Of a DNA stretch of 64,000 bases, positions 1-64,000 are shown one piece after another. Origin of the DNA: an uncultured Chryseobacterium sp. (GTDB taxonomy: Bacteria > Bacteroidota > Bacteroidia > UBA10329); assembly GCA_964500205.1 (NCBI GenBank), contig CAZCNS010000003.1, positions 62,606 through 126,605 on the forward strand, written 5' to 3'. The position numbers and the translations under genes are program-made. Within the stretch, counting starts at the first letter, position 1. Each line of letters starts with the position of its first letter. The notes under the pieces were generated by a model. That model did not search any database, was not told the DNA's origin, and worked only from the letters and a program-made list of their open reading frames with translations.

Positions 1-214
1 CGGGAAGCTGTTCATCCTGGAACATGACCTGCCGGAGCACCCCCTGCTATCCTACATAAGTTCCCGCCTCATGAACCTCTTTGAGAGCAAGTACTACCTC
101 GATTTCATGCAGACAGACCTGGATCAATACCTGCAAACCCTCGGGTTCAGGGTAGAGGCCAGCACCCACTATCTGGGCCACCATCTGCGGCTCATCACCC
201 TGTCGAAGCAATAA
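1..214 (+). CDS. 3' end of a hypothetical protein (partial; reading frame opens at nt 2)
   Basis: Frame 2 is open from the window edge to TAA at 212-214 (…GKLFILEHDLPEHPLLSYISSRLMNLFESKYYLDFMQTDLDQYLQTLGFRVEASTHYLGHHLRLITLSKQ*). Third codon positions are G/C-rich like the rest of the genome. The 47..307 minus-strand ORF in the track runs into the repeat region and is less plausible. Confidence 0.45.
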   Translation, partial: GKLFILEHDLPEHPLLSYISSRLMNLFESKYYLDFMQTDLDQYLQTLGFRVEASTHYLGHHLRLITLSKQ

Positions 215-263
215 CGCTGCACACGCCTCGCACCCCAACCCACCATCGACCATTTTTCTTGTT

Positions 264-660
264 AAGCGCAGCGAAATCCCGCCACTGCTGGACGGGATTG
301 CGTGCAACTCTTTCTCTGCAACTCTGTTTCTCTGTGTGAAAATCCTTTGCGTCTTCGCTTCCGCCCGTTAAGCGCAGCGAAATCCCGCCACTGTGGAATC
401 CCGCACGTGCGGGAGAAATCCCGCGACTGCGGGACGGGATTGCGAGACCCCTTCACCGCCTGCCCACACAATTTTCCATTTTCCATTCTCCATTTTCCCT
501 TCGTTGAGCGAAGCGAAATCCCGCGACTGCGGAATCCGGCACGTGCGGGAGAAATCCCGCGACTGCGGGACGGGATTGCGAGACCCCTTCACCGCCCGCC
601 CACACGATTTTCCATTTTTCTTATTGAACGCAGCGCAATCCCGCACCTGCGGGAAGCTCA
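264..660. repeat. Composite intergenic repeat block: about 3.5 nested or tandem units built on the core AGCGAAGCGAAATCCCGCGACTGCGGGA(CGGGATTGCG), flanked by TTTTCCAT-type short tandem repeats
   Basis: Units are seen directly at about 264-305, 366-500, 503-625 and 626-660. Each unit contains the hairpins TCCCGC-GACT-GCGGGA and CCCGC-ACGT-GCGGG. The same core recurs at 16663-16715 in inverse orientation and at 21400-21470. Confidence 0.7.
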
Positions 661-698
661 CCGCCTGTGGCGGTTCGGTGCGCTCAATGGCTGATTGA

Positions 699-3600
699 CT
701 ATCCCACCACCTTGTCCTTCACGAATACCAGTCGCACCTTCTCCACCAGCAGATACATCACGGGTACGATGATGAGCGTGAGGAACGTGGCGAACGTCAG
801 TCCGAAGATCACCGTCCATGCCATCGGTCCCCAGAAGGCCACGTTGTCGCCCCCGAAGAAGATGTTGGGGTCGAGGTCGGAGGCCAGGGTGTAGAAGTTG
901 ATGTTCATGCCCACGGCCAGCGGCAGCAGTCCGAGCACGGTGGTGATGGCCGTGAGGAGCACAGGGCGCAGGCGGGTGCGACCACCCTCCACGATGCACG
1001 CGATGGCCTCATGCAGTGGCAGGATGCTGTTGTCATCCATGCCCAGCTCGGAGCGTCTGCGGGCGCGGGTCAGGTCGATGTAGTCGATCAGTACGATGGC
1101 GTTGTTCACCACCACCCCTGCCAGCGACACGATGCCGATGCCGGTCATCATCACCGATATGGTCATGTTGAACGTGGCAATGCCAATGAACACCCCGATG
1201 GTGCTGAACACCACCGAGCCGAGGATGATCATCGGCTTGATGGCAGAGTTGAACTGCGACACGAGGATGAGCAGGATCAGCGCAATGGCGATCATGAACG
1301 CCCTGCCGAGGAAGGCCGCGGCCTTGTCCTGCTCCTCGCTCTCGCCTGTGAAACGCACCATGAAACCCTCCGGCACGGGGTAGTTGGCAAACTTGGCCTG
1401 TATCTTCTGGTTGATCTCGTTGGCGTTGTAGCCCTCTATCACGTTGCTCCAGATGGTGATGGTGCGGTTCTGGTCGCGTCTCTTCACTGAGCCGAGGCCC
1501 GTGGTGTAGCTCACGTCTGCCACGGCAGAGATGGGCACCTGCTTGATGCGGCCTGTGGTCATATCACGGAAGGTCACCTTCTGGTTGAGCAGGGTGGTGA
1601 GGTCGTAGCGGTAGTCGTCATTGAGCTTCATGACGATCTTGTAGTCGTCCTCCCCATCCTTGTACTTGCTCACCTCCTTGCCGAAGAGCGCTGTGCGCAG
1701 CGTGCTGCCGATCTGCCCCGTGGTGATGCCGAAGGCACGGGCACGGGCGCGGTCGATGTTCACCACCAGTTCGGGCTTGCCGGTCTCCAGGTCGAGGTTC
1801 AGGCCCTCGATGCCGGGGATGTTCTCGGCATTGACGGCTGCACGTATCTCCTCGGTCAGCACCACCAGCTTGTCGAAATCATCGCCACTCACCTCAATGT
1901 TGATGGGCTTGCCCACGGGCGGGCCTTCGTTGTTCTTCTGCACATTGACCTTGACCCCCGGCCGCTTGGTGATGTCTGCCGAGAGTCTGCGCATCACCTC
2001 GCTGCTGCTGATGCCCTCGCGGAACTCGAACTCCACGAACGAGATGGTGATCTTGGACTTGTTGGGCGTCTCGCCTGCCTGTGCACCGTCCATCGGGTCG
2101 CTGCTGCCTTCTCCTACGTTCACCACCACAGAGTTGATGGCCGCGCGGTAGGGCTCTATGATGCCGAATACCTCTTCCTCGATGGCAAGGGTCAGTTCAT
2201 TGGCCTCTTCCAGGTCGGTGCCCTGTGCGGCCTCGATGAACACGTTGATGTATTTCGGGTCATTCTCCGGGAAGAACTCCACAGGCGGACTCACGATGCC
2301 CACCATGATGATGGAACCGAACAGCAGTGCGATGGAACCGAAGAAAAGTGCATACGGCCTCCACGAGGACAGCGAGCCTTTGAGTATGCTCAGATAGACG
2401 TTCTCCAACCACACCAGCGCGCGGTCCTGGAACCATTTGGCGATAGGGGTGAGGACGTAGTGGTTCAGTGGAATGAGCAAGGCCATGGTGCCAGCGAGCA
2501 TTCCCGCGCTCCGGAAGTCTCCGAGATAGAGCAGGGCGGCAAGCACGATGAAGGCCGCTGTCCATATCCACAGCTTCTTCACAGAGGTCTTGGCCTCCGT
2601 GTTCTCATCCTGCATGAAGAAGGCCGCCATCACCGGGTTAATGATGAGGCCCACGAACAGCGAGCTTCCAAGCACCGCTATCAACGTCAACGGCAGATAA
2701 CCCATGAACTCGCCCATCACGCCTTCCCAGAAGAGTAGGGGAGCGAACGCGCCCAATGTGGTCAGTGTGCTGGTGATGATCGGAATGGCGATCTCGCCCA
2801 CGCCTTCTCGCGCGGCCTGCATCACGCCCTTTCCCTCCTGCAATTGGCGATAGACGTTCTCGATCACCACGATGCCATTGTCCACCAGCATCCCCAGCGC
2901 GAGGATGAGGCCGAAAAGCACGATCATGTTGATGGTGACGCCCATCGCGGCCAGAATGATGAAGCTCATCAGCATGGACAGCGGTATGGCGATACCCACG
3001 AACAGTGCATTTCTAAGTCCAAGGAAGAAGAACAGCACCGCCACGACCAGGATCACCCCAGAGTAGATGCTGTTCTCCAGGTTGAGCAGCTGGCCCTTCA
3101 CCTGATCGCTCTGGTCGTTGGTGATGGTCACCTTCAGGTCGCTCGGAAAACTGCCGCGCTTGCTCTCAGCCAGTGCCTTCATGATCTTGTCGGTGGCATC
3201 GAGCAGGTTGGCCCCCGACTTCTTCACCACGTCCACGCTTACCACCGGTTTTCCTTCCAGGCGTGCGAAGCTGTTGCGCTCTGCGTAGCCATCCACCACC
3301 TGGGCTATGTCACGCAGATAGATGATGTTGCCGAACTCCGCCTTCACGATGGTGTTGGCGATCTCGTCCATGGTGCGGAACTCGCCTTCCACGCGGATGG
3401 CCCTGCGCTTGCCGTCCGTCAGCAGCGCGCCCCCGCTGATGTTCATGTTCTCGTAAGCGATGGCCTGCTCGATGTCATCAAAGCTCACCTGTCGCATCTC
3501 CATCTGATGCAGGTCCACAATGATGTTGATTTCCCGCTCCAGTGCCCCGCGCACATCGGCCTTAGATATCTCCGGGATGAGCTCCAAGCGGTCTTTCAGC

Positions 3601-4127
3601 TTGTCGGCATACACCTTCAGGTCGTCCACGCTGTAGTCGCCAGAGAGGTTGATGTTCATGATGGGCAGCTCGCTCAGGTTCACGTCCATCACGATGGGGT
3701 CGATGTCGAGGTCGCTGGGCAGTTCGCTCTTGGCGCGGTCCACGGCATCCTTCACGTCCTGCAAGGCCACCTTCACCTCCACATCGGTGTTGAATTCGAC
3801 CATGATGATGCTGTTGTCCTGCACCGAGGTCGAGGTGAACTTGCTCAGCCCTTTCAGCGGCTTGATCTCCTTCTCCAATGGCCGCGTGATCAGGTTCTCG
3901 ATGTCCACGGGCGAGTTGCCGGGATACACCGTGCGCACGTAGATCTGTGGCAGCACGATCTCCGGGAACAGCTCCTTGGGCATCGTGTTGTAGGCCAGCA
4001 TCCCTCCGAACAGGATGATCACCGTCAGGATGATCACGCTGGTGGCGTTGCGCAGTGCCAATGAGGTGGGCCCGAACTCCTTGACCACGGTGGGGCGGGA
4101 GGGCTTCTGTTGTTGGTCGTCAGACAT
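699..4127 (-). CDS. RND (HAE1/AcrB/CzcA-family) efflux permease, 1142 aa
   Basis: Full-length 12-TM RND architecture with two large periplasmic loops and the family-typical ordering of motifs across both halves. It is the last gene of a four-gene minus-strand operon. Confidence 0.95.
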   Translation of the reverse strand: MSDDQQQKPSRPTVVKEFGPTSLALRNATSVIILTVIILFGGMLAYNTMPKELFPEIVLPQIYVRTVYPGNSPVDIENLITRPLEKEIKPLKGLSKFTSTSVQDNSIIMVEFNTDVEVKVALQDVKDAVDRAKSELPSDLDIDPIVMDVNLSELPIMNINLSGDYSVDDLKVYADKLKDRLELIPEISKADVRGALEREINIIVDLHQMEMRQVSFDDIEQAIAYENMNISGGALLTDGKRRAIRVEGEFRTMDEIANTIVKAEFGNIIYLRDIAQVVDGYAERNSFARLEGKPVVSVDVVKKSGANLLDATDKIMKALAESKRGSFPSDLKVTITNDQSDQVKGQLLNLENSIYSGVILVVAVLFFFLGLRNALFVGIAIPLSMLMSFIILAAMGVTINMIVLFGLILALGMLVDNGIVVIENVYRQLQEGKGVMQAAREGVGEIAIPIITSTLTTLGAFAPLLFWEGVMGEFMGYLPLTLIAVLGSSLFVGLIINPVMAAFFMQDENTEAKTSVKKLWIWTAAFIVLAALLYLGDFRSAGMLAGTMALLIPLNHYVLTPIAKWFQDRALVWLENVYLSILKGSLSSWRPYALFFGSIALLFGSIIMVGIVSPPVEFFPENDPKYINVFIEAAQGTDLEEANELTLAIEEEVFGIIEPYRAAINSVVVNVGEGSSDPMDGAQAGETPNKSKITISFVEFEFREGISSSEVMRRLSADITKRPGVKVNVQKNNEGPPVGKPINIEVSGDDFDKLVVLTEEIRAAVNAENIPGIEGLNLDLETGKPELVVNIDRARARAFGITTGQIGSTLRTALFGKEVSKYKDGEDDYKIVMKLNDDYRYDLTTLLNQKVTFRDMTTGRIKQVPISAVADVSYTTGLGSVKRRDQNRTITIWSNVIEGYNANEINQKIQAKFANYPVPEGFMVRFTGESEEQDKAAAFLGRAFMIAIALILLILVSQFNSAIKPMIILGSVVFSTIGVFIGIATFNMTISVMMTGIGIVSLAGVVVNNAIVLIDYIDLTRARRRSELGMDDNSILPLHEAIACIVEGGRTRLRPVLLTAITTVLGLLPLAVGMNINFYTLASDLDPNIFFGGDNVAFWGPMAWTVIFGLTFATFLTLIIVPVMYLLVEKVRLVFVKDKVVG

Positions 4128-4308
4128 TTCTTTCTGTTTGATAATTAGCCGATGAGCGAATTAGCGGGTGGTGGGAAGGGATGGGATGGTTCTTGCAAAG
4201 CCGCGAAGGCGTATTGTTTTTCTGCGAATGAATCACTCTTACTTTGAGCTCTTTGCGTCATCCTTTGCGTTCTCTGCGTGAAAAAAAACTTCACACCTGA
4301 TCTGCTCA

Positions 4309-5442
4309 TTACAAACGGATCACATCCCCGTTCGCCACCTCGTTGTATCCCTGGACGATGACGGAGTCGCCTGCGCTCAATCCCTCGGTCACAAGGGTGT
4401 TGCCTTCGCTGCTTCTGTCGGTCTCCACGTAGGTCTTGGCGGCCTTCTTGGCACCGTCCATGTCGCGCACCACGAACACGAAGCTGCCCTTGGCGTCCTT
4501 GCCTACGCAGATACTCGGCACCACCATGGCGTTCTCCGCCTCGAAGTCTTTGATGCGCAGTATCGCTACCGCGTTAGGTTTCAGGGTGCCTTTGCTGTTA
4601 TTGAGCCGCACTTCCACATTGAACGATCGGTTGGCGGGGTTGATGATGCTGCCCACTGTGGTGATCGGGGCCTTCATGTCGATGCCGAATGATGGAAGCC
4701 GCACCTCGGCCGTCTGTCCTTTGCGCACGGCCAGTGCATAGTTCTCGCTCACATCGGCCTTCACGCGCAGTTCCGAGAGGTTCACCATCGTGAGGATGGG
4801 CATGCCCGGTGCGGCCAGCTCGCCTTCTTTCTGATGAAGCTTGTCAACCACCCCATCAAATGGGGCAGACACATTGCTCAAGGCCAGTTGGGCCTGCAGC
4901 GTCTTTTTCTTCTTCTCAAGGCTTTCCACCTGGTTCTTGGCCTGCAGGTACTGCATCTCCGACCCGATGTTCTGGTCCCATAGGCGCGACTGCCGCTCGA
5001 AGGTGGTGCGTGCCAGGATCAGGGCGTTGTCCAGCTCCTCCATGTTGGCGTTCACCACACTGGTGTTCAAAGATGCCAGCAACTGGCCCTTTTTCACCGT
5101 CTGCCCCTCTATCACGTGGATGCGGGTGATGTTGCCACCTTGCTCGGCACTCACGTTGGCGATCTCCATGGCCTCCACCGTGCCGTTCACCTCGAAGAAA
5201 TGCTCGAAGGTCTCGGCCTCGAGGACTTTCAGCCCCACCAGCACACCCTCAGGTGTCTCTGCGATGCCATTGCCGTTCAGTTCCAGCTCTGCCTTCAGGC
5301 TGGCGATCTCCTCTTCCAGCTTGGCGAGTTCCATCTTCTTGGCCTCCAGCAGCTTCTGCTTGGCCTCGGGCGATTCGTCCTTGCCACCGCAGGCGGATAG
5401 CAGCACCATGGCCGCAAGGAATGATAGGGTAGGGTTTTTCAT
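4309..5442 (-). CDS. Efflux RND periplasmic adaptor subunit (membrane-fusion protein, HlyD-like), lipoprotein
   Basis: Lipoprotein signal MKNPTLSFLAAMVLLSACGG, a coiled-coil segment (LEEEIASLKAELE…), and beta-barrel/MP-domain ordering typical of MFPs. It lies directly upstream of the RND permease. Confidence 0.9.
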   Translation of the reverse strand: MKNPTLSFLAAMVLLSACGGKDESPEAKQKLLEAKKMELAKLEEEIASLKAELELNGNGIAETPEGVLVGLKVLEAETFEHFFEVNGTVEAMEIANVSAEQGGNITRIHVIEGQTVKKGQLLASLNTSVVNANMEELDNALILARTTFERQSRLWDQNIGSEMQYLQAKNQVESLEKKKKTLQAQLALSNVSAPFDGVVDKLHQKEGELAAPGMPILTMVNLSELRVKADVSENYALAVRKGQTAEVRLPSFGIDMKAPITTVGSIINPANRSFNVEVRLNNSKGTLKPNAVAILRIKDFEAENAMVVPSICVGKDAKGSFVFVVRDMDGAKKAAKTYVETDRSSEGNTLVTEGLSAGDSVIVQGYNEVANGDVIRL

Positions 5443-5469
5443 CTTTTTGAAATGTGGAAGGGTAAGTGT

Positions 5470-5633
5470 GTGTTTTAAGGTGGTCAGGTTTTCAGGGAAT
5501 CAGGTTTTCAGCGGAAAGTGTTGAGGGGTTGAACGAGTGATGCTTCTCATCTGCTGAAAATCTGAATTGCTGATATGCTGAATTGCTGATATGCTGATTT
5601 GCTCGTGGCTAACGGCTTGGGGCTAATGGCTCA
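5470..5633. repeat. Short tandem repeats in the operon spacer between the TolC-like gene and the adaptor gene
   Basis: CAGGTTTTCAG is repeated twice, AATTGCTGATATGCTG twice, and GGCTAA(C/T)GGCT twice. This fills an unusually long (about 190 bp) intra-operon gap. Confidence 0.5.
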
Positions 5634-6974
5634 TCACTCCTCGAACACCCTGCTCAGTTCCAGCTTTGCATCCAGCGCTGAGAAGAGTTTGTTGATGTAG
5701 TCGGCCTGCGCCTGGGTCAGTTGGTTCTCGGTCTGTGTGAGCTCCATGCTGGTGCTGAGGCCCTCTTTGTACTTCGTGAGGGTGGTGTTGCGCACGCTAC
5801 GTGCCAGCTTGAGCCCTTTCTCCGCATTGGTGAGCTGTTCGAGTGCCGAGGTGAAGTTGTCCTTGCCTGAGATGTGGCGGAGCTTGAGGCCCTGCTCCAC
5901 ATTCCAAAGCTGATCACGCTTGCGCTGCTCCTCCAGTTTGGCCTTCTTGATGGATGCCAGATTGCCGAGGTTGTCCCAGATGGGCACGTTGAGCGATACA
6001 CCCCACAGCGTGAGCGGGAACCAGCGCCCGTTGCTGCCGAAGAAGTTGAACTGCTCACCGAACGCCTGCTGCTGGTAGTTGAAGAAGGTGTTCAGCGAAG
6101 GGAAGTATTTCGATTGCTCGATCTGTGTGAGGTACTTGTGCATCACCACGTCCTGACTCACGAGGTTGTGGTTGATGTTCATGGAAGGCTTGAACTCCCG
6201 GGACAGAAGTTGCTCAGGGTCAGTGGTCTGCCAGAGGGTCTCCAGACCATCGGTCAGCTCAATGGGGGTGCTCACATCCATGCCGATGGTGTATTTGAGC
6301 AGGTTTCTGGCGCCTTCGGTCTGTCGTTCGGCCATGCTGAGCTGGTTCTGCATGGAGGTGACCAGCAGTTCGATCTGCTCCACGTCCAGCAGCTCCGCGA
6401 AACCGTTCTCGTAGAGGGCCTTGGTCTCTTGCAGGGTCTTGTCCAGATTGGCGAGGTTCTCTTTAAGGATGCGGGTGTTCTCCTCCGCCACCAGTGCGGT
6501 GAAGTAGTTCTGCTCGGCCCTTGCCGCGATCTCATAGCCCACCTGCTTGCCCTTTGTGGCCTGCAATTGTTTCAAACCTCGCGCGCCTTTCAGCCCGATG
6601 AGATACGTGCCATTGAACACAGGCATGTTGGCGGAGATGCCCACGTTCATGCCATGCGGCACACCGAACTGCAAGGGTATCGGGTCACTTCCCGGAGGAA
6701 GCCCAGCGAACTCGGGCGGCAGCAGCGTGGTCGGCAGGTCCACGAAGTAGTTGTAGCTCACCTCTCCGTCCACCTTGGGCAGCAGACGTGCTGTGGCCAT
6801 CCAGATGTCCTTGTCGGCCTGCTCGATGTCTATGGCCGCGCCTTTGGCCTCGAAGCTGTGGACCATGGCGTGGGCCTTGGCTTGCTGAAGGCTCAATTGG
6901 ACCACCTGTGCATCCTGAGCAACGACCATGGAGGTCGCAAACAGACAGAGGGCCGCTGTTAGGTTTCTCATCAT
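5634..6974 (-). CDS. TolC-family outer-membrane efflux protein
   Basis: Signal peptide MMRNLTAALCLFATSMVVAQ, two-repeat helical/beta architecture of outer-membrane factors, and operon context with the adaptor and RND genes. Confidence 0.9.
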   Translation of the reverse strand: MMRNLTAALCLFATSMVVAQDAQVVQLSLQQAKAHAMVHSFEAKGAAIDIEQADKDIWMATARLLPKVDGEVSYNYFVDLPTTLLPPEFAGLPPGSDPIPLQFGVPHGMNVGISANMPVFNGTYLIGLKGARGLKQLQATKGKQVGYEIAARAEQNYFTALVAEENTRILKENLANLDKTLQETKALYENGFAELLDVEQIELLVTSMQNQLSMAERQTEGARNLLKYTIGMDVSTPIELTDGLETLWQTTDPEQLLSREFKPSMNINHNLVSQDVVMHKYLTQIEQSKYFPSLNTFFNYQQQAFGEQFNFFGSNGRWFPLTLWGVSLNVPIWDNLGNLASIKKAKLEEQRKRDQLWNVEQGLKLRHISGKDNFTSALEQLTNAEKGLKLARSVRNTTLTKYKEGLSTSMELTQTENQLTQAQADYINKLFSALDAKLELSRVFEE

Positions 6975-7657
6975 CAGAAAATGTTCATTTGTGTGTTGTC
7001 GATGTGTCGGAGCTTCTCTTGCAGGTACGCGATGCCTTTTTCGCTGGCAATGCCGCGTATGTGGTAGCGCATGGTCTCGATATAGACCTGCATGGGGTTG
7101 GTCTCGTTGGGCGGGAACAGCTCCCGGTCGAAGAAGACGTCAATGCGCCCTACGTACATCCCGGAGATGATGCGCGGGTTGAGGTTGTCGCGGTAGAGTC
7201 CCTGCGCCATGCCATCGCGCATGTTGCGCTCGATCACACTGCGGATGGTCTTCTGCTTGAAGTCCTTGAATACGCGGTCTGCCTTGGGGTAGTATTTCTC
7301 CAGGTCGAACAGGATGCTGGGGTGCACATCCTGCAATTGCTGCCCCACCTGCTGCACGATCAGGAACATCTCCTCGATGGCGTTGGGGGCCTCGCTGTGA
7401 ATGCGCTCCACGAGAGCGGCCTCGCGTTCAGCGTGCGAGATCATGGAAAGCTCCACCATCTCCGCCTTGTCCTCAAAGCACTGGTAGAGGGTCTTTTTGC
7501 TGATGCCGAGGTGACGAGCTATGTCGTCCATCGTCAGGCTACGGATGCCGTACTGCATGAACAGGCGCGTGACCTGCTGCAACATTTCCTGACACTTCGG
7601 TTCCATGGGGGCGCAAAAGTAATGCGGAGGGAACGTTGGAAACTTTGAATAGTTCAA
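6974..7657 (-). CDS. TetR/AcrR-family transcriptional regulator (probable true start at MEPKCQEM… about 7609)
   Basis: N-terminal HTH …LFMQYGIRSLTMDDIARHLGISKKTLYQCFEDKAEM… Its stop overlaps the TolC-like start (TGATG), so the regulator is co-transcribed with the pump. Confidence 0.85.
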   Translation of the reverse strand: MNYSKFPTFPPHYFCAPMEPKCQEMLQQVTRLFMQYGIRSLTMDDIARHLGISKKTLYQCFEDKAEMVELSMISHAEREAALVERIHSEAPNAIEEMFLIVQQVGQQLQDVHPSILFDLEKYYPKADRVFKDFKQKTIRSVIERNMRDGMAQGLYRDNLNPRIISGMYVGRIDVFFDRELFPPNETNPMQVYIETMRYHIRGIASEKGIAYLQEKLRHIDNTQMNIF

Positions 7658-7839
7658 AAGTTTCCGAAGTTTTTCATTTTGTTAACATCGTGCCGGGGTG
7701 GTCAGCAACGTTTGCAAGACAAAGCAGGACGAACTGCTTGACCTGACAGGTTTTCAATACCTGTTAACCCGAGTTCGGGGTAACCCAACTATGAAACGGC
7801 CGTCCCTGAGGGACATTTAACGCAATCGCGTACATTGCT

Positions 7840-8160
7840 CTATCATAGGGCCGCCCCGATGGGGCTTTATCCTGAAGCTTAGGAACGCCCGTCTGGTAAA
7901 AAGCTACCATAGGGCCGCCCCGATGGGGCTTTATCCTATCGCTTTGAAAAGTTCCGTAGGAACGCCCGTATGGTAGAAAGCGCCACAGATGAGGTCTTAC
8001 AAGTCCCGAAGGGACGGCCTTTTTGAAAATTCTTATCCTGAACCTGTCGCTTTGAGAAGTTCCGTAGGAACGCCCGTATGGTAGAAAGCGCCACAGACAA
8101 GGTCTTACAAGTCCCGTAGGGACGGCCCTTTAGAAAATTCTCATCCCGAACTCAGGTTGT
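7840..8160. repeat. Tandem array of small GC-rich hairpins (two units of about 110 bp)
   Basis: ATAGGGCCGCCCCGATGGGGCTTTATCCT occurs twice (7848-7876 and 7909-7937). GTTCCGTAGGAACGCCCGTATGGTAGAAAGCGCCACAGA..AGGTCTTACAAGTCCCG.AGGGACGGCC occurs twice (about 7952-8020 and 8060-8128). Internal hairpins include GCCCC-GAT-GGGGC and GTCCC-GAA-GGGAC. Confidence 0.6.
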
Positions 8161-8247
8161 CACGTCTTCACCGATGACCACTGAGTCTGTAACACCGCGC
8201 CATTGCCCTGTCTCAGGCACCGCATCTGCACGTAGGGTGTCCGATGC

Positions 8248-9477
8248 TCACTTCCCCTTCTTTTTCTTTCGTTTGAAGGTGGATTCCTCCTCCTTGGCGA
8301 TCAGGGTCTGCCAGTCGTGCTCGCGGCTGAAATCGAGGGTGGCGGAGTAATCGCCTTTGTCCATCTCCACCCGGTTGATGGGTTGGGTCAGGTATTCCTC
8401 GATCTCGGCCAGCGTGTCGCGCTCCTCATCGGCACAGAACGACACGGCCAGTCCCTTTTTCATCCCACGGCCTGTGCGACCTACGCGGTGTACATAGTTT
8501 TCGGGCTTGTCGGGCAGGTCGTAGTTCACCACGTAGTCCACATCGGGTATGTCGATGCCGCGTGCGCTCACATCGGTGGCGATGAGCACCTTCACATCCC
8601 CATGCCTGAAACGGTTCATGGCCTGCTGCCGCTCGTTGGCGTCCTTGTCGCTGTGTATGGTCACGGTGTCGATCTTCACCCGGTCCATGGCCTTGGCCAC
8701 GCGTTCGGCCCGCACCTTGGTGCGCACGAACACCAGGATCTTGCTCTCCGGGTTCTCGGTGACCACCCTTTCGAGAAAGAAGCGTTTGTCGTCTATGGCG
8801 ATGAAGGCCACCGAGTGGGTGATGTTCTTGGACACCGGGTCCTTGGGCGAGATCTGAATGCGTATCGGGTTGGTCACCAGCGAGTAGGCCAGGTCCTTGA
8901 TGCGGGTGTTGATGGTGGCCGAGAAGAAGAGCGTCTGCCGCTTCTTGGGCAATCTGTCCACCAGGTCGCGGATGTCCTTGATGAAGCCGAGGTCCAGCAT
9001 GTGGTCGGCCTCATCGAGCACCAGCACTTCCACACGGTGCAACAGCAGATGCCCCTGCGATGCGAGGTCGAACAGCCTACCGGGGGTCGCCACCAGCACA
9101 TCCACCCCTTTGTTCAGCCCCTCGATCTGCGGGGTCTGGTCCACGCCACCGTGAATGCACAGCACCTTTACCCGCGTGTATCGGGCCAGTTCTTTGAACA
9201 CGCCCGCGATCTGCTCGGCCAGTTCGTGTGTGGGTGCCATCACGATGCACTTCACCCCATCGGGCCTGTCGGGCCGTTTGCGGGCCTCTATCGTGCTGAT
9301 CACCGGGATGGCGAACGCGGCCGTCTTTCCCGTGCCGGTCTGCGCGATCGCCAGCACATCCTCTCCTTTCAGGATGGGAGGGATGCTCTTGAACTGAATG
9401 TCCGTAGGCTTCTTGAATCCCAGCCCGGCAAGGCTGCGCTTGATGCCCTCGTCAATGCGATAATCCTCAAATCTCAT
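8248..9477 (-). CDS. DEAD-box ATP-dependent RNA helicase with a basic C-terminal tail
   Basis: Q-motif/GFKKPTDIQ, motif I AQTGTGKT, Ia PTHELA, II DEAD (VLDEADHMLD), III SAT, VI HRVGRTGRG, and a KRKKKKGK tail. Confidence 0.95.
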   Translation of the reverse strand: MRFEDYRIDEGIKRSLAGLGFKKPTDIQFKSIPPILKGEDVLAIAQTGTGKTAAFAIPVISTIEARKRPDRPDGVKCIVMAPTHELAEQIAGVFKELARYTRVKVLCIHGGVDQTPQIEGLNKGVDVLVATPGRLFDLASQGHLLLHRVEVLVLDEADHMLDLGFIKDIRDLVDRLPKKRQTLFFSATINTRIKDLAYSLVTNPIRIQISPKDPVSKNITHSVAFIAIDDKRFFLERVVTENPESKILVFVRTKVRAERVAKAMDRVKIDTVTIHSDKDANERQQAMNRFRHGDVKVLIATDVSARGIDIPDVDYVVNYDLPDKPENYVHRVGRTGRGMKKGLAVSFCADEERDTLAEIEEYLTQPINRVEMDKGDYSATLDFSREHDWQTLIAKEEESTFKRKKKKGK

Positions 9478-9498
9478 GTCTTCTTCTCAAATGACGAC

Positions 9499-10707
9499 TC
9501 AGCGCCTGCCCTTTCCGGTCTCCAGCGTTTCCTCGAATTCCTGCAATTCTCTCAGCAGCTCTGCCTTCTCGTCCTCGGTGTAATACTGCGAGGTGATGAT
9601 GCCGCCCATGAACTTCTTAAGCCGCTGCTCAGGGTTCCGGCCCAGTCTGCGCTCGGCCTCTGCCATGTACAGGTGGCCCTCCAGGAAGGGGGGGTAGGCC
9701 GCCACCATGGTCTCCCACGCGGTGATGGCATCCTCATAGCGCGCATCGTTGAAATACTGCCAGCCTCTGCCGTTCAGTATCCCCAGACTGAAGGCGATCT
9801 CATCGCCATAATGCTTCTTGACCTCTGTGCTGAGCGAGTCCAGCATCGCCCTGCTTCCTGTGGTGTCGTTCATGTAGGCGTTCTGTATCTCGGACCACCG
9901 TTCCCAGACGCTGTAAAGCGCATGCACGGTATGAATGCCGGGCACCACGTTGTGGTCGGCCTGCTTCATCCACGAGCCCGAAGCAATGAATCCTTCGCTT
10001 TCACCCATGGTCGTCAATGTGCTGTCCATCAGGTGATAATCCTCTGGGAAATCATTGCCGATGGCGTAGCTGTAATAAGTCGTCCGGTCTTTCGGTAGCC
10101 GTGCGGGAACGGTGGTCATGGAGTCTGCGAGGTTCACGTTCTTGGAGGTGAAAAACGGACTGAGTGACACCACCGCGCTGAACAGGTCGGGGTGCTTGCA
10201 GAGCATGTAGGTGGTGAAATAGCCGTAGCGCGAGTGCCCGATCAACGTCACATGCCTGCCTGCTTTCAGTTGTGTGCGGGCCCAAGGCAGCAGTTCATCG
10301 GTGATGAAGAGCGCATTCTCCTCAGCACGTCCGTTGGGGTCTGCTATGCGCATCTGCGTCTCCTTGTACCTTTCTTCCATGGTCGATTCCACCCCGATGA
10401 TGATCGAGGCCGGCATCTGCTCGTTGGCCGTCAGGTAGTCTATGCTCTGATGGATGAACCCATGACTGCGCTCATTCTGGCGGTCGAAAACGATGATGAG
10501 CGGATAAGTGGCTGCGGAGGAGGGCTCAAACTCCTGCGGAACTGTCACTGTGATGCCGCGGTAGGTGTTCAGATACTTGGAGTACCAATCATCGTTTGCT
10601 ATCAGCGTGCGGTAACGTTCAAACTGCTGCGCATGAACAGGGAAGAAGGTCGCTGCAAGAACGAGACTTACGAGTGCATGTTTCATTTGAAGAGGTAAGC
10701 GGATCAT
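9499..10707 (-). CDS. Secreted alpha/beta-hydrolase (putative esterase family) with a C-terminal TPR-like segment (probable start MKHALVS… about 10686)
   Basis: Signal peptide, …IIVFDRQNERSHGF… and …VTLIGHSRYGYFT… consistent with the esterase fold, and a TPR-like C-terminus (YEDAITAWETMVAAYP…). Confidence 0.65.
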   Translation of the reverse strand: MIRLPLQMKHALVSLVLAATFFPVHAQQFERYRTLIANDDWYSKYLNTYRGITVTVPQEFEPSSAATYPLIIVFDRQNERSHGFIHQSIDYLTANEQMPASIIIGVESTMEERYKETQMRIADPNGRAEENALFITDELLPWARTQLKAGRHVTLIGHSRYGYFTTYMLCKHPDLFSAVVSLSPFFTSKNVNLADSMTTVPARLPKDRTTYYSYAIGNDFPEDYHLMDSTLTTMGESEGFIASGSWMKQADHNVVPGIHTVHALYSVWERWSEIQNAYMNDTTGSRAMLDSLSTEVKKHYGDEIAFSLGILNGRGWQYFNDARYEDAITAWETMVAAYPPFLEGHLYMAEAERRLGRNPEQRLKKFMGGIITSQYYTEDEKAELLRELQEFEETLETGKGRR

Positions 10708-10721
10708 AGGTTAACGCGGAA

Positions 10722-11873
10722 CTACAATTCACCGTCCCATTCCCGTATGGCCGCAGCCAGGATATCGGCAGTGCGTTCCAAGGTCACAGGGTCGAGGCAT
10801 TCGATGGTGTCGAGCCGGGTGTGGTAGGTGGGGTGCAGCCTGTTCATCGGCAGTCCCACAATGGATGTGGCTGAGATGCCATTGCGCGAGAAATTGCTTG
10901 CGTCCGTGGCTCCCACGGGTATGGAGGCCGATTTTGTCGGCATGCCGTGCGCTTCGAAGACCCTGGCAAGTCGGGCGTTCAGTTCCTTGTCGTGCCTTGC
11001 CGGGATGCTGGGCTCGGATGTGACGAGGTGCATGTTGTCCTTGTCCAAGATGCCATCGAGATTGATCACATGGTGCGGAGTGGCCTTAAGAAATCCTTTG
11101 TGGATGAGGTGGAAAGCGTACGAGCCCCGAAGCCCGGTCTCCTCAGACCCGAAAGACACGACCTGGATCCTCGTGTGTTGAAGCCTCTCGGCCGATAACT
11201 GCTTCCCTACCGCGCAGGCCACTGCAACACCGGAGAGGTTGTCCTGCGCGCCATCCACCACTTTTTTCCCGTGAATGAAGAAGAACAGCAGCGAAAAAGG
11301 GGACAGACCGACAAACACCCACCAGACAGGGCTTTCCCAAACCTGGACATCAAGGGCCAGAGAGACCCCGAGATAGAGTGGCAACAGCACGAACGACAGA
11401 CCTGCCACCACCATCAGCCTGATGCCCCAGTCCTTGAGCCAATACCACCAGATGAACTCAGGCGTGCTGTCCATGTGACCGGAGACGATGACCGTACTTC
11501 TCATTTCTCCCATGGGCTCGATCGTGCCGATCACATTGCGCGACTCCATGGACGGATACGCGAAGTCCAGCCAGTTGCGATACATCACGAAGTGACCCAG
11601 GAAGATGAACGCATTGATCCCTGACAGAATGAAAGCCCCGTGAAGACTGAAGGACGGCATGAGCAGCGCCACCCAGAAAAGCACACAGAAAACCCGAAGC
11701 GAACAGAACTTGGCGCCAAGGGGCGACCTGAAAGGCTCCACACTCACCCGGTCGCAATAACCGGACATCAGCTCTGACAGATACAGCTGCGCCTTGGTCT
11801 CCGATTCGCTTCCGGCCTTGCGCGGCCCGAACCTTTCAATGATATCAGCAACAAGTGAATAAGCGTCTGTCAT
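10722..11873 (-). CDS. M28-family metallopeptidase with an internal multi-TM insertion (longest ORF extends to 12068; start at MTDAYSLV preferred)
   Basis: N-terminal …AYSLVADIIERFGPRKAGSESETKAQLYL… and metal-ligand motifs VSGHMDS … FGSEETGLRGS typical of M28 aminopeptidases. A hydrophobic block of about 150 aa sits between them. Confidence 0.7.
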   Translation of the reverse strand: MTDAYSLVADIIERFGPRKAGSESETKAQLYLSELMSGYCDRVSVEPFRSPLGAKFCSLRVFCVLFWVALLMPSFSLHGAFILSGINAFIFLGHFVMYRNWLDFAYPSMESRNVIGTIEPMGEMRSTVIVSGHMDSTPEFIWWYWLKDWGIRLMVVAGLSFVLLPLYLGVSLALDVQVWESPVWWVFVGLSPFSLLFFFIHGKKVVDGAQDNLSGVAVACAVGKQLSAERLQHTRIQVVSFGSEETGLRGSYAFHLIHKGFLKATPHHVINLDGILDKDNMHLVTSEPSIPARHDKELNARLARVFEAHGMPTKSASIPVGATDASNFSRNGISATSIVGLPMNRLHPTYHTRLDTIECLDPVTLERTADILAAAIREWDGEL

Positions 11874-12100
11874 GGATGCCCTGTGAATGAGCTGCGAAGT
11901 AATGCATTGATTCACGGTTCTGCGGATTAGAATGGCGTTTGATGGGAATTGTATGCAAAGCGCGTGACCGCCCAGGGCTGTTAAATTCTCTTCACACAGA
12001 GATTCAGAGAGGATGACACGAAGTATGGCCGAGTTGCCACTGTTGCGTGGGTTGGCCCACGGTTTCAACCGTGGGATAGATGGACAGCGGAATGATGAGG

Positions 12101-12123
12101 AAACCGTTTTAACGGTTTTTATG
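12101..12123 (+). terminator. Terminator-like hairpin plus T-run in the divergent intergenic region (AAACCGTT-tt-AACGGTTT followed by TTTT)
   Basis: 8-bp inverted arms with a 2-nt spacer, immediately followed by a run of T on the plus strand, 150 nt upstream of the lipase start at 12273. Confidence 0.25.
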
Positions 12124-12272
12124 TCCCGCGCCTAAATCGTTGTTATTCTTTACGATACGAGTGAATCGGAAAGCGGTGTGGGCATTGTGAATTCCGCATT
12201 GAACAGCCCTGCGCGATCCCCTCGATGAAGTGATTTAATTCGTTTCTTTCGGCATTCATAAGATGAACGTCC

Positions 12273-13574
12273 ATGAGAAAATTAGCAATTCTTCAAGTTT
12301 TGTTTGCCGTCATCCTCGGATCCTGCTCCAAGGATGAGGTGAACGACCTCGTGCCCACAGGGTCGTGCGACTCCACCGCACTGCCCGTGGTGATGTGCCA
12401 CGGCTTTCTTGCCTCGGGCGACACCTACGCCCCGCAGGCCAAGCGGTTTGCAGCCAACGGCTACTGCGGTGGCAGTGTCCACGTTTTCGATTGGAACTCG
12501 CTGGGTGGCGGTTCCTCGGCCGATGCGCTCGATGCGTTCATTGACAATGTGCTCGCCACCACCGGGGCCGCGCAGGTCAATCTGGCGGGGCACAGCGCAG
12601 GCGGTGGTCTGGGCTACACTTACCTGTCCGATGCGGGCCGTGCCGCCAAGGTGGCACACTACGTCCACATAGGAAGCAATCCGCAGGAGAGTGCCGCAGG
12701 CCCGGAGGGCGCCAAAGTTCCCACGCTCAACATCTGGTCGCCTTTCGATGCCGTGGTGGCAGGGGGCGATATTCCCGGTGCGGAGAACCTGGTCCTCCAA
12801 GGCAAGGACCACTACGAGGTGGCCACCTCTGCCGAGACCTTCGAGGCGATGTTCAGGTTCTTCAATGGGAGGGAGGCAGCCTCATCGGCCATTGTATCCG
12901 ACAACACACGCAGCGTGGCAGGCCGCGTGCTCACGCTTGGCGAGAATGTGGCACTGCAAGCTGCAACGGTGCGCGTTTTCGTGGTGGACGGGGCCACAGG
13001 TTTCAGAACAGACGACAGCCCCCGCCACACCTTCACCACGGACAGCCAGGGCAACTGGGGAAGTTTCAATGCCGAGCAAGGCGCACATTACGAGTTTGAG
13101 GTGACCCCGGCCGAGGCCAATGGCCGCAAGCTGCACTACTACCGCGAGCCGTTCGTCACCAGCGACCATCTGGTCTATCTGCGTGCCATGCCACCTCCCG
13201 CATCTGTGGCCGGGCTGCTGCTGGCAAGTCTTCCGAGGAATGACGAGCAAACGGTGGTCATCGCGTTCGCATCCAGTCAAGCGGTCATTTCGGGCCGCGA
13301 TCAACTGGTGGTCAACGGCCTTGAACTGAGCACCGAGGAGTTCGCATCCGAGGACGACAGCGCCATTGCCTTCTTCCTGTACGACAACGACAACGGGCAG
13401 ACCGATGGCACCCCTGTGGGGCTGTTCGGCAACTTCCCCTTCCTGAGCGGGGTGGACATGTTCTTCCCGACCATCGAGCCGGAGAGCATCTCCCTCACAA
13501 TGAACGGCCGCACGCTCAAGGTGCGCAACTGGCCCTCAGAGACCGAGGGCATCACGGTGGCGGTGTTTGACTGA
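12273..13574 (+). CDS. Secreted lipoprotein alpha/beta-hydrolase (lipase/esterase, GHSAGG nucleophile elbow) with a C-terminal beta-rich domain
   Basis: Lipoprotein signal MRKLAILQVLFAVILGSCS, …VVMCHGFLASGDTY…, and the GxSxG motif in …NLAGHSAGGGLG…. Confidence 0.8.
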   Translation: MRKLAILQVLFAVILGSCSKDEVNDLVPTGSCDSTALPVVMCHGFLASGDTYAPQAKRFAANGYCGGSVHVFDWNSLGGGSSADALDAFIDNVLATTGAAQVNLAGHSAGGGLGYTYLSDAGRAAKVAHYVHIGSNPQESAAGPEGAKVPTLNIWSPFDAVVAGGDIPGAENLVLQGKDHYEVATSAETFEAMFRFFNGREAASSAIVSDNTRSVAGRVLTLGENVALQAATVRVFVVDGATGFRTDDSPRHTFTTDSQGNWGSFNAEQGAHYEFEVTPAEANGRKLHYYREPFVTSDHLVYLRAMPPPASVAGLLLASLPRNDEQTVVIAFASSQAVISGRDQLVVNGLELSTEEFASEDDSAIAFFLYDNDNGQTDGTPVGLFGNFPFLSGVDMFFPTIEPESISLTMNGRTLKVRNWPSETEGITVAVFD

Positions 13575-13688
13575 GCGGAAGGGCTTTTGCCTACCTGTTG
13601 CAGGGGCGGGAAATCAATTGCAGTGCTGCGGGAGTGTTACAGCATTGGGTGTTGGTGGACGTCCTGTGCTTTGGTCTTGGTCGGCAAT

Positions 13689-13868
13689 CAGTCTCTCTTG
13701 TCCATGAAATGAACGGCCAGCCCAACGATCACGCCAATTGTCATGGATTTCCAAAGGACAGCGCACATTTTGTGCATTGAGAATCCATGATAGAAAAAGG
13801 TCTCTGCTGCCATCAGCACGAGAGCTACCAGAAATGTGATCAGACCTATTTTCAAGTTGCGCTGCATT
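13689..13868 (-). CDS. Small hydrophobic protein (59 aa, hypothetical)
   Basis: ATG…TGA ORF MQRNLKIGLITFLVALVLMAAETFFYHGFSMHKMCAVLWKSMTIGVIVGLAVHFMDKRD at the start of the AT-rich island. It shares the upstream motif ACCGTTGG(C/T)AATAAT with the next gene. It is below the ORF-track length cutoff. Confidence 0.3.
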
Positions 13869-14024
13869 CTTTAAATTTAATTATTACCAACGGTTTGCAT
13901 ATGGCTTGTGGCGGTTTCGAAGCACTTTCTTGTCCACCGAAACCAAACTTGGCTACGGAGCAGAAACCTGGCTGGCAGCCGTTCACCCGCCACAAGCTAT
14001 ATGTGTTGTTGGCAATAGTGTTTT

Positions 14025-14420
14025 TTACAATACCTGCACTAGTTGAATATTATTTCCGCAGGTGTCATTGAGAATGGCATATTTTACATTACCCATTTCT
14101 GTCGGTTTAACGCTGAATTCGACACCAAGCTTAGTCAATCGTTCATATTCGCCATCTACGTTTTCTACATCAAATTGCGTCCAAGGAATTCCTGCCTCTT
14201 TCAATGCGTCTTGATATACTTTTGAAGGCTCAAAATGATTAGGTGCTGGTTCCAACAATAGTTCAGGTCCATCTTGCCAATCTTTTGAAACTAAGGTCAA
14301 CCACCTATTTCCACCTCCTAAAGGCTCGTCCTTCTTTTTAATAAAGCCTAATTTCTCTGTATAAAATTTAAAGGCTTGTTCTTGGTCTCGGACTGTAATA
14401 CTTATCAGTGTTACTTTCAT
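14025..14420 (-). CDS. VOC-family (glyoxalase/bleomycin-resistance fold) protein
   Basis: MKVTLISITVRDQEQAFKFYTEKLGF… and …GVEFSVKPTEMGNVKYAILNDTCGNNIQL are typical of VOC paired beta-alpha-beta-beta-beta modules. AT-rich codon usage is foreign to the flanks. Confidence 0.8.
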   Translation of the reverse strand: MKVTLISITVRDQEQAFKFYTEKLGFIKKKDEPLGGGNRWLTLVSKDWQDGPELLLEPAPNHFEPSKVYQDALKEAGIPWTQFDVENVDGEYERLTKLGVEFSVKPTEMGNVKYAILNDTCGNNIQLVQVL

Positions 14421-14591
14421 TATGTGTCTTTTTACATTATTGCCAACGGTGCGCCTAAAAGTATTGCGTTTTGAAACTACTGAGTTTTCGAGATACGGTA
14501 ACGCAGCAGAACGAAACTGAGACTGACTGACGTACCGTCCCGCGCAATAATTTTAGGCATTGTTGTGTGTAGTTGTTTCATTTCAATCCGG

Positions 14592-15317
14592 TCACTTGAA
14601 AAAGCGCATAAACTTTTTTTGCTCCAGAATATCGAACTGGTCCTTCATTGCACTGTAACTTGTCATTAGACGCCTACAGTCATCTCTGATTGCCTCCGCA
14701 GTTTGCGCAAACGTGGGTAACGTTTTTGGTGTCGTGTATAAATCTGGGTTGCTGGAAGAAGGAGAAACGCGTAAGGCCATTTCACTGTTGAAATTACTTA
14801 GTTCATTACCTAGCTTTTTGACTAGTTCATTCGTTTTCGTGTCATTGAATTTGAACTCTGCACTCAATACGGTATAGAAAAACTCTTCGATTTGATCTAT
14901 CTCGTAGCTGAAGATTGAAATGTTGTTCGATATTCTATTCATTTGATACATGAAAGTATCGTGGTTAGACAGTTTGTAGATTTCATTAATCCGCTTCAAA
15001 TCGCTCAGGTAAAGGTTTCCGTAGTGGTTAAAAATTTTGGCGCCAAGTGGAATAATGGCACCTATCACAATCATGAATACCCCTAGAAACGTCAGAATAT
15101 TATTCTCTAGTTCAATAGTCTCAGCCAACTCAGGTCTAATTAGAATTGCGATGTATGGAAAGACATTACTAAAACCGAGAATTGAAATGCCACCCCCTAT
15201 GAAACCTAAACTGATTCTGGAGATTACTCGTCCTTTTAAGTAGGCTTGAAATAGGTCCAGTCCTTTGCTAATTAGGTCACGTGTTTCTTTGTCCATTAGT
15301 ATTTCTGTTAAATGCAA
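14592..15317 (-). CDS. Hypothetical membrane protein (two N-proximal TM helices plus a roughly 140-aa cytoplasmic domain)
   Basis: Hydrophobic helices ISRISLGFIGGGISILGFSNVFPYIAILI and ILTFLGVFMIVIGAIIPLGAKIF. No recognisable catalytic motif. AT-rich. Confidence 0.6.
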   Translation of the reverse strand: MHLTEILMDKETRDLISKGLDLFQAYLKGRVISRISLGFIGGGISILGFSNVFPYIAILIRPELAETIELENNILTFLGVFMIVIGAIIPLGAKIFNHYGNLYLSDLKRINEIYKLSNHDTFMYQMNRISNNISIFSYEIDQIEEFFYTVLSAEFKFNDTKTNELVKKLGNELSNFNSEMALRVSPSSSNPDLYTTPKTLPTFAQTAEAIRDDCRRLMTSYSAMKDQFDILEQKKFMRFFK

Positions 15318-15407
15318 GTTTTATAAATAAGTCATATATGAAAGGTGCCGCTTTTATCATGGTTGTTGCGTGTACTTGGTTTGATTTCAAAAATCAAAGT
15401 ACAGGAA

Positions 15408-16262
15408 TCAATGCTGCCTTTTTTCGATTTCCATTATTTGATTTTCGAAACCACGCAGGTCAGCATGTTGCCAATTCATCAATTCAATCTGTAAGGAGTC
15501 AAATTTTAGCAACGGCCGTTGTCCAAGGACTAAAAACTTATCGGGTTTTCCATTTTCGTCATGTATCTGAATTAAGCATTCTTCAATATTTTTCTTCTCA
15601 AATTTTCGCACCAAAACTGAATACTTTGTAATGCCTTCATGATTGATATAAGGTACTGTGATTTCCACTATTGACTTGAAAATTCTTCTCGTCCCTGAGA
15701 CCGAACCACGTGCGAAATGGAAGCCTTTTGGCTTCTTCCTGTTATTCTTGTCAGACTTAGGATATAATGTGTGAACAATCTTAGTGCCTTTGTATGTCAG
15801 TAGTTTATATTTCGCTGTGCTACCGTCTTTGTGTTTATAGTGGGCGACAAACAACTCAAACTCTTCAGGACGATGGTTGTTCTCAATGTCTAAATTGTCT
15901 TCAGAATAAATGGCGTCTGCTATTCTTGCGTAATCCAGTATTGGGATTGAATCGGTTCTGAACCTACTTGGCTCTTGAAGTTTCTTTCTGGTATTTCCAG
16001 ATGCTTCATTTGAATCAATCCAATTGAAAGATTCTGACCAAAATTCATGTCGGGCATGAATATGTGTGAATCCGGTATGCTCGTTACCCTTTACGAAAAC
16101 CAGTTCCTTTACTGGCGAGATATTCCAAATTGTTTTATGTCCAGGACCAAAAAGATTAATGACATTTTGATTCTTTAATACTGGATTCAGACGAGCAAAC
16201 TCCTCAATTTCCTGAATTTCTGCCTTTGTAAGAAGGATTTCAGATGCAGCGGCCATTTCCAA
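15408..16262 (-). CDS. Hypothetical soluble protein with a His-cluster (HTGFTHIHARHEF), 284 aa
   Basis: Clean AT-rich ORF directly upstream of, and co-oriented with, the 2-TM gene. No family recognised. Confidence 0.6.
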   Translation of the reverse strand: MEMAAASEILLTKAEIQEIEEFARLNPVLKNQNVINLFGPGHKTIWNISPVKELVFVKGNEHTGFTHIHARHEFWSESFNWIDSNEASGNTRKKLQEPSRFRTDSIPILDYARIADAIYSEDNLDIENNHRPEEFELFVAHYKHKDGSTAKYKLLTYKGTKIVHTLYPKSDKNNRKKPKGFHFARGSVSGTRRIFKSIVEITVPYINHEGITKYSVLVRKFEKKNIEECLIQIHDENGKPDKFLVLGQRPLLKFDSLQIELMNWQHADLRGFENQIMEIEKRQH

Positions 16263-16616
16263 TTACACACAACGATTGGCTAAAGATACCTGGTTATCCT
16301 TAGCCGACTCTGTCGATTCAGGTTAAACGTTTGTAGTTGAGTTGATTGATGCTGAATGTCCGTTTTAGCGGACTGGTGATGTCAGGCGAATTCTTTGAGC
16401 TGGCAGGTGCGTAGATGGCGGTTGTTTTTAAGCTGGTAAGGTCGAAGAACTGTGGTACGTAGTGTGTCTGTTCTCCCTTGTCCGCGAAGTGGGGGGCAAA
16501 GCAATCTCCGAACCAATAAAGGTTGCTGTTGCTCTATCATCTCCGCATCCTATGGCTTTGTTCCTTTGGTCAGAGGCAAATCTATGACATAGAACATTAG
16601 GTTGGGCGAGGGGGGG

Positions 16617-16800
16617 GCTTGGTAATTAAAAATTAAGAATTAAAAATTAAGAATTGGGGGGGCGCAGTCGCGGGATTTTGCTTCGATTAGCGCAGTCGCG
16701 GGATTCAACGGGCGGGTAGATGGCTTCGGTGGTTCCTCCCTCGCAATGACGGGGCGGTCGTCCCTCCCTCGCAATGACGGGGCGGGGCCGCAATCCCTCG
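16617..16800. repeat. Second locus of the dispersed composite repeat (inverse orientation) plus a 26-bp tandem duplication
   Basis: (AAAAATTAAGAATT)x2, then CGCAGTCGCGGGATTTTGCTTCG…CGCAGTCGCGGGATT, which is the reverse complement of the locus-1 core. CCTCCCTCGCAATGACGGGGCGG occurs twice (16738-16790). Confidence 0.6.
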
Positions 16801-16839
16801 TTTCCCGTGTCATGCTCATGAAGTGGGCGAACTCAAGGC

Positions 16840-19800
16840 TCACTGGAATTTACCGATGACCACGGCTACGAGATTGCAGTACACGTAGTAGCCCGTGCCG
16901 GCTCCCACGTGCCAATAGCCCTGAAAGGTGACCGTGCCATCGGCAGTGGCCCTGAAGAGGCCGGTGCTGTGCCCCCCGCTCCAGTCGGTGCCATTGGAGG
17001 TAATCCAGTTTGATGGCAGCACCCAGGTTCCCGTTCCGCTGGAATTGAGTACGCGCATGTAGGTCGTGTTGACAATGGAGTTCGAGAGGTTGCACGCGCA
17101 GTCCACTTTCACCAGGTCCTCATTCTGCACTGTGATAGTGGTACTCAGGTCCGCACCCGTGAAGACCGAGGTGGTGGAAGTAGTGGAACCCACCACGCTC
17201 GACTCGTCCGCAGCGAAAGTGGCCACCCCTCTCACTTTGCCGTTCACATCAAGCTTTGCCGTGGGTGCGGTGATGCCGATGCCGACCCTGTCGTTGGTTG
17301 CATCCACTGACAAAGTGGAGCCGTCAACATTGAAGACGTCCACACCATTGCCTGTAAAGCTGAGCTTGTTGGTGGCAGAAAGCCCAGAAACGGTCGTGGC
17401 CTGAGTAAGCGCACCTCCCAGACGGACGGTGGCCGGGGCTGTTTCCGTCAGGCCGTTCTCTACCGTGATGATTCCTGTAGGGTCGCTCCATGTCGGTGCC
17501 CCCGCCCCGTTGCTGCGCAGCAACTGACCAGATGTGCCGGCTGCGGTAAAGGCGTAGGCCGACCCTGTGCCGTAAGCCAGCCCCCCGTTTGTAGGGGCTG
17601 CGTTTGAGTTTGTTCCCCCGTTGGCGATGGGCAGTATTCCTGTTACCTCTGCCGAGGCCAGACCAATGGCTCCAGCGGTGAACCCGGAGCCGTTGCCCTT
17701 GACCGGGCCGTTGAGCGTGGTGGTCACGGCAATGGTGCCACTTCCTGTCACCGGAGAGCTTCCGACCGAGAGGCCCGATGGCATTGTGAGGCCCACGGAG
17801 GTCACCGTGCCTACGTTAGCGGTGTTGATGTTCGATGCGGTCACCACTCCGGCTGGGCTTATGGTGAGTAGGCGGTCCTGACCAGAGCCGTTCAATGTGG
17901 GAAGGGTAAAGACGCCTGCTTGCGAAATGCGCATTCGTTCTATAAACGAGTTGCTTACCGACCCGGTCTGCAATATGATGTCTCCACCGCTGTTTGCAGC
18001 ACTGAGCTGATTGGTTCCGGAGCGCAGCAGCAGGTCTCCACCTGTCGCAGTGCCAGTGAGGTTGTAGCCGGCTCCGGCCTCCAACACCAGGTCGCCTCCG
18101 GAGCGCGCGCCACTGTCAGAGGAGGCATCGCCTGCCTTGACCGACAATGCGGAGCCGTCTGAGCTGCCCACGGCTTTCTGCAGGGTGATGTTCTTTGCAC
18201 CACCGCGCGAGAGCAGTACGTTGCCGCTCACATGAAGCCGTTCCAGAGGCGCAGACTCGCCAATGCCTACATTGGCCCCATTGCCCAGCACAACGCTGTT
18301 GCTTGCGCCCACCACAGCATTGGAACCTATGGCCGTTGCGTTGGTGAGGTTGTTCACTGAGGCATCGGCATTGATGCCCAGAAAAGTGTTTTGCGACCCG
18401 GTAGTGTTGAAATCGCCCGCGGCATCGCCCATGGCGATGTTGCCACTGCCTGTGGTGTTGTTGTACAGGGCCAGATAGCCCAAGGCCACATTGCTGTTGC
18501 CCGTGGTGTTGAATAGCATGGCATCCTTGCCTATGGCGGTGTTCCGGATGCCTTGTGTATTGTCGCGCAAGGCATCCTTGCCCATAGCAGTGTTGTCGAG
18601 TCCGGTGGTATTGCTATACATGGCACCAGACCCAAGCGCACTGTTGAAGTTGCCCGTGGTATTGTTGCGCAAGGCATCCCGGCCCATGGCGGTATTGTTG
18701 GATCCTGTGGTGTTGCTGACCAACGCCAGAACGCCTATGGCCGCATTGTTGAAGCCTGATGTGTTCACACGGAGTGCATCCTTTCCAATGGCGGTGTTCT
18801 GCCCGCCTGTGGTGTTGGTGCGCAGTGCGTCTCTGCCCACGGCCGTGTTGTCATTCCCGGTCGTATTGCTCACCAATGCCTGAAAGCCCAAGGCCGCGTT
18901 ACTGCTACCTGTGGTGTTGGACAGCATGGCATCCTTACCGATGGCGGTGTTCTGCCCGCCCGTGGTATTGTCGCGCAGTGCGTCCCTGCCCGCTGCCGTG
19001 TTGTCGCTTCCTGTTGTATTGCTTTGCAAGGCCCGCGATCCGAGTGCACTGTTGAATATGCCTGTGGTATTACTGCTCATGGCATTCCTACCCACGGCCG
19101 TATTGTCATTCCCGGTGGTGTTGTTGAGCAACGCCTGAAAGCCGTTGGCCACATTGCTCACACCTGTGGTGTTCGACAGGAGAGCATCCTTGCCGATGGC
19201 GGTGTTTTGAATGCCTGTGGTGTTGGCACGCAGTGCGTCCTTGCCCACGGCCGTGTTGTCGTTCCCGGTGGTATTGCTGCGCATGGCTTCCCGTCCCATG
19301 GCGGTGTTGTTGGCCCCGGTGGTGTTGGAAAGAAGGGTATTGTAGCCCACACCGGTGCTTGAGTTGGAGGTGTTCACGTTCCCCGCCTGATAGCCGAGAA
19401 AAACCTCGCCCGTGCTGGCCACCCTTCCTGCCTTCTGGTTGTTCACGCGGATGTTGAAGGGTATATTGTCTGTGGTACCTATGAAATGTGTGCCGTCCAC
19501 TGTGCTCGCATTTCCACTGAGCGACCAAGCTTCAGCAGTGACCACTGCAGTGGGGTCTGTCCATGTCATCCTTCCGTTGGCGTCAGAGACGGGGACGAAA
19601 CCAGTGGCCTGATTGCCGTCCACCATGCGGATGTTGCCTACCACATGCAGCCTGTCGCTGGGTGCCGAGATGCCGATGCCCACATTGCCGTTCTCATTAA
19701 TGGTCAATGCAGTGTTGGTGATCCCTGTCGCATAGTCATTGGACGTGCCGAGCATCAGCTTTGACCCGAAGCCATTGCTCTGTGCAGCGATCCGAGCGAT

Positions 19801-20400
19801 GGGGTTCGTTGCATCCGCGAAAATGAAGTCCATGGCTGCAAATCCTCCATTGGTGGTGGTCCCCTCCATGCTGAACATGCCTCTTGTGCTTCCTGTGAAG
19901 CTGCCGATCTGGTTTCCATTTACATGCAACCTCGACAATGGAACCGCAGCACCTATGGCCACATTCCCGGTGCGGTTGATGGCTCCGGTGGAATTGGCGG
20001 GGCCGTTCCAAGTGGGGTCAAGCTCTGTGAAGCTGGTGAGATACCCTACGGTGGCATGGTTCCCCCAACCGAATGCGGTGTTCCAGTTGGTGATGTCCGT
20101 GTTGGTTATCCCGAACGATGGGCTGGCGGAAAATATCGGGTCTGTCTCCACCGTAGAGGCAAATGAGGTCCAGCTGCTACCGTTCCATCCTTGGAACTGC
20201 CCCAAGGAGCCATTCCATCGGATGGTGCCCGCCCCGCCCGTGGGGGCACCTGCACCGATATCGGAGCTTAGGCGAAGTCGGCCAGCAATGTCGAGTTTCT
20301 CCTGCGGGGCAGGCACGCCAACACCCACGTTCTGAGCATGGGCCGCTGTTAAAGAAAGAAGCAATGTGGACAGTAGTACAGGTCTAAAGGACATCATCAT
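16840..20400 (-). CDS. Secreted giant protein (1186 aa) with a long run of YadA-like (Hep_Hag) 7-11-residue repeats and a tail-fibre-like C-terminal region
   Basis: Signal peptide MMMSFRPVLLSTLLLSLTAAHA. There are more than 40 repeats of the form NTAIGxxALxxNTTGxxNTAxG. The C-terminal has a G(I/V)LP(I/V)ANGGT motif (GILPIANGGTNS) common in phage tail-fibre and tail-fibre-like proteins. Confidence 0.85.
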   Translation of the reverse strand: MMMSFRPVLLSTLLLSLTAAHAQNVGVGVPAPQEKLDIAGRLRLSSDIGAGAPTGGAGTIRWNGSLGQFQGWNGSSWTSFASTVETDPIFSASPSFGITNTDITNWNTAFGWGNHATVGYLTSFTELDPTWNGPANSTGAINRTGNVAIGAAVPLSRLHVNGNQIGSFTGSTRGMFSMEGTTTNGGFAAMDFIFADATNPIARIAAQSNGFGSKLMLGTSNDYATGITNTALTINENGNVGIGISAPSDRLHVVGNIRMVDGNQATGFVPVSDANGRMTWTDPTAVVTAEAWSLSGNASTVDGTHFIGTTDNIPFNIRVNNQKAGRVASTGEVFLGYQAGNVNTSNSSTGVGYNTLLSNTTGANNTAMGREAMRSNTTGNDNTAVGKDALRANTTGIQNTAIGKDALLSNTTGVSNVANGFQALLNNTTGNDNTAVGRNAMSSNTTGIFNSALGSRALQSNTTGSDNTAAGRDALRDNTTGGQNTAIGKDAMLSNTTGSSNAALGFQALVSNTTGNDNTAVGRDALRTNTTGGQNTAIGKDALRVNTSGFNNAAIGVLALVSNTTGSNNTAMGRDALRNNTTGNFNSALGSGAMYSNTTGLDNTAMGKDALRDNTQGIRNTAIGKDAMLFNTTGNSNVALGYLALYNNTTGSGNIAMGDAAGDFNTTGSQNTFLGINADASVNNLTNATAIGSNAVVGASNSVVLGNGANVGIGESAPLERLHVSGNVLLSRGGAKNITLQKAVGSSDGSALSVKAGDASSDSGARSGGDLVLEAGAGYNLTGTATGGDLLLRSGTNQLSAANSGGDIILQTGSVSNSFIERMRISQAGVFTLPTLNGSGQDRLLTISPAGVVTASNINTANVGTVTSVGLTMPSGLSVGSSPVTGSGTIAVTTTLNGPVKGNGSGFTAGAIGLASAEVTGILPIANGGTNSNAAPTNGGLAYGTGSAYAFTAAGTSGQLLRSNGAGAPTWSDPTGIITVENGLTETAPATVRLGGALTQATTVSGLSATNKLSFTGNGVDVFNVDGSTLSVDATNDRVGIGITAPTAKLDVNGKVRGVATFAADESSVVGSTTSTTSVFTGADLSTTITVQNEDLVKVDCACNLSNSIVNTTYMRVLNSSGTGTWVLPSNWITSNGTDWSGGHSTGLFRATADGTVTFQGYWHVGAGTGYYVYCNLVAVVIGKFQ

Positions 20401-21339
20401 GTGCCTAATGGTTGAGTAGAGGATGCAAATTTTACTAAAAAGTCTATGCGTACGACCTGTGGTTGATCAAAATGGTATTTTGAAAAGAAAACGTGATTGA
20501 TAGTGAGATGTGAAGTGATCACAGCTCCTTTCAGACGATGAAAGACCATGCTGCTGGAGCGATCATCTGGTCTATCGAAGCCATTGAGCATGCTATGCGT
20601 TGCAACGCATGGGCATTGAAGACCCCCGGTTCTACCCCCACATCATAGCGCTTCAAAGGGTGAAACAGTGCCGATCGAAGGTTCTGAACCCCTTTTTGGG
20701 GTGTTCTGGCCTTTTTGGCGCAGGTTCTGAGCCATTCGCTGTTTCGTGTTGGGAACATTAAAATATCCCGAAACTTTGGAGTGCGTTCTTTGAAAATCCT
20801 GACCCTCCCGCCTGTTGGTTGGATATAACCGCGAGAAGATCATGTCCTACCATCGCAAGATTATATATAACGGTCTCACGGTTATATATGTATTTCTCAA
20901 GGTTATATGTCACCAAAGAAAGTTTGGATGAAAACCTTTGATGTTTATGTCCAACATTGACAAAAATAGGTACTACCGTCCGTTTTTCAGACCCAACCAT
21001 GAGACGGAGATGTCCAACCATGGAACGGTTGGCTCACAACAAGACGGGGAGAGAAGGAATCAATAGACGCATAAATCATTGTTTAATAATTAAATAAACG
21101 TCCATGACAGCAACTTGAAGCACCTTGCCGCCCGTTTGTGCAGACACAGACCCGGTAAGTACAACCGACAGTTCATTTACAATTCAAGTTCACTTGACGA
21201 TTAAATAAAACTTAAAAGCCATGTCAACAACACCAGACGGCATACCCCTGAATATGACGGAGTTCTATGCTTTCATTTAAGACCTCTCTACCGGCATGGT
21301 GGCCGCTGTGGTGGTAGGGTGAGGCCCTGCCAGTGTGCG

Positions 21340-21560
21340 ATCTCCGACCTGCTTGTCCGTCCGTCCGCCTCAGGCGGACGGACAGGTGGGCGGGCGGGAT
21401 TTTTTTGATTGTTGAGCGAAGCGAAATCCCGCCCAAGCGGGAAGCGAAGCGAAATCCCGCGACTGCGGGAAGATTGCTGATTGCTAATTGCTGATTGACG
21501 AGGGAGGGATTGACAATTAAAAGTTACCAATTACCAATTACCAATTAACAATTGGGGGTG
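21340..21560. repeat. Third locus of the dispersed composite repeat, with a GC hairpin and T-run
   Basis: Hairpin CCGTCCGTCCGCC-TCAG-GCGGACGGACAGG, then GGGCGGGCGGGATTTTTTT, then AGCGAAGCGAAATCCCGC…GCGAAATCCCGCGACTGCGGGA, then (GATTGCT)x3-4 and (CCAATTA)x3. Confidence 0.6.
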
Positions 21561-21665
21561 GAGGGGAGGTGGAAGAGGGGAGAGGATGATTTTTAATGTT
21601 GTTCTGTTTGTTTTGCAACCGACATAAAAGGGAAGTTAGTAAGTTCACCCCCACGAAACTGACGT

Positions 21666-23174
21666 ATGAACTTCGACCAGACCTTCAAGAACATTGATGA
21701 CGTGCTCCGCAGGGAGACCGACTCCGAACTCGACTACATAGAGCAGACCTCGTGGATACTCTTCCTTCGCTACTTGGACGAACTGGAGCAGGAGCGCGCA
21801 GATGAGGCCGAGCTGCGGGGCAACGAATACCGTTTCCTCCTGGCCGAGGAATACCGCTGGGGCGCATGGGCCATGCCCAAGGATGCCAAAGGGGCGTACG
21901 ATTTCAAGTCCGCCCTGACGGGGCCCGACCTCATCGAGTTTGTCAATGGCAAGCTGCTGCCCTACCTGCGCACCTTCAAAGAGGCGCACAGCGACAACCC
22001 CCGCACCCTCGAATACAAGGTGGGCGAGATATTCGGAGAGCTGAAGAACAAGCTGGGCAGCGGCTACAACCTGCGCGAGATACTGGAGGCCATAGACACC
22101 CTGCCCCTCAAGAGCAGCAAGGACCGCCACGAGCTCAGCTTCCTCTACGAGAGCCGCATCCGCAACATGGGCAACGCGGGCCGCAACGGAGGCCAGTACT
22201 ACACCCCCCGCCCCCTCGTGCGCGCCATGATTCAGGTGACCGACCCCCGCATAGGCGAGACCGTCTATGATGGGGCCGCAGGCTCTGCGGGCTTCCTCTG
22301 CGAGGCATACGAGTACATGGCCCCGCAGACCGAGCGCCACCCCACGCTATCAAGCACCGAGGCCCTGCGCGTGCTGCAAGAGGAGACCCTCTATGGCAAG
22401 GAGGTGAAGAACCTCGCCTACATCATCGGCATCATGAACATGATACTGCATGGCGTGGAGGCCCCCAACCTCATCCATATCAACACGCTGGCCGCACACG
22501 ACAGTCAGGTGCAGGAGCGCGACCGCTATGATGTCATCCTCGCCAATCCGCCCTTTGGCAGCAAGGAGCGGCCCGAGGTGCAGCAGGCATTCGCCATCAA
22601 GACCAGCGAGACGGCCTTCCTCTTCCTTGAGCACTTCATCCGCTATCTGAAGACGGGAGGCCGCGCGGCCATCGTCATCAAGAACACCTTTCTGAGTAAC
22701 ACCGACAATGCGGCCGTGAGCCTGCGCAAGCACCTGCTGGAGACCTGCAACCTCCACACCGTGCTCGACATGCCGCAGGGCACCTTCCTCGGGGCGGGCG
22801 TCAAGACCGTCATCCTCTTCTTCACCAAGGGCGAGCCTACCCGCAACATCTGGTACTACCAGCTGAACCCCGGCCGCAACATGGGCAAGACCAACCCCCT
22901 CAACGACAGCGACCTGGCCGAGTTCATCGAACTCCAGAAGACCCGCCCAGAGACCGAGTGCAGTTGGAAAGTTGGGGTCACTTCGAGTGACGCTGACGAA
23001 GGAGGCGTTGTATCGAGAAGCCCCAACGCCACCAACGGCTTCGACCTCTCCGTAAAGAACCCCAACACCCCCGAAGAGGCACCCCTGCGCAGCCCACAGG
23101 AGATACTGGACGAGATGACCGCCTTGGACGAAGAGACCAAGGAACTGTTGGACGGGATAAGGGAGTTGCTATGA
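21666..23174 (+). CDS. hsdM: Type I restriction-modification N6-adenine DNA methyltransferase subunit
   Basis: HsdM N-terminal domain and catalytic motif IV NPPF (…VILANPPFGSKERPE…). It overlaps the specificity subunit by ATGA. Confidence 0.95.
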   Translation: MNFDQTFKNIDDVLRRETDSELDYIEQTSWILFLRYLDELEQERADEAELRGNEYRFLLAEEYRWGAWAMPKDAKGAYDFKSALTGPDLIEFVNGKLLPYLRTFKEAHSDNPRTLEYKVGEIFGELKNKLGSGYNLREILEAIDTLPLKSSKDRHELSFLYESRIRNMGNAGRNGGQYYTPRPLVRAMIQVTDPRIGETVYDGAAGSAGFLCEAYEYMAPQTERHPTLSSTEALRVLQEETLYGKEVKNLAYIIGIMNMILHGVEAPNLIHINTLAAHDSQVQERDRYDVILANPPFGSKERPEVQQAFAIKTSETAFLFLEHFIRYLKTGGRAAIVIKNTFLSNTDNAAVSLRKHLLETCNLHTVLDMPQGTFLGAGVKTVILFFTKGEPTRNIWYYQLNPGRNMGKTNPLNDSDLAEFIELQKTRPETECSWKVGVTSSDADEGGVVSRSPNATNGFDLSVKNPNTPEEAPLRSPQEILDEMTALDEETKELLDGIRELL

Positions 23175-24322
23175 GTACTAACAAATGGACTCCATTCCGA
23201 AATGTCGGAAATGTTCAGTCGGGAGCTGGATTTCCAATTGTTTATCAAGGCCTAACGGAAGGTGAATACCCCTTCTACAAGGTTGGAGACATGAATTCAG
23301 AAGGCAACGAGATATTCATGTCTCAAGCCAACCATTACATATCTGATGAAGTTCGCAGGGAACTTGGAGCTAAAGTAATTCCACCAGACAGTATAATCTT
23401 CCCCAAAGTTGGCGGGGCCATATTGACTAACAAAAAAAGGATTACAACTCTTCCATGCTGTATTGACAACAACTTGATGTCAATCTGGGTCGACCCAGCA
23501 GCATATTCCAAAAAGTACTTCTACTATTTCTTCAATTCGATTGATTTATTTGAGTTGTCTAATAAAGCTGGGTTGCCATCAATTACGCAAACAGCTCTTT
23601 ACGAACTGAAAGTTCCCATCCCACCCCTCCCCGAACAGGAGCGCATCGTTGCCAAGTTGGATGCCGCCTTTGCGGCCATCGATAAGGCCAAGGCCAATGT
23701 GGAGCGCAACCTGCACAATGCCAAGGAGCTTTTTCAGAGCAAGCTCAATGAGGTGTTTGAAAATTTGGAATCACAATATGAAAGGACTCCTATAGCTTCT
23801 GTTTGCAAAGAGATATTTGCTGGAGGTGATGCCCCACGTGAAAACTTCTCCGAAGCCAGAACAGATAAATTTCACATTCCAATAATTGCCAATGCCGTTA
23901 AAGACCATGGTCTTTACGGATATACAGATTTGGTGAGAGTTTCGGAGCCATCAATTACCATAGCAGCACGCGGAAGTGGTACTGGACATACTGAAATCAG
24001 GTTGGAGCCATTTTTCCCAATTGTCAGGTTAATTGTCCTGATTCCAAAGAGGGAGATGATTGACCTTTCCTTTTTCTGTTACTCAATCAAAAATTTGGAG
24101 ATTTTGAGAAGCGGTTCTGCAATACCGCAGTTGACTGTGCCCATGATTAAAGGTTACTCGCTTGCTGTGCCACCTTTGGAAACTCAAGAAGTGTTAGTTG
24201 AAATGCTTAACTCGTTGGAGGGCAGTTTGCAGTCCCTTGAAACCTATTATACCCGCAAACTAACAGAATTGGAAACCTTGAAGAAGTCGGTTTTGGAGCG
24301 GGCTTTTAGGGGGGAGATTTGA
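23171..24322 (+). CDS. hsdS: Type I R-M specificity subunit (two target-recognition domains)
   Basis: AT-rich variable TRDs separated by the conserved central helix (…LPPLPEQERIVAKLDAAFAAIDKAKANVERNLHNAKELFQSKLNEVF…), and the conserved distal helix …LETQEVLVEMLNSLEGSLQSLETYYTRKLTELETLKKSVLERAFRGEI*. Confidence 0.9.
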   Translation: MSTNKWTPFRNVGNVQSGAGFPIVYQGLTEGEYPFYKVGDMNSEGNEIFMSQANHYISDEVRRELGAKVIPPDSIIFPKVGGAILTNKKRITTLPCCIDNNLMSIWVDPAAYSKKYFYYFFNSIDLFELSNKAGLPSITQTALYELKVPIPPLPEQERIVAKLDAAFAAIDKAKANVERNLHNAKELFQSKLNEVFENLESQYERTPIASVCKEIFAGGDAPRENFSEARTDKFHIPIIANAVKDHGLYGYTDLVRVSEPSITIAARGSGTGHTEIRLEPFFPIVRLIVLIPKREMIDLSFFCYSIKNLEILRSGSAIPQLTVPMIKGYSLAVPPLETQEVLVEMLNSLEGSLQSLETYYTRKLTELETLKKSVLERAFRGEI

Positions 24323-24359
24323 AAAGAGAAAATGACATAGTGTTCATTTGCAGCCTCTT

Positions 24360-24463
24360 TGTGGGACACGTAGGACATAGCGTGGGACGTGGCGGAGTGG
24401 GAGCCTCCATCGTGCAGTTCCACGGAGCGTCCCAAGCGTCCCACAGCAAATAGCCCACAGCCT
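24360..24463. mobile_element. MITE/PATE-like about 100-bp element, copy A (terminal inverted repeats TGTGGGAC…GTCCCACA)
   Basis: GTGGGACACGTAGGACATAGCGTGGGACGTGGCGGAGTGG … CACGGAGCGTCCCAAGCGTCCCACAGC. Arms are mutually complementary (CGTGGGACG vs CGTCCCACG). Near-identical copies lie at 24543-24640 and 26324-26433. Confidence 0.5.
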
Positions 24464-24524
24464 CAAACTAACAGAATTGGAAACCTTGAAGTAGTCGGTT
24501 TTGGAGCGGGCTTTTAGGGGGGAG
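24464..24524 (+). pseudogene. Orphan duplicate of the hsdS 3' end (…KLTELETLK*SVLERAFRGEL), copy 2 of 3
   Basis: A roughly 60-bp direct repeat of 24262-24322 with an internal stop (TAG). A third copy at 24653-24716 runs into the KAP NTPase reading frame. Confidence 0.6.
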
Positions 24525-24542
24525 CTATGAAAATAAAAATGG

Positions 24543-24640
24543 AGGACACGTAGGGCATAGCGTGGGAAGTGGCGGAGTGGTGGTCACCATCGTGCAGTCC
24601 CACGGAACGTCCCAAGCGTCCCACAGCATGAAGCCCACAG
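24543..24640. mobile_element. MITE/PATE-like element, copy B
   Basis: GGACACGTAGGGCATAGCGTGGGAAGTGGCGGAGTGG…CACGGAACGTCCCAAGCGTCCCACAGC. Confidence 0.5.
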
Positions 24641-24736
24641 CAAACCCACTACACCCGCAAACTAACAGAACTTGAAACCTTGAAGAAGTCGGTTTTGGAG
24701 CGGGCTTGTAGGGGGGGATATGAAACAGGAAGCGAT

Positions 24737-26116
24737 ATGAAAGGAAGACACAATGACTTGATAATCGACCTCAATGAACCTTTCAAAGAGTGCAAACTCA
24801 ATCGAAAGCGGAATGCGGAGATTCTAACCGAGGTGGTGCAGAGGTACAAGGATGGTTTTGTCCTTGCGATAAACAACCCTTGGGGTGCGGGTAAGACCAC
24901 CTTCGTGAAGATGTGGCAGCAGCACTTGGAGAATGAACATTTCCGTACCGTCTATTTTAACGCTTGGGAGAACGACCTTGGCAATGCCATTTTCCCTGCC
25001 CTGCTCTCTGAATTGGAAGGAATTGACCGCGCACATAGAGATGGCGAGAATCAACAGAATCCAAGGTTTGCTGACGTATTAGACAAGGCCGCCCCGATTG
25101 CAAAATCTTTAATGCCCGCAGTGGCAAAGATTCTGTTTGACAGATTTGCAGGCAAGGGTGCTGCATCGGAACTAGCAGAGGCAATTGCAGCGGGTGGTGC
25201 AGAGGTACTGGCAGAAGGCATCAAAGACTACAGGGCACAAAAGCAAGGACTTGGTGAGTTCAAAAAATCGCTAACCGAGTTTGTGGAGACCTACACTTCT
25301 TATGGCAGGCCCATCATCTTCATTATAGACGAGCTTGACCGCTGCCGTCCCGACTATGCGGTCTCCGTGCTAGAACACATCAAGCACCTTTTCTCTATAC
25401 GCAGAGTAGTTTTCGTGCTTTCCATAGACAAGGTGCAATTGGGTCACGCCATTTGTGGGGTGTATGGCAGTGACAACTTCGATTCCAATGAGTACTTGAG
25501 AAGGTTTATTGATTTGGAGTACAATCTGCCCGTTCCGAACTACACTGAAATCACGAAATACTTTTTCAACTACTTCGGATTTGAAGATGTTGCATTGCTA
25601 AAAAACAAACCAAATGCATGGTTTTCTGATGAGGAACTGTTTGACTTTATGGGGCAACGCTTCAGACATCTGAATTGGAATATTCGAAGAATAGAGAAAC
25701 TGATGGCACGCTGCAGAGTTACCATGAGTCTTGTTGCACCAGATGAATTTCATCTCATGCCGTTCTACTTGTACCTATCTTTCCTTTACGAATTAGATGG
25801 TGAATTCGCTGGCAAGCTGACATCCGGTAAACTCACTATTACAGAAGTCAACTCCAAATTGAAGAGTCCTGAACTGCTGTTTGGGGCGAGTTTTGAAGCA
25901 CCATTTTGGCAGAAGTGCTTCGCATTTATTTTATTATCTATATCCGATAATTTTACTGACATCTCGAAACTAAATCCAATAAATGCTATCAAACAACAAC
26001 CGCTATCTGCGTTTTCTTCAGTTGTACATGCGGGATCATATGGTCAGCTATCGCTTCCCGGAATAGTTGAAATAGGCAGGAGGTTAAGACATTCCTATAG
26101 TTTTGAAGCAGCTTAA
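24737..26116 (+). CDS. KAP-family P-loop NTPase inserted between hsdS and hsdR (ORF in track begins at TTG 24680 inside the hsdS-end repeat; ATG at 24737 preferred)
   Basis: Walker A NNPWGAGKTTFVKMW, the KAP-typical YFNAWEND motif, and Walker B IIFIIDELDRCRPDY. AT-rich relative to hsdM and hsdR. Confidence 0.85.
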   Translation: MKGRHNDLIIDLNEPFKECKLNRKRNAEILTEVVQRYKDGFVLAINNPWGAGKTTFVKMWQQHLENEHFRTVYFNAWENDLGNAIFPALLSELEGIDRAHRDGENQQNPRFADVLDKAAPIAKSLMPAVAKILFDRFAGKGAASELAEAIAAGGAEVLAEGIKDYRAQKQGLGEFKKSLTEFVETYTSYGRPIIFIIDELDRCRPDYAVSVLEHIKHLFSIRRVVFVLSIDKVQLGHAICGVYGSDNFDSNEYLRRFIDLEYNLPVPNYTEITKYFFNYFGFEDVALLKNKPNAWFSDEELFDFMGQRFRHLNWNIRRIEKLMARCRVTMSLVAPDEFHLMPFYLYLSFLYELDGEFAGKLTSGKLTITEVNSKLKSPELLFGASFEAPFWQKCFAFILLSISDNFTDISKLNPINAIKQQPLSAFSSVVHAGSYGQLSLPGIVEIGRRLRHSYSFEAA

Positions 26117-26118
26117 TC

Positions 26119-26178
26119 AATGAACGAATCCGAAACCCGCGCCCATTTCATCGCCCCCGCCCTGATAGCCAAGGGATA
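26119..26178 (+). pseudogene. Truncated, diverged copy of the hsdR 5' end (MNESETRAHFIAPALIAKG*)
   Basis: 20 codons, about 80% identical to the true hsdR start at 27077 (VNESNTRAHYIDPALIAKGW…), with TAG where hsdR has TGG. Confidence 0.5.
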
Positions 26179-26323
26179 GGGGCTAATAACAGCCATTGAA
26201 CCGAGCGGTTGAAAACCCCTTTCAGGAGGGCAGCATGTTCAGGTTCCGCTGTTCCACGGCACGGCCCATAAACCCCACAGAAAACCCCACCCGTAGAAAC
26301 CATGGCGCACTCACCGTCTTTTT

Positions 26324-26433
26324 TGTGGGACACGTAGGACATGACGTGGGACGTGGCGGAGTGGCAAGCACCTTCGGCCGTCCTGCGGAGCGTCCCATGC
26401 AGTCCCACAAGTCCCACAGCACAAAGCCCACAG
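26324..26433. mobile_element. MITE/PATE-like element, copy C
   Basis: TGTGGGACACGTAGGACATGACGTGGGACGTGGCGGAGTGG…GGAGCGTCCCATGCAGTCCCACAAGTCCCACAGC. Confidence 0.5.
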
Positions 26434-26462
26434 AACATCCAACCAACCTAACATATTGACAA

Positions 26463-27047
26463 TTGCACTACATTAGCCCCATGGCAACGGAGAATCCAGG
26501 CGGTTTTATCCCAAAGAATGGGGGTTATAGAAACCTCTATGCCTTCCAGAAGGCCGAGATCATTTATGATGGCACGGTCTATTTCACCAAACGGTTCTTC
26601 GGGAAATACGACCGCACTGTAGATCAGATGGTGCAGGCTGCCCGCAGCGGCAAGCAGAACATAGGCGAGGGCAGCGTGGTATCGGCCACCTCCAAACAGT
26701 TGGAGATCAACCTGACCAACGTGGCCCGCGCCAGCTTGGAAGAACTCAAGATGGACTACGAGGATTTCCTGCGCACCAACAAGCTGCCCATCTGGGACAA
26801 GAACCACCGCCTTGCCCTGCGGGTGCGCGAATTGAACCGTACGCCCAATGCCGATTACAGTACTTTTCAGAAGGCCATAGAGCACGAGAGCCCTGAGATC
26901 TGTGCCAACACGCTGCTCACCCTCATCAACATCGCCATTTACCTGCTCAAGAACCAGTTGGCCACCCTCGAAAAGGAGTTCCTTGAAGAAGGGGGTATCC
27001 GCGAACGAATGACCCGCGCCCGCATTGCCAAACGCAAGGGCGGGTAG
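26463..27047 (+). CDS. Four-helix-bundle protein (23S rRNA intervening-sequence protein / Avd-like family) with a C-terminal extension; alternative start MATENPGG at 26481
   Basis: YRNLYAFQKAEIIYDGTVYFTKRF…DRTVDQMVQAARSGKQNIGEGS…KQLEINLTNVARASLEEL matches the family hallmark (…W/FQKA…L…IY…T…FP…E…L…Q…RAA.SI..NIAEG…F…A.GSL.EL). It sits between a MITE-like copy and hsdR. Confidence 0.65.
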   Translation: MHYISPMATENPGGFIPKNGGYRNLYAFQKAEIIYDGTVYFTKRFFGKYDRTVDQMVQAARSGKQNIGEGSVVSATSKQLEINLTNVARASLEELKMDYEDFLRTNKLPIWDKNHRLALRVRELNRTPNADYSTFQKAIEHESPEICANTLLTLINIAIYLLKNQLATLEKEFLEEGGIRERMTRARIAKRKGG

Positions 27048-27076
27048 CTGCCAGCAAATGAAACCGCCCCGTTGAC

Positions 27077-29620
27077 GTGAACGAATCCAACACCCGCGCG
27101 CATTACATAGACCCTGCCCTTATAGCCAAGGGATGGGGTTTCAATGCGCCCATGAACGAAGGACGCATACGCACGGAGCATTTCATCACCAATGGCCGCA
27201 TATTGGGCCAGAGCGTAGGCAGCAAGCGATCGAAGGATGGGCTGATACACGGTGAGCGGCTCAAGGCCGACTATGTACTGCAATACCGCAACCGCAACAT
27301 TGGTATTATAGAGGCCAAGGCTGATACGCAGGACTTCACCGAAGGCGTGGGGCAGGCCAAGGAGTACGCCACCCGCCTACAGGTGCGCTTTGCCTTTAGC
27401 ACCAATGGCAAACGCATCTATTGCATCGACATGCAGGAGGGCACCGAGAGCGAGGTGCGCGAATACCCCACACCCGATGAGCTGTGGGCCATGACGTTTG
27501 ACGCAGATTCGGAGTGTCACACTAAGCGGAGTCGAAGTGCAAACGAGGAATCTGGGGCTTCCAACGGACTCCATCCCGAATCTTCGGGACTCAGAATGAC
27601 ACCCCCCGACCACGGCATCAACTGGATGGAACGGTTCAGCGCAGTGCCCTTCGAGGACCGTGGCGGCACATGGCAGCCGCGCTACTATCAGGAGAACGCC
27701 ATCACCAACGCCCTCGATGCCATGGCCGAGGGCCGTGACCGCATCCTGCTCACCCTCGCCACCGGCACAGGCAAGACGGCCATCGCCTTTCAGATATGCT
27801 GGAAGCTGTATCAAAGCCGTTGGAACCTGAGGCGCGATGGCAGCGGCCTGCCGCGCATCCTTTTCCTGGCCGACCGCAACGTGCTGGCCGATCAGGCATT
27901 CAATGCGTTTAACCTCTCTTTTGAGGAGAACGCACTGGTGCGCATCACCCCCGAGGAGATACGCAAGGCAGGCAAGGTGCCGACCAGCGGAAGCCTGTTC
28001 TTCACCATCTTCCAGACCTTCATGACAGGCGGCAATACCGATGCAGGCGAGACCGAGGACATGGAAGCGGGCAAGGCCCATTTCTGGGGCTACCCGAAGG
28101 ACTTCTTCGACCTTATCATCATTGACGAGTGCCACCGTGCAGGGGCGAAGGACAACAGCTCATGGCGGGCCATCATGGAGTATTTCAAGCCTGCGGTGCA
28201 GATAGGTCTCACCGCCACGCCCAAGCGCGATGTGAATGGCGACACCTACCGCTATTTCGGTGACCCCGTGTATGTCTATTCGCTCAAAGAAGGCATCAAC
28301 GATGGTTTCCTCACGCCTTTCCGCTACAAGGAGATGAGCACCACGGGGGATGAGTACACCTACACCGAGGGCGACATCGTGATGGAAGGAGAGGTGGAAT
28401 ATGGCCGCACTTACACGCAGGAGGAACAGAACCGTGTAATCATCCTGGAGGATGTAGAGCGTTTTCGTGTGCAGAAGCTGCTCGAAAGCATAGACCAGCG
28501 GCACAAGACCATCGTGTTTTGCAATGACCAGCTGCACGCCCTCGCGGTGCGCAACCTCATCAATCAGCTCTCAACCAGTCGCAACCCGCACTACTGCCAC
28601 CGTGTCACGGCAGACGATGGCAAGCAGGGCGAACAGTACCTCAAGCACTTTCAGGACAACCAGAGCAGCATCCCCACAATCCTTACCACCTCGCAGAAAC
28701 TGAGCACGGGTGTGGACGCACCAGAGGTGCGCAACATCGTGCTGATGCGCGTGGTGCGCAGCATGGTGGAGTTCAAGCAGATCATAGGGCGCGGCACACG
28801 CCTTCATGATGGCAAGAGCTACTTCACGGTCTATGATTTCTATTGGCGGTTACACACCCACTTCGAGGATCCCGAATGGGACGGCCCGCCCGAAGAGCCT
28901 GAACCCCCAGTGGAACGGCCGTTGACCGACCCTTGTCTGAACTGTGGTCAGAGGCGCTGCATCTGCAACCAGCCTCCGCCAGAGCTGTGCGAACTCTGCG
29001 CCAAACATCCCTGCGAGTGCGAAGGCGAACCACGCCCCAAGAAGATACGCATCAAGATGGCCGATGGCAGCGTGCGTGATCTGCAGGGCATGACCCGCAC
29101 CAGATACTACGGCAAGAATGGACAGCTTGTGACGGGCGATGCCTTCATTCAGGAACTCTTTGGCGACCTGCCTTCCTTCTTCTCCGATGAGGAGAAACTA
29201 AGGGAGATATGGAGCACGCCCGACACCCGCAGGAAACTGCTGGAAGAGATGAAGGAGAAGGGCTACAGCGAGGAACAGCTCAAGGAATTGCAAGAGCTGG
29301 TGCATGGCCGCGACAGCGACCTGTATGATGTGCTCTCCTACGTGGCCTATCACCGCGACCTTGTGCCGCGCTCCGACCGCGCAGACCGCGCCAAGGTGCA
29401 TTTCGCCACCTACGACCCCAAGCAGCAGGAGTTCCTCAACTTCGTGCTGGAGCAGTACGTGCGTTCAGGCGTCCACGAACTGGACGACCAGAAACTGCCC
29501 CAGCTCCTCGACCTCAAATACAAGAGCGTGGCCGATGCCAAGGCGCAGCTTGGCTCTCCTAACACCATTCGAGACACCTTCATCGGCTTTCAGAAATGGC
29601 TGTATGGGGAGGTGGGGTAG
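27077..29620 (+). CDS. hsdR: Type I restriction enzyme R subunit (GTG start), with a Cys-rich C-terminal insert
   Basis: N-terminal NESNTRAHYIDPAL. SF2 helicase motifs LTLATGTGKT, IIIDECHRAG, GLTATP, QIIGRGTRL. C-terminal DUF3387-like region. CxxC x4 cluster CLNCGQRRCICNQ…CELCAKHPCEC. Confidence 0.95.
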   Translation: MNESNTRAHYIDPALIAKGWGFNAPMNEGRIRTEHFITNGRILGQSVGSKRSKDGLIHGERLKADYVLQYRNRNIGIIEAKADTQDFTEGVGQAKEYATRLQVRFAFSTNGKRIYCIDMQEGTESEVREYPTPDELWAMTFDADSECHTKRSRSANEESGASNGLHPESSGLRMTPPDHGINWMERFSAVPFEDRGGTWQPRYYQENAITNALDAMAEGRDRILLTLATGTGKTAIAFQICWKLYQSRWNLRRDGSGLPRILFLADRNVLADQAFNAFNLSFEENALVRITPEEIRKAGKVPTSGSLFFTIFQTFMTGGNTDAGETEDMEAGKAHFWGYPKDFFDLIIIDECHRAGAKDNSSWRAIMEYFKPAVQIGLTATPKRDVNGDTYRYFGDPVYVYSLKEGINDGFLTPFRYKEMSTTGDEYTYTEGDIVMEGEVEYGRTYTQEEQNRVIILEDVERFRVQKLLESIDQRHKTIVFCNDQLHALAVRNLINQLSTSRNPHYCHRVTADDGKQGEQYLKHFQDNQSSIPTILTTSQKLSTGVDAPEVRNIVLMRVVRSMVEFKQIIGRGTRLHDGKSYFTVYDFYWRLHTHFEDPEWDGPPEEPEPPVERPLTDPCLNCGQRRCICNQPPPELCELCAKHPCECEGEPRPKKIRIKMADGSVRDLQGMTRTRYYGKNGQLVTGDAFIQELFGDLPSFFSDEEKLREIWSTPDTRRKLLEEMKEKGYSEEQLKELQELVHGRDSDLYDVLSYVAYHRDLVPRSDRADRAKVHFATYDPKQQEFLNFVLEQYVRSGVHELDDQKLPQLLDLKYKSVADAKAQLGSPNTIRDTFIGFQKWLYGEVG

Positions 29621-29775
29621 AGATAACCCCCGAAGCCCCTGAGCATGTCTATTGCATCCCCTTGGAGGCCATGAAGGGCAACACCCTCACCTTCGAGGAT
29701 GTGCGCCCCTGTTGGAAGAAGATCGCGGAGCGCACTGCCTTCTATTGGGACAGTGAGAGCCGCACGTTGCGGTAG

Positions 29776-29795
29776 AGACGCGATGCATCGCGTCT
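29776..29795. terminator. Perfect 20-bp palindrome AGACGCGATGCATCGCGTCT between convergent hsdR and aroE (candidate bidirectional terminator or protein site)
   Basis: Self-complementary sequence seen directly. A second imperfect inverted repeat TGCAACGC…GCGGTTGCA follows. GGTAGAGACGC occurs twice (29771 and 29821). Confidence 0.3.
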
Positions 29796-29834
29796 GTGCA
29801 ACGCGGATGATGCGGTTGCAGGTAGAGACGCTAT

Positions 29835-30599
29835 TCACCCGCCATTGCGCGAGGGTTCAACCCCGTTCCAGATCTCCCAGCTGGCATCGGCCTGGAGATG
29901 CAGCATGTCGAGTCCGTTGCGCACGGTGGCACCACGCTCCAGCCCTGTGCGCATGAATGCGGTCTCCAACGGATTGTACACCATGTCAAACAGCAGGTGG
30001 TCGGGTGTGATGGCTCCGTAGGGCAGGTCAGGTCGGTCGTTCACGTTCGGGTACATACCTAAGGGGGTGCAGTTCACCACAATGGTATGGTCGCGCATCA
30101 TCTGCATGGAGAGGTTGGGGTAGTCCACGTCACCAGAGTCAGGGTCGCGCGACACGACCGTGCATTCCAAACCCAATCCCGATAGCACATGCAAGGCAGC
30201 CTTGGCCACGCCTCCTGTGCCCAGGATCATCGCACTGCTGTGATGCTCAGCGACCAATGGCGCGATGCTCTGCCGGAAGCCGGTCACATCCGTGTTGTAG
30301 CCCTTCAAGCAGACCTTGCCGCAGGAGCGGTCTATGCGGACGGTGTTCACCGCGTGGATCTCCCGCGCCTCATCATCCATCTGGTCCAGGTGCTTGATGA
30401 TGGCCGTCTTGAACGGGATGGTCACGTTCACGCCCATGAGCAAAGGGTCGTTGCGCATGGCGTCCAAGGCATCGGTCAGCTTGGCGAAATCGAGGTTCAC
30501 GTACTCGTCCTCGATGCCGAGGTCTTTGAACTTCGCTTCAAAATATCCCTTGCTGAAAGAATGACCGAGCGGATGCCCGATCAGGCCGAAGCGTCTCAT
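29835..30599 (-). CDS. aroE: Shikimate 5-dehydrogenase
   Basis: N-terminal …FGLIGHPLGHSFSKGYF… substrate-binding motif and a C-terminal Rossmann domain (…ILGTGGVAKAAL…). Confidence 0.9.
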   Translation of the reverse strand: MRRFGLIGHPLGHSFSKGYFEAKFKDLGIEDEYVNLDFAKLTDALDAMRNDPLLMGVNVTIPFKTAIIKHLDQMDDEAREIHAVNTVRIDRSCGKVCLKGYNTDVTGFRQSIAPLVAEHHSSAMILGTGGVAKAALHVLSGLGLECTVVSRDPDSGDVDYPNLSMQMMRDHTIVVNCTPLGMYPNVNDRPDLPYGAITPDHLLFDMVYNPLETAFMRTGLERGATVRNGLDMLHLQADASWEIWNGVEPSRNGG

Positions 30600-30624
30600 G
30601 GATGTTGCGTTTTATTCGGAAAGA

Positions 30625-31650
30625 TCAAGAACGAGCGGCCATGCGCTCCATCACGGTGACGAGCAGGAAACCTGCAATGGCACAGCCGATGGCCATACCG
30701 ACCTGAGAGGGTTCGCCCGTGACCTGCTCAAAGACAGCGGGCAGCACGCTTTTCTCCAGAAAAGGGACTTCCTCACCGTGGCTGTTCGTCCTGTATTGTA
30801 ACACCTCCTTCCACGGCCACACCTTGTTGAGCGACCCGATCATGAAACCCGTGAGCCCGGCCATGGTAGCGTCATAGGCCCGCTTGAAAAGCCAAGAGAG
30901 GAAGTTGCTGAACGCGATGATGCCAACGATGCAACCACCGATGAAAACCGCGATGTTGATGCCGTTGGGCAGGATGGCCTCCATGTCCACGGCACGGAGT
31001 CCGTCCACCAGTCCGCTGATGCTTCCGAGCACCGTGGCATAAGCACCGAGCAGCAGCAGAATGAAGCTGCCCGAGATGCCGGGCAGGATCATGGCACAGA
31101 TGGCGATGCAGCCGGCAAGGAAGATGTAGCCCGGGCCTTCGGGCATCTGGGCAGGTGCGGCCACCGTGATGAAGTAGGCCACAGCAGCAGTGATCACCAG
31201 CATGATGGCGTTGTAGGCATTCCATTTCCTTATCTCCTTGGAGATCAGAATGGTGGAGGCGATGATGAGGCCGAAGAAGAAAGCCCATACCAGCACAGGG
31301 TAGGTGTGCAGCATGAAGGTGATGCCCTTGGCCAAGGAGATGATGCTGGTGAAAATGCCCAGGAAGAGGGCCACAAGGAAGTTGCCGTTGATCTGTTGCC
31401 AAGCGGCTTTCAGTCCTTCGTTCTTCCAAGTCACGAGTACCTGCGGTCGGATGCCCTTGATGGTGTCGAGCAGCTCCTGGTAGATGCCAGTGATGAAGGC
31501 GATCGTACCTCCCGACACGCCCGGCACCACATCTGCCGCACCCATGGCCATGCCTTTGATGTAAATGAGCAGGTATTGGGCTTTGGTGCGGTCGGGTGTC
31601 ATTGGGTCAGTAGATGGTATGTGGGAATGGGTCCGGCAGAAGGACGGCAA
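30625..31650 (-). CDS. DUF368-family polytopic membrane protein (family recently implicated in undecaprenyl-phosphate recycling)
   Basis: Duplicated signature …VVPGVSGGTIAFITG… and …ILPGISGSFILLLLG…, with about 8-10 TM helices. The start is uncertain (MAMGAADVV vs upstream M). Confidence 0.8.
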   Translation of the reverse strand: MPSFCRTHSHIPSTDPMTPDRTKAQYLLIYIKGMAMGAADVVPGVSGGTIAFITGIYQELLDTIKGIRPQVLVTWKNEGLKAAWQQINGNFLVALFLGIFTSIISLAKGITFMLHTYPVLVWAFFFGLIIASTILISKEIRKWNAYNAIMLVITAAVAYFITVAAPAQMPEGPGYIFLAGCIAICAMILPGISGSFILLLLGAYATVLGSISGLVDGLRAVDMEAILPNGINIAVFIGGCIVGIIAFSNFLSWLFKRAYDATMAGLTGFMIGSLNKVWPWKEVLQYRTNSHGEEVPFLEKSVLPAVFEQVTGEPSQVGMAIGCAIAGFLLVTVMERMAARS

Positions 31651-31661
31651 ATGCTTTTGCC

Positions 31662-32837
31662 TCAGTACTTCTCCAAGGACCGGTCGATCTTATCGGCCCA
31701 AGCGAGGATGCCACCTCTGAGGTTGTAGAGGTTCTCCATGCCGAAGCGCGACTCCAGCGCGCTCACCACGTTGGCAGAGCGTCCACCGCTGCGGCATTGC
31801 ATGATCACTGGCACGTCTGTGCGAAGTTCTTCCACGCGGTCAAGTATCTGTCCCATCGGAATATGCGTTCCACCTATGGTGCATACCTCCACCTCCCAGT
31901 CCTCGCGCACATCAATGAGCTGGAAGTCCTCCTTGGCATCCATCTTCTGTTTCAGTTCTTCTACGGTAAGTTCTTTCATGGCTGTGTCCTTGGTTATCTG
32001 AATGGCTTTGTTGGCATCGATGTCCTGCGGCAGATGGTTGAAGAATGTATCGCCACGCAGGCCGAGTCTTAGTGTTTCGAGAGGTATGACCTCCGAGGGT
32101 GCGATATTACCAAGATTGACATTCGCACCCAACAGGTTGATGAACCAGACCTGCTGTTCTTTTTTCGGGGCTTCCCAAATGACCTTGTCGGCAGGGATCA
32201 CACCCAGTATCTTGTTGATGAGGCTGACGTGAGCCGAGCCGTTGGGCCGGTAGATGCCGACCGTTCCGCTCTCGCGTGCCTCTGCGATGACCTTCCACGC
32301 GCCTGCATCCATCTCGGCCAGCATCATCTTCTTCCAGCGGTTGGGGTGAATGATGATGCCCGACTCCTTGGAACCCACTTCGCTCAGGGTCACGAACTCG
32401 CGCGAGAGCACCTGTATCAGTTCGCATTTCTTGCCGTGGTCCAGCGATATGGAGCCGTCAGACACCTCGATCATGCCGATGCCCAGGTTGCGCACCATCT
32501 TCCGGTACTCATCGAACTTGCCCCTGATGATGAACGCCTCGAACAGCGTACCGCCCAGATAGACGTCAATGCCTGCATCGCGGTAGAGTTTCACCTTCTC
32601 CTTGATGTTCCTGCCTACGAGCGATGTGCCGAATCCGAGCTTTACCATATCGGTAAGATGACCGGATGCCTCGATGAGATGCTCGGCCTCGCGCAGGCTG
32701 AGGCCCTTGTCCATCACCATGGTGAGCCCGCGCTGACGCGGTTTCTCGGGGCGGTCTGGGATGAAAGGCAGTATGGGGTCTGACAACGCGTTGGATTTAG
32801 GTTCGCGGCAGTTGCTGGCAGTGCGACAAAGCAACAA
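31662..32837 (-). CDS. Phosphosulfolactate synthase (ComA)-like domain fused to a C-terminal rhodanese domain
   Basis: N-terminal …PEKPRQRGLTMVMDKGLSL…LGFGTS… ComA-like TIM-barrel pattern. C-terminal rhodanese with active-site loop …VIMQCRSGGRSANV…. Confidence 0.8.
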   Translation of the reverse strand: MLLCRTASNCREPKSNALSDPILPFIPDRPEKPRQRGLTMVMDKGLSLREAEHLIEASGHLTDMVKLGFGTSLVGRNIKEKVKLYRDAGIDVYLGGTLFEAFIIRGKFDEYRKMVRNLGIGMIEVSDGSISLDHGKKCELIQVLSREFVTLSEVGSKESGIIIHPNRWKKMMLAEMDAGAWKVIAEARESGTVGIYRPNGSAHVSLINKILGVIPADKVIWEAPKKEQQVWFINLLGANVNLGNIAPSEVIPLETLRLGLRGDTFFNHLPQDIDANKAIQITKDTAMKELTVEELKQKMDAKEDFQLIDVREDWEVEVCTIGGTHIPMGQILDRVEELRTDVPVIMQCRSGGRSANVVSALESRFGMENLYNLRGGILAWADKIDRSLEKY

Positions 32838-32939
32838 AAACGTATTGATTCACCGGAATGGCTTACACCCAGTTATCAAAAGTGATGGTTGACATCTTCG
32901 GGACTGGCAAAAAGTATCCTCCTCGTAGGCTTCTGCCCC

Positions 32940-34346
32940 TCATTGTCCGTAGATACCAATGATGTCCATCACCCTCGGATGGTGAACGGCCTCCGGGTAC
33001 TCCTCAAAAAGAGCGATATGGCCCTCATAGTTCATCTCCAGGCCGTTCTGAAGAAAGTGAAGCGCATCGGTGGTTCGTCCTGCGATCAGCATCATGGCGG
33101 CAGTGCGGTAGTGCAGTTCTGCGTCATCAGGTGCCATTTTGATGGCTTCCATCATGGCATCCAATCCTGAGGGACGGTCAAGGTAGTGGAACAGCACTTG
33201 CGCCCTGGCAAGGTGGAATCTCGATTCATCAGGGGCGATCTCCAGTGCTTTTTCGTAGGCTGTGGCAGCTTCCTTGAATTCACAGAACTGCTCCAGAAGG
33301 TCTCCGAAGAAGAACCAGAACTCCGCGTCCATCGGGTTTATCTCGATGGCTCTCTTGAGATAGGGTATGCACTCGTGGTAGCGTTCCTGTTTCTCGCGTA
33401 TCACTGCCATCCCATACCACGCTTCTGCACATTCGGGGTCGATGTTCGTGGCCTGCCGGTAAAGGCTGAAGGCGCGCTCGTAGTCCTTGCGTCCTTCAGC
33501 GCATTCGGCCAGACCGACAATTGTGTCCGGAAATTCAGGTTCGAGTTCAAGCAATGTGCGGAACTGTTCCTCTGCACGGTCCCAATTCCCTGTCTCGAGG
33601 TAGCAGTCGCCCAGTTCTTCCATCGCCATGGTATCCTCCTCATCTATGGCAATGCACAATTCCAGAGCCCAGATGGCCTTGTGGTACTCCTCAAGCCTGC
33701 GGTAGAATCCGCTGAGATTGAACCAAGCTGCGCTGGAGTAGGGGTTTGCGTCAATGAACCGGTTCAGGTATTCGATGGCTTGTTTGTGATCGCCCACAAC
33801 ATCGTAGAGAAAGCTGATCTCATAGATGAGCGCTGGCTGGTCCGGGTCGTCCAAGATGGCCGACCGGAGTTGATTGATCGCCTCGGCACGATTGTCCATT
33901 GCCTCATACTCATAACTGATGAGCAGATGAAGTTCGGTGCGGTCCTCCGCGAATTCCAAGGCTGACCTGAAGATGCGGATGGCTTCTCCATGGTCTCCCA
34001 TTTTGCTTAGAATGGTGCCTTTAAGGATGATGGCATCGATATTCGTGGGGTCTATGGCCTCCAGCAGGGAGATGGACCGCAGTGCTTGTTGGTCTTCCCC
34101 TTTCTGGGCAAGGATGTCAGCACGTCTAAGCTCGAAATCGCGGTTGTGAGGGTGCTGCTGCGATGCGAGTTCGAGTACCCTCCAAGCCTTGTCCAGGTCA
34201 AAGCTCATCATGTAATGCTCCACCAGGTCCTCGAGGTCTTCCACATCAAAATAGTACTGGTCATCATTGGCCAGCATGTGTTCGAACCGCTCAAGGCTTT
34301 CGTTTCCCCGCTCGAATTCGTGGTCTGATTCAGGGTCGTGATTCAT
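32940..34346 (-). CDS. Tetratricopeptide-repeat protein (468 aa)
   Basis: Repeated A/Y/W-rich helical pairs (…AEAWYGMAVIREKQERYHECIPYLKRAIEINP…), with about 10 TPRs. Confidence 0.8.
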   Translation of the reverse strand: MNHDPESDHEFERGNESLERFEHMLANDDQYYFDVEDLEDLVEHYMMSFDLDKAWRVLELASQQHPHNRDFELRRADILAQKGEDQQALRSISLLEAIDPTNIDAIILKGTILSKMGDHGEAIRIFRSALEFAEDRTELHLLISYEYEAMDNRAEAINQLRSAILDDPDQPALIYEISFLYDVVGDHKQAIEYLNRFIDANPYSSAAWFNLSGFYRRLEEYHKAIWALELCIAIDEEDTMAMEELGDCYLETGNWDRAEEQFRTLLELEPEFPDTIVGLAECAEGRKDYERAFSLYRQATNIDPECAEAWYGMAVIREKQERYHECIPYLKRAIEINPMDAEFWFFFGDLLEQFCEFKEAATAYEKALEIAPDESRFHLARAQVLFHYLDRPSGLDAMMEAIKMAPDDAELHYRTAAMMLIAGRTTDALHFLQNGLEMNYEGHIALFEEYPEAVHHPRVMDIIGIYGQ

Positions 34347-34456
34347 GCATCAAAAGCTTTGGTTAAGACTACTCGATCATTCGACAGGCCAAACCCGTGC
34401 AAACGCCTAATTTTTCACAGGCAGTGTTCAAAAATTAACGTCCTGTAAGCGGTCGC

Positions 34457-35929
34457 ATGGTGCAAAGGTCGGGCTTTCCCCTCGATGTGACCATGTACTT
34501 TTGCAGGCTAACCAAAAATGAAGTTATGTCTTTGATCAAATCCATCTCAGGAATCAGAGGAACCATTGGCGGCAGGGCAGGAGAGGGGCTCAGTCCTTTG
34601 GACGCGGTCAAGTTCACTGCGGCCTACGCACACTTCATCAAGAACCGTAGCGGTGTATCCAGACCGAAGGTCATTGTGGGCCGCGATGCACGCATTTCTG
34701 GCGAAATGGTCAACCGATTGGTGACGGGAACCCTGATGGGTTGCGGCATTGATGTCATCGACCTTGGTCTCAGCACTACGCCCACGGTCGAGGTGGCCGT
34801 TGCTGAGGAGAAGGCGCATGGAGGAATCATCCTTACCGCCAGCCACAACCCCAAGCAGTGGAACGCCCTCAAGTTGCTCAATGAGAAAGGGGAGTTCATC
34901 TCGGGTGAAGAGGGCGAGGAAGTGCTTCGGCTGGCCGACTCGGATGACATTGTGTTTGCGAACGTGGATGCCTTGGGCTCAGTTACGCACATGGACAACT
35001 ATATGGACCGCCACATTGAGATGGTGCTCAAGCTGCCACTGGTTGACGTGGAGGCCATCAGAAAGATGAAGTACCACGTGGTCATCGACTGCGTGAACAG
35101 CACAGGAGGGCTGGTATTGCCCAAGCTGCTCAATGCGCTGGGTGTGGACAAGGTGACGGAGCTGTACTGCGAGCCGAACGGTCATTTCCCCCACAACCCT
35201 GAACCGCTGCCAGAGCACCTTTCCGAGATCTCCGAGACCATCAAGCGGGTAAAAGGCCATGTGGGTTTTGTGGTCGATCCCGATGTGGACCGCCTTGCCA
35301 TGGTGTGCGAGGACGGTGAGATGTTCGGTGAGGAATACACGCTGGTCGCTGTGGCAGACCATGTGCTCAGCCACAAGGTGGGCAACACCGTGAGCAACCT
35401 GAGCAGCACCCGTGCGCTGCGGGATGTGACGGAGAAAGCCGGTGGAACCTATCATGCCAGTGCTGTGGGCGAGGTGAATGTGGTGGACATGATGAAAGCG
35501 ACCGATGCGGTCATCGGTGGCGAGGGCAACGGGGGTATCATCTATCCCGACCTGCACTATGGCCGCGATGCGCTGGTGGGCATTGCGTTGTTCCTCACGC
35601 ACATGGCCAAGAAAGGTGTCAGTGCAAGCCGCTTGCGGGCCATGTACCCCAACTATTTCATCAGCAAGAACAAGGTTTCGCTCACACCGGAGACCGATGT
35701 GGATGCCATTTTGGAGGCTGTGCGCGCCAAGTATGCCAAGCAACCGATCAATACTGTGGACGGGGTGAAGATCGAGTTCGGGAAGGAGTGGGTTCACCTG
35801 CGCAAGTCCAACACCGAGCCCATCATCCGCATCTACTGCGAGAGCGAGAATGAGGTGACCGCCAATCGCCTCGCTAACAAGATCATAGACGATATCAAGG
35901 AGGTGATGAAGGGGCAGGAGGTGGAGTGA
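34457..35929 (+). CDS. glmM: Phosphoglucosamine mutase (alpha-D-phosphohexomutase family); probable start MSLIKSISGIRGT at 34526
   Basis: Bacteroidota GlmM-typical N-terminal MSLIKSISGIRGTIGG, the active-site phosphoserine loop TASHNP, and a GEGNGG sugar-binding loop. Confidence 0.85.
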   Translation: MVQRSGFPLDVTMYFCRLTKNEVMSLIKSISGIRGTIGGRAGEGLSPLDAVKFTAAYAHFIKNRSGVSRPKVIVGRDARISGEMVNRLVTGTLMGCGIDVIDLGLSTTPTVEVAVAEEKAHGGIILTASHNPKQWNALKLLNEKGEFISGEEGEEVLRLADSDDIVFANVDALGSVTHMDNYMDRHIEMVLKLPLVDVEAIRKMKYHVVIDCVNSTGGLVLPKLLNALGVDKVTELYCEPNGHFPHNPEPLPEHLSEISETIKRVKGHVGFVVDPDVDRLAMVCEDGEMFGEEYTLVAVADHVLSHKVGNTVSNLSSTRALRDVTEKAGGTYHASAVGEVNVVDMMKATDAVIGGEGNGGIIYPDLHYGRDALVGIALFLTHMAKKGVSASRLRAMYPNYFISKNKVSLTPETDVDAILEAVRAKYAKQPINTVDGVKIEFGKEWVHLRKSNTEPIIRIYCESENEVTANRLANKIIDDIKEVMKGQEVE

Positions 35930-35989
35930 ATCCGCCCAAGACCTGAAAGTCATCTTCGAATAACGATCCAGTAAACCAACATCCCCACC

Positions 35990-37132
35990 GTGCCCATCTT
36001 CCTCGACAACGCAGCCACGACCCGCATCGACCCACAGGTCCTTGAGGCCATGACCGATGTGATGGGACGTGTTTACGGCAATCCGTCCTCGACCCACAGC
36101 CTTGGCCGCGAGGCAAGGGCGGAGATAGAGAAAGCCCGCAGAAAGGTGGCATCGCTCATCGGGGCATCGCCTGCCGAGGTGTTCTTCATGTCGGGCGGAA
36201 CAGAGGCGGACAACATGGCCATTTCTTGTGCGGTGCGTCACCTTGGGGTTAGGCACATCATTACGTCTCCTATAGAGCATCACGCTGTACTGCACACCGT
36301 GCAGGCAGAGCAGGAGGGAGGCCACATCCGTGTCAGCATGTTGAAGCTTGCGGACAAGGGCCATGTCGATCTGGGGCACCTGAAGGAGCTGCTCAAGGAA
36401 GAGGGGCCTGCCCTTGTCTCGTTGATGCATGGCAATAACGAGATCGGAAATCTGCTCGATCTCGCGCAGGTATCGTCCATTTGCCGAGATCACGGGGCAT
36501 ATTTCCATTCAGATACGGTGCAGACCATGGCGCATTACCCCATGGATCTTAAGAAGATAGATATTGATTTCATCACCTGCTCCGCTCACAAGTTCCATGG
36601 CCCGAAGGGAGTCGGATTCCTGTACATCAGCCCGAAGGTCAAGGTAGGGGCCTTCATGCACGGTGGCTCGCAGGAGCGCAACATGCGCGGTGGCACGGAG
36701 AACCTGTACGGCATCGTAGGTCTTGCCAAGGCATTGGAACTGGCCCACGAAGGCATGGAGCAACACCGCGCTCACATTCAGGGCTTGAAGTCTTACATGA
36801 TCGAGAAGTTGCGGGAAGCCATCCCTGACGTGAGGTTCAATGGTGATGCGGAGGGAGATTCGCTTTACACGGTGCTCAACGTCAGTTTCCCTGAAACACC
36901 CATCAGCGAGATGCTGCTGTTCAGCCTTGATATAGCAGGTATCTGTGCCTCGGGAGGCAGTGCCTGTAGCAGCGGTAGCAATGTCGGCTCGCACGTACTT
37001 GCGGCACTCAACCCTGGTAGCAACCGGCCCTCGGTCAGGTTCTCGTTCGGCAAGTACAACACCAAAGCAGAGATTGACAAGACCGTTGCGGAGTTGGTAA
37101 GATTGCTTGTCCCGAGCGGTGTGGCAAACTGA
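35990..37132 (+). CDS. Cysteine desulfurase (class V aminotransferase, NifS/IscS-like)
   Basis: …FLDNAATTRIDPQVLEAM…, PLP-lysine motif SAHKFHGPKGVGFLY, and active Cys loop …SGGSACSSGS…. Confidence 0.9.
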   Translation: MPIFLDNAATTRIDPQVLEAMTDVMGRVYGNPSSTHSLGREARAEIEKARRKVASLIGASPAEVFFMSGGTEADNMAISCAVRHLGVRHIITSPIEHHAVLHTVQAEQEGGHIRVSMLKLADKGHVDLGHLKELLKEEGPALVSLMHGNNEIGNLLDLAQVSSICRDHGAYFHSDTVQTMAHYPMDLKKIDIDFITCSAHKFHGPKGVGFLYISPKVKVGAFMHGGSQERNMRGGTENLYGIVGLAKALELAHEGMEQHRAHIQGLKSYMIEKLREAIPDVRFNGDAEGDSLYTVLNVSFPETPISEMLLFSLDIAGICASGGSACSSGSNVGSHVLAALNPGSNRPSVRFSFGKYNTKAEIDKTVAELVRLLVPSGVAN

Positions 37133-37135
37133 TAT

Positions 37136-37510
37136 TTGTCAGGCGATTTTTCCGTTAGAAACCTCATATTCGAAGTCCTAAGATCCTTAAGCGTTGCCAT
37201 GACAACTTCCGTTTCCTCAGAAAGTAACTCAGCCATGCCTATCGGTGGTTTGCCCAGCACAGGCACCATCAAAGGCAAGACCGTGGATGGCACCAACGGT
37301 GACCGTCTATTCGGGGTGGTGGTGGAATTGGTCGGCACTGGCCGCTCCTACGTCACTTCTCCCACGGGCTATTTCAAGATGACCGACCTGGACGAAGGTG
37401 TCTATGTGATGCGTTTCACCGTGGCCGGCTATGCGCCTGTGGAAGAAGCCGTATCGCTGATCGCAGGGGAGACGCTCGACCTTGAGGTGGAGCTGGGACG
37501 GGTAGCCTGA
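37136..37510 (+). CDS. Small carboxypeptidase-regulatory-like (CarboxypepD_reg) domain protein; start may be MTTSVSS at 37198
   Basis: …GTIKGKTVDGTNGDRLFGVVVELVGTGRSYVTSPTGYFKMTDLDEGVYVMRFTVAGYAPVEEAVSL… has the typical beta-sandwich signature. Confidence 0.45.
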   Translation: MSGDFSVRNLIFEVLRSLSVAMTTSVSSESNSAMPIGGLPSTGTIKGKTVDGTNGDRLFGVVVELVGTGRSYVTSPTGYFKMTDLDEGVYVMRFTVAGYAPVEEAVSLIAGETLDLEVELGRVA

Positions 37511-37544
37511 GATATTCCGCTTTCCTGTAGCTCCAGGCGTAACA

Positions 37545-39158
37545 TCATTTCTTGATGATGACGCTGTCCTCCCGCATCAAAGCACCATTGTCGAACCGGA
37601 CCATGTAGGTGCCTGCACTCAGTTTGGAGCAATCGATTGTGGTCTTGTTGCTGTCCCTGATCTTGACATCGATGCTTTGCTTGGCAACGGTCTCACCTTT
37701 CAATGATAGGATGGAAACCGTTCCTTTTGTGGCGAATGGCACTGTCAATTCCAGATGAAGCACATCCGACACGGGATTCGGATAGAGCTTCATTCCGAAT
37801 ACCTCTCGACCGGTGATGACCGTACCGCTGTTCACAGACGTGGCCGTTTTCTCCACGAAAACCTTGAACAGCCGGTTGCTCGCGTCACTTTGTGTGCCAT
37901 CATTCACGAAGAAGATGTTTCTGGCCGAGCTCTCTATTCCTCCGAAAACGTAACCCACCAGAACCTGCTCTCCGACCGGCAGGTCATCCAGCGTGAGGAT
38001 TTCGCCATTCAGGTAATTCACTGTTTTCAATGGCACGAACTCCGCACCGGAACCGAGGTAAGCTGGCATTTCGATAGGCAATGCGGTCTCGGTCATGCTG
38101 CCATCGGCATCTCTCGTCACCAGGCTGATGGTCTTGACGAAGGGAACAGCAGGGTCGTCTATCAACGTGCCTGACTGCTGATCGAGATAGTATCGGCCTA
38201 TGCCACCGAAGAAGATGGTGTGCATCTGATTTCCCATCCCATCATAAACCGGAAGGTGGGCCGAGTGATACTGGTTCAGTAGCTGGTTGAAGCTGTTGTT
38301 GACCACATATCCGTCAGGTGTGATGTCCACCGTGTTCAGCCAAGGCAGATCCACATCATGCTGAAACACACCAGAGAAGGCTGTGAAGCCCTCCGTTCCG
38401 TCAGGAAACACCTGCGGCACAAGATTGTAGTCGCGCCTGTGCAGATGGGCAGCATCCACTTGCTCCGAGTAATCAGCGATGATGAGTGTACTGCCATTAT
38501 CCTCGATTCTGAATTGCTGAATGGCCTCCGTGTATTGCTGAATGAAGCCCGGGCCATTGTTCGGGCCTTGTGGATTGTACCTGCCTTCGAAGTATTGGCC
38601 TCCCACCTGATAGAACTTGCCGTCAAGGAAATGTAGGTAACCCCCGGTCACAGCCATTCTGCTGTCCTCCACATATCTGAAATGCGGGGCAATGGCTGCT
38701 CCGCCCATTACTGCCGCTATCGCCCCCGGCAGGTTGATGGCCGTGAGCAGGGCGTGCGTCACGTGGTCGTTCTGCATATCGCTGCGGCCATATCCGCCTA
38801 TGACGTAAAGCACGGTGTCGCGCTGCGTGAACTCCATGTTGGTGCTCTGCAACTGCTCGAACTGGATAGTGGGCAATGAGGTCAGCGGTGCAGCCCAAAC
38901 GCTCAACGTGGCCGGGTCGATCACGTAGGCGTTCACATTGTTGTCCTCTGGCAGGAAAGCAGCCCAAGGCTGCCTGCGATGCAAACCGTCCGTTCTCCCA
39001 CCCACGACCAGCCATTTCCCATCATGCTCCCCCATCGAGAAAGAATGCACACCGGGTGATTCCATAAAAGCCACCTCCTCGATGGTGAGGTTGAATGAGG
39101 GTTGGGCGAACAACGAACCCGCAAGCAGGGTCAGAAGGACAGGAAGGAATGTTTTCAT
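37545..39158 (-). CDS. Kelch/beta-propeller secreted protein with a T9SS type-A C-terminal sorting domain
   Basis: Signal peptide. Kelch-like GG motifs (…WLVVGGRTDG…, …LYVIGGYGRS…). C-terminal …LYPNPVSDVLHLELT…GTYMVRFDNG…. Confidence 0.8.
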   Translation of the reverse strand: MKTFLPVLLTLLAGSLFAQPSFNLTIEEVAFMESPGVHSFSMGEHDGKWLVVGGRTDGLHRRQPWAAFLPEDNNVNAYVIDPATLSVWAAPLTSLPTIQFEQLQSTNMEFTQRDTVLYVIGGYGRSDMQNDHVTHALLTAINLPGAIAAVMGGAAIAPHFRYVEDSRMAVTGGYLHFLDGKFYQVGGQYFEGRYNPQGPNNGPGFIQQYTEAIQQFRIEDNGSTLIIADYSEQVDAAHLHRRDYNLVPQVFPDGTEGFTAFSGVFQHDVDLPWLNTVDITPDGYVVNNSFNQLLNQYHSAHLPVYDGMGNQMHTIFFGGIGRYYLDQQSGTLIDDPAVPFVKTISLVTRDADGSMTETALPIEMPAYLGSGAEFVPLKTVNYLNGEILTLDDLPVGEQVLVGYVFGGIESSARNIFFVNDGTQSDASNRLFKVFVEKTATSVNSGTVITGREVFGMKLYPNPVSDVLHLELTVPFATKGTVSILSLKGETVAKQSIDVKIRDSNKTTIDCSKLSAGTYMVRFDNGALMREDSVIIKK

Positions 39159-39202
39159 GCCGCGAAATTCCTTCGAGACACCCCATCACTCAGTGACGAT
39201 CG

Positions 39203-40354
39203 TCACCCGACCAGCAGCAGCAATCCTTTCAGGTACTCGCCTTCGGGATGAAAGATGCTGACAGGGTGGTCGGGCTGATGGCCGAGCCGTTGCAGCACCC
39301 GCACATTGCGCCCTGCGTTGATGGCCGCTGAAAGAACAGTTTTCTCGAAGAGCTCGGGTGAGACCACTTGCGAGCATGAGAAGGTGAAAATCAGTCCGTT
39401 AGGCTCGATTCGCTTCAGAGCTATCTCGTTCAGTCTCTTGTAGCCCTGCACGGCCTGATGACGGGCCTTCATGCCCTTGGCAAATGCCGGAGGGTCGAGG
39501 ATGATGAGGTCGAATCCTGTGGCGGTCTCCAGATATTTGAACGCATCGGTCGCCACCGCCTCGTGCCGCTGACCGTGGTCGGGGCTGTTCAGCTCAACAT
39601 TCTCAGTTGCAAGTGCAACGGCCCTCTCGCTCACATCGACAGAAACGACACGTTTTGCATCACCTTTCATCGCATAAACGGAGAAGCCCCCTGTGTAGCA
39701 GAAGGTATTGAGCACCGAACGTCCTTTCGCCAAGCCCTTCAGCATCATCCGGTTGTCCCGCTGGTCGAGAAAGAATCCGGTCTTCTGACCGTCCACCCAA
39801 TTCACATGGAACTGATGACCATTTTCCGACACCTGACACTGAGCGGAATCACCGAGCAGGTGGCGTGTGGTCTTTCCTGCAATGTCGCGCAGGTAGATGG
39901 TGTCGAGTGTTAATGAATCCAACTGCCCCAATGCATCGGCAACGGCTTGTGCCGCCAAGGCCATGCCCGTGGTGTGGGTCTGTACCACGGCTGTTCGTGC
40001 ATAGATGTCGATGATGAGGCCGGGAAGGCCGTCCCCCTCACCGTGTACCAGTCTGAAGCTGTCTGTCGCCACAGATGGCAGGCCCACCGCCATCCTTGCT
40101 GAGAGAGCATCAGCAAGCCGTTCATACCAGAATGTGCTGTCTATCGGTCTGTCCTCGAATGAGAGGATGCGGACAGCAATGCTTCCGTTATGCCACTGCC
40201 CTATGCCGAGGAACCTGCCATTCGCAGCTTCCACGCGCACCATATCACCGTTATCAGGAAGTTCCTGTTTCGGGGCCACAGCACCGCTGAACACCCATTG
40301 ATGCCTTCGTAGCAACGATACTTCCTTGCCTTTCAGCAGTTTGATGGTGTTCAT
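39203..40354 (-). CDS. Class I SAM-dependent rRNA methyltransferase, RlmI/RlmK-like (PUA plus MTase)
   Basis: N-terminal PUA-like …LLRRHQWVFSGAV…GDMVRVEAANGRFLGIG…. MTase core …VLNTFCYTGGFSVYA… and …DLIILDPPAFAK…. Confidence 0.8.
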   Translation of the reverse strand: MNTIKLLKGKEVSLLRRHQWVFSGAVAPKQELPDNGDMVRVEAANGRFLGIGQWHNGSIAVRILSFEDRPIDSTFWYERLADALSARMAVGLPSVATDSFRLVHGEGDGLPGLIIDIYARTAVVQTHTTGMALAAQAVADALGQLDSLTLDTIYLRDIAGKTTRHLLGDSAQCQVSENGHQFHVNWVDGQKTGFFLDQRDNRMMLKGLAKGRSVLNTFCYTGGFSVYAMKGDAKRVVSVDVSERAVALATENVELNSPDHGQRHEAVATDAFKYLETATGFDLIILDPPAFAKGMKARHQAVQGYKRLNEIALKRIEPNGLIFTFSCSQVVSPELFEKTVLSAAINAGRNVRVLQRLGHQPDHPVSIFHPEGEYLKGLLLLVG

Positions 40355-40405
40355 TCAGTGTTATTGAGGTTTGAGCCACGATGAGATGGCATGGTGGCGA
40401 CAGCG

Positions 40406-43400
40406 TCAGTCAAGCAAGACCTGTACCCATCCGGCACGCTCTTCATCCAGTACCTTGGCGATGAAGTAATAGGTGCCATCCGGGACGAGATTGCCAGCCT
40501 TGGTACGACCGTCCCAGCAGTTGCCAGTTCCTATCGACTCGAAGAGTAGCGCGCCCCAGCGATTATAGACCTTGAGCTCATAACAGTCGCTGAACTCTCC
40601 GATGAAACCGGGCTTGAAACAGTCGTTCAGTCCGTCTCCATTGGGGGTGATCACATTGGCCCAGACAATGTCCACCGAATCGTTGTTGAAGGTCTGACCT
40701 GCGTAGTCTATGGTCAGGCTGTTGTCGCAACCGCTGGAAGAGAGCGTTGCTGTAAGGGTCACTGTCGGCCCCTGTCCGTTGGGGAAATAAATGATCGGGT
40801 TGAGCATGTCAGAGCTGAACGGGGCCAAGGAGAAGTCCCATGCGTAGCTGTCCGCGTCAAGGGTGCTGTTGATGAAGGTGGCCCTCACACCATCGCAGGT
40901 TGGGATGAATTCGCCCTCGAAAGCTGCTGTTGGTGCGGGGAGCACCGTCAGCGTCACATCCGCACTCACCTCGCAGCCTACTGCTGCCGTGACAGTGACA
41001 GTGTATGTGGTGTTGTCGATGGGTGATGCGAAAGTGCTCTGCGCGTTCGGTGAGGTGAGGCCATCGCTCGGCTCCCAACTGAAAGCCGTCCCACCCGAAG
41101 CCACGATCTGCACCGAGTCACCGATGCAGAGGCTGTTGCCGGGAATGGCATTGGCTGTGACGTTGAACACATTCACCGTGACCGACCCGTTGGCGGTGCA
41201 GCCGTTCGCATCCGTCACGGTGACCAAGTAGGTAGTGGTCTCTGCGGGCGATACGGTCGGGGTTGCGCTGTTGGGGTTGTTGATGCCCACGAGCGGTGTC
41301 CAAGCGTAGCTCACCCCGCCCTCGGCCGTCAGCGCGGTCGATTGCCCGATGCAGATCTCCACATCAGGGGAAGTTGTGGCAATAGGGGAGGGGAGCACTG
41401 CGACATTTACCTGATCCGTACCCACGCAGCCGTTGGCATCGGTCACGGTGAGGGTGTAGGTGATGTCCTGTTCGGGTGTCGAGACAGGACTCTGGACAGC
41501 AGGGTCGTTGAGGAAAGTGGCGGGACTCCACTGGTACTGCACCCCTCCTGAGCCGCTGAGAGTCACTGGCTGGCCGTCACAGGCCACACGGTCGGGCCCG
41601 GCATTCACAGCGGCAGGTGGGAAGACATCTACTGGGATGTCAAGCACTACCACACAGCCTTGTCCGTTGCTCACCGCCACGTTGAAGGTGGTAGGAGTAC
41701 TGACTGTGGCGATGGGATTCTGTGCGGTCGGGTCGTTCAGCAGGTTGGCGGGCGACCAGTTCCACGCCACTCCGTTGTCCACCCCGAGCTGTGCCGTGAA
41801 ACCGGGGCACACGCCCGACTGCCCTACGGCATTGGCATTGAAAACGCCCACTGTCACCTCGGCCGTGTTCACACATCCATTGGCATCCGTGCCGGTCACG
41901 GTGAAAGTCGTGGTCTCCGTCATCGTGGCCTGCGGACTTACGGTGTTGGGATTATTCAGCCCTGCTGCGGGCGACCATGCGTAGGTCAGCGCCCCGCTGG
42001 ATTGGAGCTGCACCACATCGCCCGCGCACACCTCCGTAGCCGGGGCTGCGGTGACGGTCGGAAGTTGGTTCACCGAAACCGTCACCTGATCTGTGCCTGT
42101 GCAGCCGTTCTGATCGGTAGCGGTGAGCGTGTAAGTGATGTTCTGTTCGGGTGTGGAAACCGGATTTGCGATGGAAGGATTGTTGAGGTAGGTGGCGGGA
42201 CTCCACTCGAACTGCACGCCACCGCTGCCGCTGAGTGTTACGCTGCCGCCTGTGCAAGCGGCCTGGTCCGCGCCCGCACTCACAACAATGGAAGGACTGA
42301 CCTGCACCGTCACTTCTCGGGTGATGACGCAGCCCGCCCCGTTGTCGATCTCCACGCTGAACTGTGTGGTCTCCGTCACCGTTGCCAATGGAAATTGGGC
42401 TGCGGGGTCGTTCAAAGGTGCTGCGGGAGTCCAAGTCCAAGTGGCAGCTTGAGATGCACCGAGCTGCACGGTCGCGCCCCCATCGCAGACCGTAGTATCG
42501 CCCAGGGCCTGTGCATCGAACACATCCACCAGCACCTGATCCGTGCTCTGGCATCCGTTCTGATCGGTCACGGTGAGGGTGTAGGTCTGCTGACCGGAGC
42601 TACTGGCGGTCGGTTGTGCCACGTTGGGGTTAGACAGGCCCACTGCGGGCGACCAAGCGTAGGTATAGCCAGCGATGGCAGGTGACCCGACCTGCACACT
42701 TCCCTGCCCGCAGGCCACTTGATTGGGGCCGGCATCTGCCGGGTTGTCAATGTCAAAGACAGTGATGGTGGCATAGGCTGTGTCCGCGAACTGCCCTCCC
42801 GTGCAGAGCACCGTGTCCATGCCCATCAAAGCGATGATGTAAGTGCCAGGCGAGGTGAAGGTGTGCGTGGGGTTGGGCTGATCGGAGAAGTTGCCGTCAC
42901 CGAAATCCCAAGTGATGTCAGAGGCATTCACCAATTGCGATGTGAATTGCACCTGAAGAGGGGCGCAACCTTGGGCATTGTCGCCAGCTGTGATCTCCAC
43001 ATTTACCCCCGTTATCTCCATATCAAGTTTAATCACACCTACATTGCAACCTCCCGGTGCGTTGTTCGTGTTTGACCATGCGCCTGGGGTGGTGGGGAAG
43101 GCACTGCTTCCTCCGCAGCCCGCACATACGGCCTGATAGATCACCCCACTCGGATCAAATCGGCTCGTGCCACCGTCCACATGTTCCTGAACATTCCCAG
43201 AACCTCCGAAATAAGTGGCGTACAGCAGCCCCGTGGCTTCCGCATCCATTACCATGAAATAAAAATCACTTCCGTTGGTGGTGTTCTGGAAAGCATCCGT
43301 TGTCAGCGGCATGTTGTTGGTGTTGCCCGTGGCATTGTTCCAGAAATTGTTGGTGCCGCCACCCCATCCCGATACATAGATGCGGTCGCAGATGTCAACG

Positions 43401-45271
43401 AGGAAGGCCGTGGGCGAGATGTTGACCGCAGTGCCACCGCTCCCGAAGCGGGTACTCAGTTGCAGGGTCGAGAGGTCGCTATCGAGCCGTTGAATGAACT
43501 GACGTCCGTTGGTGTTGAAGTACACATTGGGTGTAAGGGTCAGCGTTCCAAGCGACTGACCGTAAACGTAAACGTTCTCATTTCCGTCAACTTCCACGAA
43601 AAACGTCTGGTCGTAGGCCGAGGTTCCGATGTAGGTGGCACGTTCCAATGTGCTGCCGTCATTCGAGATACGGGCTATGAAACCGTCCGCGCTACCGCCT
43701 TGATAGGCGGTGGTGAGCGCGTTGGGCGTGGTAGGGAAATTCTGACCTTCAGTTCCACCCGTCACGAAAAGGTCACTACTGTTGCCAAGCTTCAGCGAAT
43801 AACCAGCATCAGCACCATCACCGCCAAGGTAGCCGCACCACAGCAGGTTGGAAACGTTGGCGTTAAACTTCGCCACCACCGCGTCCTGCGTTCCTGAGAG
43901 CGTGCCATCGAAAACGCCCGGGGTCACTGGCATGTCGGCCGACAGGGTGCTACTGGTGATGTAGATGTCATCGTTGGCATCCACGATCACCTCACCACGC
44001 AGGTTGTCTCCATAGTTGTAGGCCAGTTGCGCATTCTGGTTGAGGCCATCATTGCCAGAGCCGCCCAGGAAAGTACTTCCCAGCAGGGCAGACCCGTCAG
44101 CACTCAGCACCAGCACCACGATGTCCGAACCATTATCGTAGTCCAGTCCATTGCTCGCGTAACTGATGGGGTTGCCTCCATTGTAGGTCTGGTCGAAGGC
44201 GTTGGGTGTGGTGGGGAAATTGGAGGAAGAAGTGCTGCCCAGCACCACCAGCTGCCCTTGACTGTTGACGACCATACTGTTGGGGGCCTCTGCGGAGATG
44301 CCGCCCAAGTAGGTGCTCCAGATGAGCGTGCTGCCATCGGGCGAGAACTTCGTCAGTGCCATGTCCACCTGCCCTCCGAAGCCGTTGTTGTACGCCCCGA
44401 CAGTGGTCGGATAGTTCGCCCCGAATGTGGTGCCGCCTGCGTAGAGCGCGCCATTGTTGTCGTAAGTGGCCGTGAAACCGAAGTTGTTGGCCACCGACCC
44501 TGTGTAGCTGCTGAAGATCAGTGCAGGGTCGATCAACAGTTCATGCTCGTGGTCGTACCCTTCGGGAAATGCAAAGCCCACCGTGCTGCCATCGAGGGTG
44601 AACGCGCAGGGCACGGAGACCCTTTGGCCCGCAATGGTCTGGTAGGCCACGGGCTGCTGTTCCACCACCTCGTTGAAGGTGTTTTTCACATGAAGTTTCC
44701 CATCCTTGAGAAAAATGCCGTCAACGCCCTCGTAGCGCATGGCAATGACCGAGGCATCGACACCAGCTTTCACGATGACATCGTATTTCAACGTGCCTTC
44801 ATGGCCGAAATAGTGCAGATCTACCCCTTCGTAAACACCCTCGTATCTAAGTTCTGCGAAGGCTTTCACCCCTGATGCCCAGCGTGAAGGGTCATTTCCC
44901 GCGAGAAAATGGCTCACATCGCCATAAGGAGTGTTCCCTGTAACAGATGCGCCTGCCGATGCATTCTCGAAAATGACCTGATAGGCATGCGCGTTAATGC
45001 CGTCCTTGCTGTGCGCATGGTCGTGGTGGCCCTCTGCATCATGGTGATGATGGCCAAGCAAGTGAGGGTCGCTGAAGTTGAAGGTCAGCCGGTCACGCTC
45101 GAAGAACACATCCGCGTTGGCAACCCTCAGGGAGTGGGTCACTTGGCTGGGCCATTGCCCTTTGTTCTCGATGAAACGAGGACCATTGTTCGCATTTCCC
45201 GTTAGGGACAGAAAAAAGAAAAAGAGGGAGGCCAAGCCCCCTCGCAGCATGAATCCGGTTCCTGATGGCAT
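40406..45271 (-). CDS. Giant secreted repeat protein (1621 aa) with a T9SS type-B (gliding-motility-associated) C-terminal domain
   Basis: Signal peptide. N-terminal His-rich stretch. SBBP-like beta-propeller repeats. About ten roughly 85-aa Ig-like repeats (…YTLTATDQNGCTGTDQVTVSV…). C-terminal …VITPNGDGLNDCFKPGF…YNRWGALLFES…CWDGR…DGTYYF…. Confidence 0.85.
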   Translation of the reverse strand: MPSGTGFMLRGGLASLFFFFLSLTGNANNGPRFIENKGQWPSQVTHSLRVANADVFFERDRLTFNFSDPHLLGHHHHDAEGHHDHAHSKDGINAHAYQVIFENASAGASVTGNTPYGDVSHFLAGNDPSRWASGVKAFAELRYEGVYEGVDLHYFGHEGTLKYDVIVKAGVDASVIAMRYEGVDGIFLKDGKLHVKNTFNEVVEQQPVAYQTIAGQRVSVPCAFTLDGSTVGFAFPEGYDHEHELLIDPALIFSSYTGSVANNFGFTATYDNNGALYAGGTTFGANYPTTVGAYNNGFGGQVDMALTKFSPDGSTLIWSTYLGGISAEAPNSMVVNSQGQLVVLGSTSSSNFPTTPNAFDQTYNGGNPISYASNGLDYDNGSDIVVLVLSADGSALLGSTFLGGSGNDGLNQNAQLAYNYGDNLRGEVIVDANDDIYITSSTLSADMPVTPGVFDGTLSGTQDAVVAKFNANVSNLLWCGYLGGDGADAGYSLKLGNSSDLFVTGGTEGQNFPTTPNALTTAYQGGSADGFIARISNDGSTLERATYIGTSAYDQTFFVEVDGNENVYVYGQSLGTLTLTPNVYFNTNGRQFIQRLDSDLSTLQLSTRFGSGGTAVNISPTAFLVDICDRIYVSGWGGGTNNFWNNATGNTNNMPLTTDAFQNTTNGSDFYFMVMDAEATGLLYATYFGGSGNVQEHVDGGTSRFDPSGVIYQAVCAGCGGSSAFPTTPGAWSNTNNAPGGCNVGVIKLDMEITGVNVEITAGDNAQGCAPLQVQFTSQLVNASDITWDFGDGNFSDQPNPTHTFTSPGTYIIALMGMDTVLCTGGQFADTAYATITVFDIDNPADAGPNQVACGQGSVQVGSPAIAGYTYAWSPAVGLSNPNVAQPTASSSGQQTYTLTVTDQNGCQSTDQVLVDVFDAQALGDTTVCDGGATVQLGASQAATWTWTPAAPLNDPAAQFPLATVTETTQFSVEIDNGAGCVITREVTVQVSPSIVVSAGADQAACTGGSVTLSGSGGVQFEWSPATYLNNPSIANPVSTPEQNITYTLTATDQNGCTGTDQVTVSVNQLPTVTAAPATEVCAGDVVQLQSSGALTYAWSPAAGLNNPNTVSPQATMTETTTFTVTGTDANGCVNTAEVTVGVFNANAVGQSGVCPGFTAQLGVDNGVAWNWSPANLLNDPTAQNPIATVSTPTTFNVAVSNGQGCVVVLDIPVDVFPPAAVNAGPDRVACDGQPVTLSGSGGVQYQWSPATFLNDPAVQSPVSTPEQDITYTLTVTDANGCVGTDQVNVAVLPSPIATTSPDVEICIGQSTALTAEGGVSYAWTPLVGINNPNSATPTVSPAETTTYLVTVTDANGCTANGSVTVNVFNVTANAIPGNSLCIGDSVQIVASGGTAFSWEPSDGLTSPNAQSTFASPIDNTTYTVTVTAAVGCEVSADVTLTVLPAPTAAFEGEFIPTCDGVRATFINSTLDADSYAWDFSLAPFSSDMLNPIIYFPNGQGPTVTLTATLSSSGCDNSLTIDYAGQTFNNDSVDIVWANVITPNGDGLNDCFKPGFIGEFSDCYELKVYNRWGALLFESIGTGNCWDGRTKAGNLVPDGTYYFIAKVLDEERAGWVQVLLD

Positions 45272-45286
45272 TGCTTCCTAACTGTG

Positions 45287-48200
45287 TCAGCGAATCAGCG
45301 TGACATAGCCAGCGTGATCCACTCCGTTCAGTCGGGAAATGTAGTAATAAGTTCCGTCATCCACGATGTTGCCCGCCTTGGTGCGCCCGTCCCAGCAATG
45401 GCCTTGCCCGCCAGTTGACTCGAAGATCATTGCACCCCATCGGTTATATACCACCAGGCTGTAGCAATCGCTGAATTTCCCATCGAACCCGGGGCGGAAG
45501 CAGTCGTTCAGACCGTCTCCGTTAGGGGTGAAAATGGTGGTGTAAACCACGTCAATGGTGTCGTTGCCGAACCACTGCCCTGTGAAGTCGATGGTAAGCG
45601 TATCCGAGCAGAGACCGTCATTGTTGAAGGCTGTGAGCGTGACGATGCTGCCCGGCCCAGGCTGGTACGTGTGCGTCACGTTCAGCATGTCGCTCTCTGT
45701 TCCGTCACCGAGGTCCCAAGCGTAGGTATCGGCATTCTGCGATTCGTTGATGAACTGGGCGAAAATGCCGTCACAGCTCGGCAGGAAGGTAGGGGAGAAG
45801 CCCGCAACTGGCACTGTCAGCACTTCCACGGTCACCTCGTCCGTGTCATTGCAGCCCGTTTCGCTGGTCATAGTCACGGTGTAGGTGGTGGTCTCAGTCG
45901 GACTGAGGAGCGGTCCGGCACCGGTCGGGTCGCTCACCCCCGTGGTCGGTGTCCAGCTGAAAGTGGTGCCACCGAGCGCAAGTGCTGGGAAGCTCTCTCC
46001 CTGGCAGATGGTGCCGCCTGGCCCGGCAGATGCGGTGAACAGGCTGACGAAGACCTCGTCCGTGCCGGTGCAGCCGTTGGCATCCGTACCGGTCACGGTG
46101 TAGGTGGTCGGGTTCTGTGGCGATGCGGTGGGCGATGCGCTCTGTGGGTCGCTGAGCCCTGTGCTCGGTGTCCAAGCGTAGCTCACGCCCCCGGTGGCAT
46201 TCAGAACAAGGTTTCCCCCGATGCAGATCACACTGTCCGCCCCTGCGCTGATGGTCGGCAGCGGGTTCACGGTCACCTGCATCTGGTCGGTGGCGGTGCA
46301 GTTGTTGGCATCTGTCACTGTCACAGTATAGGTAGTGTTCTCATCCGGGCTCGAAGTGGGCTGCTGGGCGTTAGTGTCGTTGAGAAAGGTGGCGGGTGAC
46401 CATTGGTAACTCACACCACCCGCGCCCTGCAACGTGGTGCTTCCTCCAGCGCACACCTGTCGGTCCGGGCCTGCGCTGACTTGTGGAAGCTGATTCACTG
46501 TAAGGGTCATCTGGTCCGTTGCGGTGCAGCCGATGGCATCCTGTACCTGAAGGGTGTAGGTGGTGGTCACAGTTGGTGTCACGTTGGTGGTAGGCGATGT
46601 GGCATCCTCCAGTCCGAGTGGCGGGAACCACTGGTAAACCGTTCCTCCAGAGCCCTGCATCCCGTAGCTGCCACCGATGCAGATGGACATGTCAGGCCCA
46701 GCACTTGCAGCAGGCAGCGAATTCACGTCAATTTGCACACTTGCCGTGCTAAAACAAAGCGTGCTGAAAGAGATGTCGTCAATACCGAAGTCGTTGCCGC
46801 CTGTAATGGTGTTCTGATTCAAGATGCAGATGACTGCCTGTGTGGCATTACCTGAGTTCCACGTTTGAAAGAACTGGTTCCAGTTGTTCAGATTGAAAGG
46901 CGCGGTGAACGGTGCGCCCATCGTCTGCCCGTTAATGGAGAACTGCAGGATGGCAGGGTTGTTCGCCACTACAGAGCTGACCCATGCACCGAAGAAATAT
47001 TCGGTGTTCGGGGTAACGGAGATGGTCTGGCACCAGACATCCAGCCCTGCGGTACTCGATCCATTGACAACAAGGAAGAGGTCGTCTGGGGCATTGCCCG
47101 TGTGCCCCGTTCCTACGAAAGCGGGATGCACTGAGCTGGCATCTGCCACCACGCTGTAGCGCGACTCTGGTATCAGGTCATTCGAGAAGGTGTAGTCACT
47201 GGTGAAGCCCACGTTGCCCTGCGTGAAGTCACCGTTGGTCACAAGGTTGCCCGATGGCTGGCCCACGGTCACGGTGTAGGTGGTCGATGCCGTTGGCGTG
47301 GCTACAGGCGTGGCGATGTTCGGGTTGCTCAGACCATCGGCCGGAGACCATTGATAAGAAGTGCCTCCGGTCGCTGTCAGGTTCACACTCTGCCCGGGGC
47401 AGATGGTCGTGTCCGGCCCTGCTGTGACCTGCGGCAGGTCGAGCTGCCACACAGAAACGGTGGCCGTGTTAACGCATCCGAACTGGTCGGTGCCGGTCAC
47501 GGTGAAGGTCATCGTGTCCTGAAGGAAGGTGACCAGCGGGTTGCCGATGTTCGGGTTGCTGAGGCCCAGCGCGGGTGTCCAAACATAACTCACCCCTCCA
47601 GTGGCGCTGAGCTGTGCGTCAGTGCCTACGCATACGCCTTGGTTGAAACCGGCCGATATGGTGGGCAGAGGAGAAACGGTGACGGTCACCTCATCTGAGC
47701 CGATGCAGCCGTTGGCGTCCGTTCCGCTCACAGTATAGGTGGTGGTCTGCGCGGGCGAGGCCACTGGATTGGCGATGTCTGTGGCACTGAGTCCGTCCGA
47801 GGGAGTCCATGTGTAATCCACCGCGCCTGTGGCAATGAGTTGTGTGCTTTCCCCGATGCATACCACCGCATCGGCAGGTGCGGTGATTAGCGGGTCGGCC
47901 ACGGTCACAGTCACCGTGCCAGTGGTAACGCAGCCATCAGCATTCGTCACGGTCACAGTGTAGCTTGTCGTTGAAGATGGCGAAGCGGTAGGTGTGGCAG
48001 AGGTCGCGTCATCGAGCGATACGGCAGGAGTCCATAGATAGCTCACACCACCCGATGCGCTGATGGTCACGCTTCCGCCTGGGCAGATGGTCTCGTCTGG
48101 TCCTGTCTGTGCGTCTCCGTCCCCGAAAATGCTGAGGGTCATCTGGTCGGTATTCGAGCAGCCCACCGCATCCGTCACAGTCAGCGTGTAAGCGGTGTTC

Positions 48201-49546
48201 TGCGAGACCGTTGCTGTGGGTTGCGCCAATGCGGCATCGTCAAGACCGGTGGCCGGTGACCATAGGTAGGTGAGACCGGGAATCCCTGGTGTGCCTATCA
48301 GCTCCGATCCGCCCGGGCACACACCGAGGTCGCTGCCTGCATCAGCGGTAACAGGCGGCTGGATCGTGATGGTCTGCACCGTGGTGTCTGTGCAGAGCGG
48401 ATCGTTCGGGTTCTCGGGGTTGAAAACGATGAGTGTGAGGTCATACTGACCAGGCCCGGGGTAGGTGTAAGAGGTGTTTGGCCCGGTCGCCCCGGCCAAC
48501 GGGTCAGTGGGGTCCCCGAAGTTCCAGATGACGTTGAACCCGCTTGAGTTCTGCGCGGTCAAATCCACGAACGGGGTGCAGTTGGTGAAGGGGAACTGCG
48601 CACTTACGGCATTGATGTCGGTAGGCGTGGCGATGGGAGCCTGGCAGTTGACTACACTCACCTGAAACTCGCGCTTGGTCTCGCCCAGCAGAATGCCGTT
48701 GCGGTACTCCTGCACGCACATGCCGATGAGGTAGGTGCCCTGAGTGCCCGGGCTGGCACTGATCTGTCCGGTCACGGGGTCGATGGTAAATGGAACCGCC
48801 CCTCCGAGCATGTCATTCTGAGAGAACGGAGGCGCCCAGACTATAGGCGTGAAGGGCGGGGGAGCAGGCGGGTTGGGTGCGGGGTTATTGAAGCTGCCCC
48901 CTTCAAAAGGGGTACAAATGTTATATACCAGCGAATCGCCATCTATGTCGGTGGCCGACTGGTCGAAGGTGAAGGGAAGGCCTGCACAAATGAAAAGGGG
49001 CGGCACTTCATTCCAAATAGGATTGCTGTTCTGTGGCAATGACTCGCTGCCAGGAATCGTGGCAACGAAAGTGGCACCCACTGAACCGGGATTCTCCACG
49101 TTCTGCACGATGCCATTGCGGCAGCAACGCTGGTATGCGATGGTGTATCCCCCCGGGATGGGTGGCAGCGTGACAATGACCGTATAGTAACCCACATCGG
49201 TACAGACATTGGTCGGGGCGGTCACGCAAGAGGAGTTAATGGTGGATTGAAGCACCGTCACCGAGTCCAGTGTTGCTGAGATATTCTGCACCAGACCACC
49301 ATTGGAGTTGAAGATGCCAATGCTGGCAGGATTGTCGAACGGGGCCTGACCACCGAGACAGTCGCGATACACCGTCATGGTGATAGCGTACTGGTCATTG
49401 CCCAGATTGACATAGTTCAGCTCACCTCCCACGATGTGGGTTGCCCAGCTCGCCTGCGGAATGAACAACAGCACTGTAGATACAAGAATCAGGAGGTTGT
49501 TTCTCACACGGTTGGGGATTGTTGAGTGATGAAGTTCACAATGCAA
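45287..49546 (-). CDS. Giant secreted repeat protein (1419 aa) with a T9SS type-B C-terminal domain
   Basis: Signal/TM N-terminus. Multiple Ig-like repeats (…YTVTVTDANGC…). C-terminal …FTPNGDGLNDCFRPGF…VYNRWGAMIFES…CWDGR…DGTYYY…. Confidence 0.85.
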   Translation of the reverse strand: MHCELHHSTIPNRVRNNLLILVSTVLLFIPQASWATHIVGGELNYVNLGNDQYAITMTVYRDCLGGQAPFDNPASIGIFNSNGGLVQNISATLDSVTVLQSTINSSCVTAPTNVCTDVGYYTVIVTLPPIPGGYTIAYQRCCRNGIVQNVENPGSVGATFVATIPGSESLPQNSNPIWNEVPPLFICAGLPFTFDQSATDIDGDSLVYNICTPFEGGSFNNPAPNPPAPPPFTPIVWAPPFSQNDMLGGAVPFTIDPVTGQISASPGTQGTYLIGMCVQEYRNGILLGETKREFQVSVVNCQAPIATPTDINAVSAQFPFTNCTPFVDLTAQNSSGFNVIWNFGDPTDPLAGATGPNTSYTYPGPGQYDLTLIVFNPENPNDPLCTDTTVQTITIQPPVTADAGSDLGVCPGGSELIGTPGIPGLTYLWSPATGLDDAALAQPTATVSQNTAYTLTVTDAVGCSNTDQMTLSIFGDGDAQTGPDETICPGGSVTISASGGVSYLWTPAVSLDDATSATPTASPSSTTSYTVTVTNADGCVTTGTVTVTVADPLITAPADAVVCIGESTQLIATGAVDYTWTPSDGLSATDIANPVASPAQTTTYTVSGTDANGCIGSDEVTVTVSPLPTISAGFNQGVCVGTDAQLSATGGVSYVWTPALGLSNPNIGNPLVTFLQDTMTFTVTGTDQFGCVNTATVSVWQLDLPQVTAGPDTTICPGQSVNLTATGGTSYQWSPADGLSNPNIATPVATPTASTTYTVTVGQPSGNLVTNGDFTQGNVGFTSDYTFSNDLIPESRYSVVADASSVHPAFVGTGHTGNAPDDLFLVVNGSSTAGLDVWCQTISVTPNTEYFFGAWVSSVVANNPAILQFSINGQTMGAPFTAPFNLNNWNQFFQTWNSGNATQAVICILNQNTITGGNDFGIDDISFSTLCFSTASVQIDVNSLPAASAGPDMSICIGGSYGMQGSGGTVYQWFPPLGLEDATSPTTNVTPTVTTTYTLQVQDAIGCTATDQMTLTVNQLPQVSAGPDRQVCAGGSTTLQGAGGVSYQWSPATFLNDTNAQQPTSSPDENTTYTVTVTDANNCTATDQMQVTVNPLPTISAGADSVICIGGNLVLNATGGVSYAWTPSTGLSDPQSASPTASPQNPTTYTVTGTDANGCTGTDEVFVSLFTASAGPGGTICQGESFPALALGGTTFSWTPTTGVSDPTGAGPLLSPTETTTYTVTMTSETGCNDTDEVTVEVLTVPVAGFSPTFLPSCDGIFAQFINESQNADTYAWDLGDGTESDMLNVTHTYQPGPGSIVTLTAFNNDGLCSDTLTIDFTGQWFGNDTIDVVYTTIFTPNGDGLNDCFRPGFDGKFSDCYSLVVYNRWGAMIFESTGGQGHCWDGRTKAGNIVDDGTYYYISRLNGVDHAGYVTLIR

Positions 49547-49679
49547 AAAAAGGTAAACCGATCCAGCTTTGAGGGCTTATGTTCCACTTTAGATGCCTAA
49601 AGTATCAGACTTACCAAAGGGCCCATCAAAAAAACGGCTCCTTTTCAGAGCCGCTTTCGAAAACGTGAAAGTTTCATGG

Positions 49680-51173
49680 TCAGTCGATCACCCGATACTT
49701 GTGTACCCAGGCATCGGGCACATCTGCTTTTCGGGTGGAGCGCATCTCCTTGCGGGCATCCTTCTCATTGCCGAATCGCTTGGAGTACAGGTAGTACCAC
49801 TTGCGCTCGCTGTCATACACGATGATGGCCTCGCGTCCTTTCTCTTGCCAAAGCTTCACGCCACGTTGGGCGTTCTCTGCACTTCTGAATGACTCGATGA
49901 CCACGTACCACCCGGCCTGCAGCGGTGTGCTCTCCAGTTCGGTGGTGCCATCTTCGCGCTGAATGGCCCGTATCTCCTGCAACAGACCTTCGAGCTGTGT
50001 GCTGTCTATCTTCACGTTCTCCAGTTCCTCGATTTCCTTGGCAAGGCGGTCGATATCCTTTTGGATACGGTTGAGGTCCTCGTCCCTTATCTGTTGGATA
50101 TTGCCGGCCAGCGAGTCCATCTTCGCATTGAGGGCCGTCTGAAGGCTGTCGAGGATGTCGAGCACCTCTCCGCGTTCCTGGTCCATCTCATCCATGCGGT
50201 CCTCCAGCTTCTTGAAACGCTTCTTGAAACCATCGAGATGGAACGAGACCATGATCTCGTTGCTCCACGGGTTGCCCCATGTGTTGCCGTCTATGTTGTT
50301 GAGCGAGAAGTCGTAGGCGTAGGCAAAGCTGAACTTATCTGCGATGCGGAAGCCGATGCCTGCCACCGGGCCGGTCTCTGCGCGCCACATCACCGAGCCC
50401 CATACGATGCGCTTGTAGCCGATCTTCACCGCAGCATCCCACGACACAGGTGCATCCGGCAGCCAGCGCACCATTCCCATGGGCACGATGTTGATGTTCT
50501 TGATCATGTAATCGTAAGTGGCGTAGAACCGGTAGTGCCGGGTTATATCGTGGCGGAAATCCACATCGCTACTCTTGAACTGTCCAAGGTTCTCCAGCAT
50601 GTTGGGCACGGCCGCGCCCACTTCCAGACCTTTCCAATGATAGCGGATCCCGGCATCCAACGCCAAGGTGGTGTTGCCTACGTTGCCATTGGCAAGAATG
50701 ATGTCTGTGGGGTCCTCCACAATGGCATCGTTAAGGTTGAACTGCACACTGTGTACCCCTGCCGATATCCCGAGCGATATGTAATGCTCCTTGGTGAGGC
50801 GGATGTTGTGCGCGTAGGCCAACTGCACGTTCAGTGTGCTGATGAGGTCGGTCTGGTCATAGACCACGCCACCGCCTATGTTGGTGTTCTTGCCCAAGGG
50901 TGCGTGCAGGTTGAGCCATCCGGTGGTAGGGGAGCCTTTCATGCCCGCCCATTGATTGCGGAAGTTCAGGTGACCGACCAGACCGTCCTCATAGCCCGCA
51001 GCGGCCGGGTTGATCATGAACCTGTTCTGAAAGTACAGGCTGGACATGGGCAGCTGCTGCGCCATGGCGACCGATGCCACGTTCATCAGCATCAGCATCG
51101 ACAACAGACCCTTCGTGTAGCAATATCTCATCTTCGGCAGATTAAGCGTTGGATTAGTGGAGTTCTGTGGCAT
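49680..51173 (-). CDS. PorP/SprF-family T9SS outer-membrane protein fused to a C-terminal coiled-coil plus SPOR domain (start probably MRYCYTKG… about 51131)
   Basis: …QQLPMSSLYFQNRFMINPAAAGYEDGLVGHLNFRNQWAGMKGSPTT… is the PorP/SprF signature. The C-terminal …WYVVIESFRSAENAQRGVKLWQEKGREAIIVYDSERKWYYLY… is SPOR-like. Confidence 0.85.
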   Translation of the reverse strand: MPQNSTNPTLNLPKMRYCYTKGLLSMLMLMNVASVAMAQQLPMSSLYFQNRFMINPAAAGYEDGLVGHLNFRNQWAGMKGSPTTGWLNLHAPLGKNTNIGGGVVYDQTDLISTLNVQLAYAHNIRLTKEHYISLGISAGVHSVQFNLNDAIVEDPTDIILANGNVGNTTLALDAGIRYHWKGLEVGAAVPNMLENLGQFKSSDVDFRHDITRHYRFYATYDYMIKNINIVPMGMVRWLPDAPVSWDAAVKIGYKRIVWGSVMWRAETGPVAGIGFRIADKFSFAYAYDFSLNNIDGNTWGNPWSNEIMVSFHLDGFKKRFKKLEDRMDEMDQERGEVLDILDSLQTALNAKMDSLAGNIQQIRDEDLNRIQKDIDRLAKEIEELENVKIDSTQLEGLLQEIRAIQREDGTTELESTPLQAGWYVVIESFRSAENAQRGVKLWQEKGREAIIVYDSERKWYYLYSKRFGNEKDARKEMRSTRKADVPDAWVHKYRVID

Positions 51174-53260
51174 CAGCGTTGATCCCTTAGAATAGTAACC
51201 GAGCCGTCAAACCGCTCTTTGATACCATCACACTCGATGATATAGAAGTAGGCCCCTTCGGGCAGCGGACTGTCCTTGTAGGTGCCCTCCCAGTCGTTGA
51301 GGTACGGTTTGGCGGAGAAGACCTCATTGCCATATCGGTTGAAGACCTGAACCTTGCAGTCTGCATATTCTTCTATGTTACCTACATAAAACCGCTCGTT
51401 CTTGCCGTCACCGTTGGGTGTGAAAAGATTCACAGGCTTGAGGTTGTAATCCATCAGCACGAAGACCTGCACCTCAAGGGAGCTTTCGCAGCCATTGCCG
51501 TCTGTTCCGGTCGCGGTATAGGTGATGTCTGAGGTGGGAGAGCTCACAGGGCTTTCGGAGAAAGGATTGTCCAAGAAGGTGTCGGAGGTCCAGACGAAAC
51601 TGCCGGCCCCAGTTACTATCAGTTGCACGCTTTCGCCTAAGCTGATGGTAGTGTCGGCAGTGATGGTGAGCACCGGCAGCGGGTTCACGGTCACAGCGAT
51701 GTCCTCATGCCCACGGCAACCATTGCCATCTATGATGGTGGCGGTGTAGATGCCCGAAGTGGAAACGGTGATGGTCTTGGTCAGTTCGCCCGTGCTCCAG
51801 AGGGTGGTGACCCCTTCAGGGTTCACGTCCAGCACCACAGAACCGCCATCGCAGAACTCCAGCGGGCCATTTGCGCTGATAACTGGCTTGGGAAGATCCC
51901 ACACGTTGACAAGTTGGGAGATGGTATCGCGGCATCCGTCAGTGCTGTACGCGATCAGAGACACGTTGTAGCCGCCTGGTGCGATGTAGCCGTGAAAGGG
52001 ATTGGTGGCAACGCTCACATTGGCATCATCGAAGTTCCAGAGGAAGCTTTGGATGGTGCCCCCGTTGGGTGTTGATGTGTTGCCGAACGAGCTCTGCTCA
52101 CCGATGCACACCTCTGTGAAGGTGAAGTTGGCGGTTGGTGCGGGTCTTACTGTCACTTCTTGCGTCAGGGAGGCCACACAGCCGAAGGAGGTGGTCCCCG
52201 TCAGAGTTACGGGGAAAGTCCCGCTGTTCTGAAAGGTGAATGATGGCGCGGTTTGCTGTGACGAACCGAACGCCCCGAAAGCCCACTGGTAATTGATGGT
52301 GCCCACCACATTGCCCGTGAAATTGTTGAACTGCACAGGCTCAGCTTGACAGACGGTGTTGTAGCTGAAGTTGATGTAAGGGTAGGGGGCAATGGTCACC
52401 AGTTGGAAGGTATCTGCCACGCAACCTTGGTCGGAGGTCACGCGAAGACCGATCTGGTAATTGCCATCACTGATGAACTGCTGCGTCACGGTGACCTCAT
52501 CTGCATCATCAAAAAGACCGTTGCCATTGAGTTCCCAAGCGTAGCTGGTGATCTGTCCACCGTCCACATTGGCGGTGGCGGTCAATACGGTCTCATCTCC
52601 AAGGCAGACATTCTGGGCCGAAAGCGACACGGTGGGCTGGGGGTCCACCACCACAGTCTCGGTGGTGGTGCTCACACATCCTTGGTCGCTCACCACGCGC
52701 AGCCCTACGATATGCGGGCCTACATCCGCGAACAGATGGCTGATGCTCACACCCTCTGAATCATCGAACTGGCCATCGTTATCGAGGTCCCATTGATGCA
52801 AGACCATCTCTCCTGACGAGATGGTCGAAGTACTGGTGAGCTGCATCAGTTCGCTCTTGCACACATTAGGGGCTGTGATGTCTGCCAATGGAGCAGGGTT
52901 CACATTCACCAGCTTGTAGCGTACCACCACGCTGCCCTGGTCCGTTGTGATGCGCAGCCCAATCTGAAAAGTCCCCGAATTCGGGAAAGTGTAGTTGACC
53001 ACTGGCCCTGTCTCATCACCGAAAATCCCATTTGCATCCAAATCCCATTCCCAAAGCACAATCGTTTCTCCACCAGATGCCGCGCTGGTGCTGGAGAAGG
53101 TGCTCTGAGCACCGAAGCAGACCGCATCTGCCGTGAAGTCTGCCGTGTTGGCATGAGTGGTCATCGCAAGCAGCCAGAGGCTGAGAACGGATAATGGTCG
53201 CAAAATCATTTTCATGCTAAAGGTCATTAATGAGGAAAGGCCCGAAAGGACGATCATCAA
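51173..53260 (-). CDS. PKD-repeat secreted protein with a T9SS type-B C-terminal domain
   Basis: Repeated …WDLD.NG.F.D……Y.F…G…V.L.V… PKD modules. C-terminal …FTPNGDGKNERFYV……VFNRYGNEVFS…YFYI…. It overlaps the downstream porP/sprF-like gene. Confidence 0.85.
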   Translation of the reverse strand: MMIVLSGLSSLMTFSMKMILRPLSVLSLWLLAMTTHANTADFTADAVCFGAQSTFSSTSAASGGETIVLWEWDLDANGIFGDETGPVVNYTFPNSGTFQIGLRITTDQGSVVVRYKLVNVNPAPLADITAPNVCKSELMQLTSTSTISSGEMVLHQWDLDNDGQFDDSEGVSISHLFADVGPHIVGLRVVSDQGCVSTTTETVVVDPQPTVSLSAQNVCLGDETVLTATANVDGGQITSYAWELNGNGLFDDADEVTVTQQFISDGNYQIGLRVTSDQGCVADTFQLVTIAPYPYINFSYNTVCQAEPVQFNNFTGNVVGTINYQWAFGAFGSSQQTAPSFTFQNSGTFPVTLTGTTSFGCVASLTQEVTVRPAPTANFTFTEVCIGEQSSFGNTSTPNGGTIQSFLWNFDDANVSVATNPFHGYIAPGGYNVSLIAYSTDGCRDTISQLVNVWDLPKPVISANGPLEFCDGGSVVLDVNPEGVTTLWSTGELTKTITVSTSGIYTATIIDGNGCRGHEDIAVTVNPLPVLTITADTTISLGESVQLIVTGAGSFVWTSDTFLDNPFSESPVSSPTSDITYTATGTDGNGCESSLEVQVFVLMDYNLKPVNLFTPNGDGKNERFYVGNIEEYADCKVQVFNRYGNEVFSAKPYLNDWEGTYKDSPLPEGAYFYIIECDGIKERFDGSVTILRDQR

Positions 53261-56200
53261 CGGACAATGGTGAATCTCGCCAACGAGCGCTCTGATGCCG
53301 AATGGAGGGTGAGGATGTACATGCCCTGTCCCAGTGCTGAGACATCAAGCACTATCCGACCCTGGGCTTTGACGGTTGAAACAGCCACAGACATCACCCG
53401 CTGTCCTGCGATGGAGTGTATCTCCAGCATCCCCTCACCACTGAAGCCGCTTCCGGGGACCACATGGAGCAGGTCGCTTGCCGGGTTGGGATAGGGCGAT
53501 GGCATCGTGCCTTCTGGATCATCCATACCGATGGTCAGCGTGTTCACGGTGCGTGTCCGAGTGCGTGTGCCGCAGTCATTGGTAGCAGCAAGTGTAGCCG
53601 TGTAGAAACCGGGCACTGCATAGAAATGTACAGGACTGAACTCTGTACTTGAAATCCCGTCACCGAATGTCCACAGGTAAGAGTCTGCGAACTGAGAGGT
53701 GTTGTTGAAGAACACCGCTTCTCCAGAGAGCACCCAGTTGAATTCGGGCTCAGGTATGGGGTAAAGGAATGGAAGTGTGACCTCTGTGCTCACGGTGCAT
53801 CCGTTGGCATCGGCCATTTCCAGAATGTAAGTGCCGTTGGTGAGCTCGGAGAATGTCCCTAAGGACTGAGGAAGGCCACCACTGAGAGAGAAGGTGAAAC
53901 CTCCGACCCCGCCATCTCCCGAAGCCTCGATCTGCCCCGTGAAGGTGCCAGAACATTCTACGCCCACAATATTGTTCACGGTGAGCTCAAGCGCAGGCGG
54001 TGCGGTCAGCAAGAGGGTCTCAGAGGCTACGCAGCCATTGGCGTCCCTTACCGTTACTGTGACCTCACCCACACCGAGCCCGATGATGATGGAGGGCGTC
54101 TGGAAATTGATGCCGTCCACACTGTACTGATAGCCGTCTCCAGGAGTTCCACCATTGGCAACTATCGTCACGGATCCATTGGTTGAAAGACCGCACGTAG
54201 GATCGCTTACCAGTGTTTGAGAGATGGTCACAGGTGCAGCAGGTGCGGTAACCTCAACAGTGGTCTGCGCCTGACAGCCATTGATGTCCTGTACGAAGTA
54301 GTTGTAGGTTCCGGCTGCCAGTCCGCTGAAGGTCGGGGAGCCTTGAAAGACCACACCGTTAGCAGAATACGCGTAGGTAGGCGTGCCTCCATCTGCCGAC
54401 AAGGTTACGGAGCCAGTGGCGTCACCCGTGCAGAGCACTGGAGAGGAGCTGCCAGAGAGACTGATGGCCGCTTGAGGCTGGGAGACAGTTGCGGATTCAG
54501 ACACCTCGCAGCCGTTGGCATCGCGCACGATCAGCGTGTAAGTTCCCGCTGCAAGCGATGTCACGCTGGCCTGTGTGGTGAAAGAGTTCCCTCCGTTGAA
54601 AGAGTAGGTATAGGGCGTTGTGCCACCGCTTGCCGTAATGGTTGCCGTGCCAGTGCTTTGGCCGAAGCACAGCACAGGCGCTGTGGTAGTGCTGATGGCC
54701 ACCTGCGTGGGCTGGGTCACGTTCACAGACACCGAGGCGAGGCAGTTGTTCGCATCCCGGGCCGTCAAGGTGTAGCTGCCTGCCACCAAGCCATTGAACT
54801 GGCCGCTGCCTTGGAATGCGGACCCGTCCAAGCTGTACTGATAGGGTCCTGTGCCCGAGGCGGCTGCAACCTGAACCGTGCCGTTTGGCTGGCTATTGCA
54901 AAGAGCATTGGTGCTGCCCACTACTGAGACCTGAAGCACTCCCGGCTGGGTGATGGTTACGTTGAGTGGGGTCTCGCAGCCGTTGGCATCGCGCACCACG
55001 ATGGTCTTCTGACCGGCCGATAGGCCAGTGAAGGTATTCGACTCACCGAAGAAACCGCCTTCGATGTTATACAAGTAAGGTTGGGTACCTCCGGCAGCTA
55101 TTACGTTCACCGAGCCTGAATTGTCACCGTTACAGAGTAGATTGCTTGATGCGGCAAGTTGTAGGGTCAATACGGCAGGCTCTTCAATGGTGTAAAACTG
55201 TGTGGACTCACTGCAACCATTGGCATCTACTGCTTCTACGAAATAATCCCCCGCTTCAAGCCCTGTGAAAAGGCCGCTGGACTGGAAAGCCCCTCCAGAA
55301 AGGGAATAGGTGTAGGGCGCGGTTCCTCCGTTGGCGGCTATCTCCAGTGCTCCGGTGCTGTTTCCGTTGCAGGTGAGGTTGGTAAAGGTGGGTTCTTCTA
55401 CCGACACTGGGGCAGAGGGCTGGCTTACCGTTACGGTTCCGGTTCCTTCGCATCCGAACTCGTCCACCACATCCACGGTGTAGCTGCCAGAAGCAATGCC
55501 ATTGAACAGGAATTGATTGGTCACCGCTGCGCCACCGTTGATACTTACATCCCAGAAATCGGCAACAGGCGGGATGGGCTGCACAAAGATGCTACCGGTG
55601 GTTCCACCGAAACAGAGGGCAGCAGTGGGTTCAAGCGTGAACTGTGGGTTACGGTAAACCTCAACTTGCTGCGAGAGGCTTGCCACGCATGATTGTGGGG
55701 AGGTCACCGTCAGTGTCACAGTATAGAATCCTTCTGCGGCATAAGTTTTTGTTGGATTCGCGAGTACCGAGGAGTTATTATCTCCGAAATCCCAGGAATA
55801 GCTTCCGGCAGACGAACCGTTGGTGAAGGCAATGGATGCACCAGCGCATGCGTCATCAAAATCAAATGCCACGGTTGGAAGTCCGATCACGTTGACAGCG
55901 TTGCTGACCGAGGACTGACAGCCACCTGGTGCGGTCACGGTAAGCGTGGTGGTGTAAGTGCCGCTGGCAGCGTAGGTGTATGAAGGATTCTGGTCGGTAG
56001 ATGTTTCACCGTCACCGAAGCTCCAAGCATAGGAGAGGCCCGTGCCGAAGCTCAGGTCATTGAATTGGGTGGCGTTGCCCTCGCAAACAGAGCTGGAGCT
56101 GAACTGCGCCTGAGGGAGCGCACTCACCGTTGCAGTCTTCTGAATGGTGTTGGTGCATCCGTTGTCTGTGGTAGCGGTCAGGGTCACGGTGAAGATGCCG

Positions 56201-58098
56201 GACGTGGCGTAGGTGTAGGTTGGCGATACGGCAGTGCTGACCGGGCTTCCATCACCGAAATTCCATGTGTAATTCACGGTTCCTGTATAGCCCGGGTCGA
56301 TGATGCTCTCGTTCACGAATGCACTCTCCAGACCAAGGCAAACCGGTGCCACCGAGAAGTCGGCTGTGGGGCCGGGGGTTACGGTAACGGTCTGCGTGAT
56401 GGCATCAACGCATCCCTCACCCGAAACGACCGTCAGCGTCACATCATAATCGCCACCCACCGGGTACTGATAGATGGGGTTCACTTGGGTCACAGGACCG
56501 CTTCCGTCCCCAAAGTCGTAGCTGTGGCTGATGATGTTGTAACCGGTCAGGATGGTCGATGTGCTGTTGAAGAACATCGCTTCTGCCACGCAAGCGGGGG
56601 TAAATGTGAACCCTGCAACCGGACGGGCATTCACAGTCACAGTGAAACTGCAAGTGGCGGTATTGCCTCCGTCATCGGTGATCAGGTAGGCGATGGTTGT
56701 GGTGCCCACTGGGAAAACATCACCAGAAACGAGGCCGCTGCCATCGGTGCGAGTTATCACGAAGTTGCAATTGTCGCTTCCAACGGGAGCAGGAAAGGCC
56801 ACCTGAGCACCGCTGTTGTCCGTGGCACACACTGTGATGTCTGCTGGGCACGTAATCTGCGGGTCGATGTCATCTACCACAGTTACAATGGCCGTGCAGG
56901 TCGAAGTGTTGCCGTTGACGTCCTCGACAGTGAGGGTGACAGTGTTGTCTCCGATGTTTGAACAGTCGAAATCCTCCTGACTGACACTGATACCTGCTAT
57001 GCCGCAAGCATCGTTGGAACCATTGTTCACCATTGCGGCAGTGATGCTGCCCTGACCAAGCGCATTGAGCACCACGGTCACGTCCTGACACAAAGCAACC
57101 GGATTCACATCATCTGCCACATCAACCTGCACATTGCACGTGGCAGTGTTCAGAGCAACGTCCGTTATTGTGAGCGTAACGGTCTGCGCTGCACCGATGT
57201 CAGAGCAATCAAAAGCGGTCTTGGACAAGGCAAGGGAGAAGCCGCAGTTGTCCGCGCTTCCCGCATCCACCTCGGCAATGGTAAGCGTTCCATCCCCGGC
57301 CGCATCCAGAAAAACGGTCAATGGTCCAGCTACGCATGAGGCAGTGGGGTCAATGTTGTCCTCCACCGAGATCTCGGAGACGCAGATCTCCGTATTCCCC
57401 AATCGGTCTGTCAATGTGAGCGTGACGTCCACCGTACCAAGGTCATCGCAATCAAAAGCATTCTCGGAAAGCGTGAATCCCACAACACCGCTCGGTGCGG
57501 TGCTTCCATTGTCGATGGATGGCCGTTGGAGCATCCGAGTACTGAAGATGAGGTCAACGTTCTGCCCTGCAAAATTCACGTTGCTTCCTTCGCTCCTTCC
57601 TCCGGGATAGGGGTTCGCCTGTATGCCGCGCGGGGTGAAGGTTCCGGTCACCACCGAGATCTCGAAGGTGTATAGTTGCGATGCGGTAACGTCAACCGTG
57701 GCAAGGATCTCAAATGTGTTCGTGCCGTTGAAAAGTGCCGCCACCGGCTGGCTGTGAAGTAGTGCGCCCCCTGTTCCTTCACCCTCGAAAACCCGCAGTT
57801 GGATGCCGGTCGGGGAGGAGGGAGCGTTCATATCCACAGTTATGCGCTCAAGGATACCCGACACGTTGGGAGTGAACGACTGCCAGACCAAATTGGTATT
57901 GTAGGCGGCATTGGATGTCCCTGGAACAAGGACATCGGTTTGCGGGCTGAAAACCAAGGCGTCCGGCAGCGAGGCATTGCCATTGGCATCAAGTTGCACA
58001 GTAGCATTCTGACACTGAGCTACCTGAGCCCGTGAATCGGTGAACGATGCTGCCAGTATGAGACTTGGAATCAGCGTTCTGAGTAGAGTTCTTTTCAT
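53257..58098 (-). CDS. Giant (1613 aa) secreted adhesin-like protein with HYR/PKD modules, SprB repeats and a T9SS type-A sorting domain
   Basis: SprB-type repeats (…CNGNSTGALEIAANGGTAPYTYSLSGGAFQSSGLFTGLEAGDYFVEAVDANGC…). C-terminal …PYPNPASDLLHVV…GMYILTLHS…. Confidence 0.85.
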   Translation of the reverse strand: MKRTLLRTLIPSLILAASFTDSRAQVAQCQNATVQLDANGNASLPDALVFSPQTDVLVPGTSNAAYNTNLVWQSFTPNVSGILERITVDMNAPSSPTGIQLRVFEGEGTGGALLHSQPVAALFNGTNTFEILATVDVTASQLYTFEISVVTGTFTPRGIQANPYPGGRSEGSNVNFAGQNVDLIFSTRMLQRPSIDNGSTAPSGVVGFTLSENAFDCDDLGTVDVTLTLTDRLGNTEICVSEISVEDNIDPTASCVAGPLTVFLDAAGDGTLTIAEVDAGSADNCGFSLALSKTAFDCSDIGAAQTVTLTITDVALNTATCNVQVDVADDVNPVALCQDVTVVLNALGQGSITAAMVNNGSNDACGIAGISVSQEDFDCSNIGDNTVTLTVEDVNGNTSTCTAIVTVVDDIDPQITCPADITVCATDNSGAQVAFPAPVGSDNCNFVITRTDGSGLVSGDVFPVGTTTIAYLITDDGGNTATCSFTVTVNARPVAGFTFTPACVAEAMFFNSTSTILTGYNIISHSYDFGDGSGPVTQVNPIYQYPVGGDYDVTLTVVSGEGCVDAITQTVTVTPGPTADFSVAPVCLGLESAFVNESIIDPGYTGTVNYTWNFGDGSPVSTAVSPTYTYATSGIFTVTLTATTDNGCTNTIQKTATVSALPQAQFSSSSVCEGNATQFNDLSFGTGLSYAWSFGDGETSTDQNPSYTYAASGTYTTTLTVTAPGGCQSSVSNAVNVIGLPTVAFDFDDACAGASIAFTNGSSAGSYSWDFGDNNSSVLANPTKTYAAEGFYTVTLTVTSPQSCVASLSQQVEVYRNPQFTLEPTAALCFGGTTGSIFVQPIPPVADFWDVSINGGAAVTNQFLFNGIASGSYTVDVVDEFGCEGTGTVTVSQPSAPVSVEEPTFTNLTCNGNSTGALEIAANGGTAPYTYSLSGGAFQSSGLFTGLEAGDYFVEAVDANGCSESTQFYTIEEPAVLTLQLAASSNLLCNGDNSGSVNVIAAGGTQPYLYNIEGGFFGESNTFTGLSAGQKTIVVRDANGCETPLNVTITQPGVLQVSVVGSTNALCNSQPNGTVQVAAASGTGPYQYSLDGSAFQGSGQFNGLVAGSYTLTARDANNCLASVSVNVTQPTQVAISTTTAPVLCFGQSTGTATITASGGTTPYTYSFNGGNSFTTQASVTSLAAGTYTLIVRDANGCEVSESATVSQPQAAISLSGSSSPVLCTGDATGSVTLSADGGTPTYAYSANGVVFQGSPTFSGLAAGTYNYFVQDINGCQAQTTVEVTAPAAPVTISQTLVSDPTCGLSTNGSVTIVANGGTPGDGYQYSVDGINFQTPSIIIGLGVGEVTVTVRDANGCVASETLLLTAPPALELTVNNIVGVECSGTFTGQIEASGDGGVGGFTFSLSGGLPQSLGTFSELTNGTYILEMADANGCTVSTEVTLPFLYPIPEPEFNWVLSGEAVFFNNTSQFADSYLWTFGDGISSTEFSPVHFYAVPGFYTATLAATNDCGTRTRTRTVNTLTIGMDDPEGTMPSPYPNPASDLLHVVPGSGFSGEGMLEIHSIAGQRVMSVAVSTVKAQGRIVLDVSALGQGMYILTLHSASERSLARFTIVR

Positions 58099-58210
58099 GG
58101 TCTGATGTTCAAAGGCGAGTGTCCTGAAAACGGCTGCAAAGTAGCAAAATGCAGGGCGAACCTCGGGTAGTGACCGATAAAGCTAAAAGTGTTGTCGATG
58201 AACGGCAATC

Positions 58211-58753
58211 CTACCACTCGCAGCCTGTCATCACGGTGTAGCCTAACAGCCCGCTTCCGAACTGGTAGGTTACCGAGTCGCCCATGGGAAATCGGTCCAC
58301 AGGAAAACGCCTGATGCGGTAGAATTCATCGTAGGCACCATTTTCCAGAAAAATGACGGCCCATGCATTGTCCGCCTGCACACTGACCACGTGGTGCCTT
58401 TCAATATAGGGTTCGTGAAAACTTCTGTTCACCGTGAGCAGGGTCGCCATGAACAAAGGTGTCAATCCGAAGATGCTGATGATGAGTCCGTCAGTGAAGT
58501 CAAGATGAAGTTTGTCCTTGCTCAAGTGCAGCGCCACGAACGATGCTGCCCAGAAAAAAAGCATCCATCGACTGGCGGTCATCAGGCTCATGAGCGTGAC
58601 CTCCAGTTGAATGTAGATGACACCAACATTGATGAATACAAGCGGGATCACCAGCCAAAGTAACCACTCGGGTAGCCCTGTTAAATTGGGTGCTTGAGGA
58701 ATAACCGAAGCACTCTCAGACGACCATTTTCGGAGCGAAGGAAGCAATTTCAC
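58211..58753 (-). CDS. Hypothetical integral membrane protein (180 aa)
   Basis: Three or four hydrophobic helices (LLWLVIPLVFINVGVIYI, WMLFFWAASFVAL, LIISIFGLTPLFMATLL). No motif recognised. Confidence 0.5.
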   Translation of the reverse strand: MKLLPSLRKWSSESASVIPQAPNLTGLPEWLLWLVIPLVFINVGVIYIQLEVTLMSLMTASRWMLFFWAASFVALHLSKDKLHLDFTDGLIISIFGLTPLFMATLLTVNRSFHEPYIERHHVVSVQADNAWAVIFLENGAYDEFYRIRRFPVDRFPMGDSVTYQFGSGLLGYTVMTGCEW

Positions 58754-59028
58754 AAATGCTTGTCTTTAGTCTGGAATTACTTTGGGATTGAAGGTTTTTT
58801 ACTGCTCAAATTATTGTTAATAAATTAATTAATCCGCAATTCATTGGTTTGGGAGTGTAATTATTGAATTGAATTAGGAAAAGCGTCTATAAATGGTTGT
58901 AAAAAATTATTTATCAGCGATTTAATTGTATGGTATCATGCTTAGGAACGTAATTTATCCCGATATGATTGTAACGTATCCACGACAAGGCGCATCTTCC
59001 TTTGTGTCGCTCACAAATGTCGGGACTC

Positions 59029-62000
59029 ATGCGTATACTGCTTTCACTGCTTGTTTTTCTCGGAATGATGTCATCTGCGACCGCCCAGCAGCGGTGGCTC
59101 AACCGTGGCGGTGGCACGGGAAATGACGAGGTGCATGACATGGTGCGCGATGACGAGGGCAACTTCTATGTCACGGGGTACTTCTCCTTCGGGGGGCAGT
59201 TCGGGTCGCAGTCACTCGCAGCAGCGGGCAGCACCGATGTGCTGGTGGCGAAGGTCAACGGCAGCACGGGGCAGTTCATCTGGGCCAAGGCGTTCGGAGG
59301 CGCGGGCGCGGACGCGGGCATCTCCATCGCTACGCTGCAGGGTGGAGGAATAGCGGTCACGGGCTTCTTCGAGGGGCAGGCATCCTTCGGCACACAGGAG
59401 GTGAGCGCGGTGGCGGGTTCGCAGGACATTTTCGTGCTGCGGCTGGACAATGACGGCAACGTGCTCTGGGTGCGCACTGGCGGTGGCCCCGACTCGGACA
59501 TCCCCTACGGCATCGCGGCCGACAATGACGGCAACATCTTGACAACAGGCTCCTTCAAGGGCGCGGCCAACTTCAGCGGGCAGGCCATGACCAGCGTCAT
59601 CGACCCCATTCTCGAAGAGCCGTCCTATGACATCTACATATTGAAATACGGTGCGCAGGGGGCTTTTCAATGGGGGTTGCAAGGTGCTGCGGAGTACGAG
59701 GACCGTGGCATGGCCATCGCTACGGGGCTGGACGGCAGCATTTTCGTGGCGGGGCAGTTCTCAGACACCATCACCTTCAATCAGACCTACAACAACGGCA
59801 TGTACAATGCGGGCTTCCTGATGCGCCTCGCGCCAGATGGCACCGAACAGTGGCTTACACGCTTCGGTGCTACTATGTGTCTGCCAAGATCCATGAAGGT
59901 GGATAACGCAGGCAGGATTTATCTGACCGGTGATTTCCTCGGCAACATGGCCGTGTTCGGCTCGCAGACCGTCACAGCCACCAACCCGTACACGAGAAAG
60001 GTGTTCCTCGCCCGCTTCGATGGGGACGGTGACGCGGACTGGATCAGCACCCTCGGTTCGGACAATCAGCTCACATCGCAGAAGGTAGCACTGGACACTG
60101 ACGGTGCGCCCTACATCGCGGGCGACTTCAAGTGCTCGTTCTCTGAGTTGACGGATGTGCACGCCCCCGGGGTTTTCCAGAGCGTGGGGTTCAGGGATGT
60201 GTTCACCGCCAAGTTCAGCGTGGACGGAGAGCGGCTGCGGGAGCATCACATGGGCGGCCCGCGTGACGACCGTGCTGGCGGACTTGCCCTGCGCGGGGTG
60301 GACAGGCCAGTGGTGGCGGGAGGTTTTCAGGCCACTTTCAATGTACCGAATGTCGCTTCCTCCTTCCTTATAGTGGATGAACAGAATGAGGAGTTCGGCC
60401 ATGTGAACCCGGCAACGCTCGATTATTGCGGTGATGGCAATTATGGCAGCTTCGTCAGCGTGGTGTCGGCAGGTCAGCGTGACGTTTTCATCACCGATGG
60501 ATATGATGCCTCGCGCCAACCTTACGACTATTTCAGACGGACGGGGGATGTCTGTGACCGCGACTATCTGAGTCCCCTCATTAACAATGGAGCGACCACC
60601 GCTGCGGGCTGCGACTCGGTCTGGATTCAAATCGGAACGCGTACCGACCAGGCCTCACGCATCGGGCCGCTGCACCATTTCAATTGGTCGAACGGGCTCA
60701 ACGGGCCAGAGGAGACCTCTTTCTGGGTGACGACATCGCAACTGCTCACCGTGGAGACCACAAGGTTGGACGGCTGCCGCATTTTCCACGACACCATTGA
60801 CGTGACCGTTTACCTGTCCGCCACAGCACCACTTGTGAGCGATAATGCAGGTTTTAACGAGGCAACACCCCCCAATGCCTCGCCCATCTTCGTCTGCCAT
60901 CCCGATTCGGTGATGTTGTGGGGCGTGGACATGCAGCCCAACCACACCTACTACTGGACAACCCCGTCCGGTCAGGTCAATACAGACACACTCACTCTGA
61001 CGGAGACGGCCACGGTACACCGCGTGGCACTGTCGGACGGGGGATGCTCCAGCTCGAACGAGGTGGTGGTGATGATCGATGATTTCGCGAATGAGGAGCC
61101 CATCGACCCGCACATGCTCATCTACGACCAGTTCGGTGAACTTTTCTGGGACGACACGATGCACGTCTGCCGCTTGGACGAGATCTCAGTCCGGGTTTTC
61201 GACAGTCTGGAGGTATCCGGTAATGGATTCATACTGCCGTACATGGATTATGCGTGGCAGGTGACGCCCACTGGGGTGTTGAACCTTATCGCCATGTCCT
61301 CCTCGCAGAATTATCGCTGGTACAGCGTTGAGCAGTCGGGCTGGGTCACCATTTCGGTCACCGTCACCGACCATTGCAACGAGGAATATCCATCCTATCA
61401 GTTGTCGAGGACATTCTACCTCAACATGGCCGACTGGTCTAACAACCCACAGGTCAGCGGCCCGAGTGACATTTGCCCTGGTGACACGGTGACCCTCACT
61501 GCAAGCGGAGGGCAGACTTACGCTTGGAGCGGGCCAGGAGTGGTTGCACCGAACACAGGGAGTTCTGTGAGCGTGGTTACTGGTGGGGACTATCAGTTGC
61601 ATTCTACCGTGGAGACGGAGGAAGGCTGTGTGAATCAGACCACTGTCACGTTCAACCTGCCCATCCGTTCCGCCCCGCAGATCACTATGGATCCGTTCAA
61701 CGGCATCATCTGCCCCTACGATTCCGTGCTAATGACCATGCCAGCGGGCAGTGACTTCCAGTGGATCGGGCCTGACGGAGGGGTCATCGGCACCTCGCAG
61801 TCGGTGCATGGACAGGTGGCGGGGCCGTACTACGGGCTGATGACCGACCCCACGGGTTGCGCGCTGGTGAGCGACATCGTGGAACTGGCCGAATACACCT
61901 CGCCCTATATCGTGGCCGAACCATCGCTGCAACTCTGCGAGGGGCAGACCATCACGTTGGAGGTCTTTGCTAATGACGGATCTATCCTCAACTGGTCGTC

Positions 62001-64000
62001 ACCGCTCACGGGCGGGGGCTTCTTCCAGACCGTGAGCGACACGGGCACTTACACCGTGTCGGCCACGCTGTGCGGGATCACCGAGACGGTCAGCGTCACC
62101 ATCTCTGAGTTCAACCTGCCCATTGAGGCCATTATTGTAGGTGCCGATTCCGTCTGCCACGGGGAGACGGTGCTGCTCGCGGCCTCGCCCGCCTATCCGT
62201 TCATGGAATGGTCGGACGGCACCCAGTCGCAGTACCAGGAGGTGACCGAGGGCGGATCCTATTCCGTTTCGATAATGGATGACAGCGGCTGCGAGGCGGT
62301 GTCGAACGTGGTGGTGCCGTACTTCCGCCCCCCGCTGCCCGTGCCCGCGGGTCTTGACACTACGCTGTGCCATGGCGACACGCTCTTCCTCCTGACCCAG
62401 ACCGATTCGGAGCTAAATCTGCTGTGGTCGCTCACCTCGGTGATGCCGCAGTGGATGCCTGCGCCCGACACGCTGGTCATCGGCCCTGTGACGGGACAGA
62501 CGGGCGGTGCCGTGGCCTTCACCGACAGCATCTGCGTCAGCGGGATGACCACTGTGAATGTCGCGCCAGTGGCGGCATCGGGGCCACCTCCGTTCGATGG
62601 TGCGACCTCGCTCTGCATCGGTGACACGCTCCAACTCGAAGTGCCTGATGCCGGGGATGCCATCATCGCGTGGACGCTGCCGAGCGGTGACGTGGTGCAG
62701 GGCGCATCTCTCCTTGTCCCGCAGCCCGACACGGGCAGTTACACCATCAGCATCGACCCGCTGGTGTGCCCTGTCCGCGACAGCATTTTCCCCGTGAACA
62801 TCCATCTGCCCATACCATTAAACATTCAGGCGGATGCGCTTCACTACTGCATCACCGACTCCCTGCTGCTCTCGGTGGCGGATGTGTCCGATGCGGTCTG
62901 GCATCCGATGTTGTCGGAAGGGAACGCGCTTTACGTGCAGGAGGAAGGGCTGCTGGAATTCTCCGTCACGGCCATCGACACGAACGGATGCAGCGTCACA
63001 TCCGACACCGTGGCCGTCACGGGCCATGCACCGCCATCGGCACCGCAGGTCTCCGACACCACTGTTTGCCAGTGGCAGGAGGTCGTGATCCCGTTCGGGA
63101 ATTCGGGAGTGTCGCATTCGTGGAGTTTCTTGGGTGACAGCCTTGTCACGGAGTCGGACACGCTTTTCATCGCGGCCATTGACACGGGGGGCATGGTTAT
63201 CGTCACCCCGTTCGACAGCCTCTGCACCGGGCTTCCCGAAACGTTCCTCATCACGGTGATTCCTTTCCCCGCGCTGGGCGGTATCAGCGATACGCTCACC
63301 GTCTGCCATCATGGGCCGCTGGCTGTCGGGGTCGCAGGTGTGGAGGGCGCGACCGTGGAATGGACGCTGCCCGATGGCTCGCCCGTGGCCTCTGATTCCC
63401 TGCTGATAGACATCCCGCAGGAGGGCATCCACATCCTTTCCGCAGCGAATGGCGCGTGCAGCGTCACGGACACGTTCATGGTGGCGGTGGTGGCGCAACT
63501 GCCCGTGGAGGTGACCTCCGAAGTGCCGCTTTTCCTCTGTCCGAATGCCACGCTGGAGGTCTCCGGACCTGAAGGGTTTGCGGGGTACGTTTGGCTGCCC
63601 GACAGCGCATCGGGGATGGGATTCACCGTGGAGGACGCGGGGCAGTTCGTGCTCCACGCGCTCGACTCGCTGGGCTGCACCCATCCGTCAGACACCTTCA
63701 CGGTGGAGGCGATGCCCGCACCATTCCCGCCCGACCTGCCAATGGACACGCTCGTCTGCGAGGGTGCGGGGCTGGTGCTTTCCACGGACAGCCCCGCGCT
63801 GATGCACCACTGGGTTGTTGATGATTCCCCTTCGGGAAATGGCAACGTGCTCACTTTGAATACCATTCAGCATGAAATGACCGTCACCCTCAGTGTGAGC
63901 GACACGCTGACGGGCTGCATGTCGGACACCTTGACGGTACAGGTCGGGGTCATCGCGCTCCCCGATGTTTCCACGCAGGTCACCACGCCCCTGTGCGAGG
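59029..64000 (+). CDS. 5'-partial giant secreted repeat protein (more than 1650 aa in the window; SBBP-like beta-propeller N-terminus plus many Cys-containing roughly 80-aa repeats). Not in the ORF track because no stop lies in the window
   Basis: ATG at 59029 gives MRILLSLLVFLGMMSSATAQQ (signal peptide), then …GNFYVTGYFSFGGQFGS… and …DGNILTTGSFKGAANFSG… (SBBP-type repeats). Frame 1 stays open through 64000 with repeat-like …C..D…T…V.V… periodicity. All other-frame ORFs in this span are short. Confidence 0.75.
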   Translation, partial: MRILLSLLVFLGMMSSATAQQRWLNRGGGTGNDEVHDMVRDDEGNFYVTGYFSFGGQFGSQSLAAAGSTDVLVAKVNGSTGQFIWAKAFGGAGADAGISIATLQGGGIAVTGFFEGQASFGTQEVSAVAGSQDIFVLRLDNDGNVLWVRTGGGPDSDIPYGIAADNDGNILTTGSFKGAANFSGQAMTSVIDPILEEPSYDIYILKYGAQGAFQWGLQGAAEYEDRGMAIATGLDGSIFVAGQFSDTITFNQTYNNGMYNAGFLMRLAPDGTEQWLTRFGATMCLPRSMKVDNAGRIYLTGDFLGNMAVFGSQTVTATNPYTRKVFLARFDGDGDADWISTLGSDNQLTSQKVALDTDGAPYIAGDFKCSFSELTDVHAPGVFQSVGFRDVFTAKFSVDGERLREHHMGGPRDDRAGGLALRGVDRPVVAGGFQATFNVPNVASSFLIVDEQNEEFGHVNPATLDYCGDGNYGSFVSVVSAGQRDVFITDGYDASRQPYDYFRRTGDVCDRDYLSPLINNGATTAAGCDSVWIQIGTRTDQASRIGPLHHFNWSNGLNGPEETSFWVTTSQLLTVETTRLDGCRIFHDTIDVTVYLSATAPLVSDNAGFNEATPPNASPIFVCHPDSVMLWGVDMQPNHTYYWTTPSGQVNTDTLTLTETATVHRVALSDGGCSSSNEVVVMIDDFANEEPIDPHMLIYDQFGELFWDDTMHVCRLDEISVRVFDSLEVSGNGFILPYMDYAWQVTPTGVLNLIAMSSSQNYRWYSVEQSGWVTISVTVTDHCNEEYPSYQLSRTFYLNMADWSNNPQVSGPSDICPGDTVTLTASGGQTYAWSGPGVVAPNTGSSVSVVTGGDYQLHSTVETEEGCVNQTTVTFNLPIRSAPQITMDPFNGIICPYDSVLMTMPAGSDFQWIGPDGGVIGTSQSVHGQVAGPYYGLMTDPTGCALVSDIVELAEYTSPYIVAEPSLQLCEGQTITLEVFANDGSILNWSSPLTGGGFFQTVSDTGTYTVSATLCGITETVSVTISEFNLPIEAIIVGADSVCHGETVLLAASPAYPFMEWSDGTQSQYQEVTEGGSYSVSIMDDSGCEAVSNVVVPYFRPPLPVPAGLDTTLCHGDTLFLLTQTDSELNLLWSLTSVMPQWMPAPDTLVIGPVTGQTGGAVAFTDSICVSGMTTVNVAPVAASGPPPFDGATSLCIGDTLQLEVPDAGDAIIAWTLPSGDVVQGASLLVPQPDTGSYTISIDPLVCPVRDSIFPVNIHLPIPLNIQADALHYCITDSLLLSVADVSDAVWHPMLSEGNALYVQEEGLLEFSVTAIDTNGCSVTSDTVAVTGHAPPSAPQVSDTTVCQWQEVVIPFGNSGVSHSWSFLGDSLVTESDTLFIAAIDTGGMVIVTPFDSLCTGLPETFLITVIPFPALGGISDTLTVCHHGPLAVGVAGVEGATVEWTLPDGSPVASDSLLIDIPQEGIHILSAANGACSVTDTFMVAVVAQLPVEVTSEVPLFLCPNATLEVSGPEGFAGYVWLPDSASGMGFTVEDAGQFVLHALDSLGCTHPSDTFTVEAMPAPFPPDLPMDTLVCEGAGLVLSTDSPALMHHWVVDDSPSGNGNVLTLNTIQHEMTVTLSVSDTLTGCMSDTLTVQVGVIALPDVSTQVTTPLCE

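What the first reader, a model, noticed from the sequence alone, without database searches (positions are those of the whole stretch)
264..660. Dispersed composite repeat family: GC-rich double-hairpin core plus AT-rich 7-14-mer tandem arrays (three or more loci in 64 kb)
Core AGCGAAGCGAAATCCCGCGACTGCGGGA(CGGGATTGCG), with stem-loops TCCCGC-GACT-GCGGGA and CCCGC-ACGT-GCGGG. It occurs as about 3.5 units at 264-660, inverted at 16663-16715, and at 21400-21470. Each locus also carries a different short tandem array: (TTTTCCAT)x3, (AAAAATTAAGAATT)x2, and (GATTGCT)x4 with (CCAATTA)x3. Related CTTTGCGT-type repeats lie in the operon leader at 4240-4290. All copies are intergenic and often at gene 3' ends or at boundaries of foreign DNA (the island and the R-M locus). 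This is REP/BIME-like behaviour, but the architecture is distinctive and, as far as I know, not a described family.
Basis: seen in the sequence. Interest (0 to 1): 0.55.

Follow-up and report, generated by a model that had tools for sequence, protein, structure and literature searches.

The report
Tiny mobile hairpin repeat in Bacteroidia
The repeat is real: it is a roughly 31-base two-hairpin DNA module, found in many uncultured Bacteroidia, that appears to have been inserted precisely and without target duplication into intergenic DNA, much like REP elements and cyanobacterial "small dispersed repeats".

Summary
The core GCGAAATCCCGC occurs 9 times in the window against 0.45 expected, at three intergenic loci.

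The unit is about 31 nt: TTGAGCG(A/C)AGCGAAA-TCCCGC-loop-GCGGGR. It is not private to this genome. The upstream TTG and the 3' arm were not in the search pattern. Member contigs range from 33 to 58% GC and come from at least two orders of Bacteroidia.

Two filled/empty comparisons show a precise 29-31-nt insertion with no target duplication. The 5' flank prefers A-W-G and the 3' flank shows no preference. Orientation is independent of neighbouring genes, and no neighbouring gene recurs.

The AT-rich 7-8-mer arrays are not part of the element. They are a general feature of spacers in these genomes, and cores often sit inside them, in register.

A strain about 96-98% identical in the flanking DNA has a rearranged cluster and an extra 2.3-kb segment. 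Its left breakpoint lies inside the core's 5' module and its right one at the edge of the core cluster.

No Rfam family, plasmid, phage or literature match was found. Best reading: a new family of very small, non-autonomous mobile repeats (REP/SDR-like). The mobilising enzyme is unknown.

The parts
214..698 (+). Spacer between convergent genes (methyltransferase 3' end and AcrB-type pump 3' end), filled with the repeat cluster.
   Evidence: ORF map. Homology to L171.
262..302 (+). Core copy A: TTAAGCGCAGCGAAATCCCGC-CACT-GCTGGA, plus the lineage-specific tail CGGGATTGCG.
   Evidence: Covariance-model hit 257-296, 46.3 bits. Sequence read.
303..335 (+). Short arrays (TGCAACTCTTTCTC x2; TTTCTCTG x3).
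368..444 (+). Core copy B. The 20-nt hairpin sub-module is amplified within it (AATCCCGC-ACGT-GCGGGA at 397-414; GAAATCCCGC-GACT-GCGGGA at 415-434), followed by the tail at 435-444.
   Evidence: Model hits 363-402 and 415-434. TRF period 20.
471..498 (+). Heptamer array ATTTTCC x4. This is the reverse complement of the GGAAAAT / RRAATG-type arrays seen in other members.
   Evidence: TRF. Comparison with metagenome arrays.
504..580 (+). Core copy C (consensus TTGAGCGAAGCGAAATCCCGC-GACT-GCGGAA) with three tandem 20-nt hairpin sub-modules and the tail.
   Evidence: Model hits 499-538 and 551-570. TRF 515-570, period 20, x3. Part of the 92% repeat D1.
624..654 (+). Core copy D: TTGAACGCAGCGCAATCCCGC-ACCT-GCGGGA. 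Its 5' end can also pair with GCGCTCAAT at 681-689.
   Evidence: Model hit 619-658, 42.5 bits. Fold.
660..674 (-). Separate GC hairpin (accgcc-tgt-ggcggt) next to the AcrB stop codon. Conserved in L171 and not part of the family.
16624..16655 (.). Array AATTAAAAATTAAG x2.3. An independent assembly of the same strain breaks here.
   Evidence: TRF. L174 ends inside this array.
16663..16708 (-). Two degenerate core copies lacking the 3' arm (GAAGCAAAATCCCGCGACTGCG and TTGAATCCCGCGACTGCGC).
   Evidence: Not scored as full copies.
16727..16785 (-). 28-nt unit x2.1 carrying CCCCGTCATTGCGAGGGAGG. It belongs to a different small-repeat motif (GTCATTGCGAG...) that also precedes cores in L092, L064 and L153/L157.
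   Evidence: TRF. Motif search.
21412..21442 (+). Full consensus core: TTGAGCGAAGCGAAATCCCGC-CCAA-GCGGGA.
   Evidence: Model hit 21407-21446, 57.5 bits, the best in the window.
21443..21470 (+). Abutting second copy lacking the TTG: AGCGAAGCGAAATCCCGC-GACT-GCGGGA.
   Evidence: TRF period 28.
21472..21553 (+). Heptamer arrays GATTGCT x3.7 and TTACCAA x4.3, downstream of the cores and about 110 nt upstream of hsdM.
   Evidence: TRF. Pfam on hsdM.
4240..4290 (+). CYTTGCGT x3 motif in the AcrB/MFP spacer. The same motif sits beside cores at 344-352 and inside the 75-nt composite units of L171.
5472..5631 (+). 8- and 7-mer arrays (GTTTTCAG, CTGANNTG, CTNNNGG) with no core. They show that the arrays exist independently of cores.
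   Evidence: TRF. Sequence.

Best explanation
The core is a member of a widespread family of very small (about 29-31 nt), non-autonomous, apparently mobile DNA repeats in Bacteroidia.

Structure of the unit:
- A conserved asymmetric 5' module, TTGAGCG(A/C)AGCGAAA. I propose, by inference, that it folds as a GNA-triloop mini-hairpin with tandem G.A pairs closed by TT:AA.
- A GC hairpin, TCCCGC-N3-5-GCGGGR, with a free loop.

How copies arise. Shown: a copy is an exact insertion of this unit, with no terminal inverted repeats and no target-site duplication. Shown: the insertion point prefers a position immediately 3' of A-W-G on one strand. Shown: copies occur in hairpin loops, tRNA pseudo-fragments, gene ends and, above all, the 7-8-mer tandem arrays that litter spacers in these genomes. 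Inferred: many of those arrays offer an A-W-G target in every unit, which would make them landing pads.

What happens after insertion. Shown: the unit or its 20-nt hairpin sub-module amplifies in tandem, decays, attracts IS elements, and lies at indel breakpoints.

Mechanism. Inferred, at about 0.3 on its own: mobilisation in trans on single-stranded DNA by an HUH/Y1 (RAYT- or IS200/IS605-like) enzyme. The asymmetry, the lack of duplication and the one-sided target preference are the signature of that chemistry.

The 264-660 locus is a local cluster of four such units plus amplified hairpins.
For: 1. Non-random and multi-locus in the window.

2. Family breadth. The scan with AGCGMAGCGAAATCCCGC returned 120 contigs and was capped at that limit. 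Of these, 72 (strict) to 89 (relaxed) have TTG immediately upstream (T 80/84, T 83/84, G 82/84) and a complementary 3' arm after a 2-14-nt loop. Neither feature was in the search pattern. Member GC runs 0.33-0.58 with median 0.42.

3. At least two orders. Best AcrB hits for the window are named MAG Flavobacteriales bacterium. L140's Pgi hits are named Bacteroidales or Marinilabiliales.

4. Filled versus empty sites.
- L143: the intact tRNA-Cys reads ...cggaagg|gaatcgaaccc. Two upstream pseudo-fragments read ...cggaagg[TTGAGCG..GCGGGA, 31 nt]gaatcgaa.
- L168 carries the conserved "subfamily A" element uninterrupted, where L112 and seven others carry [TTGAGCGAAGCGAAATCCCGCCCCCGGGG].
- Neither case shows a duplication.

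5. Joined flanks of the cores in L160, L135, L122 and L089 match continuous array sequence in register.

6. Flank preference in 43 de-duplicated flanks: -3 A 72%, -2 W 91%, -1 G 74%. The 3' flank is featureless.

7. No orientation bias relative to neighbouring genes (upstream 37 same, 31 opposite; downstream 30 same, 33 opposite). No recurrent neighbouring gene.

8. Patchy distribution and fast turnover.
- The 99%-AcrB strain L171 has 3 cores in a different arrangement.
- The 89% relative L182 has one diverged copy, which is absent from its orthologue L181.
- About 80 kb from the 85-92% relatives L172, L173, L181 and L183 has none.

9. L171's copies carry G5:C11 changed to A5:T11 in the proposed mini-hairpin. 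Window copy D shows the intermediate A.C.

10. An IS4-like IS and its MITE abut core-type hairpins at the same position in three cases. REPs are known IS targets (PMC3733652).

11. L171 has an extra 2.3 kb carrying a SulP gene. The left breakpoint lies inside the core's 5' module (TTAAGCGCAGCG) and the right one at the edge of L171's core cluster, next to a ccatttttcttgTT.AA.GCAG direct repeat.
Against: - No mobilising gene was found. No IS200/RAYT-like ORF occurs in about 0.9 Mb of held DNA.
- Orientation does not track GC skew (33:21, p = 0.18), so the lagging-strand bias expected for HUH transposition is not seen.
- There are only two clean filled/empty comparisons, and no transposition intermediate.
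- The A-W-G preference is much looser than IS608 or ISDra2 target specificity.
- Such strong sequence conservation across orders is unusual for REPs. It could instead reflect a host function.
- The 5' mini-hairpin is not predicted by nearest-neighbour folding. It rests on one compensatory change and on published behaviour of d(GCGNAGC) recalled from memory.
Confidence: 0.6

Rival explanations
1. The module is a structured RNA. It could be an independent small RNA, or an mRNA stabilising or processing hairpin bound by a conserved protein. Its sequence conservation would then reflect that function rather than mobility.
For: - The 22-nt 5' module is highly conserved across contigs of 33-58% GC.
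- The 3' arm ends in G in 26 of 72 GCGGGR arms. This gives a T/U.G wobble on the top strand only.
- There is a possible GNA-loop / tandem G.A motif.
- Sometimes the module lies inside larger conserved, apparently structured non-coding elements, subfamilies A and B.
Against: - No Rfam family matches, even at E<=10.
- Orientation is random with respect to neighbouring genes.
- There is no T-run after the hairpin and no consistent promoter-like context.
- It is found inside a tRNA-Ser 5' half and in tRNA-Cys pseudo-fragments.
- It is present or absent at otherwise conserved sites.
- Copies decay freely, as at window 16663-16708.
- The conservation of the 18-nt core is partly imposed by the search pattern.
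Confidence: 0.15
2. The module is a host DNA-level signal. It could be a protein-binding or single-strand structural site, for example nucleoid organisation like BIMEs with IHF and gyrase, or a priming or replication-pausing mini-hairpin. On this view it was duplicated by ordinary recombination.
For: - It is restricted to intergenic DNA.
- It is conserved across taxa.
- GCGAAGC-type mini-hairpins are unusually stable in ssDNA (own knowledge, Hirao et al.).
- Clusters sit between convergent genes in the window and in L140.
Against: - Close relatives lack it in about 80 kb, so it is dispensable.
- Density is low and patchy, mostly one copy per locus of about 7 kb on average.
- There is no preference for convergent spacers overall: 19% convergent, 15% divergent, 66% co-directional.
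- Ordinary recombination does not explain exact 31-nt insertions.
Confidence: 0.1
3. There is no transposition. The pattern comes from local replication slippage or template switching at stable hairpins plus gene conversion between spacers. The hairpin and the short arrays would both be mutational by-products.
For: - Tandem amplification of the unit and of the 20-nt sub-module is evident: window 397-434 and 515-570; L089 period 39 x3; L077 period 144 x4.
- Arrays and cores co-occur (odds ratio 3.2).
- The cluster is rearranged between near-identical strains.
Against: - Slippage cannot place the same 22-nt non-palindromic sequence at unlinked sites in at least 72 contigs from different orders.
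- It cannot insert that sequence exactly into a tRNA fragment or into the subfamily-A element.
- Arrays exist without cores.
Confidence: 0.05
4. The core is a fragment or end of a larger transposable element (an IS terminal repeat or MITE), or a CRISPR-like or ToxI-like RNA array.
For: - Subfamily B looks like a MITE of about 300 bp whose 14-bp inverted ends contain TTGAGCG.
- Window copy D pairs with a downstream GCGCTCAAT.
- L089 has three 39-nt tandem units.
Against: - Downstream CGCTCA is not enriched (0.29 per kb against 0.33 background).
- No transposase or other gene recurs nearby.
- The minimal inserted unit is 29-31 nt with no inverted ends.
- The "spacers" are 8-16-nt repeats, not unique sequences.
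- No cas or toxN-like neighbour recurs in the neighbour clustering.
Confidence: 0.04

Closest known systems
Cyanobacterial small dispersed repeats (SDRs; Elhai et al. 2008, Genome Res 18:1484). The paper is not held in the library. It is cited in PMC3116915 and PMC2884548, and the details here are from my own memory.
   Same: - Very small, tens of nucleotides, far below MITE size.
- Hairpin-forming, dispersed in intergenic DNA.
- Filled/empty polymorphism with exact boundaries and no target duplication.
- Nested or tandem copies.
- Frequent location inside heptamer tandem repeats and other hairpins.
- No known mobilising enzyme.
   Different: - Different phylum (Bacteroidota, not Nostocales) and unrelated sequence.
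- Slightly longer unit (29-31 nt against 21-27 nt).
- A conserved non-palindromic 5' module.
- A one-sided A-W-G flank preference.
- Conserved across at least two orders.
REP / BIME elements and REPINs mobilised by RAYT (Y1/HUH) transposases (PMC3733652, PMC3116915)
   Same: - A 20-40-nt intergenic hairpin repeat.
- Occurs singly and in clusters.
- Strain-variable.
- Can supply stop codons to upstream ORFs (TGA within TTGAGCG in L053, L148, L087 and L170).
- IS elements abut it, as they target REPs.
- Some families insert within other palindromes.
   Different: - No GTAG or CGTC tag at either end.
- Clusters are head-to-tail, not in alternating or inverted REPIN orientation.
- No bias toward convergent spacers or gene 3' ends.
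- No RAYT gene was seen.
- The sequence is conserved across orders, whereas REP families are usually specific to a species or genus.
IS200/IS605-family transposition and its miniature derivatives (PATEs)
   Same: - No terminal inverted repeats and no target-site duplication.
- A strongly asymmetric element with hairpin(s).
- Insertion immediately 3' of a short sequence on one strand.
   Different: - Ten-fold smaller than known PATEs, with no separate left and right ends.
- The target preference (A-W-G) is loose.
- No TnpA was found and no replication-strand bias was detected.
STRR heptamer tandem repeats of cyanobacteria (Mazel et al. 1990; own knowledge). This comparison is for the AT-rich arrays only.
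   Same: - Intergenic tandem arrays of 7-8-nt units.
- Unit sequence differs between loci.
- Widespread in spacers, function unknown.
   Different: - Different phylum.
- Units here commonly end in (A/T)TG (GAGTNNTG, NNNGAATG, CTGANNTG).
- In these data they serve as frequent sites of core insertion.

Membership tests
REP (GTAG/CGTC-tagged palindromic repeats) | Short (20-40 bp) imperfect palindrome repeated in extragenic DNA. | tested here: met
   The unit is 29-31 nt with a 5-6-bp GC hairpin, and all window copies are intergenic. However, two-thirds of the unit is non-palindromic.
REP (GTAG/CGTC-tagged palindromic repeats) | GTAG or CGTC tetranucleotide at one end (PMC3733652). | tested here: not met
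   The ends are TTGA... and ...GGGR. Neither tag appears in the consensus.
REP (GTAG/CGTC-tagged palindromic repeats) | Linked RAYT (Y1 transposase) gene flanked by the repeat (a REPtron). | tested here: inconclusive
No neighbouring gene recurs. The full source genome was not available.
REP (GTAG/CGTC-tagged palindromic repeats) | BIME/REPIN organisation, with pairs in inverted orientation. | tested here: not met
   Clusters are direct: window 257-658 all on the plus strand, and L077, L089 and L143 are tandem.
REP (GTAG/CGTC-tagged palindromic repeats) | High copy number per genome. | not testable with these tools
   Only 64 kb of the source genome is available (3 loci).
Small dispersed repeats (SDR-type very small mobile elements) | Exact filled/empty polymorphism without target duplication. 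| tested here: met
   L143 tRNA-Cys fragments against the intact gene. L112 and seven others against L168.
Small dispersed repeats (SDR-type very small mobile elements) | Location within short tandem (heptamer) repeats, hairpins and other repeats. | tested here: met
   - 39% of core-bearing spacers have arrays, against 17% of other spacers.
- Insertions are in register with the arrays.
- The core sits in the loop of a flanking stem in subfamily D.
- Insertions are nested in L146.
Small dispersed repeats (SDR-type very small mobile elements) | Sequence membership in SDR1-8 of Nostocales. | not tested
   The paper and its sequences are not held. The phylum is different, so homology is not expected.
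MITE | Terminal inverted repeats and a target-site duplication. | tested here: not met
   No inverted ends and no downstream CGCTCA enrichment. No duplication at the two empty sites.
IS200/IS605-derived miniature element | Insertion 3' of a fixed tetra- or pentanucleotide, without duplication. | tested here: inconclusive
   No duplication was seen, so that part is met. The 5' flank is A-W-G at 72%, 91% and 74%, with a featureless 3' flank. This is a preference, not a fixed site.
Known RNA families (Rfam 15) | A match to a curated covariance model. | tested here: not met
   - No matches in the whole window at gathering score.
- No matches for 150-760 at E<=10.
- Nothing overlapping the cores in 20 loci.
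Intrinsic terminator | A GC hairpin followed by a T-run, oriented with the upstream gene. | tested here: not met
   The 3' flank is compositionally featureless. Orientation relative to the upstream gene is 37 same and 31 opposite.
CRISPR array / type III toxin-antitoxin RNA repeats | Regular repeats with unique spacers and cas genes, or tandem RNA repeats upstream of a toxN-type gene. | tested here: not met
   The intervening sequence is 8-16-nt tandem repeat, or there is none. No gene recurs next to the cores.

The most novel reading that the evidence does not exclude
The 31-nt unit is an active, cross-order mini-transposon, among the smallest mobile DNAs known.
- It moves as single-stranded DNA by a duplication-free cut-and-insert reaction next to A-W-G.
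- The reaction is catalysed by a still unidentified, widely conserved Bacteroidia enzyme.
- The conserved 5' GNA mini-hairpin module is that enzyme's recognition site.
- The ubiquitous 7-8-mer spacer arrays act as its landing pads.

Because the core is conserved across orders, the enzyme could be found by phylogenetic profiling. That would also bear on the unsolved question of how SDR-type elements move.
Probability: 0.25. Interest if true: 0.7.

Novelty: new member of a known kind. Interest (0 to 1): 0.48.

Why it matters
- Very small dispersed repeats (REPs, SDRs) are common, but how the smallest ones move is unsolved.
- This family gives a sharply defined unit with exact boundaries, a one-sided flank preference, and unusually broad conservation across Bacteroidia. 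Those features make a search for the mobilising factor tractable.
- The repeats break metagenome assemblies. An independent assembly of the same strain ends inside the array next to locus 2.
- They also lie at strain-level indel breakpoints, here at the edges of a 2.3-kb segment that carries a sulfate-permease gene.
- If the family is only another selfish repeat, the practical value is for annotation: masking, avoiding spurious ORFs, and strain typing.

Tried and rejected
- Genome-collection scan with GAAATCCCGCGACTGCGG. The GACT loop is lineage-specific, so all 46 hits were single chance matches in unrelated phyla.
- Exact look-up of the window's AcrB protein: not on record.
- Rfam at gathering and permissive thresholds: nothing.
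- Literature search by sequence strings: only primer coincidences. The Elhai 2008 paper is not held.
- blastn of the consensus against plasmids and phages, and an IMG/VR pattern scan: no true members. There was only an odd Firmicutes-like look-alike (L048, L102).
- Terminal-inverted-repeat idea (TTGAGCG...CGCTCAA): not enriched.
- Neighbour-gene clustering for a linked enzyme, and phmmer with IS200 TnpA: negative.
- Orientation relative to genes and to GC skew: no bias.
- Terminator reading: no T-run and no orientation preference.
- Taxonomy by a T9SS C-terminal motif regex: only 5 loci matched, so it was uninformative.
- Nearest-neighbour folding of the 5' module: it predicts no structure, so the mini-hairpin stays a proposal.
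- TSD-like reading of identical flanks (for example L159, L074): rejected. The flanks are parts of a continuous pre-existing array.
Full report
**Observation.**

The region 214-698 is the spacer between two convergent genes. One is the 3' end of a UbiE-type methyltransferase, identified by 97.6% nucleotide identity to L171 10005-10211. The other is the 3' end of a 1142-aa AcrB-type pump.

The 12-mer GCGAAATCCCGC, allowing one mismatch, occurs 9 times in the window against 0.45 expected. None of 100 shuffles reached 9.

A covariance model was built from metagenome copies plus three of the window's own locus-1 copies and run without filters. It finds:
- full copies at 257-296, 363-402, 499-538 and 619-658, and at 21407-21446;
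- partial hairpin copies at 415-434, 551-570 and 21451-21470;
- nothing else in the 64 kb.

The minus-strand locus 16663-16708 holds two decayed copies without a 3' arm. The observation therefore stands.

**What the repeated unit is.**

In 72 (strict definition) to 89 (relaxed) of them, the 18-mer is preceded by TTG (T 80/84, T 83/84, G 82/84; usually GTTG). After a loop of mostly 3-4 nt it is followed by GCGGGA or GCGGGG. These flanking features were not in the pattern, so they are independent evidence of a family. The remaining hits are GC-rich and lack both features, as expected for chance matches.

The family-wide unit is TTGAGCG(A/C)AGCGAAA-TCCCGC-loop-GCGGGR. The longer "double hairpin" units at 264-660 are a local elaboration. 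The 20-nt sub-module GAAATCCCGC-NNNN-GCGGGA is tandemly amplified (TRF period 20 at 397-434 and 515-570). This lineage also adds a tail, CGGGATTGCG, which is present in the sister strain too.

**Distribution.**

- Member contigs have 33-58% GC, with a median of 42%.
- The window's AcrB has close relatives named MAG Flavobacteriales bacterium.
- The Pgi next to the core in L140 has relatives named Bacteroidales or Marinilabiliales. The family therefore spans at least two orders of Bacteroidia.
- It is absent from the plasmid and phage collections and from IMG/VR, apart from one doubtful look-alike.
- My single genome-collection scan used a loop variant specific to this lineage and returned only chance hits. 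Copy number per genome and isolate hosts remain unknown.

**Context.**

- Cores are nearly always intergenic.
- Orientation is unrelated to the flanking genes. Relative to the upstream gene it is 37 same and 31 opposite; relative to the downstream gene it is 30 and 33.
- No gene family recurs nearby.
- No Rfam family matches the window or overlaps cores in 20 loci.
- There is no T-run after the hairpin.

These results argue against a terminator, a leader, or a cis-element of a particular operon.

**Evidence for insertion.**

There are two filled/empty comparisons.
- In L143 an intact tRNA-Cys reads ...cggaagg|gaatcgaaccc. Two upstream pseudo-fragments of its 3' end read ...cggaagg[TTGAGCG...GCGGGA]gaatcgaa. 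This is an exact 31-nt insertion with no duplication.
- A conserved non-coding element of about 250 nt ("subfamily A") carries the core in eight contigs. In L168 it is uninterrupted...gccgataatacccc|atctcctttgttgtcaagggttcgc. In L112 it reads ...gccgataaatgcgcc[29 nt]atctcccttgttgtcaagggttcgc.

Where cores sit in short tandem arrays, joining the two flanks restores the array in register. L160 gives 62 nt at 92%, L135 gives 44 nt at 95%, and L122 and L089 behave the same way. The identical flanks are therefore array sequence, not target duplications.

In L146 a tRNA-Ser 5' half and a partial duplicate of it carry several CCCGC-type hairpins.

Across 43 de-duplicated copies the 5' flank prefers A (72%), W (91%) and G (74%). 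The 3' flank shows no preference. In the tRNA case these flank bases belong to the target.

**The arrays.**

Arrays of 7-8-mers are common in spacers of these genomes with or without cores.
- They occur at window 5472-5631 with no core.
- They occur in the orthologous L177 and L180 spacers, which have a TAATYGT array but no core where L140 has both.
- They occur in 17% of ordinary ORF-free spacers, against 39% of core-bearing spacers. The odds ratio is 3.2 (p = 7e-5), but per kilobase the rates are only 0.74 against 0.48.

Many array units end in (A/T)TG, so they repeat the preferred flank. This offers a simple reason, by inference, for the association. The arrays resemble cyanobacterial STRR heptamers (own knowledge).

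**Turnover.**

- L171 shares 96-98% nucleotide identity in the flanks and a 99%-identical AcrB. It has a 401-nt spacer next to AcrB (called gene ends 7160 and 7562), with three cores in a different order.
- L171 also has about 2.3 kb that the window lacks: a SulP gene and seven 75-nt units of the form cctttgcgtgaacccAAGCGCAGCGccctttgtgcg. The left breakpoint falls inside the core's 5' module, and the right one at the edge of L171's core cluster. A direct repeat, ccatttttcttgTT.AA.GCAG, is present at both sides.
- L182, an 89% relative, has one diverged copy with GATTG arrays at the MatE 3' end. It is absent from the orthologue L181.
- About 80 kb from four other relatives has none.
- An independent assembly of the same strain, L174 (100% identical), terminates inside the array at locus 2.

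**Structure.**

Hairpin 2 (TCCCGC/GCGGGR) is evident and is the only structure that nearest-neighbour folding predicts.

For the 5' module I propose T1T2G3A4G5C6-G7N8A9-G10C11G12A13A14A15. The pairs would be two T:A pairs, tandem G.A/A.G, and G:C and C:G around a GNA triloop. This is the d(GCGNAGC) mini-hairpin known to be exceptionally stable (own knowledge).

It would explain the conserved upstream TTG. The A/C-variable position is the loop N, but that variation was allowed by my search pattern, so it is not evidence. Support is thin. L171's three copies have G5:C11 changed to A5:T11, and window copy D has the intermediate A.C.

**Mechanism.**

Shown:
- an exact, asymmetric, duplication-free insertion of a 29-31-nt unit;
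- a one-sided flank preference;
- local tandem amplification and decay;
- patchy phylogenetic distribution;
- IS elements abutting the hairpin. An IS4-like element (L163 2227-3835) and its 265-bp MITE (L089) abut core-type hairpins at the same position, CCGC-nnnn|GCG[C/T]ATAGCC.

Inferred: mobilisation in trans on single-stranded DNA by an HUH/Y1-type enzyme, as for IS200/IS605 and as proposed for REPs.

No such gene was found (a weak test), and there is no bias relative to GC skew. The enzyme therefore remains open.

**Comparison with known kinds.**

The closest analogues are the cyanobacterial SDRs and REP/BIME elements. The family fails the REP tag criterion (GTAG or CGTC; PMC3733652) and the inverted REPIN arrangement. 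It lacks MITE ends and duplication.

I file it as a new family within the known class of very small dispersed hairpin repeats. It is not a member of REP proper.

**Verdict.**

This is a real, widespread and apparently undescribed family. Interest is moderate. It would rise if the cross-order conservation leads to the mobilising enzyme.

Noticed in passing
window 16727-16785 (minus strand); L092, L095, L064, L153/L157, L002: A second small-repeat motif, GTCATT[G/C/T]CGAG...(GAAGCAATC), occurs next to cores. It also occurs in an unrelated Alphaproteobacteria MAG as GTCATTGCGAGCGCAGCGAAGCGATCTC, which resembles the core's 5' module. In L092 the core looks inserted between CGACGAAG and CAATCTC. 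This may be a wider superfamily of tiny GCGAAGC-containing repeats.
   Followed up: partly
L076, L079, L104, L112, L121, L128, L136, L149 and L168 (about 250 nt around the core): A conserved, apparently structured non-coding element ("subfamily A": ...ccgggaaagccgat...gttgccgagggttcgc...caccctcgg...) is found in different contigs. It has no Rfam match. It could be an unknown ncRNA or a non-autonomous element.
   Followed up: partly
L056, L086, L090, L108, L120, L142, L150, L158: "Subfamily B" is a MITE-like element of about 300 bp with 14-bp inverted ends (ACCTAAATTGAGCG ... CGCTGAGTTTAGGT). Every recovered copy contains a core about 35 nt inside the left end.
   Followed up: partly
L163 2227-3835; L089 1796-2060 and from 14336: An IS4-like element (DDE_Tnp_1, apparently frameshifted) and a 265-bp derivative abut core-type hairpins at the same position (CCGC-nnnn|GCG[C/T]ATAGCC). 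This suggests hairpin-targeted insertion.
   Followed up: partly
L146 1120-1390 (minus strand): A tRNA-Ser(TGA) gene has a D-arm region interrupted by a CCCGC-aagg-GCGGG hairpin and a full core. An upstream partial duplicate of the tRNA carries two more hairpins. ARAGORN calls a tRNA that starts inside the core.
   Followed up: partly
L171 9350-9870: Seven tandem 75-nt units combine the core's 5' module (AAGCGCAGCG) with CCTTTGTGCG decamers. The region is called as a 175-aa gene with no Pfam hit, which is probably a spurious ORF.
   Followed up: partly
window 14000-16300: A low-GC island (38% against 56%) holds two ORFs (241 and 284 aa) with no Pfam match. It lies directly beside repeat locus 2.
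   Followed up: no
window 21666-29620: A type I restriction-modification locus (hsdM, hsdS, hsdR) has a KAP-family P-loop NTPase gene (24680-26116) inserted between hsdS and hsdR. GC drops to 44-48% across 23-26 kb.
   Followed up: no
window 16840-20400: A 1186-aa protein has no Pfam hit in the direct scan. Its relatives are named tail-fiber-domain or trimeric-autotransporter-like proteins. The only close relative on record is the identical copy in L174.
   Followed up: partly
window 40406-58098: A cluster of giant genes (1621, 1419 and 1613 aa) lies with PorP/SprF and a PKD/CHU_C protein. It looks like a type IX secretion cargo locus.
   Followed up: no
L048 (IMG/VR) and L102: A Firmicutes-like prophage region contains AGCGCAGCGAAATCCCGCGAAATGCAGCGAAATCACC followed by short CTCAT-type repeats. 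It resembles the core's 5' module but has no hairpin. Its relationship to the family is unclear.
   Followed up: no

What the first reader, a model, noticed from the sequence alone, without database searches (positions are those of the whole stretch)
13600..16400. Sharply AT-rich roughly 2.5-kb island of four small hypothetical genes, wedged between GC-rich core genes and flanked by the dispersed repeat
Base composition drops abruptly after the lipase gene and recovers at about 16.35 kb; codon third positions switch from G/C-rich to A/T-rich. All four ORFs (59 aa, VOC 131 aa, 2-TM 241 aa, 284 aa) are minus-strand. The right edge abuts locus 2 of the composite repeat (16617-16800) and the tail-fibre-like giant gene. 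The first two genes carry an identical ACCGTTGG(C/T)AATAAT box 15-20 nt upstream of their ATGs, suggesting a shared promoter or operator inherited with the cassette. This pattern points to a horizontally acquired module.
Basis: seen in the sequence. Interest (0 to 1): 0.6.

Follow-up and report, generated by a model that had tools for sequence, protein, structure and literature searches.

The report
Integron gene-cassette array without integrase
The AT-rich island is a short row of integron-type mobile gene cassettes, each ending in a folded attC recombination site, sitting in a GC-rich Bacteroidota chromosome with no integrase nearby; the "shared promoter box" is really the recombination crossover site, so this is a known kind of element in a phylum where it is rarely reported.

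Summary
GC falls from about 0.58 to 0.38 over roughly 13.8-16.35 kb, the lowest 2.5-kb stretch of the window. GC3 is 0.31-0.44 against 0.70-0.85 in host genes. The four minus-strand ORFs are there, and ACCGTTGGYAATAAT occurs exactly twice.

"Horizontally acquired" is supported; "promoter/operator" is not. Each box is the R' core (G|TTGGYA) of an attC-like site (13885-14014 and 14441-14568, 130 and 128 nt). Each site has AAC/GTT outer boxes, asymmetric unpaired spacers and 16-17-bp inner stems.

- These are the only two such sites in 64 kb (chance 0.07), and they are homologous to each other.
- Each cassette's first 14 nt match its own attC R'' box 13/14, the signature of a circular cassette.
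- VOC-cassette relatives lie in at least four other contexts, and homology starts exactly at G|TT.
- Relatives of the 282-aa and 234-aa genes also sit in attC-bounded cassettes elsewhere.
- No integrase is in the window, so this is a CALIN.

Verdict: new member of a known kind, moderate interest.

The parts
16267..16318 (-). attC0: short, atypical attC-like site upstream of the first cassette. Hairpin GGCTAAGGATA/TATCTTTAGCC (16278-16288 / 16295-16305), a 4-6 nt spacer, then R' GTTGTGT (16273->16267). The R''-side box is degenerate (ATCGAC, GAC in place of AAC).
   Evidence: The 3' half (L'-spacer-G|TT) has the same layout as attC sites in L098/L099. A GAC variant of R'' is also seen in L070. 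The fold z-score is only -1.6 to -1.8, so this site is tentative.
14447..16272 (-). Cassette 1 (1826 nt), from the TT after the crossover at 16273|16272 to the G of the next R' at 14447. It carries two genes and is a fusion of two ancestral cassettes.
   Evidence: The start GTTGTGTGTAATTG (16273->16260) has its best inverted match in the window at its own attC R'' (14562-14575, 1 mismatch). A second match lies at 15365-15378 (2 mismatches).
15408..16256 (-). 282-aa protein of an orphan Bacteroidota family, with the conserved motif GNEHTGFxHIxxRH and YKGTKIVHTLYP. Possible BECR-like RNase-toxin domain plus a C-terminal beta-sheet domain.
15352..15390 (-). Remnant of the 5' half (flank + R'' + spacer + start of L'') of a former attC behind the 282-aa gene. 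Its 3' half is missing.
   Evidence: A 40-nt local alignment to the 5' part of attC1 scores 40, against shuffle mean 23.7, sd 4.0, max 39. The R''-like box 15365-15378 complements the cassette start 12/14. In L096 the homologue is a solo cassette with its own attC.
14592..15296 (-). 234-aa membrane protein: two predicted TM helices followed by a helical bundle. Orphan family.
   Evidence: Homologues sit in a 3-gene cassette (L098/99), directly after HsdR (L101), and beside deaminase/CTD10/MC6/DUF2326 conflict genes (L102).
14441..14568 (-). attC1 (128 nt): R'' ACACAAC, AAT, L'' GCCTAAAATTATTGCG, 74-nt variable loop, L' CGCAATACTTTTAGGC, GCACC, R' GTTGGCA.
   Evidence: I10; dG -25.5, z -4.8.
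13891..14446 (-). Cassette 2 (556 nt): VOC/glyoxalase-family gene (14025-14420) plus attC2.
   Evidence: L065 carries the whole cassette at 81% identity over 557 nt. Homology with L064, L079, L070 and L065 begins exactly at G|TT.
13885..14014 (-). attC2 (130 nt): R'' TGCCAAC, AACA, L'' CATATAGCTTGTGGCGG, 72-nt loop, L' CCGCCACAAGCCATATG, CAAACC, R' GTTGGTA.
   Evidence: I6; dG -28.2, z -3.2. Homologous to attC1 over its full length: score 65 against shuffles 22.4 +/- 3.8.
14436..14450 (-).
13880..13894 (-).
13600..13890 (-). Cassette 3: 59-aa two-TM ORF (13688-13867) and a decayed terminal site. Only an R''-like box CCACCAAC (13656->13649) is left, with no convincing stem. The left edge of the island is not defined to the base.
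   Evidence: fold z about 0. GC is intermediate (0.46, GC3 0.58). Only two small homologues were found.

Best explanation
[quoted passage not shown] It was captured from low-GC Bacteroidota into a chromosome of about 58% GC in a Chitinophagales/Saprospiraceae-like bacterium.

On the minus strand the order is:
1. a short atypical attC (attC0);
2. cassette 1, carrying the 282-aa and 234-aa genes, formed when two cassettes fused after the attC between them lost its 3' half;
3. attC1;
4. cassette 2, carrying the VOC gene;
5. attC2;
6. cassette 3, carrying the 59-aa gene, with a decayed terminal site.

How it works (inferred from the established integron mechanism). The bottom strand of each attC folds into a hairpin. 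An integron integrase cuts between G and TT of the R' core. Cassettes can then be excised as circles and re-inserted.

This mechanism accounts for three features of the sequence:
- every cassette begins with TTGG/TTGT;
- the box recurs 15-20 nt ahead of the start codons;
- each cassette's R'' box matches its own first bases.

Shown here: the anatomy of the sites, the family relationship between attC1 and attC2, the breakpoints at G|TT in other contexts, and the foreign composition.

Inferred: that an IntI made these junctions, and whether the array is still mobile. No integrase is within 13-47 kb, and two of the sites are decayed.

The cargo is one VOC enzyme, one tiny membrane protein, and two orphan proteins that elsewhere sit beside restriction-modification genes. 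These two may be a toxin or defence module.
For: (1) Two sites have full attC geometry: an outer ...AAC/GTT... pair, unpaired spacers of 4/6 and 3/5 nt, inner stems paired 16/17 and 15/16, loops of 72-74 nt, and total lengths of 130 and 128 nt. Each starts 7-24 nt after a stop codon, on the coding strand of same-orientation ORFs.

(2) A geometric scan of all 64 kb on both strands finds only these two sites. Shuffled sequence gives 0.07.

(3) attC1 and attC2 are homologous over their full length (score 65, shuffles 22 +/- 4), although their stem sequences differ.

(4) Circular-cassette signature. The 14 nt at each cassette start have their best inverted match in the whole window at that cassette's own R'' box (1 mismatch each). 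The in-situ pairing partner matches less well.

(5) Breakpoints. In window/L064/L079/L070/L065 comparisons, identity is 0.23-0.38 in the 40 nt left of G|TT and 0.56-1.0 in the 25 nt to the right. L065 shares the complete 557-nt cassette, and the homology stops at the next crossover.

(6) Relatives of the other genes are cassette-borne. P0002 (63% identical to the 282-aa protein) is a solo cassette between two attC sites in L096. One of those sites shares GTGCTTCGAAA.CGCCA...GCAAACCGTTGGT with window attC2. P0014 (76% identical to the 234-aa protein) ends a 3-gene cassette with a 69-nt attC in L098-L100. L064 is a long same-strand array with several attC sites, including an MNT/HEPN cassette.

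(7) Composition and donors. Cassette genes have GC3 0.31-0.44 against 0.70-0.85 in host genes. Homologues come from contigs of 0.28-0.45 GC.

(8) No tyrosine recombinase is in the window (Pfam on 27 ORFs; motif scan; six-frame tblastn).
Against: - No integron integrase, attI or Pc promoter was found, and the rest of the genome could not be inspected.
- The curated IntegronFinder attC covariance model could not be run. My own mini-model did not reach sites with loops this long.
- The stems carry single mismatches (A.C and T.C) rather than clear extrahelical bases.
- Both strands fold about equally well.
- attC0 and the terminal site are non-canonical or decayed.
- The junctions between the island and host DNA are not confirmed by an independent assembly. 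The only other contig, L059, covers 13900-16309 and stops inside attC2 and at the edge of attC0.
Confidence: 0.86

Rival explanations
1. The island is a generic horizontally acquired region, brought in by phage, ICE or homologous recombination. On this view the intergenic hairpins are terminators or REP/MITE-like elements, and the box is a promoter or operator shared by two genes.
For: The composition shift is real. The box contains a sigma-70-like TTGGCA-16-CATAAT match. No integrase lies nearby.
Against: - The hairpins have loops of 72-74 nt and no T-tract, so they are not intrinsic terminators.
- They are not copies of one repeat dispersed in the window.
- Promoter-like matches are not enriched, and the -10 element overlaps the ATG.
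- This model does not explain why homology with four unrelated contexts begins exactly at G|TT.
- It also does not explain why each R'' box matches its own cassette's start.
- No relatives were found in phage or plasmid collections. Rfam finds nothing in the island.
Confidence: 0.06
2. The island is an assembly artefact: a low-GC fragment from another organism in the metagenome was joined into this MAG contig.
For: The source appears to be a metagenome assembly. The only independent contig (L059, Logan SRR14492188) holds the island alone and ends within or at the edge of the attC hairpins. Exact-protein look-ups of the flanking lipase, the 59-aa protein and the giant protein found no other contig spanning the junctions.
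Against: An internal 2.7-kb insert needs two chimeric joins. No repeat is shared between the island ends and the host flanks. Composition changes gradually over about 150-300 nt at both edges, and the 59-aa cassette is intermediate in GC. Unitig breaks at attC sites are expected for real cassette arrays whose context varies within a population.
Confidence: 0.05
3. The array is served by a recombinase other than a classical integron integrase. On this view a Bacteroidota-specific system uses attC-like folded sites.
For: Integrons are reported as very rare in Bacteroidetes complete genomes (PMC9024848). No IntI was seen in any of the roughly 100 fetched loci. The only trace is a 43-aa tyrosine-recombinase box-II fragment with an in-frame stop in L071.
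Against: The sites have the canonical AAC/GTT cores, spacer asymmetry and G|TT crossover of IntI substrates. Integrons have been reported in Bacteroidota MAGs (PMC8618304). The fetched loci cover only 5-10 kb around each gene, so the absence of intI is weak evidence.
Confidence: 0.03

Closest known systems
[quoted passage not shown] 2016; IntegronFinder 2.0, PMC9024848)
   Same: At least two attC sites lie within 4 kb. The ORFs are compact and share one orientation, each followed by an attC. No integrase is nearby. The cargo differs in composition from the host. Decayed sites fit the idea that CALINs are degraded or off-site arrays (PMC8618304).
   Different: The host is a GC-rich Chitinophagales/Saprospiraceae-like Bacteroidota, a phylum where RefSeq surveys found almost no integrons. 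Only two sites are intact. The call rests on geometry and comparative breakpoints, not on the curated attC model.
Sedentary chromosomal integron arrays with homogeneous attC families (for example Vibrio cholerae VCRs)
   Same: attC1 and attC2 have nearly equal length (128 and 130 nt) and are homologous to each other and to attC sites in L065 and L096. This suggests origin from one attC family. Cargo of unknown function, a VOC/glyoxalase-type enzyme and toxin-like genes are all typical of such arrays.
   Different: Identity between the two sites is far lower than among VCRs. The array holds three cassettes rather than tens to hundreds, and no IntI/attI/Pc platform is present.
Fused cassettes in class 1 integrons, where loss of an internal attC joins two genes into one mobile unit (general knowledge, not checked in a paper here)
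   Same: The 282-aa and 234-aa genes share one pair of cassette ends. Only the 5' half of the intervening attC remains. Relatives of each gene occur separately elsewhere.
   Different: The genes are uncharacterised rather than resistance genes, and the fusion is inferred from one locus.
Anti-phage defence cassettes of chromosomal integrons (bioRxiv 10.1101/2024.07.02.601686), for example the two-gene RexAB-like Sucellos
   Same: A small one- or two-gene cassette pairs a cytoplasmic protein with a membrane protein. Relatives lie next to restriction-modification and conflict-system genes. A Type I R-M operon with a KAP NTPase lies 5 kb away in the window.
   Different: No sequence match to any PADLOC model. 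No homology to RexA/RexB was shown. The two genes are not an obligate pair. Function is untested.
BECR-fold tRNase toxins (CdiA-CT Kp342 6CP9, NC101 5I4Q; PMC9086364)
   Different: No sequence similarity. Foldseek finds nothing. There is no secretion or delivery domain and no identified immunity gene. The protein is 282 aa with an extra beta-rich C-terminal half.

Membership tests
Integron cassette array / CALIN | At least two attC sites less than 4 kb apart with no integron integrase nearby (IntegronFinder 2 default, PMC9024848) | tested here: met
   attC2 at 13885-14014 and attC1 at 14441-14568 are 427 nt apart. No tyrosine recombinase was found in the 64-kb window.
Integron cassette array / CALIN | attC architecture: R''(...AAC) and R'(GTT...) outer boxes, L''/L' inner boxes forming an imperfect hairpin, about 57-141 nt long | tested here: met
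   Lengths are 130 and 128 nt. The outer boxes carry the AAC/GTT triplets. The inner stems pair 16/17 and 15/16. Fold z-scores are -3.2 and -4.8. These are the only two hits in the window against 0.07 by chance.
Integron cassette array / CALIN | Unpaired central spacer between the R and L boxes, asymmetric between the arms | tested here: met
   The spacers are 4/6 nt (attC2) and 3/5 nt (attC1) on the coding strand, with the same polarity in both. Independent sites in L064, L096 and L098 have 3-5 / 5-8 nt.
Integron cassette array / CALIN | Extrahelical bases on one arm that mark the recombined (bottom) strand | tested here: inconclusive
   Each stem has one mismatch (A.C in attC2, T.C in attC1) rather than a bulged base. 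The two strands fold with similar energy. PMC5027507 notes that EHBs are dispensable for some attC sites.
Integron cassette array / CALIN | Crossover at G|TT of R': related cassettes in different arrays share homology up to that point and not beyond | tested here: met
   Five VOC contexts give identity 0.23-0.38 left of the junction and 0.56-1.0 to the right. The 3' end of the homology with L065 lies at the next crossover.
Integron cassette array / CALIN | Circular-cassette signature: the R'' box of a cassette is complementary to that cassette's own first bases | tested here: met
   13/14 for cassette 1 and 13/14 for cassette 2. In each case this is the best inverted match in the whole window. 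The same signature is seen in L064, L096 and L098.
Integron cassette array / CALIN | Detection by the curated attC covariance model of IntegronFinder | not testable with these tools
   The model is not available. A home-made model (R1) built from 8 independent attC cores recovered only short-loop sites and not sites of 128-130 nt.
Complete integron | intI (tyrosine recombinase with the IntI-specific domain), attI and Pc adjacent to the array | tested here: not met
   No integrase lies within 13.6 kb to the left or 47 kb to the right. The rest of the 330-kb contig and the genome were not available.
Integron cassette array / CALIN | IntI-catalysed excision and integration of the cassettes | not testable with these tools
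   Requires an experiment.
VOC / glyoxalase-bleomycin resistance-dioxygenase superfamily (PF00903) | Match to the family profile above the curated cut-off | tested here: met
   63.7 bits against a cut-off of 20.6, covering residues 6-127. No NCBIfam equivalog reached its cut-off, so the substrate is unknown.
BECR-fold RNase toxins (CdiA-CT Kp342/NC101 type) | BECR alpha/beta fold with a His/Arg/Lys/Tyr/Thr catalytic set | tested here: inconclusive
Known anti-phage defence systems (PADLOC-DB 2.0) | Profile match of the component proteins | tested here: not met
   The only hit is a weak Csn2 match (E 0.0035, 36 residues) for the 282-aa protein. Nothing was found for the others.

The most novel reading that the evidence does not exclude
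The fused 282-aa + 234-aa cassette encodes an undescribed toxin or abortive-infection type defence module of Bacteroidota. It would combine a BECR-like RNase effector with a two-TM helical-bundle partner. Both families move between genomes as integron cassettes and are repeatedly placed beside restriction-modification systems.
Probability: 0.2. Interest if true: 0.6.

Novelty: new member of a known kind. Interest (0 to 1): 0.38.

Why it matters
This result turns an unexplained AT-rich island into a defined mobile-element structure with base-level cassette boundaries, and it corrects a plausible but wrong regulatory reading of the repeated box.

It adds a clear example of integron-type cassettes in a Chitinophagales/Saprospiraceae-like Bacteroidota genome. 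It also links that example to a shared attC family seen in several unrelated metagenomic arrays (L064, L065, L096, L098/99). Surveys of complete genomes found integrons almost absent from Bacteroidetes (PMC9024848). Such arrays may therefore be under-counted in this phylum.

The cassette boundaries also nominate two orphan protein families as portable single-gene modules worth testing for toxin or phage-defence activity. These are the 282-aa family (57 cluster representatives) and the 234-aa family.

Tried and rejected
- **Synteny with relatives through the lipase gene.** 58 genomes were found. The best is only 73% identical in protein, and no neighbouring gene is shared, so presence or absence of the island cannot be judged.
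- **Exact-protein look-ups** of the lipase, the 59-aa protein and the giant protein, meant to find contigs spanning the island junctions: none is on record.
- **Covariance model of attC.** A model built from 8 hand-trimmed independent sites finds short-loop sites in other loci (up to 38.9 bits). It cannot absorb loops of 70-90 nt, so it neither supports nor refutes the window sites. RNAalifold on a MAFFT alignment of seven long attC sites gave no consensus because the arms were not aligned in register.
- **Known RNA families.** None at gathering score in the window, and none at E <= 1 in the island. No tRNA is present as an integration target.
- **Profile searches** (PADLOC, PHROGs, NCBIfam, Pfam) for the three unknown proteins: nothing usable.
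- **Plasmid and viral collections** for the 282-aa and 234-aa proteins: no match.
- **Obligate 282/234 gene pair: rejected.** Relatives occur separately and with other partners.
- **Search for intI with an IntI1 sequence recalled from memory.** The only result is a 43-aa fragment with an in-frame stop at the edge of L071. This is a lead, not evidence.
Full report
**1. Observation**

The composition drop is real and sharp.
- 400-nt windows go from 0.61 GC at 13200-13599 to 0.36-0.43 between 13800 and 16399, and return to 0.53-0.60 by 16400-16999.
- At the 1-kb scale, the two bins 14001-16000 (0.386 and 0.378) are the lowest of the 64.
- The lowest 2.5-kb window of the whole sequence starts at 13801: 0.389 against a mean of 0.555, sd 0.038.
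- Third-position GC is 0.70-0.85 in the surrounding host genes. It is 0.31 in the VOC gene, 0.36 in the 282-aa gene and 0.44 in the 234-aa gene. The 59-aa ORF is intermediate at 0.58.

The four minus-strand ORFs exist. Homologues show that the two larger proteins start at ATG codons, giving 282 and 234 aa rather than 284 and 241.

The box ACCGTTGGYAATAAT is present at 13880-13894 and 14436-14450 and nowhere else in 64 kb, even with two mismatches allowed. By chance 0.13 copies are expected.

The dispersed GC-rich repeat is real, but it lies only to the right of the island.

**2. What the box and the intergenic regions are**

Directly upstream of each box on the minus strand lies a long imperfect hairpin.
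- One has arms 13898-13914 / 13987-14003: 17 nt, 94% complementary, 72 nt apart.
- The other has arms 14453-14468 / 14543-14558: 16 nt, 94% complementary, 74 nt apart.

Folding shows a second, outer stem in each. It is formed by the box itself and a complementary sequence just after the stop codon of the upstream gene, and it is separated from the inner stem by unpaired spacers.

Read on the coding strand, the two sites are:
- TGCCAAC-AACA-CATATAGCTTGTGGCGG-(72 nt)-CCGCCACAAGCCATATG-CAAACC-GTTGGTA (130 nt)
- ACACAAC-AAT-GCCTAAAATTATTGCG-(74 nt)-CGCAATACTTTTAGGC-GCACC-GTTGGCA (128 nt)

This is the anatomy of integron attC sites: R''(...AAC), an unpaired central spacer, L'', a variable terminal structure, L', a spacer, and R'(GTT...). 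The AAC/GTT triplet is the only universally conserved sequence (PMC5027507).

Both folds are more stable than shuffled sequence (z -3.2 and -4.8). The opposite strands fold about as well.

A scan of the whole window on both strands for this geometry (AAC...GTT boxes 45-160 nt apart, spacers of 2-8 nt, at least 11/12 paired in the inner stem) returns only these two sites. Shuffled sequence gives 0.07.

The two sites are also homologous to each other along their full length (local score 65, shuffles 22.4 +/- 3.8), although their stem sequences differ. That is expected for attC sites from one integron.

**3. Cassette signatures**

Integron cassettes are cut between the G and the TT of R'. A cassette therefore starts with TT..., and its own R'' box is complementary to its own first bases.

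- The 14 nt at the start of the VOC cassette (GTTGGCAATAATGT) have their best inverted match in the window at 14008-14021. This is the R'' of the attC behind the VOC gene, with 1 mismatch.
- The 14 nt ahead of the 282-aa gene (GTTGTGTGTAATTG, 16273->16260) have their best inverted match at 14562-14575. This is the R'' of the attC behind the 234-aa gene, with 1 mismatch.

The units are therefore 16272->14447 (1826 nt, two genes) and 14446->13891 (556 nt, VOC).

A third match with 2 mismatches lies at 15365-15378, in the 282/234 intergenic region. There, a 40-nt stretch is homologous to the 5' part of attC1 (score 40; shuffles 23.7 +/- 4.0, max 39). No 3' half follows it. I read this as two ancestral cassettes fused by loss of half of the intervening attC.

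Upstream of cassette 1 there is a short hairpin (16278-16305). Its L'-spacer-G|TT half is canonical, but its R'' side is degenerate. It is marginal by folding statistics.

Behind the 59-aa ORF only an R''-like CCACCAAC box survives.

**4. Evidence from other sequences**

*VOC cassette.* VOC relatives (64-90% protein identity) occur in 31 metagenomic loci whose GC ranges from 0.28 to 0.57.
- In L064, L079, L070 and L065, nucleotide homology to the window starts exactly at the G|TT of the box.
- Identity is 0.23-0.38 in the 40 nt before the junction and 0.56-1.0 in the 25 nt after it.
- L065 carries the entire cassette including the attC (81% over 557 nt), and homology stops at the next crossover.
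- L064 is a 12-kb run of same-strand genes separated by attC sites. It includes a two-gene MNT/HEPN cassette whose ends also match each other.

*282-aa family.* This family is rare: 12 clusters by single-sequence search and 57 by profile, all unnamed and from Bacteroidota-type sources.
- Its closest relative (P0002, 63%) is a solo cassette between two attC sites in L095-L097, next to restriction-modification genes.
- The upstream attC there shares long identical stretches with window attC2.
- Other relatives are ordinary single genes in low-GC Bacteroidota.

*234-aa family.* The closest relative (P0014, 76%) is the last gene of a three-gene cassette ending in a 69-nt attC. Others lie directly after hsdR (L101) or beside deaminase/CTD10/MC6/DUF2326 conflict genes (L102).

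The two families never co-occur outside this island.

**5. What is missing**

- No tyrosine recombinase is encoded in the window. By the IntegronFinder definition the element is therefore a CALIN, not a complete integron (PMC9024848).
- The curated attC model could not be run, and my own small model was uninformative for such long sites.
- The stems show mismatches rather than clear extrahelical bases.
- Synteny with relatives could not be used: the nearest genome has a lipase only 73% identical and shares no neighbouring genes.
- An independent Logan contig reproduces 13900-16309 exactly but does not reach host DNA. Look-ups of the flanking proteins failed. A chimeric join therefore cannot be formally excluded, although it would need two coincidental joins.

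**6. Cargo**

- The 131-aa protein is a VOC-superfamily enzyme of unknown substrate.
- The 59-aa ORF is a two-TM peptide with only two small homologues.
- The 234-aa protein is modelled as two TM helices plus a helical bundle, with no specific structural neighbour.
- The window has a Type I R-M operon with an inserted KAP NTPase 5 kb away. Both orphan families recur beside R-M genes elsewhere, which gives a modest prior for a defence or toxin role. This is in line with reports that integron cassettes store small defence systems (bioRxiv 10.1101/2024.07.02.601686).

**7. Verdict**

The horizontal-acquisition reading is right. The promoter/operator reading is replaced by a better-supported one: the box is the attC R' core and cassette junction.

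The element is a new member of a known kind, an integron cassette array without an integrase, found in a phylum where such arrays are seldom reported in complete genomes. Interest is moderate. The most novel open possibility is that the fused two-gene cassette is an undescribed toxin or defence module.

Noticed in passing
window 21666-29620 (+): A Type I restriction-modification operon: HsdM, HsdS, an inserted KAP-family P-loop NTPase (24680-26116), a 23S rRNA-IVP-like four-helix protein, and HsdR. hsdS and the KAP gene are themselves AT-rich (GC 0.43-0.45, GC3 0.45-0.48) inside an otherwise GC-rich operon. The neighbourhood therefore looks like a defence island with swapped modules.
   Followed up: partly
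window 16617-16800; also 417-568 and 21453-21468: A GC-rich composite intergenic repeat of the host. It consists of 14-nt AATTAAAAATTAAG x2, GCGCAGTCGCGGGATT x2, and a 28-nt unit containing CCTCCCTCGCAATGACGGGG x2. The GCAGTCGCGGGATT unit recurs at three other places in the window. It has no shown link to the cassette array.
   Followed up: partly
window 16840-20400 (-): A 1186-aa secreted-looking protein with long runs of NTTG-type repeats and no Pfam match.
   Followed up: no
window 20400-21650: About 1.2 kb of lower-GC sequence (0.42-0.51) between the giant gene and hsdM, with no ORF over 90 aa. It contains one copy of the dispersed repeat unit at 21453.
   Followed up: no
L059 (= window 16309-13900, Logan SRR14492188): An independent assembly yields a 2410-nt contig identical to the island core. 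It begins at the edge of the attC0 hairpin and ends inside the L' arm of attC2, 9 nt before the crossover. Assembly graphs breaking there may reflect variable cassette context in the population.
   Followed up: partly
L064 4649-4898, 8867-9263 and 1-801: Besides ordinary attC sites, this array has a second element of about 200 nt repeated three times. Each copy ends in a perfect 16-bp hairpin (GGCAATATCTCCGTTA...TAACGGAGATATTGCC), followed about 11 nt later by GTTGGCA, GTTGTAG or GTTAGTG. Its nature is unclear.
   Followed up: no
L105/L106 (Segetibacter sp. MAG) 900-6150: A distant 282-aa-family member ends a row of six small same-strand genes. They are separated by spacers of 120-540 nt that share recurring motifs, for example ...CAGCxATTTxxGTTxTxCTGTTxGTTxCAxGTGAA and AATCAGCATGTTGCTTATTT. 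The array is cassette-like, but the intergenic element is not a canonical attC.
   Followed up: no
L071 1-150: A fragment of a tyrosine-recombinase C-terminus (box II, 53% identical over 43 aa to an IntI1 sequence recalled from memory) with an in-frame stop. It lies at the contig edge, upstream of and on the same strand as a row of small genes that includes a VOC relative. It may be an integron-integrase remnant.
   Followed up: partly
L101 1672-16382: A 234-aa-family member sits immediately after hsdR in a Type I R-M operon. The operon also holds an AAA_15/21 ATPase and a YgjP-like hydrolase, with a tyrosine integrase about 4.5 kb downstream. This looks like an integrative defence island.
   Followed up: no
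window 58211-58753 (-): Another local GC dip (0.457 for 58001-59000) around a 180-aa ORF with no Pfam match.
   Followed up: no

What the first reader, a model, noticed from the sequence alone, without database searches (positions are those of the whole stretch)
21340..29620. Type I R-M operon used as an insertion scaffold: hsdM-hsdS-[KAP NTPase]-[hsdR' remnant]-[four-helix-bundle gene]-hsdR
Two extra genes are wedged between hsdS and hsdR: a KAP P-loop NTPase (24737-26116) and a four-helix-bundle gene (26463-27047). Each is AT-rich relative to hsdM and hsdR and bounded by about 100-bp inverted-repeat MITE-like elements and by duplicated fragments of the neighbouring hsd genes. The layout resembles the classical prr locus (hsdM-hsdS-prrC-hsdR), where an R-M complex keeps a latent abortive-infection NTPase/nuclease in check. 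Such operon-internal cargo is where new anti-phage modules are commonly found.
Basis: partly seen in the sequence, partly recalled or inferred. Interest (0 to 1): 0.75.

Follow-up and report, generated by a model that had tools for sequence, protein, structure and literature searches.

The report
Cargo slot inside a restriction operon
A bacterial DNA-restriction operon carries two extra genes between its specificity and nuclease genes; close relatives carry different genes at the same spot, so this is a real example of the already described habit of candidate defence genes lodging inside restriction operons.

Summary
The genes and duplicated fragments are real. The operon is an intact EcoAI-type (type IB) hsdM-hsdS-hsdR system in a Bacteroidota chromosome. 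Two genes sit between hsdS and hsdR. One is a soluble KAP P-loop NTPase matching PADLOC candidate family PDC-S20. The other is a "four-helix-bundle suffix" protein (4HB).

Three copies of the hsdS 3' tail and two of the hsdR 5' head flank them. Close relatives of the same operon carry other cargo in this slot. In 13 of 80 KAP-homologue loci, KAP lies between hsdS and hsdR, often with an ATGA stop/start overlap. Other cargo there includes DarT plus a Macro-domain protein, PDC-S02 and Schlafen-like genes. The "scaffold/hotspot" reading holds, but it is a known phenomenon and the KAP family is already catalogued.

Three claims fail:
- The 4HB gene is not AT-rich.
- The roughly 100-nt palindromes are not MITEs. 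They are arrays of GGAC/GTCC cores spaced 9 nt apart, and similar arrays precede 4HB-suffix genes in many unrelated loci.
- KAP is not PrrC-like. Most homologues stand alone.

KAP function is inferred only: an autonomous ATP-driven defence switch. The function of 4HB and its upstream array is unknown.

The parts
21666..23174 (+). hsdM, type I methyltransferase subunit (502 aa)
   Evidence: Pfam N6_Mtase 7.5e-54 and HsdM_N; PADLOC MTase_I 1.2e-144
23171..24322 (+). hsdS, specificity subunit (383 aa). It overlaps the hsdM stop by 4 nt. Its last ~70 nt form tail copy T1 (24253-24322).
   Evidence: Pfam Methylase_S 3.8e-28, two stretches. GC is 0.434. The recognition domains differ from L081, while the central region and the tail are conserved.
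24323..24461 (+). 37-40-nt spacer plus palindrome E1 (24363-24461). GGAC cores at 24365, 24374 and 24386; GTCC cores at 24429 and 24438.
   Evidence: (RNA fold -49.7 kcal/mol, z -2.2). The spacer and left arm resemble the 4HB-linked E of L081; the right arm resembles E2.
24461..24539 (+). T2, a pseudo-copy of the hsdS 3' tail. It encodes SLKLTELETLK*SVLERAFRGEL*, with an internal stop.
   Evidence: 92% identical to T1; translation
24540..24645 (+). Palindrome E2, a solo copy with no 4HB gene after it
   Evidence: 89% identical to E1. T2-E2-T3 is 90% identical to T1-E-T2 of L081.
24644..24733 (+). T3, the third hsdS-tail copy. It abuts the KAP start and is followed by a short GATATGAAA duplication.
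   Evidence: (repeat families D2, D9)
24737..26116 (+). KAP-family P-loop NTPase (459 aa). Walker A GAGKT at residue 50; Walker B IIFIIDE at residue 193. No transmembrane-like segment.
   Evidence: Pfam KAP_NTPase 3.3e-36; PADLOC PDC-S20 7.4e-128, PifA 1e-22, QatA 2e-15. AlphaFold model pLDDT 75.5, resembling ORC/Cdc6 and RdrA rings. Hydropathy and motifs.
26120..26181 (+). H', a remnant of an hsdR 5' end (MNESETRAHFIAPALIAKG*), 3 nt after the KAP stop, as at intact KAP-hsdR junctions elsewhere
   Evidence: 85% identical to 27078-27138; junction comparison; translation
26182..26322 (+). Segment x: a decayed right-arm-like piece of an E (26248-26284) plus a spacer-like stretch
   Evidence: (repeat families D3, D8). 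The 87-aa ORF 26196-26459 has no family hit.
26323..26440 (+). Palindrome E3, directly upstream of the 4HB gene. GGAC cores at 26329, 26338 and 26350; GTCC cores at 26380, 26392, 26402 and 26411.
   Evidence: (-54.5 kcal/mol, z -2.1). Same class as the arrays upstream of 4HB genes in L087-L166.
26481..27047 (+). Four-helix-bundle protein with suffix domain (188 aa), of the 23S-rRNA-IVS / Avd-like superfamily
   Evidence: NCBIfam TIGR04258 3.3e-22 (78 bits, cut-off 40) and TIGR02436 26.6 bits (cut-off 24). Pfam PF05635 scores 27.5 bits, below its cut-off of 33.8. The model is all-helical; best PDB hit is 2rld, probability 0.95.
27077..29620 (+). hsdR, EcoAI/FtnUII-family (type IB) restriction subunit (847 aa, GTG start), full length
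   Evidence: NCBIfam NF046051 3e-222, 740 bits (cut-off 550), model positions 1-767 of 768; Pfam ResIII, EcoEI_R_C, HSDR_N_2

Best explanation
This is an intact EcoAI-type (type IB) restriction-modification operon in a Bacteroidota chromosome. Its hsdS-hsdR gap acts as a recombination-driven cargo slot and holds two unrelated modules.

(1) A soluble KAP-family P-loop NTPase of PADLOC candidate family PDC-S20. Its downstream junction is a slice of a compact hsdS-KAP-hsdR operon: a 61-nt hsdR head follows 3 nt after the KAP stop. Its upstream neighbour is an hsdS-tail copy (T3) that the KAP-less relative L081 also has, so T3 was probably resident.

(2) A highly conserved four-helix-bundle-suffix gene together with its own upstream array of GGAC/GTCC cores spaced 9 nt apart (E). 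Two further E copies lack a gene.

Inferred, not shown:
- Cargo enters and is swapped by recombination anchored in the conserved hsdS tail, the hsdR head and the E copies. Each event can leave behind a truncated tail or head.
- KAP is most likely an autonomous, oligomeric, ATP-driven sensor or switch with a defence role, co-transcribed with the R-M genes. It is probably not a PrrC-type partner held latent by the R-M complex.
- The 4HB protein probably binds its own E array at the DNA level. It is probably a passenger rather than part of restriction.
For: Anatomy.

Slot turnover:
- L081 (hsdM 92% nucleotide identity) has T-E-T-E-T-[125-aa gene]-T-E-4HB-hsdR.
- L168/L170 have T-geneA-T'-geneB-T''-E-E-E-4HB-hsdR.
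- L167 has hsdS-[487-aa protein]-hsdR with no repeats.

Recurrent embedding:
- 13 of 80 KAP loci have hsdM-hsdS-KAP-hsdR with the same Hsd family.
- The hsdS stop overlaps the KAP ATG (ATGA) in at least 7 of them, and the KAP stop lies 0-4 nt from the hsdR start in 5.
- L019 has a 28-nt hsdR-head remnant just before KAP.
- Other cargo in the slot: DarT plus a Macro-domain protein, PDC-S02, Schlafen AlbA_2.

KAP:
- PDC-S20 at E 7e-128; intact Walker A and B, no transmembrane segment; model resembles RdrA and ORC rings.
- It is foreign in composition.
- Free and embedded copies are interspersed on the tree, and neighbours of free copies are mostly housekeeping genes.

E and 4HB:
- An E-like array lies upstream of 30 of 68 4HB genes, against 6 of 1465 control windows and 5 sites in 1.13 Mb of loci lacking 4HB.
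- Core spacing is exactly 9 nt in 123 of 136 intervals.
- G:T versus A:C mismatches show no strand bias.
- E1 is a left/right hybrid of two E types.

Published concept: bioRxiv 10.1101/2024.01.29.577857.
Against: - No experiment shows that PDC-S20, or this KAP, defends against phage. No paper in the library mentions PDC-S20, and its row was not found in the held supplements.
- KAP has no recognisable effector domain, so how it would stop a phage is unknown.
- The order of the recombination events cannot be reconstructed. The H' remnant is GC-rich while KAP is AT-rich, which a single low-GC donor does not explain.
- The T-E tandem could also have arisen by slippage or unequal crossing-over.
- Binding of 4HB to E is pure inference. 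Only about a quarter of 4HB genes sit next to type I genes, so 4HB may have nothing to do with restriction.
- The strict E detector misses more than half of the loci.
- The tree is neighbour-joining without support values.
Confidence: 0.6

Rival explanations
1. PrrC-like guard. The R-M complex binds KAP and holds it inactive. When a phage anti-restriction protein disables the enzyme, KAP is released and aborts the infection.
For: KAP occupies the same position as prrC, between hsdS and hsdR. ATGA start/stop overlaps and abutting junctions in several genera imply co-translation with Hsd subunits. All 13 embedded copies sit in the same EcoAI-type Hsd family.
Against: KAP matches no ABC-ATPase or nuclease family and no PrrC model. 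About 84% of homologues have no adjacent hsd gene. Embedded copies are scattered among free ones on the tree. In this window the tight coupling is broken by two palindromes upstream and by the 4HB module downstream.
Confidence: 0.15
2. Passengers without a defence role. KAP and/or the 4HB module are selfish or neutral genes that persist in the operon only because it is a permissive, frequently exchanged site.
For: 4HB-suffix genes lie mostly beside housekeeping genes and none was found in phage records. They have no PADLOC hit. Relatives are reported inside cas loci and 23S rRNA genes (PMC3936711), which is typical of interloper genes. The small cargo genes of relatives have no family hit.
Against: KAP relatives include defence proteins: PADLOC matches PifA and QatA, and the model resembles RdrA. 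Co-cargo in the same slot includes a DarT plus Macro-domain pair; DarTG is, from general knowledge, an established anti-phage system. The 4HB family is under very strong constraint, 70-77% identity over more than 8000 proteins, which argues for a selected function of some kind.
Confidence: 0.2
3. The ~100-nt palindromes are MITEs that transposed into the operon and brought or mobilised the cargo.
For: They are imperfect inverted repeats of about 100 nt, present in three copies.
Against: All copies in 64 kb lie inside this operon. No short target-site duplications are present; the flanking repeats are 60-80-nt pieces of hsd genes. The metagenome scan found no match, and the four viral-contig matches to a shorter pattern were unrelated sequences. 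The same kind of array precedes 4HB genes in unrelated loci, with divergent sequence but fixed 9-nt architecture.
Confidence: 0.04
4. The hsdS-tail copies belong to a programmed system for switching hsdS specificity (a phase-variable type I system).
For: Repeated hsdS segments are the substrate of known switching systems (papers listed). The recognition domains differ between the window and L081.
Against: The copies are direct, not inverted. They hold only the last ~24 codons and no recognition domain, and T2 has an internal stop. None of the ORFs examined in or flanking the operon matches a recombinase family.
Confidence: 0.03

Closest known systems
Genes embedded in type I R-M operons: the prr locus (hsdM-hsdS-prrC-hsdR) and the 'guilt-by-embedding' phage defence candidates of PADLOC (bioRxiv 10.1101/2024.01.29.577857)
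   Same: An extra gene lies between hsdS and hsdR and is co-oriented with them. The KAP protein matches candidate family PDC-S20. The slot holds different cargo in relatives.
   Different: KAP is unrelated to PrrC; it has no hit to an ABC-ATPase or anticodon-nuclease family. No functional link to R-M has been shown. The nested hsdS-tail and hsdR-head remnants did not come up in the parts of that preprint I read or term-searched.
KAP-type or related NTPases of defence systems: PifA (F plasmid), QatA (Qat), RdrA (RADAR)
   Same: P-loop NTPase core. PADLOC PifA 1e-22 and QatA 2e-15. The model overlaps RdrA heptamer chains (Foldseek E 5e-5, TM up to 0.51).
   Different: It is much shorter (459 aa, against model or chain lengths of about 590-850). 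No QatBCD or RdrB partner genes are adjacent. The C-terminal ~85 aa match nothing.
23S-rRNA-IVS / 'S23' four-helix-bundle proteins and DGR Avd (PF05635, TIGR02436)
   Same: Helical-bundle fold; NIxEG-type motif (QNIGEGS here); best PDB hit is 2rld. Family members are reported as interlopers inside cas loci (PMC3936711).
   Different: It carries the TIGR04258 suffix domain. None of the six operon ORFs matches a reverse-transcriptase family, and no template/variable repeat pair was seen. It is not inside an rRNA gene. It is preceded by a GGAC/GTCC array with 9-nt spacing, for which I found no Rfam family or paper.
REP/BIME-type intergenic palindromes and integron attC sites
   Same: Imperfect palindromes inside an operon, sitting next to exchangeable gene cassettes.
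   Different: E is tied to one gene family (4HB). It is built from 9-nt repeats. No RAYT transposase or integron integrase was found among the ORFs examined in or beside the operon. The cassette boundaries are pieces of the host hsd genes rather than a dedicated recombination site.

Membership tests
Type I R-M, EcoAI/type IB family | HsdR matching the EcoAI/FtnUII equivalog above its cut-off, with hsdM and hsdS in the same operon | tested here: met
   NF046051 scores 740 bits (cut-off 550) over model positions 1-767 of 768. N6_Mtase, HsdM_N and Methylase_S are present.
KAP family P-loop NTPase (PF07693) | Pfam KAP_NTPase above the gathering score, with Walker A and Walker B motifs | tested here: met
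   125.5 bits (cut-off 20). GAGKT at residue 50 and IIFIIDE at residue 193.
KAP family P-loop NTPase (PF07693) | Transmembrane helices inserted in the NTPase domain. From general knowledge, this is typical of many members but not all. | tested here: not met
   The highest 19-residue Kyte-Doolittle mean is 1.53, and it falls in a core strand. The insert at residues 109-186 is modelled as low-confidence amphipathic helices.
PADLOC PDC-S20 (phage defence candidate, single gene) | Match to the PDC-S20 HMMs | tested here: met
   PDLC04959 at E 7.4e-128, residues 1-377 against model positions 1-372 of 464. The C-terminal ~85 aa are not covered.
PADLOC PDC-S20 (phage defence candidate, single gene) | Demonstrated anti-phage activity | not testable with these tools
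   No paper in the library mentions PDC-S20.
PrrC-type anticodon nuclease | N-terminal ABC-type ATPase and C-terminal anticodon nuclease domain | tested here: not met
   Pfam, NCBIfam and PADLOC give KAP, PifA and QatA hits only, and no PrrC or ABC hit. The only ABC matches are P-loop-only hits to solved structures at E 0.02.
PrrC-type anticodon nuclease | Gene located between hsdS and hsdR | tested here: met
Qat / RADAR systems | Partner genes (QatB/C/D, or the RdrB deaminase) next to the NTPase | tested here: not met
   The neighbours are hsdS, 4HB and hsdR only.
Four-helix-bundle suffix protein (TIGR04258 + TIGR02436) | Both NCBIfam models above their cut-offs | tested here: met
   78.1 bits (cut-off 40) and 26.6 bits (cut-off 24). 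Pfam PF05635 scores 27.5 bits, below its cut-off of 33.8.
DGR accessory protein Avd | Adjacent reverse transcriptase and a template/variable repeat pair | tested here: not met
   None of the six operon ORFs or of the flanking ORFs examined matches a reverse-transcriptase family.
MITE | Terminal inverted repeats, short target-site duplications and dispersed copies | tested here: not met
   Copies occur only inside the operon. They are flanked by 60-80-nt hsd fragments, not short duplications. No true copies were found in the collection scans. The rest of the source genome was not available.
Phase-variable type I system (hsdS shuffling) | Extra hsdS recognition-domain copies, usually inverted, plus a recombinase | tested here: not met
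   The tail copies are direct, 70-90 nt long, and lack recognition domains. None of the ORFs examined in or flanking the operon matches a recombinase family.

The most novel reading that the evidence does not exclude
The four-helix-bundle-suffix gene and its upstream array form an undescribed two-part module. The array has 3-4 GGAC cores at exactly 9-nt spacing, followed by 3-4 inverted GTCC cores. The protein would bind its own array. The module would colonise operons across Bacteroidota, including about a quarter of cases in type I R-M operons. Its palindromes, together with the conserved hsdS tail and hsdR head, would act as portable homology. That would turn the hsdS-hsdR gap into an integrase-free cassette array in which candidate defence genes such as KAP are captured and swapped.
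Probability: 0.3. Interest if true: 0.6.

Novelty: new member of a known kind. Interest (0 to 1): 0.45.

Why it matters
The locus is a clean natural example of cargo turnover inside a type I restriction operon. Four closely related operon backbones carry four different cargo sets, and the leftover gene ends show where the joins were made. That gives a concrete, testable picture of how candidate defence genes come to sit inside R-M operons. It also nominates an untested KAP NTPase (PDC-S20) and several small unknown genes for phage assays.

Separately, the fixed 9-nt array in front of an unusually conserved four-helix-bundle family is a simple handle for working out what these proteins do. Relatives of this family also turn up in cas loci, DGRs and rRNA genes.

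Tried and rejected
- Scan of metagenome contigs for a 24-nt degenerate E pattern: 0 hits.
- Scan of viral contigs with a shorter pattern: 4 hits, all unrelated sequences.
- Rfam at gathering and at relaxed thresholds: nothing for E.
- PDB sequence search: nothing for 4HB, and only P-loop noise for KAP.
- Literature: no paper mentions PDC-S20, and its row was not found in the held supplements of the PADLOC preprint. No paper links PF05635 proteins to type I R-M or describes the array.
- My own error: the first tblastn used a 4HB query translated one base out of frame. It was corrected, and conclusions rest on the corrected runs.
- Two E detectors were too crude: exact GGAC/GTCC counts (21 of 68 against 9 of 957 controls) and k-mer counts. 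They were replaced by the periodic-core test.
- The idea that embedded KAPs form a specialised clade was rejected by the tree.
- A single low-GC donor for KAP plus its flanks was dropped, because T3 is shared with L081 and H' is GC-rich.
- A sigma-70 promoter and terminator scan gave nothing above shuffles and is not suited to Bacteroidota.
- The exact-sequence look-up of the KAP protein's contig failed.

Full report
**What is there**

The plus strand between 21666 and 29620 carries six real features in one orientation.
- hsdM: 502 aa; N6_Mtase 7.5e-54.
- hsdS: 383 aa; two Methylase_S stretches; overlaps hsdM by 4 nt.
- A KAP-family P-loop NTPase: Pfam 3.3e-36.
- A 61-nt remnant of an hsdR 5' end.
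- A four-helix-bundle protein with suffix domain (4HB): TIGR04258 78 bits against a cut-off of 40; TIGR02436 26.6 bits against a cut-off of 24.
- A full-length EcoAI/FtnUII-family hsdR: NF046051 740 bits against a cut-off of 550, covering model positions 1-767 of 768.

Alignment with homologues puts the KAP start at ATG 24737 and the 4HB start at ATG 26481. The 87-aa ORF at 26196-26459 matches nothing and runs across a palindrome, so I treat it as spurious.

The rest of the window encodes type IX secretion cargo and housekeeping genes. This is therefore a Bacteroidota chromosome and not an obvious defence island.

**Repeats**

The last ~70-80 nt of hsdS occur three times: T1 inside hsdS, T2 at 92% identity, and T3 at 82%. 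T2 has an internal stop, and T3 abuts the KAP start.

The first 61 nt of hsdR occur twice. The upstream copy, H', starts 3 nt after the KAP stop and ends in a stop codon.

Three ~100-nt imperfect palindromes are present. E1 and E2 lie between the tail copies, and E3 lies upstream of 4HB. Their 19-nt core is found three times in the 64 kb against 0.05 expected by chance.

A Logan contig from another read set is identical to window 24678-27892. Analogous tail and palindrome arrays occur in independent JGI assemblies. Assembly error is therefore unlikely.

**Composition**

KAP is clearly foreign: GC 0.444 and GC3 0.47. hsdM is 0.608/0.85 and hsdR is 0.581/0.75. The 4HB gene, at 0.552/0.746, matches hsdR.

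**Is the slot a hotspot?**

Yes. Operons with nearly the same backbone carry different cargo in the hsdS-hsdR gap.
- L081 (hsdM 92% nucleotide identity): T-E-T-E-T-[125-aa unknown gene]-T-E-4HB-hsdR, with no KAP.
- L168/L170 (4HB 92% identical): T-geneA-T'-geneB-T''-E-E-E-4HB-hsdR.
- L167 (HsdM in the same 90% cluster): hsdS-[487-aa unknown protein]-hsdR, with no repeats.

The hsdS recognition domains also differ between the window and L081, while the central region and the tail are conserved.

**KAP elsewhere**

Among 80 genome loci encoding KAP homologues, 13 have hsdM-hsdS-KAP-hsdR with the same Hsd family; HsdR there is 46-58% identical.
- In at least seven of these, the hsdS stop overlaps the KAP ATG as ATGA.
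- In five, the KAP stop lies 0-4 nt from the hsdR start.

In those genomes KAP is a compact operon member. The window's KAP-H' junction has exactly that form.

Some of these operons hold further cargo in the same gap:
- DarT plus a Macro-domain protein (L040).
- PD-(D/E)XK proteins, including PADLOC PDC-S02 (L019).
- Schlafen AlbA_2 proteins (L003, L026).
- A DUF1643 protein (L025).

L019 also has a 28-nt hsdR-head remnant just before KAP.

The other ~84% of KAP homologues have no hsd neighbour and mostly sit among housekeeping genes. On a neighbour-joining tree, embedded and free copies are interspersed. This points to repeated moves in and out of the slot rather than a lineage specialised for R-M.

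**What KAP is**

- It matches PADLOC candidate family PDC-S20 at E 7.4e-128 over its first 377 residues. It matches PifA and QatA more weakly.
- Walker A and Walker B motifs are intact and there is no transmembrane-like segment.
- The AlphaFold model (pLDDT 75.5) resembles ORC/Cdc6 proteins and the ring-forming RdrA of RADAR.
- No effector domain is recognisable, and no partner genes of Qat or RADAR are adjacent.

A 2024 preprint derived 145 PADLOC 'phage defence candidates' from genes embedded in BREX, DISARM and type I R-M systems (bioRxiv 10.1101/2024.01.29.577857). The name PDC-S20 fits that set, but I could not find its row in the held supplements, and no paper mentions it.

Both the concept and the family are therefore already catalogued. 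The function is untested.

**What the palindromes are**

They are not MITEs. In 80 metagenome loci encoding 4HB-suffix proteins, most genes are preceded within about 10-60 nt of the start codon by an array of GGAC-type cores followed by inverted GTCC cores.

I applied a strict test: at least 3 GAC at 8-13-nt spacing, then at least 2 GTC.
- 30 of 68 upstream regions pass.
- 6 of 1465 control windows pass.
- 5 weak sites pass in 1.13 Mb of loci without 4HB.

By eye the true share is higher. Core spacing is exactly 9 nt in 123 of 136 intervals. In the 64-kb window the test lights up only at the E regions.

Cores pair between the two arms in 84% of positions and spacers in 47%. G:T and A:C mismatches are equally common. 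A few arrays are direct repeats only. This fits a DNA-level element better than an RNA hairpin, but it does not settle the question. Rfam has no matching family.

**What 4HB is**

The family is very conserved: 70-77% identity over more than 8000 hits. Its best PDB fold hit is the 'S23 family' protein 2rld, and that match is weak.

Only about a quarter of its genes neighbour type I genes, and they do so at various junctions. The rest sit beside housekeeping genes. None was found in phage records. Relatives were reported as interlopers inside cas loci (PMC3936711) and resemble DGR Avd (PMC10053308).

I infer that E is the cis partner of the 4HB gene, possibly its own binding site. I also infer that the module is a passenger in this operon.

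**How the mosaic arose (inference)**

Every cargo unit is bordered by a piece of hsdS tail, hsdR head or E. Four observations bear on the mechanism.
- T3 with its upstream E flank is shared by the window and L081, yet it is followed by different cargo.
- E1 is a hybrid of two E types.
- The 3' flank of E and the start of T share GCAAAC-type microhomology (my reading of the sequences).
- The KAP start shows a short GATATGAAA duplication.

The simplest reading is repeated recombination with other type I operons. One end would be anchored in conserved hsd sequence or in E. The other end would be joined at microhomology, which leaves truncated tails and heads behind. Slippage or unequal crossing-over between T-E units could add copies. 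The order of events cannot be resolved.

**Comparison and verdict**

The layout is like prr, but KAP is not a PrrC relative, and dependence on R-M is neither shown nor favoured. The locus is a new example of a known kind: candidate defence cargo embedded in a type I operon. It has unusually legible recombination scars and one side observation that may be new, the 9-nt array in front of 4HB genes.

I put the interest at 0.45.

Noticed in passing
L087-L166 (upstream of each 4HB gene); window 24363-24461, 24540-24645, 26323-26440: Four-helix-bundle-suffix genes are preceded by arrays of GGAC cores, then inverted GTCC cores. Core spacing is exactly 9 nt in 123 of 136 intervals. No Rfam family or paper was found for it.
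   Followed up: partly
L167 4721-7705: In a close relative (NCBI GCA_030153465.1), HsdR is 994 aa and carries an in-frame GIY-YIG nuclease domain (aa 347-418) inside the helicase region. A PADLOC PDC-M29 A/B gene pair lies just downstream of hsdR.
   Followed up: no
window 21415-21470: Two tandem 28-nt units (AGCGAAGCGAAATCCCGC..GCGGGA) lie upstream of hsdM. Each holds a small GC hairpin that looks terminator-like on the minus strand.
   Followed up: no
window 16840-20400 (-): A 1186-aa ORF directly upstream of the operon has no Pfam or PADLOC match.
   Followed up: no
L081 9375-9752; L168 8702-9079 and 9149-9547; L167 3261-4724: The alternative cargo genes in the same slot of close relatives (125, 125, 132 and 487 aa) have no significant Pfam or PADLOC match. 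By position they are further untested candidates.
   Followed up: partly
window 26481-27047 and proteins P0122-P0253: The 4HB-suffix family is unusually conserved for a small accessory protein: 70-77% identity across the listed hits and 92 invariant columns in a 22-sequence alignment.
   Followed up: partly
window 37545-58098 (-): A cluster of large type IX secretion cargo proteins (CHU_C, Por_Secre_tail, SprB repeats, PKD) with a PorP/SprF gene. It places the window in Bacteroidota.
   Followed up: no
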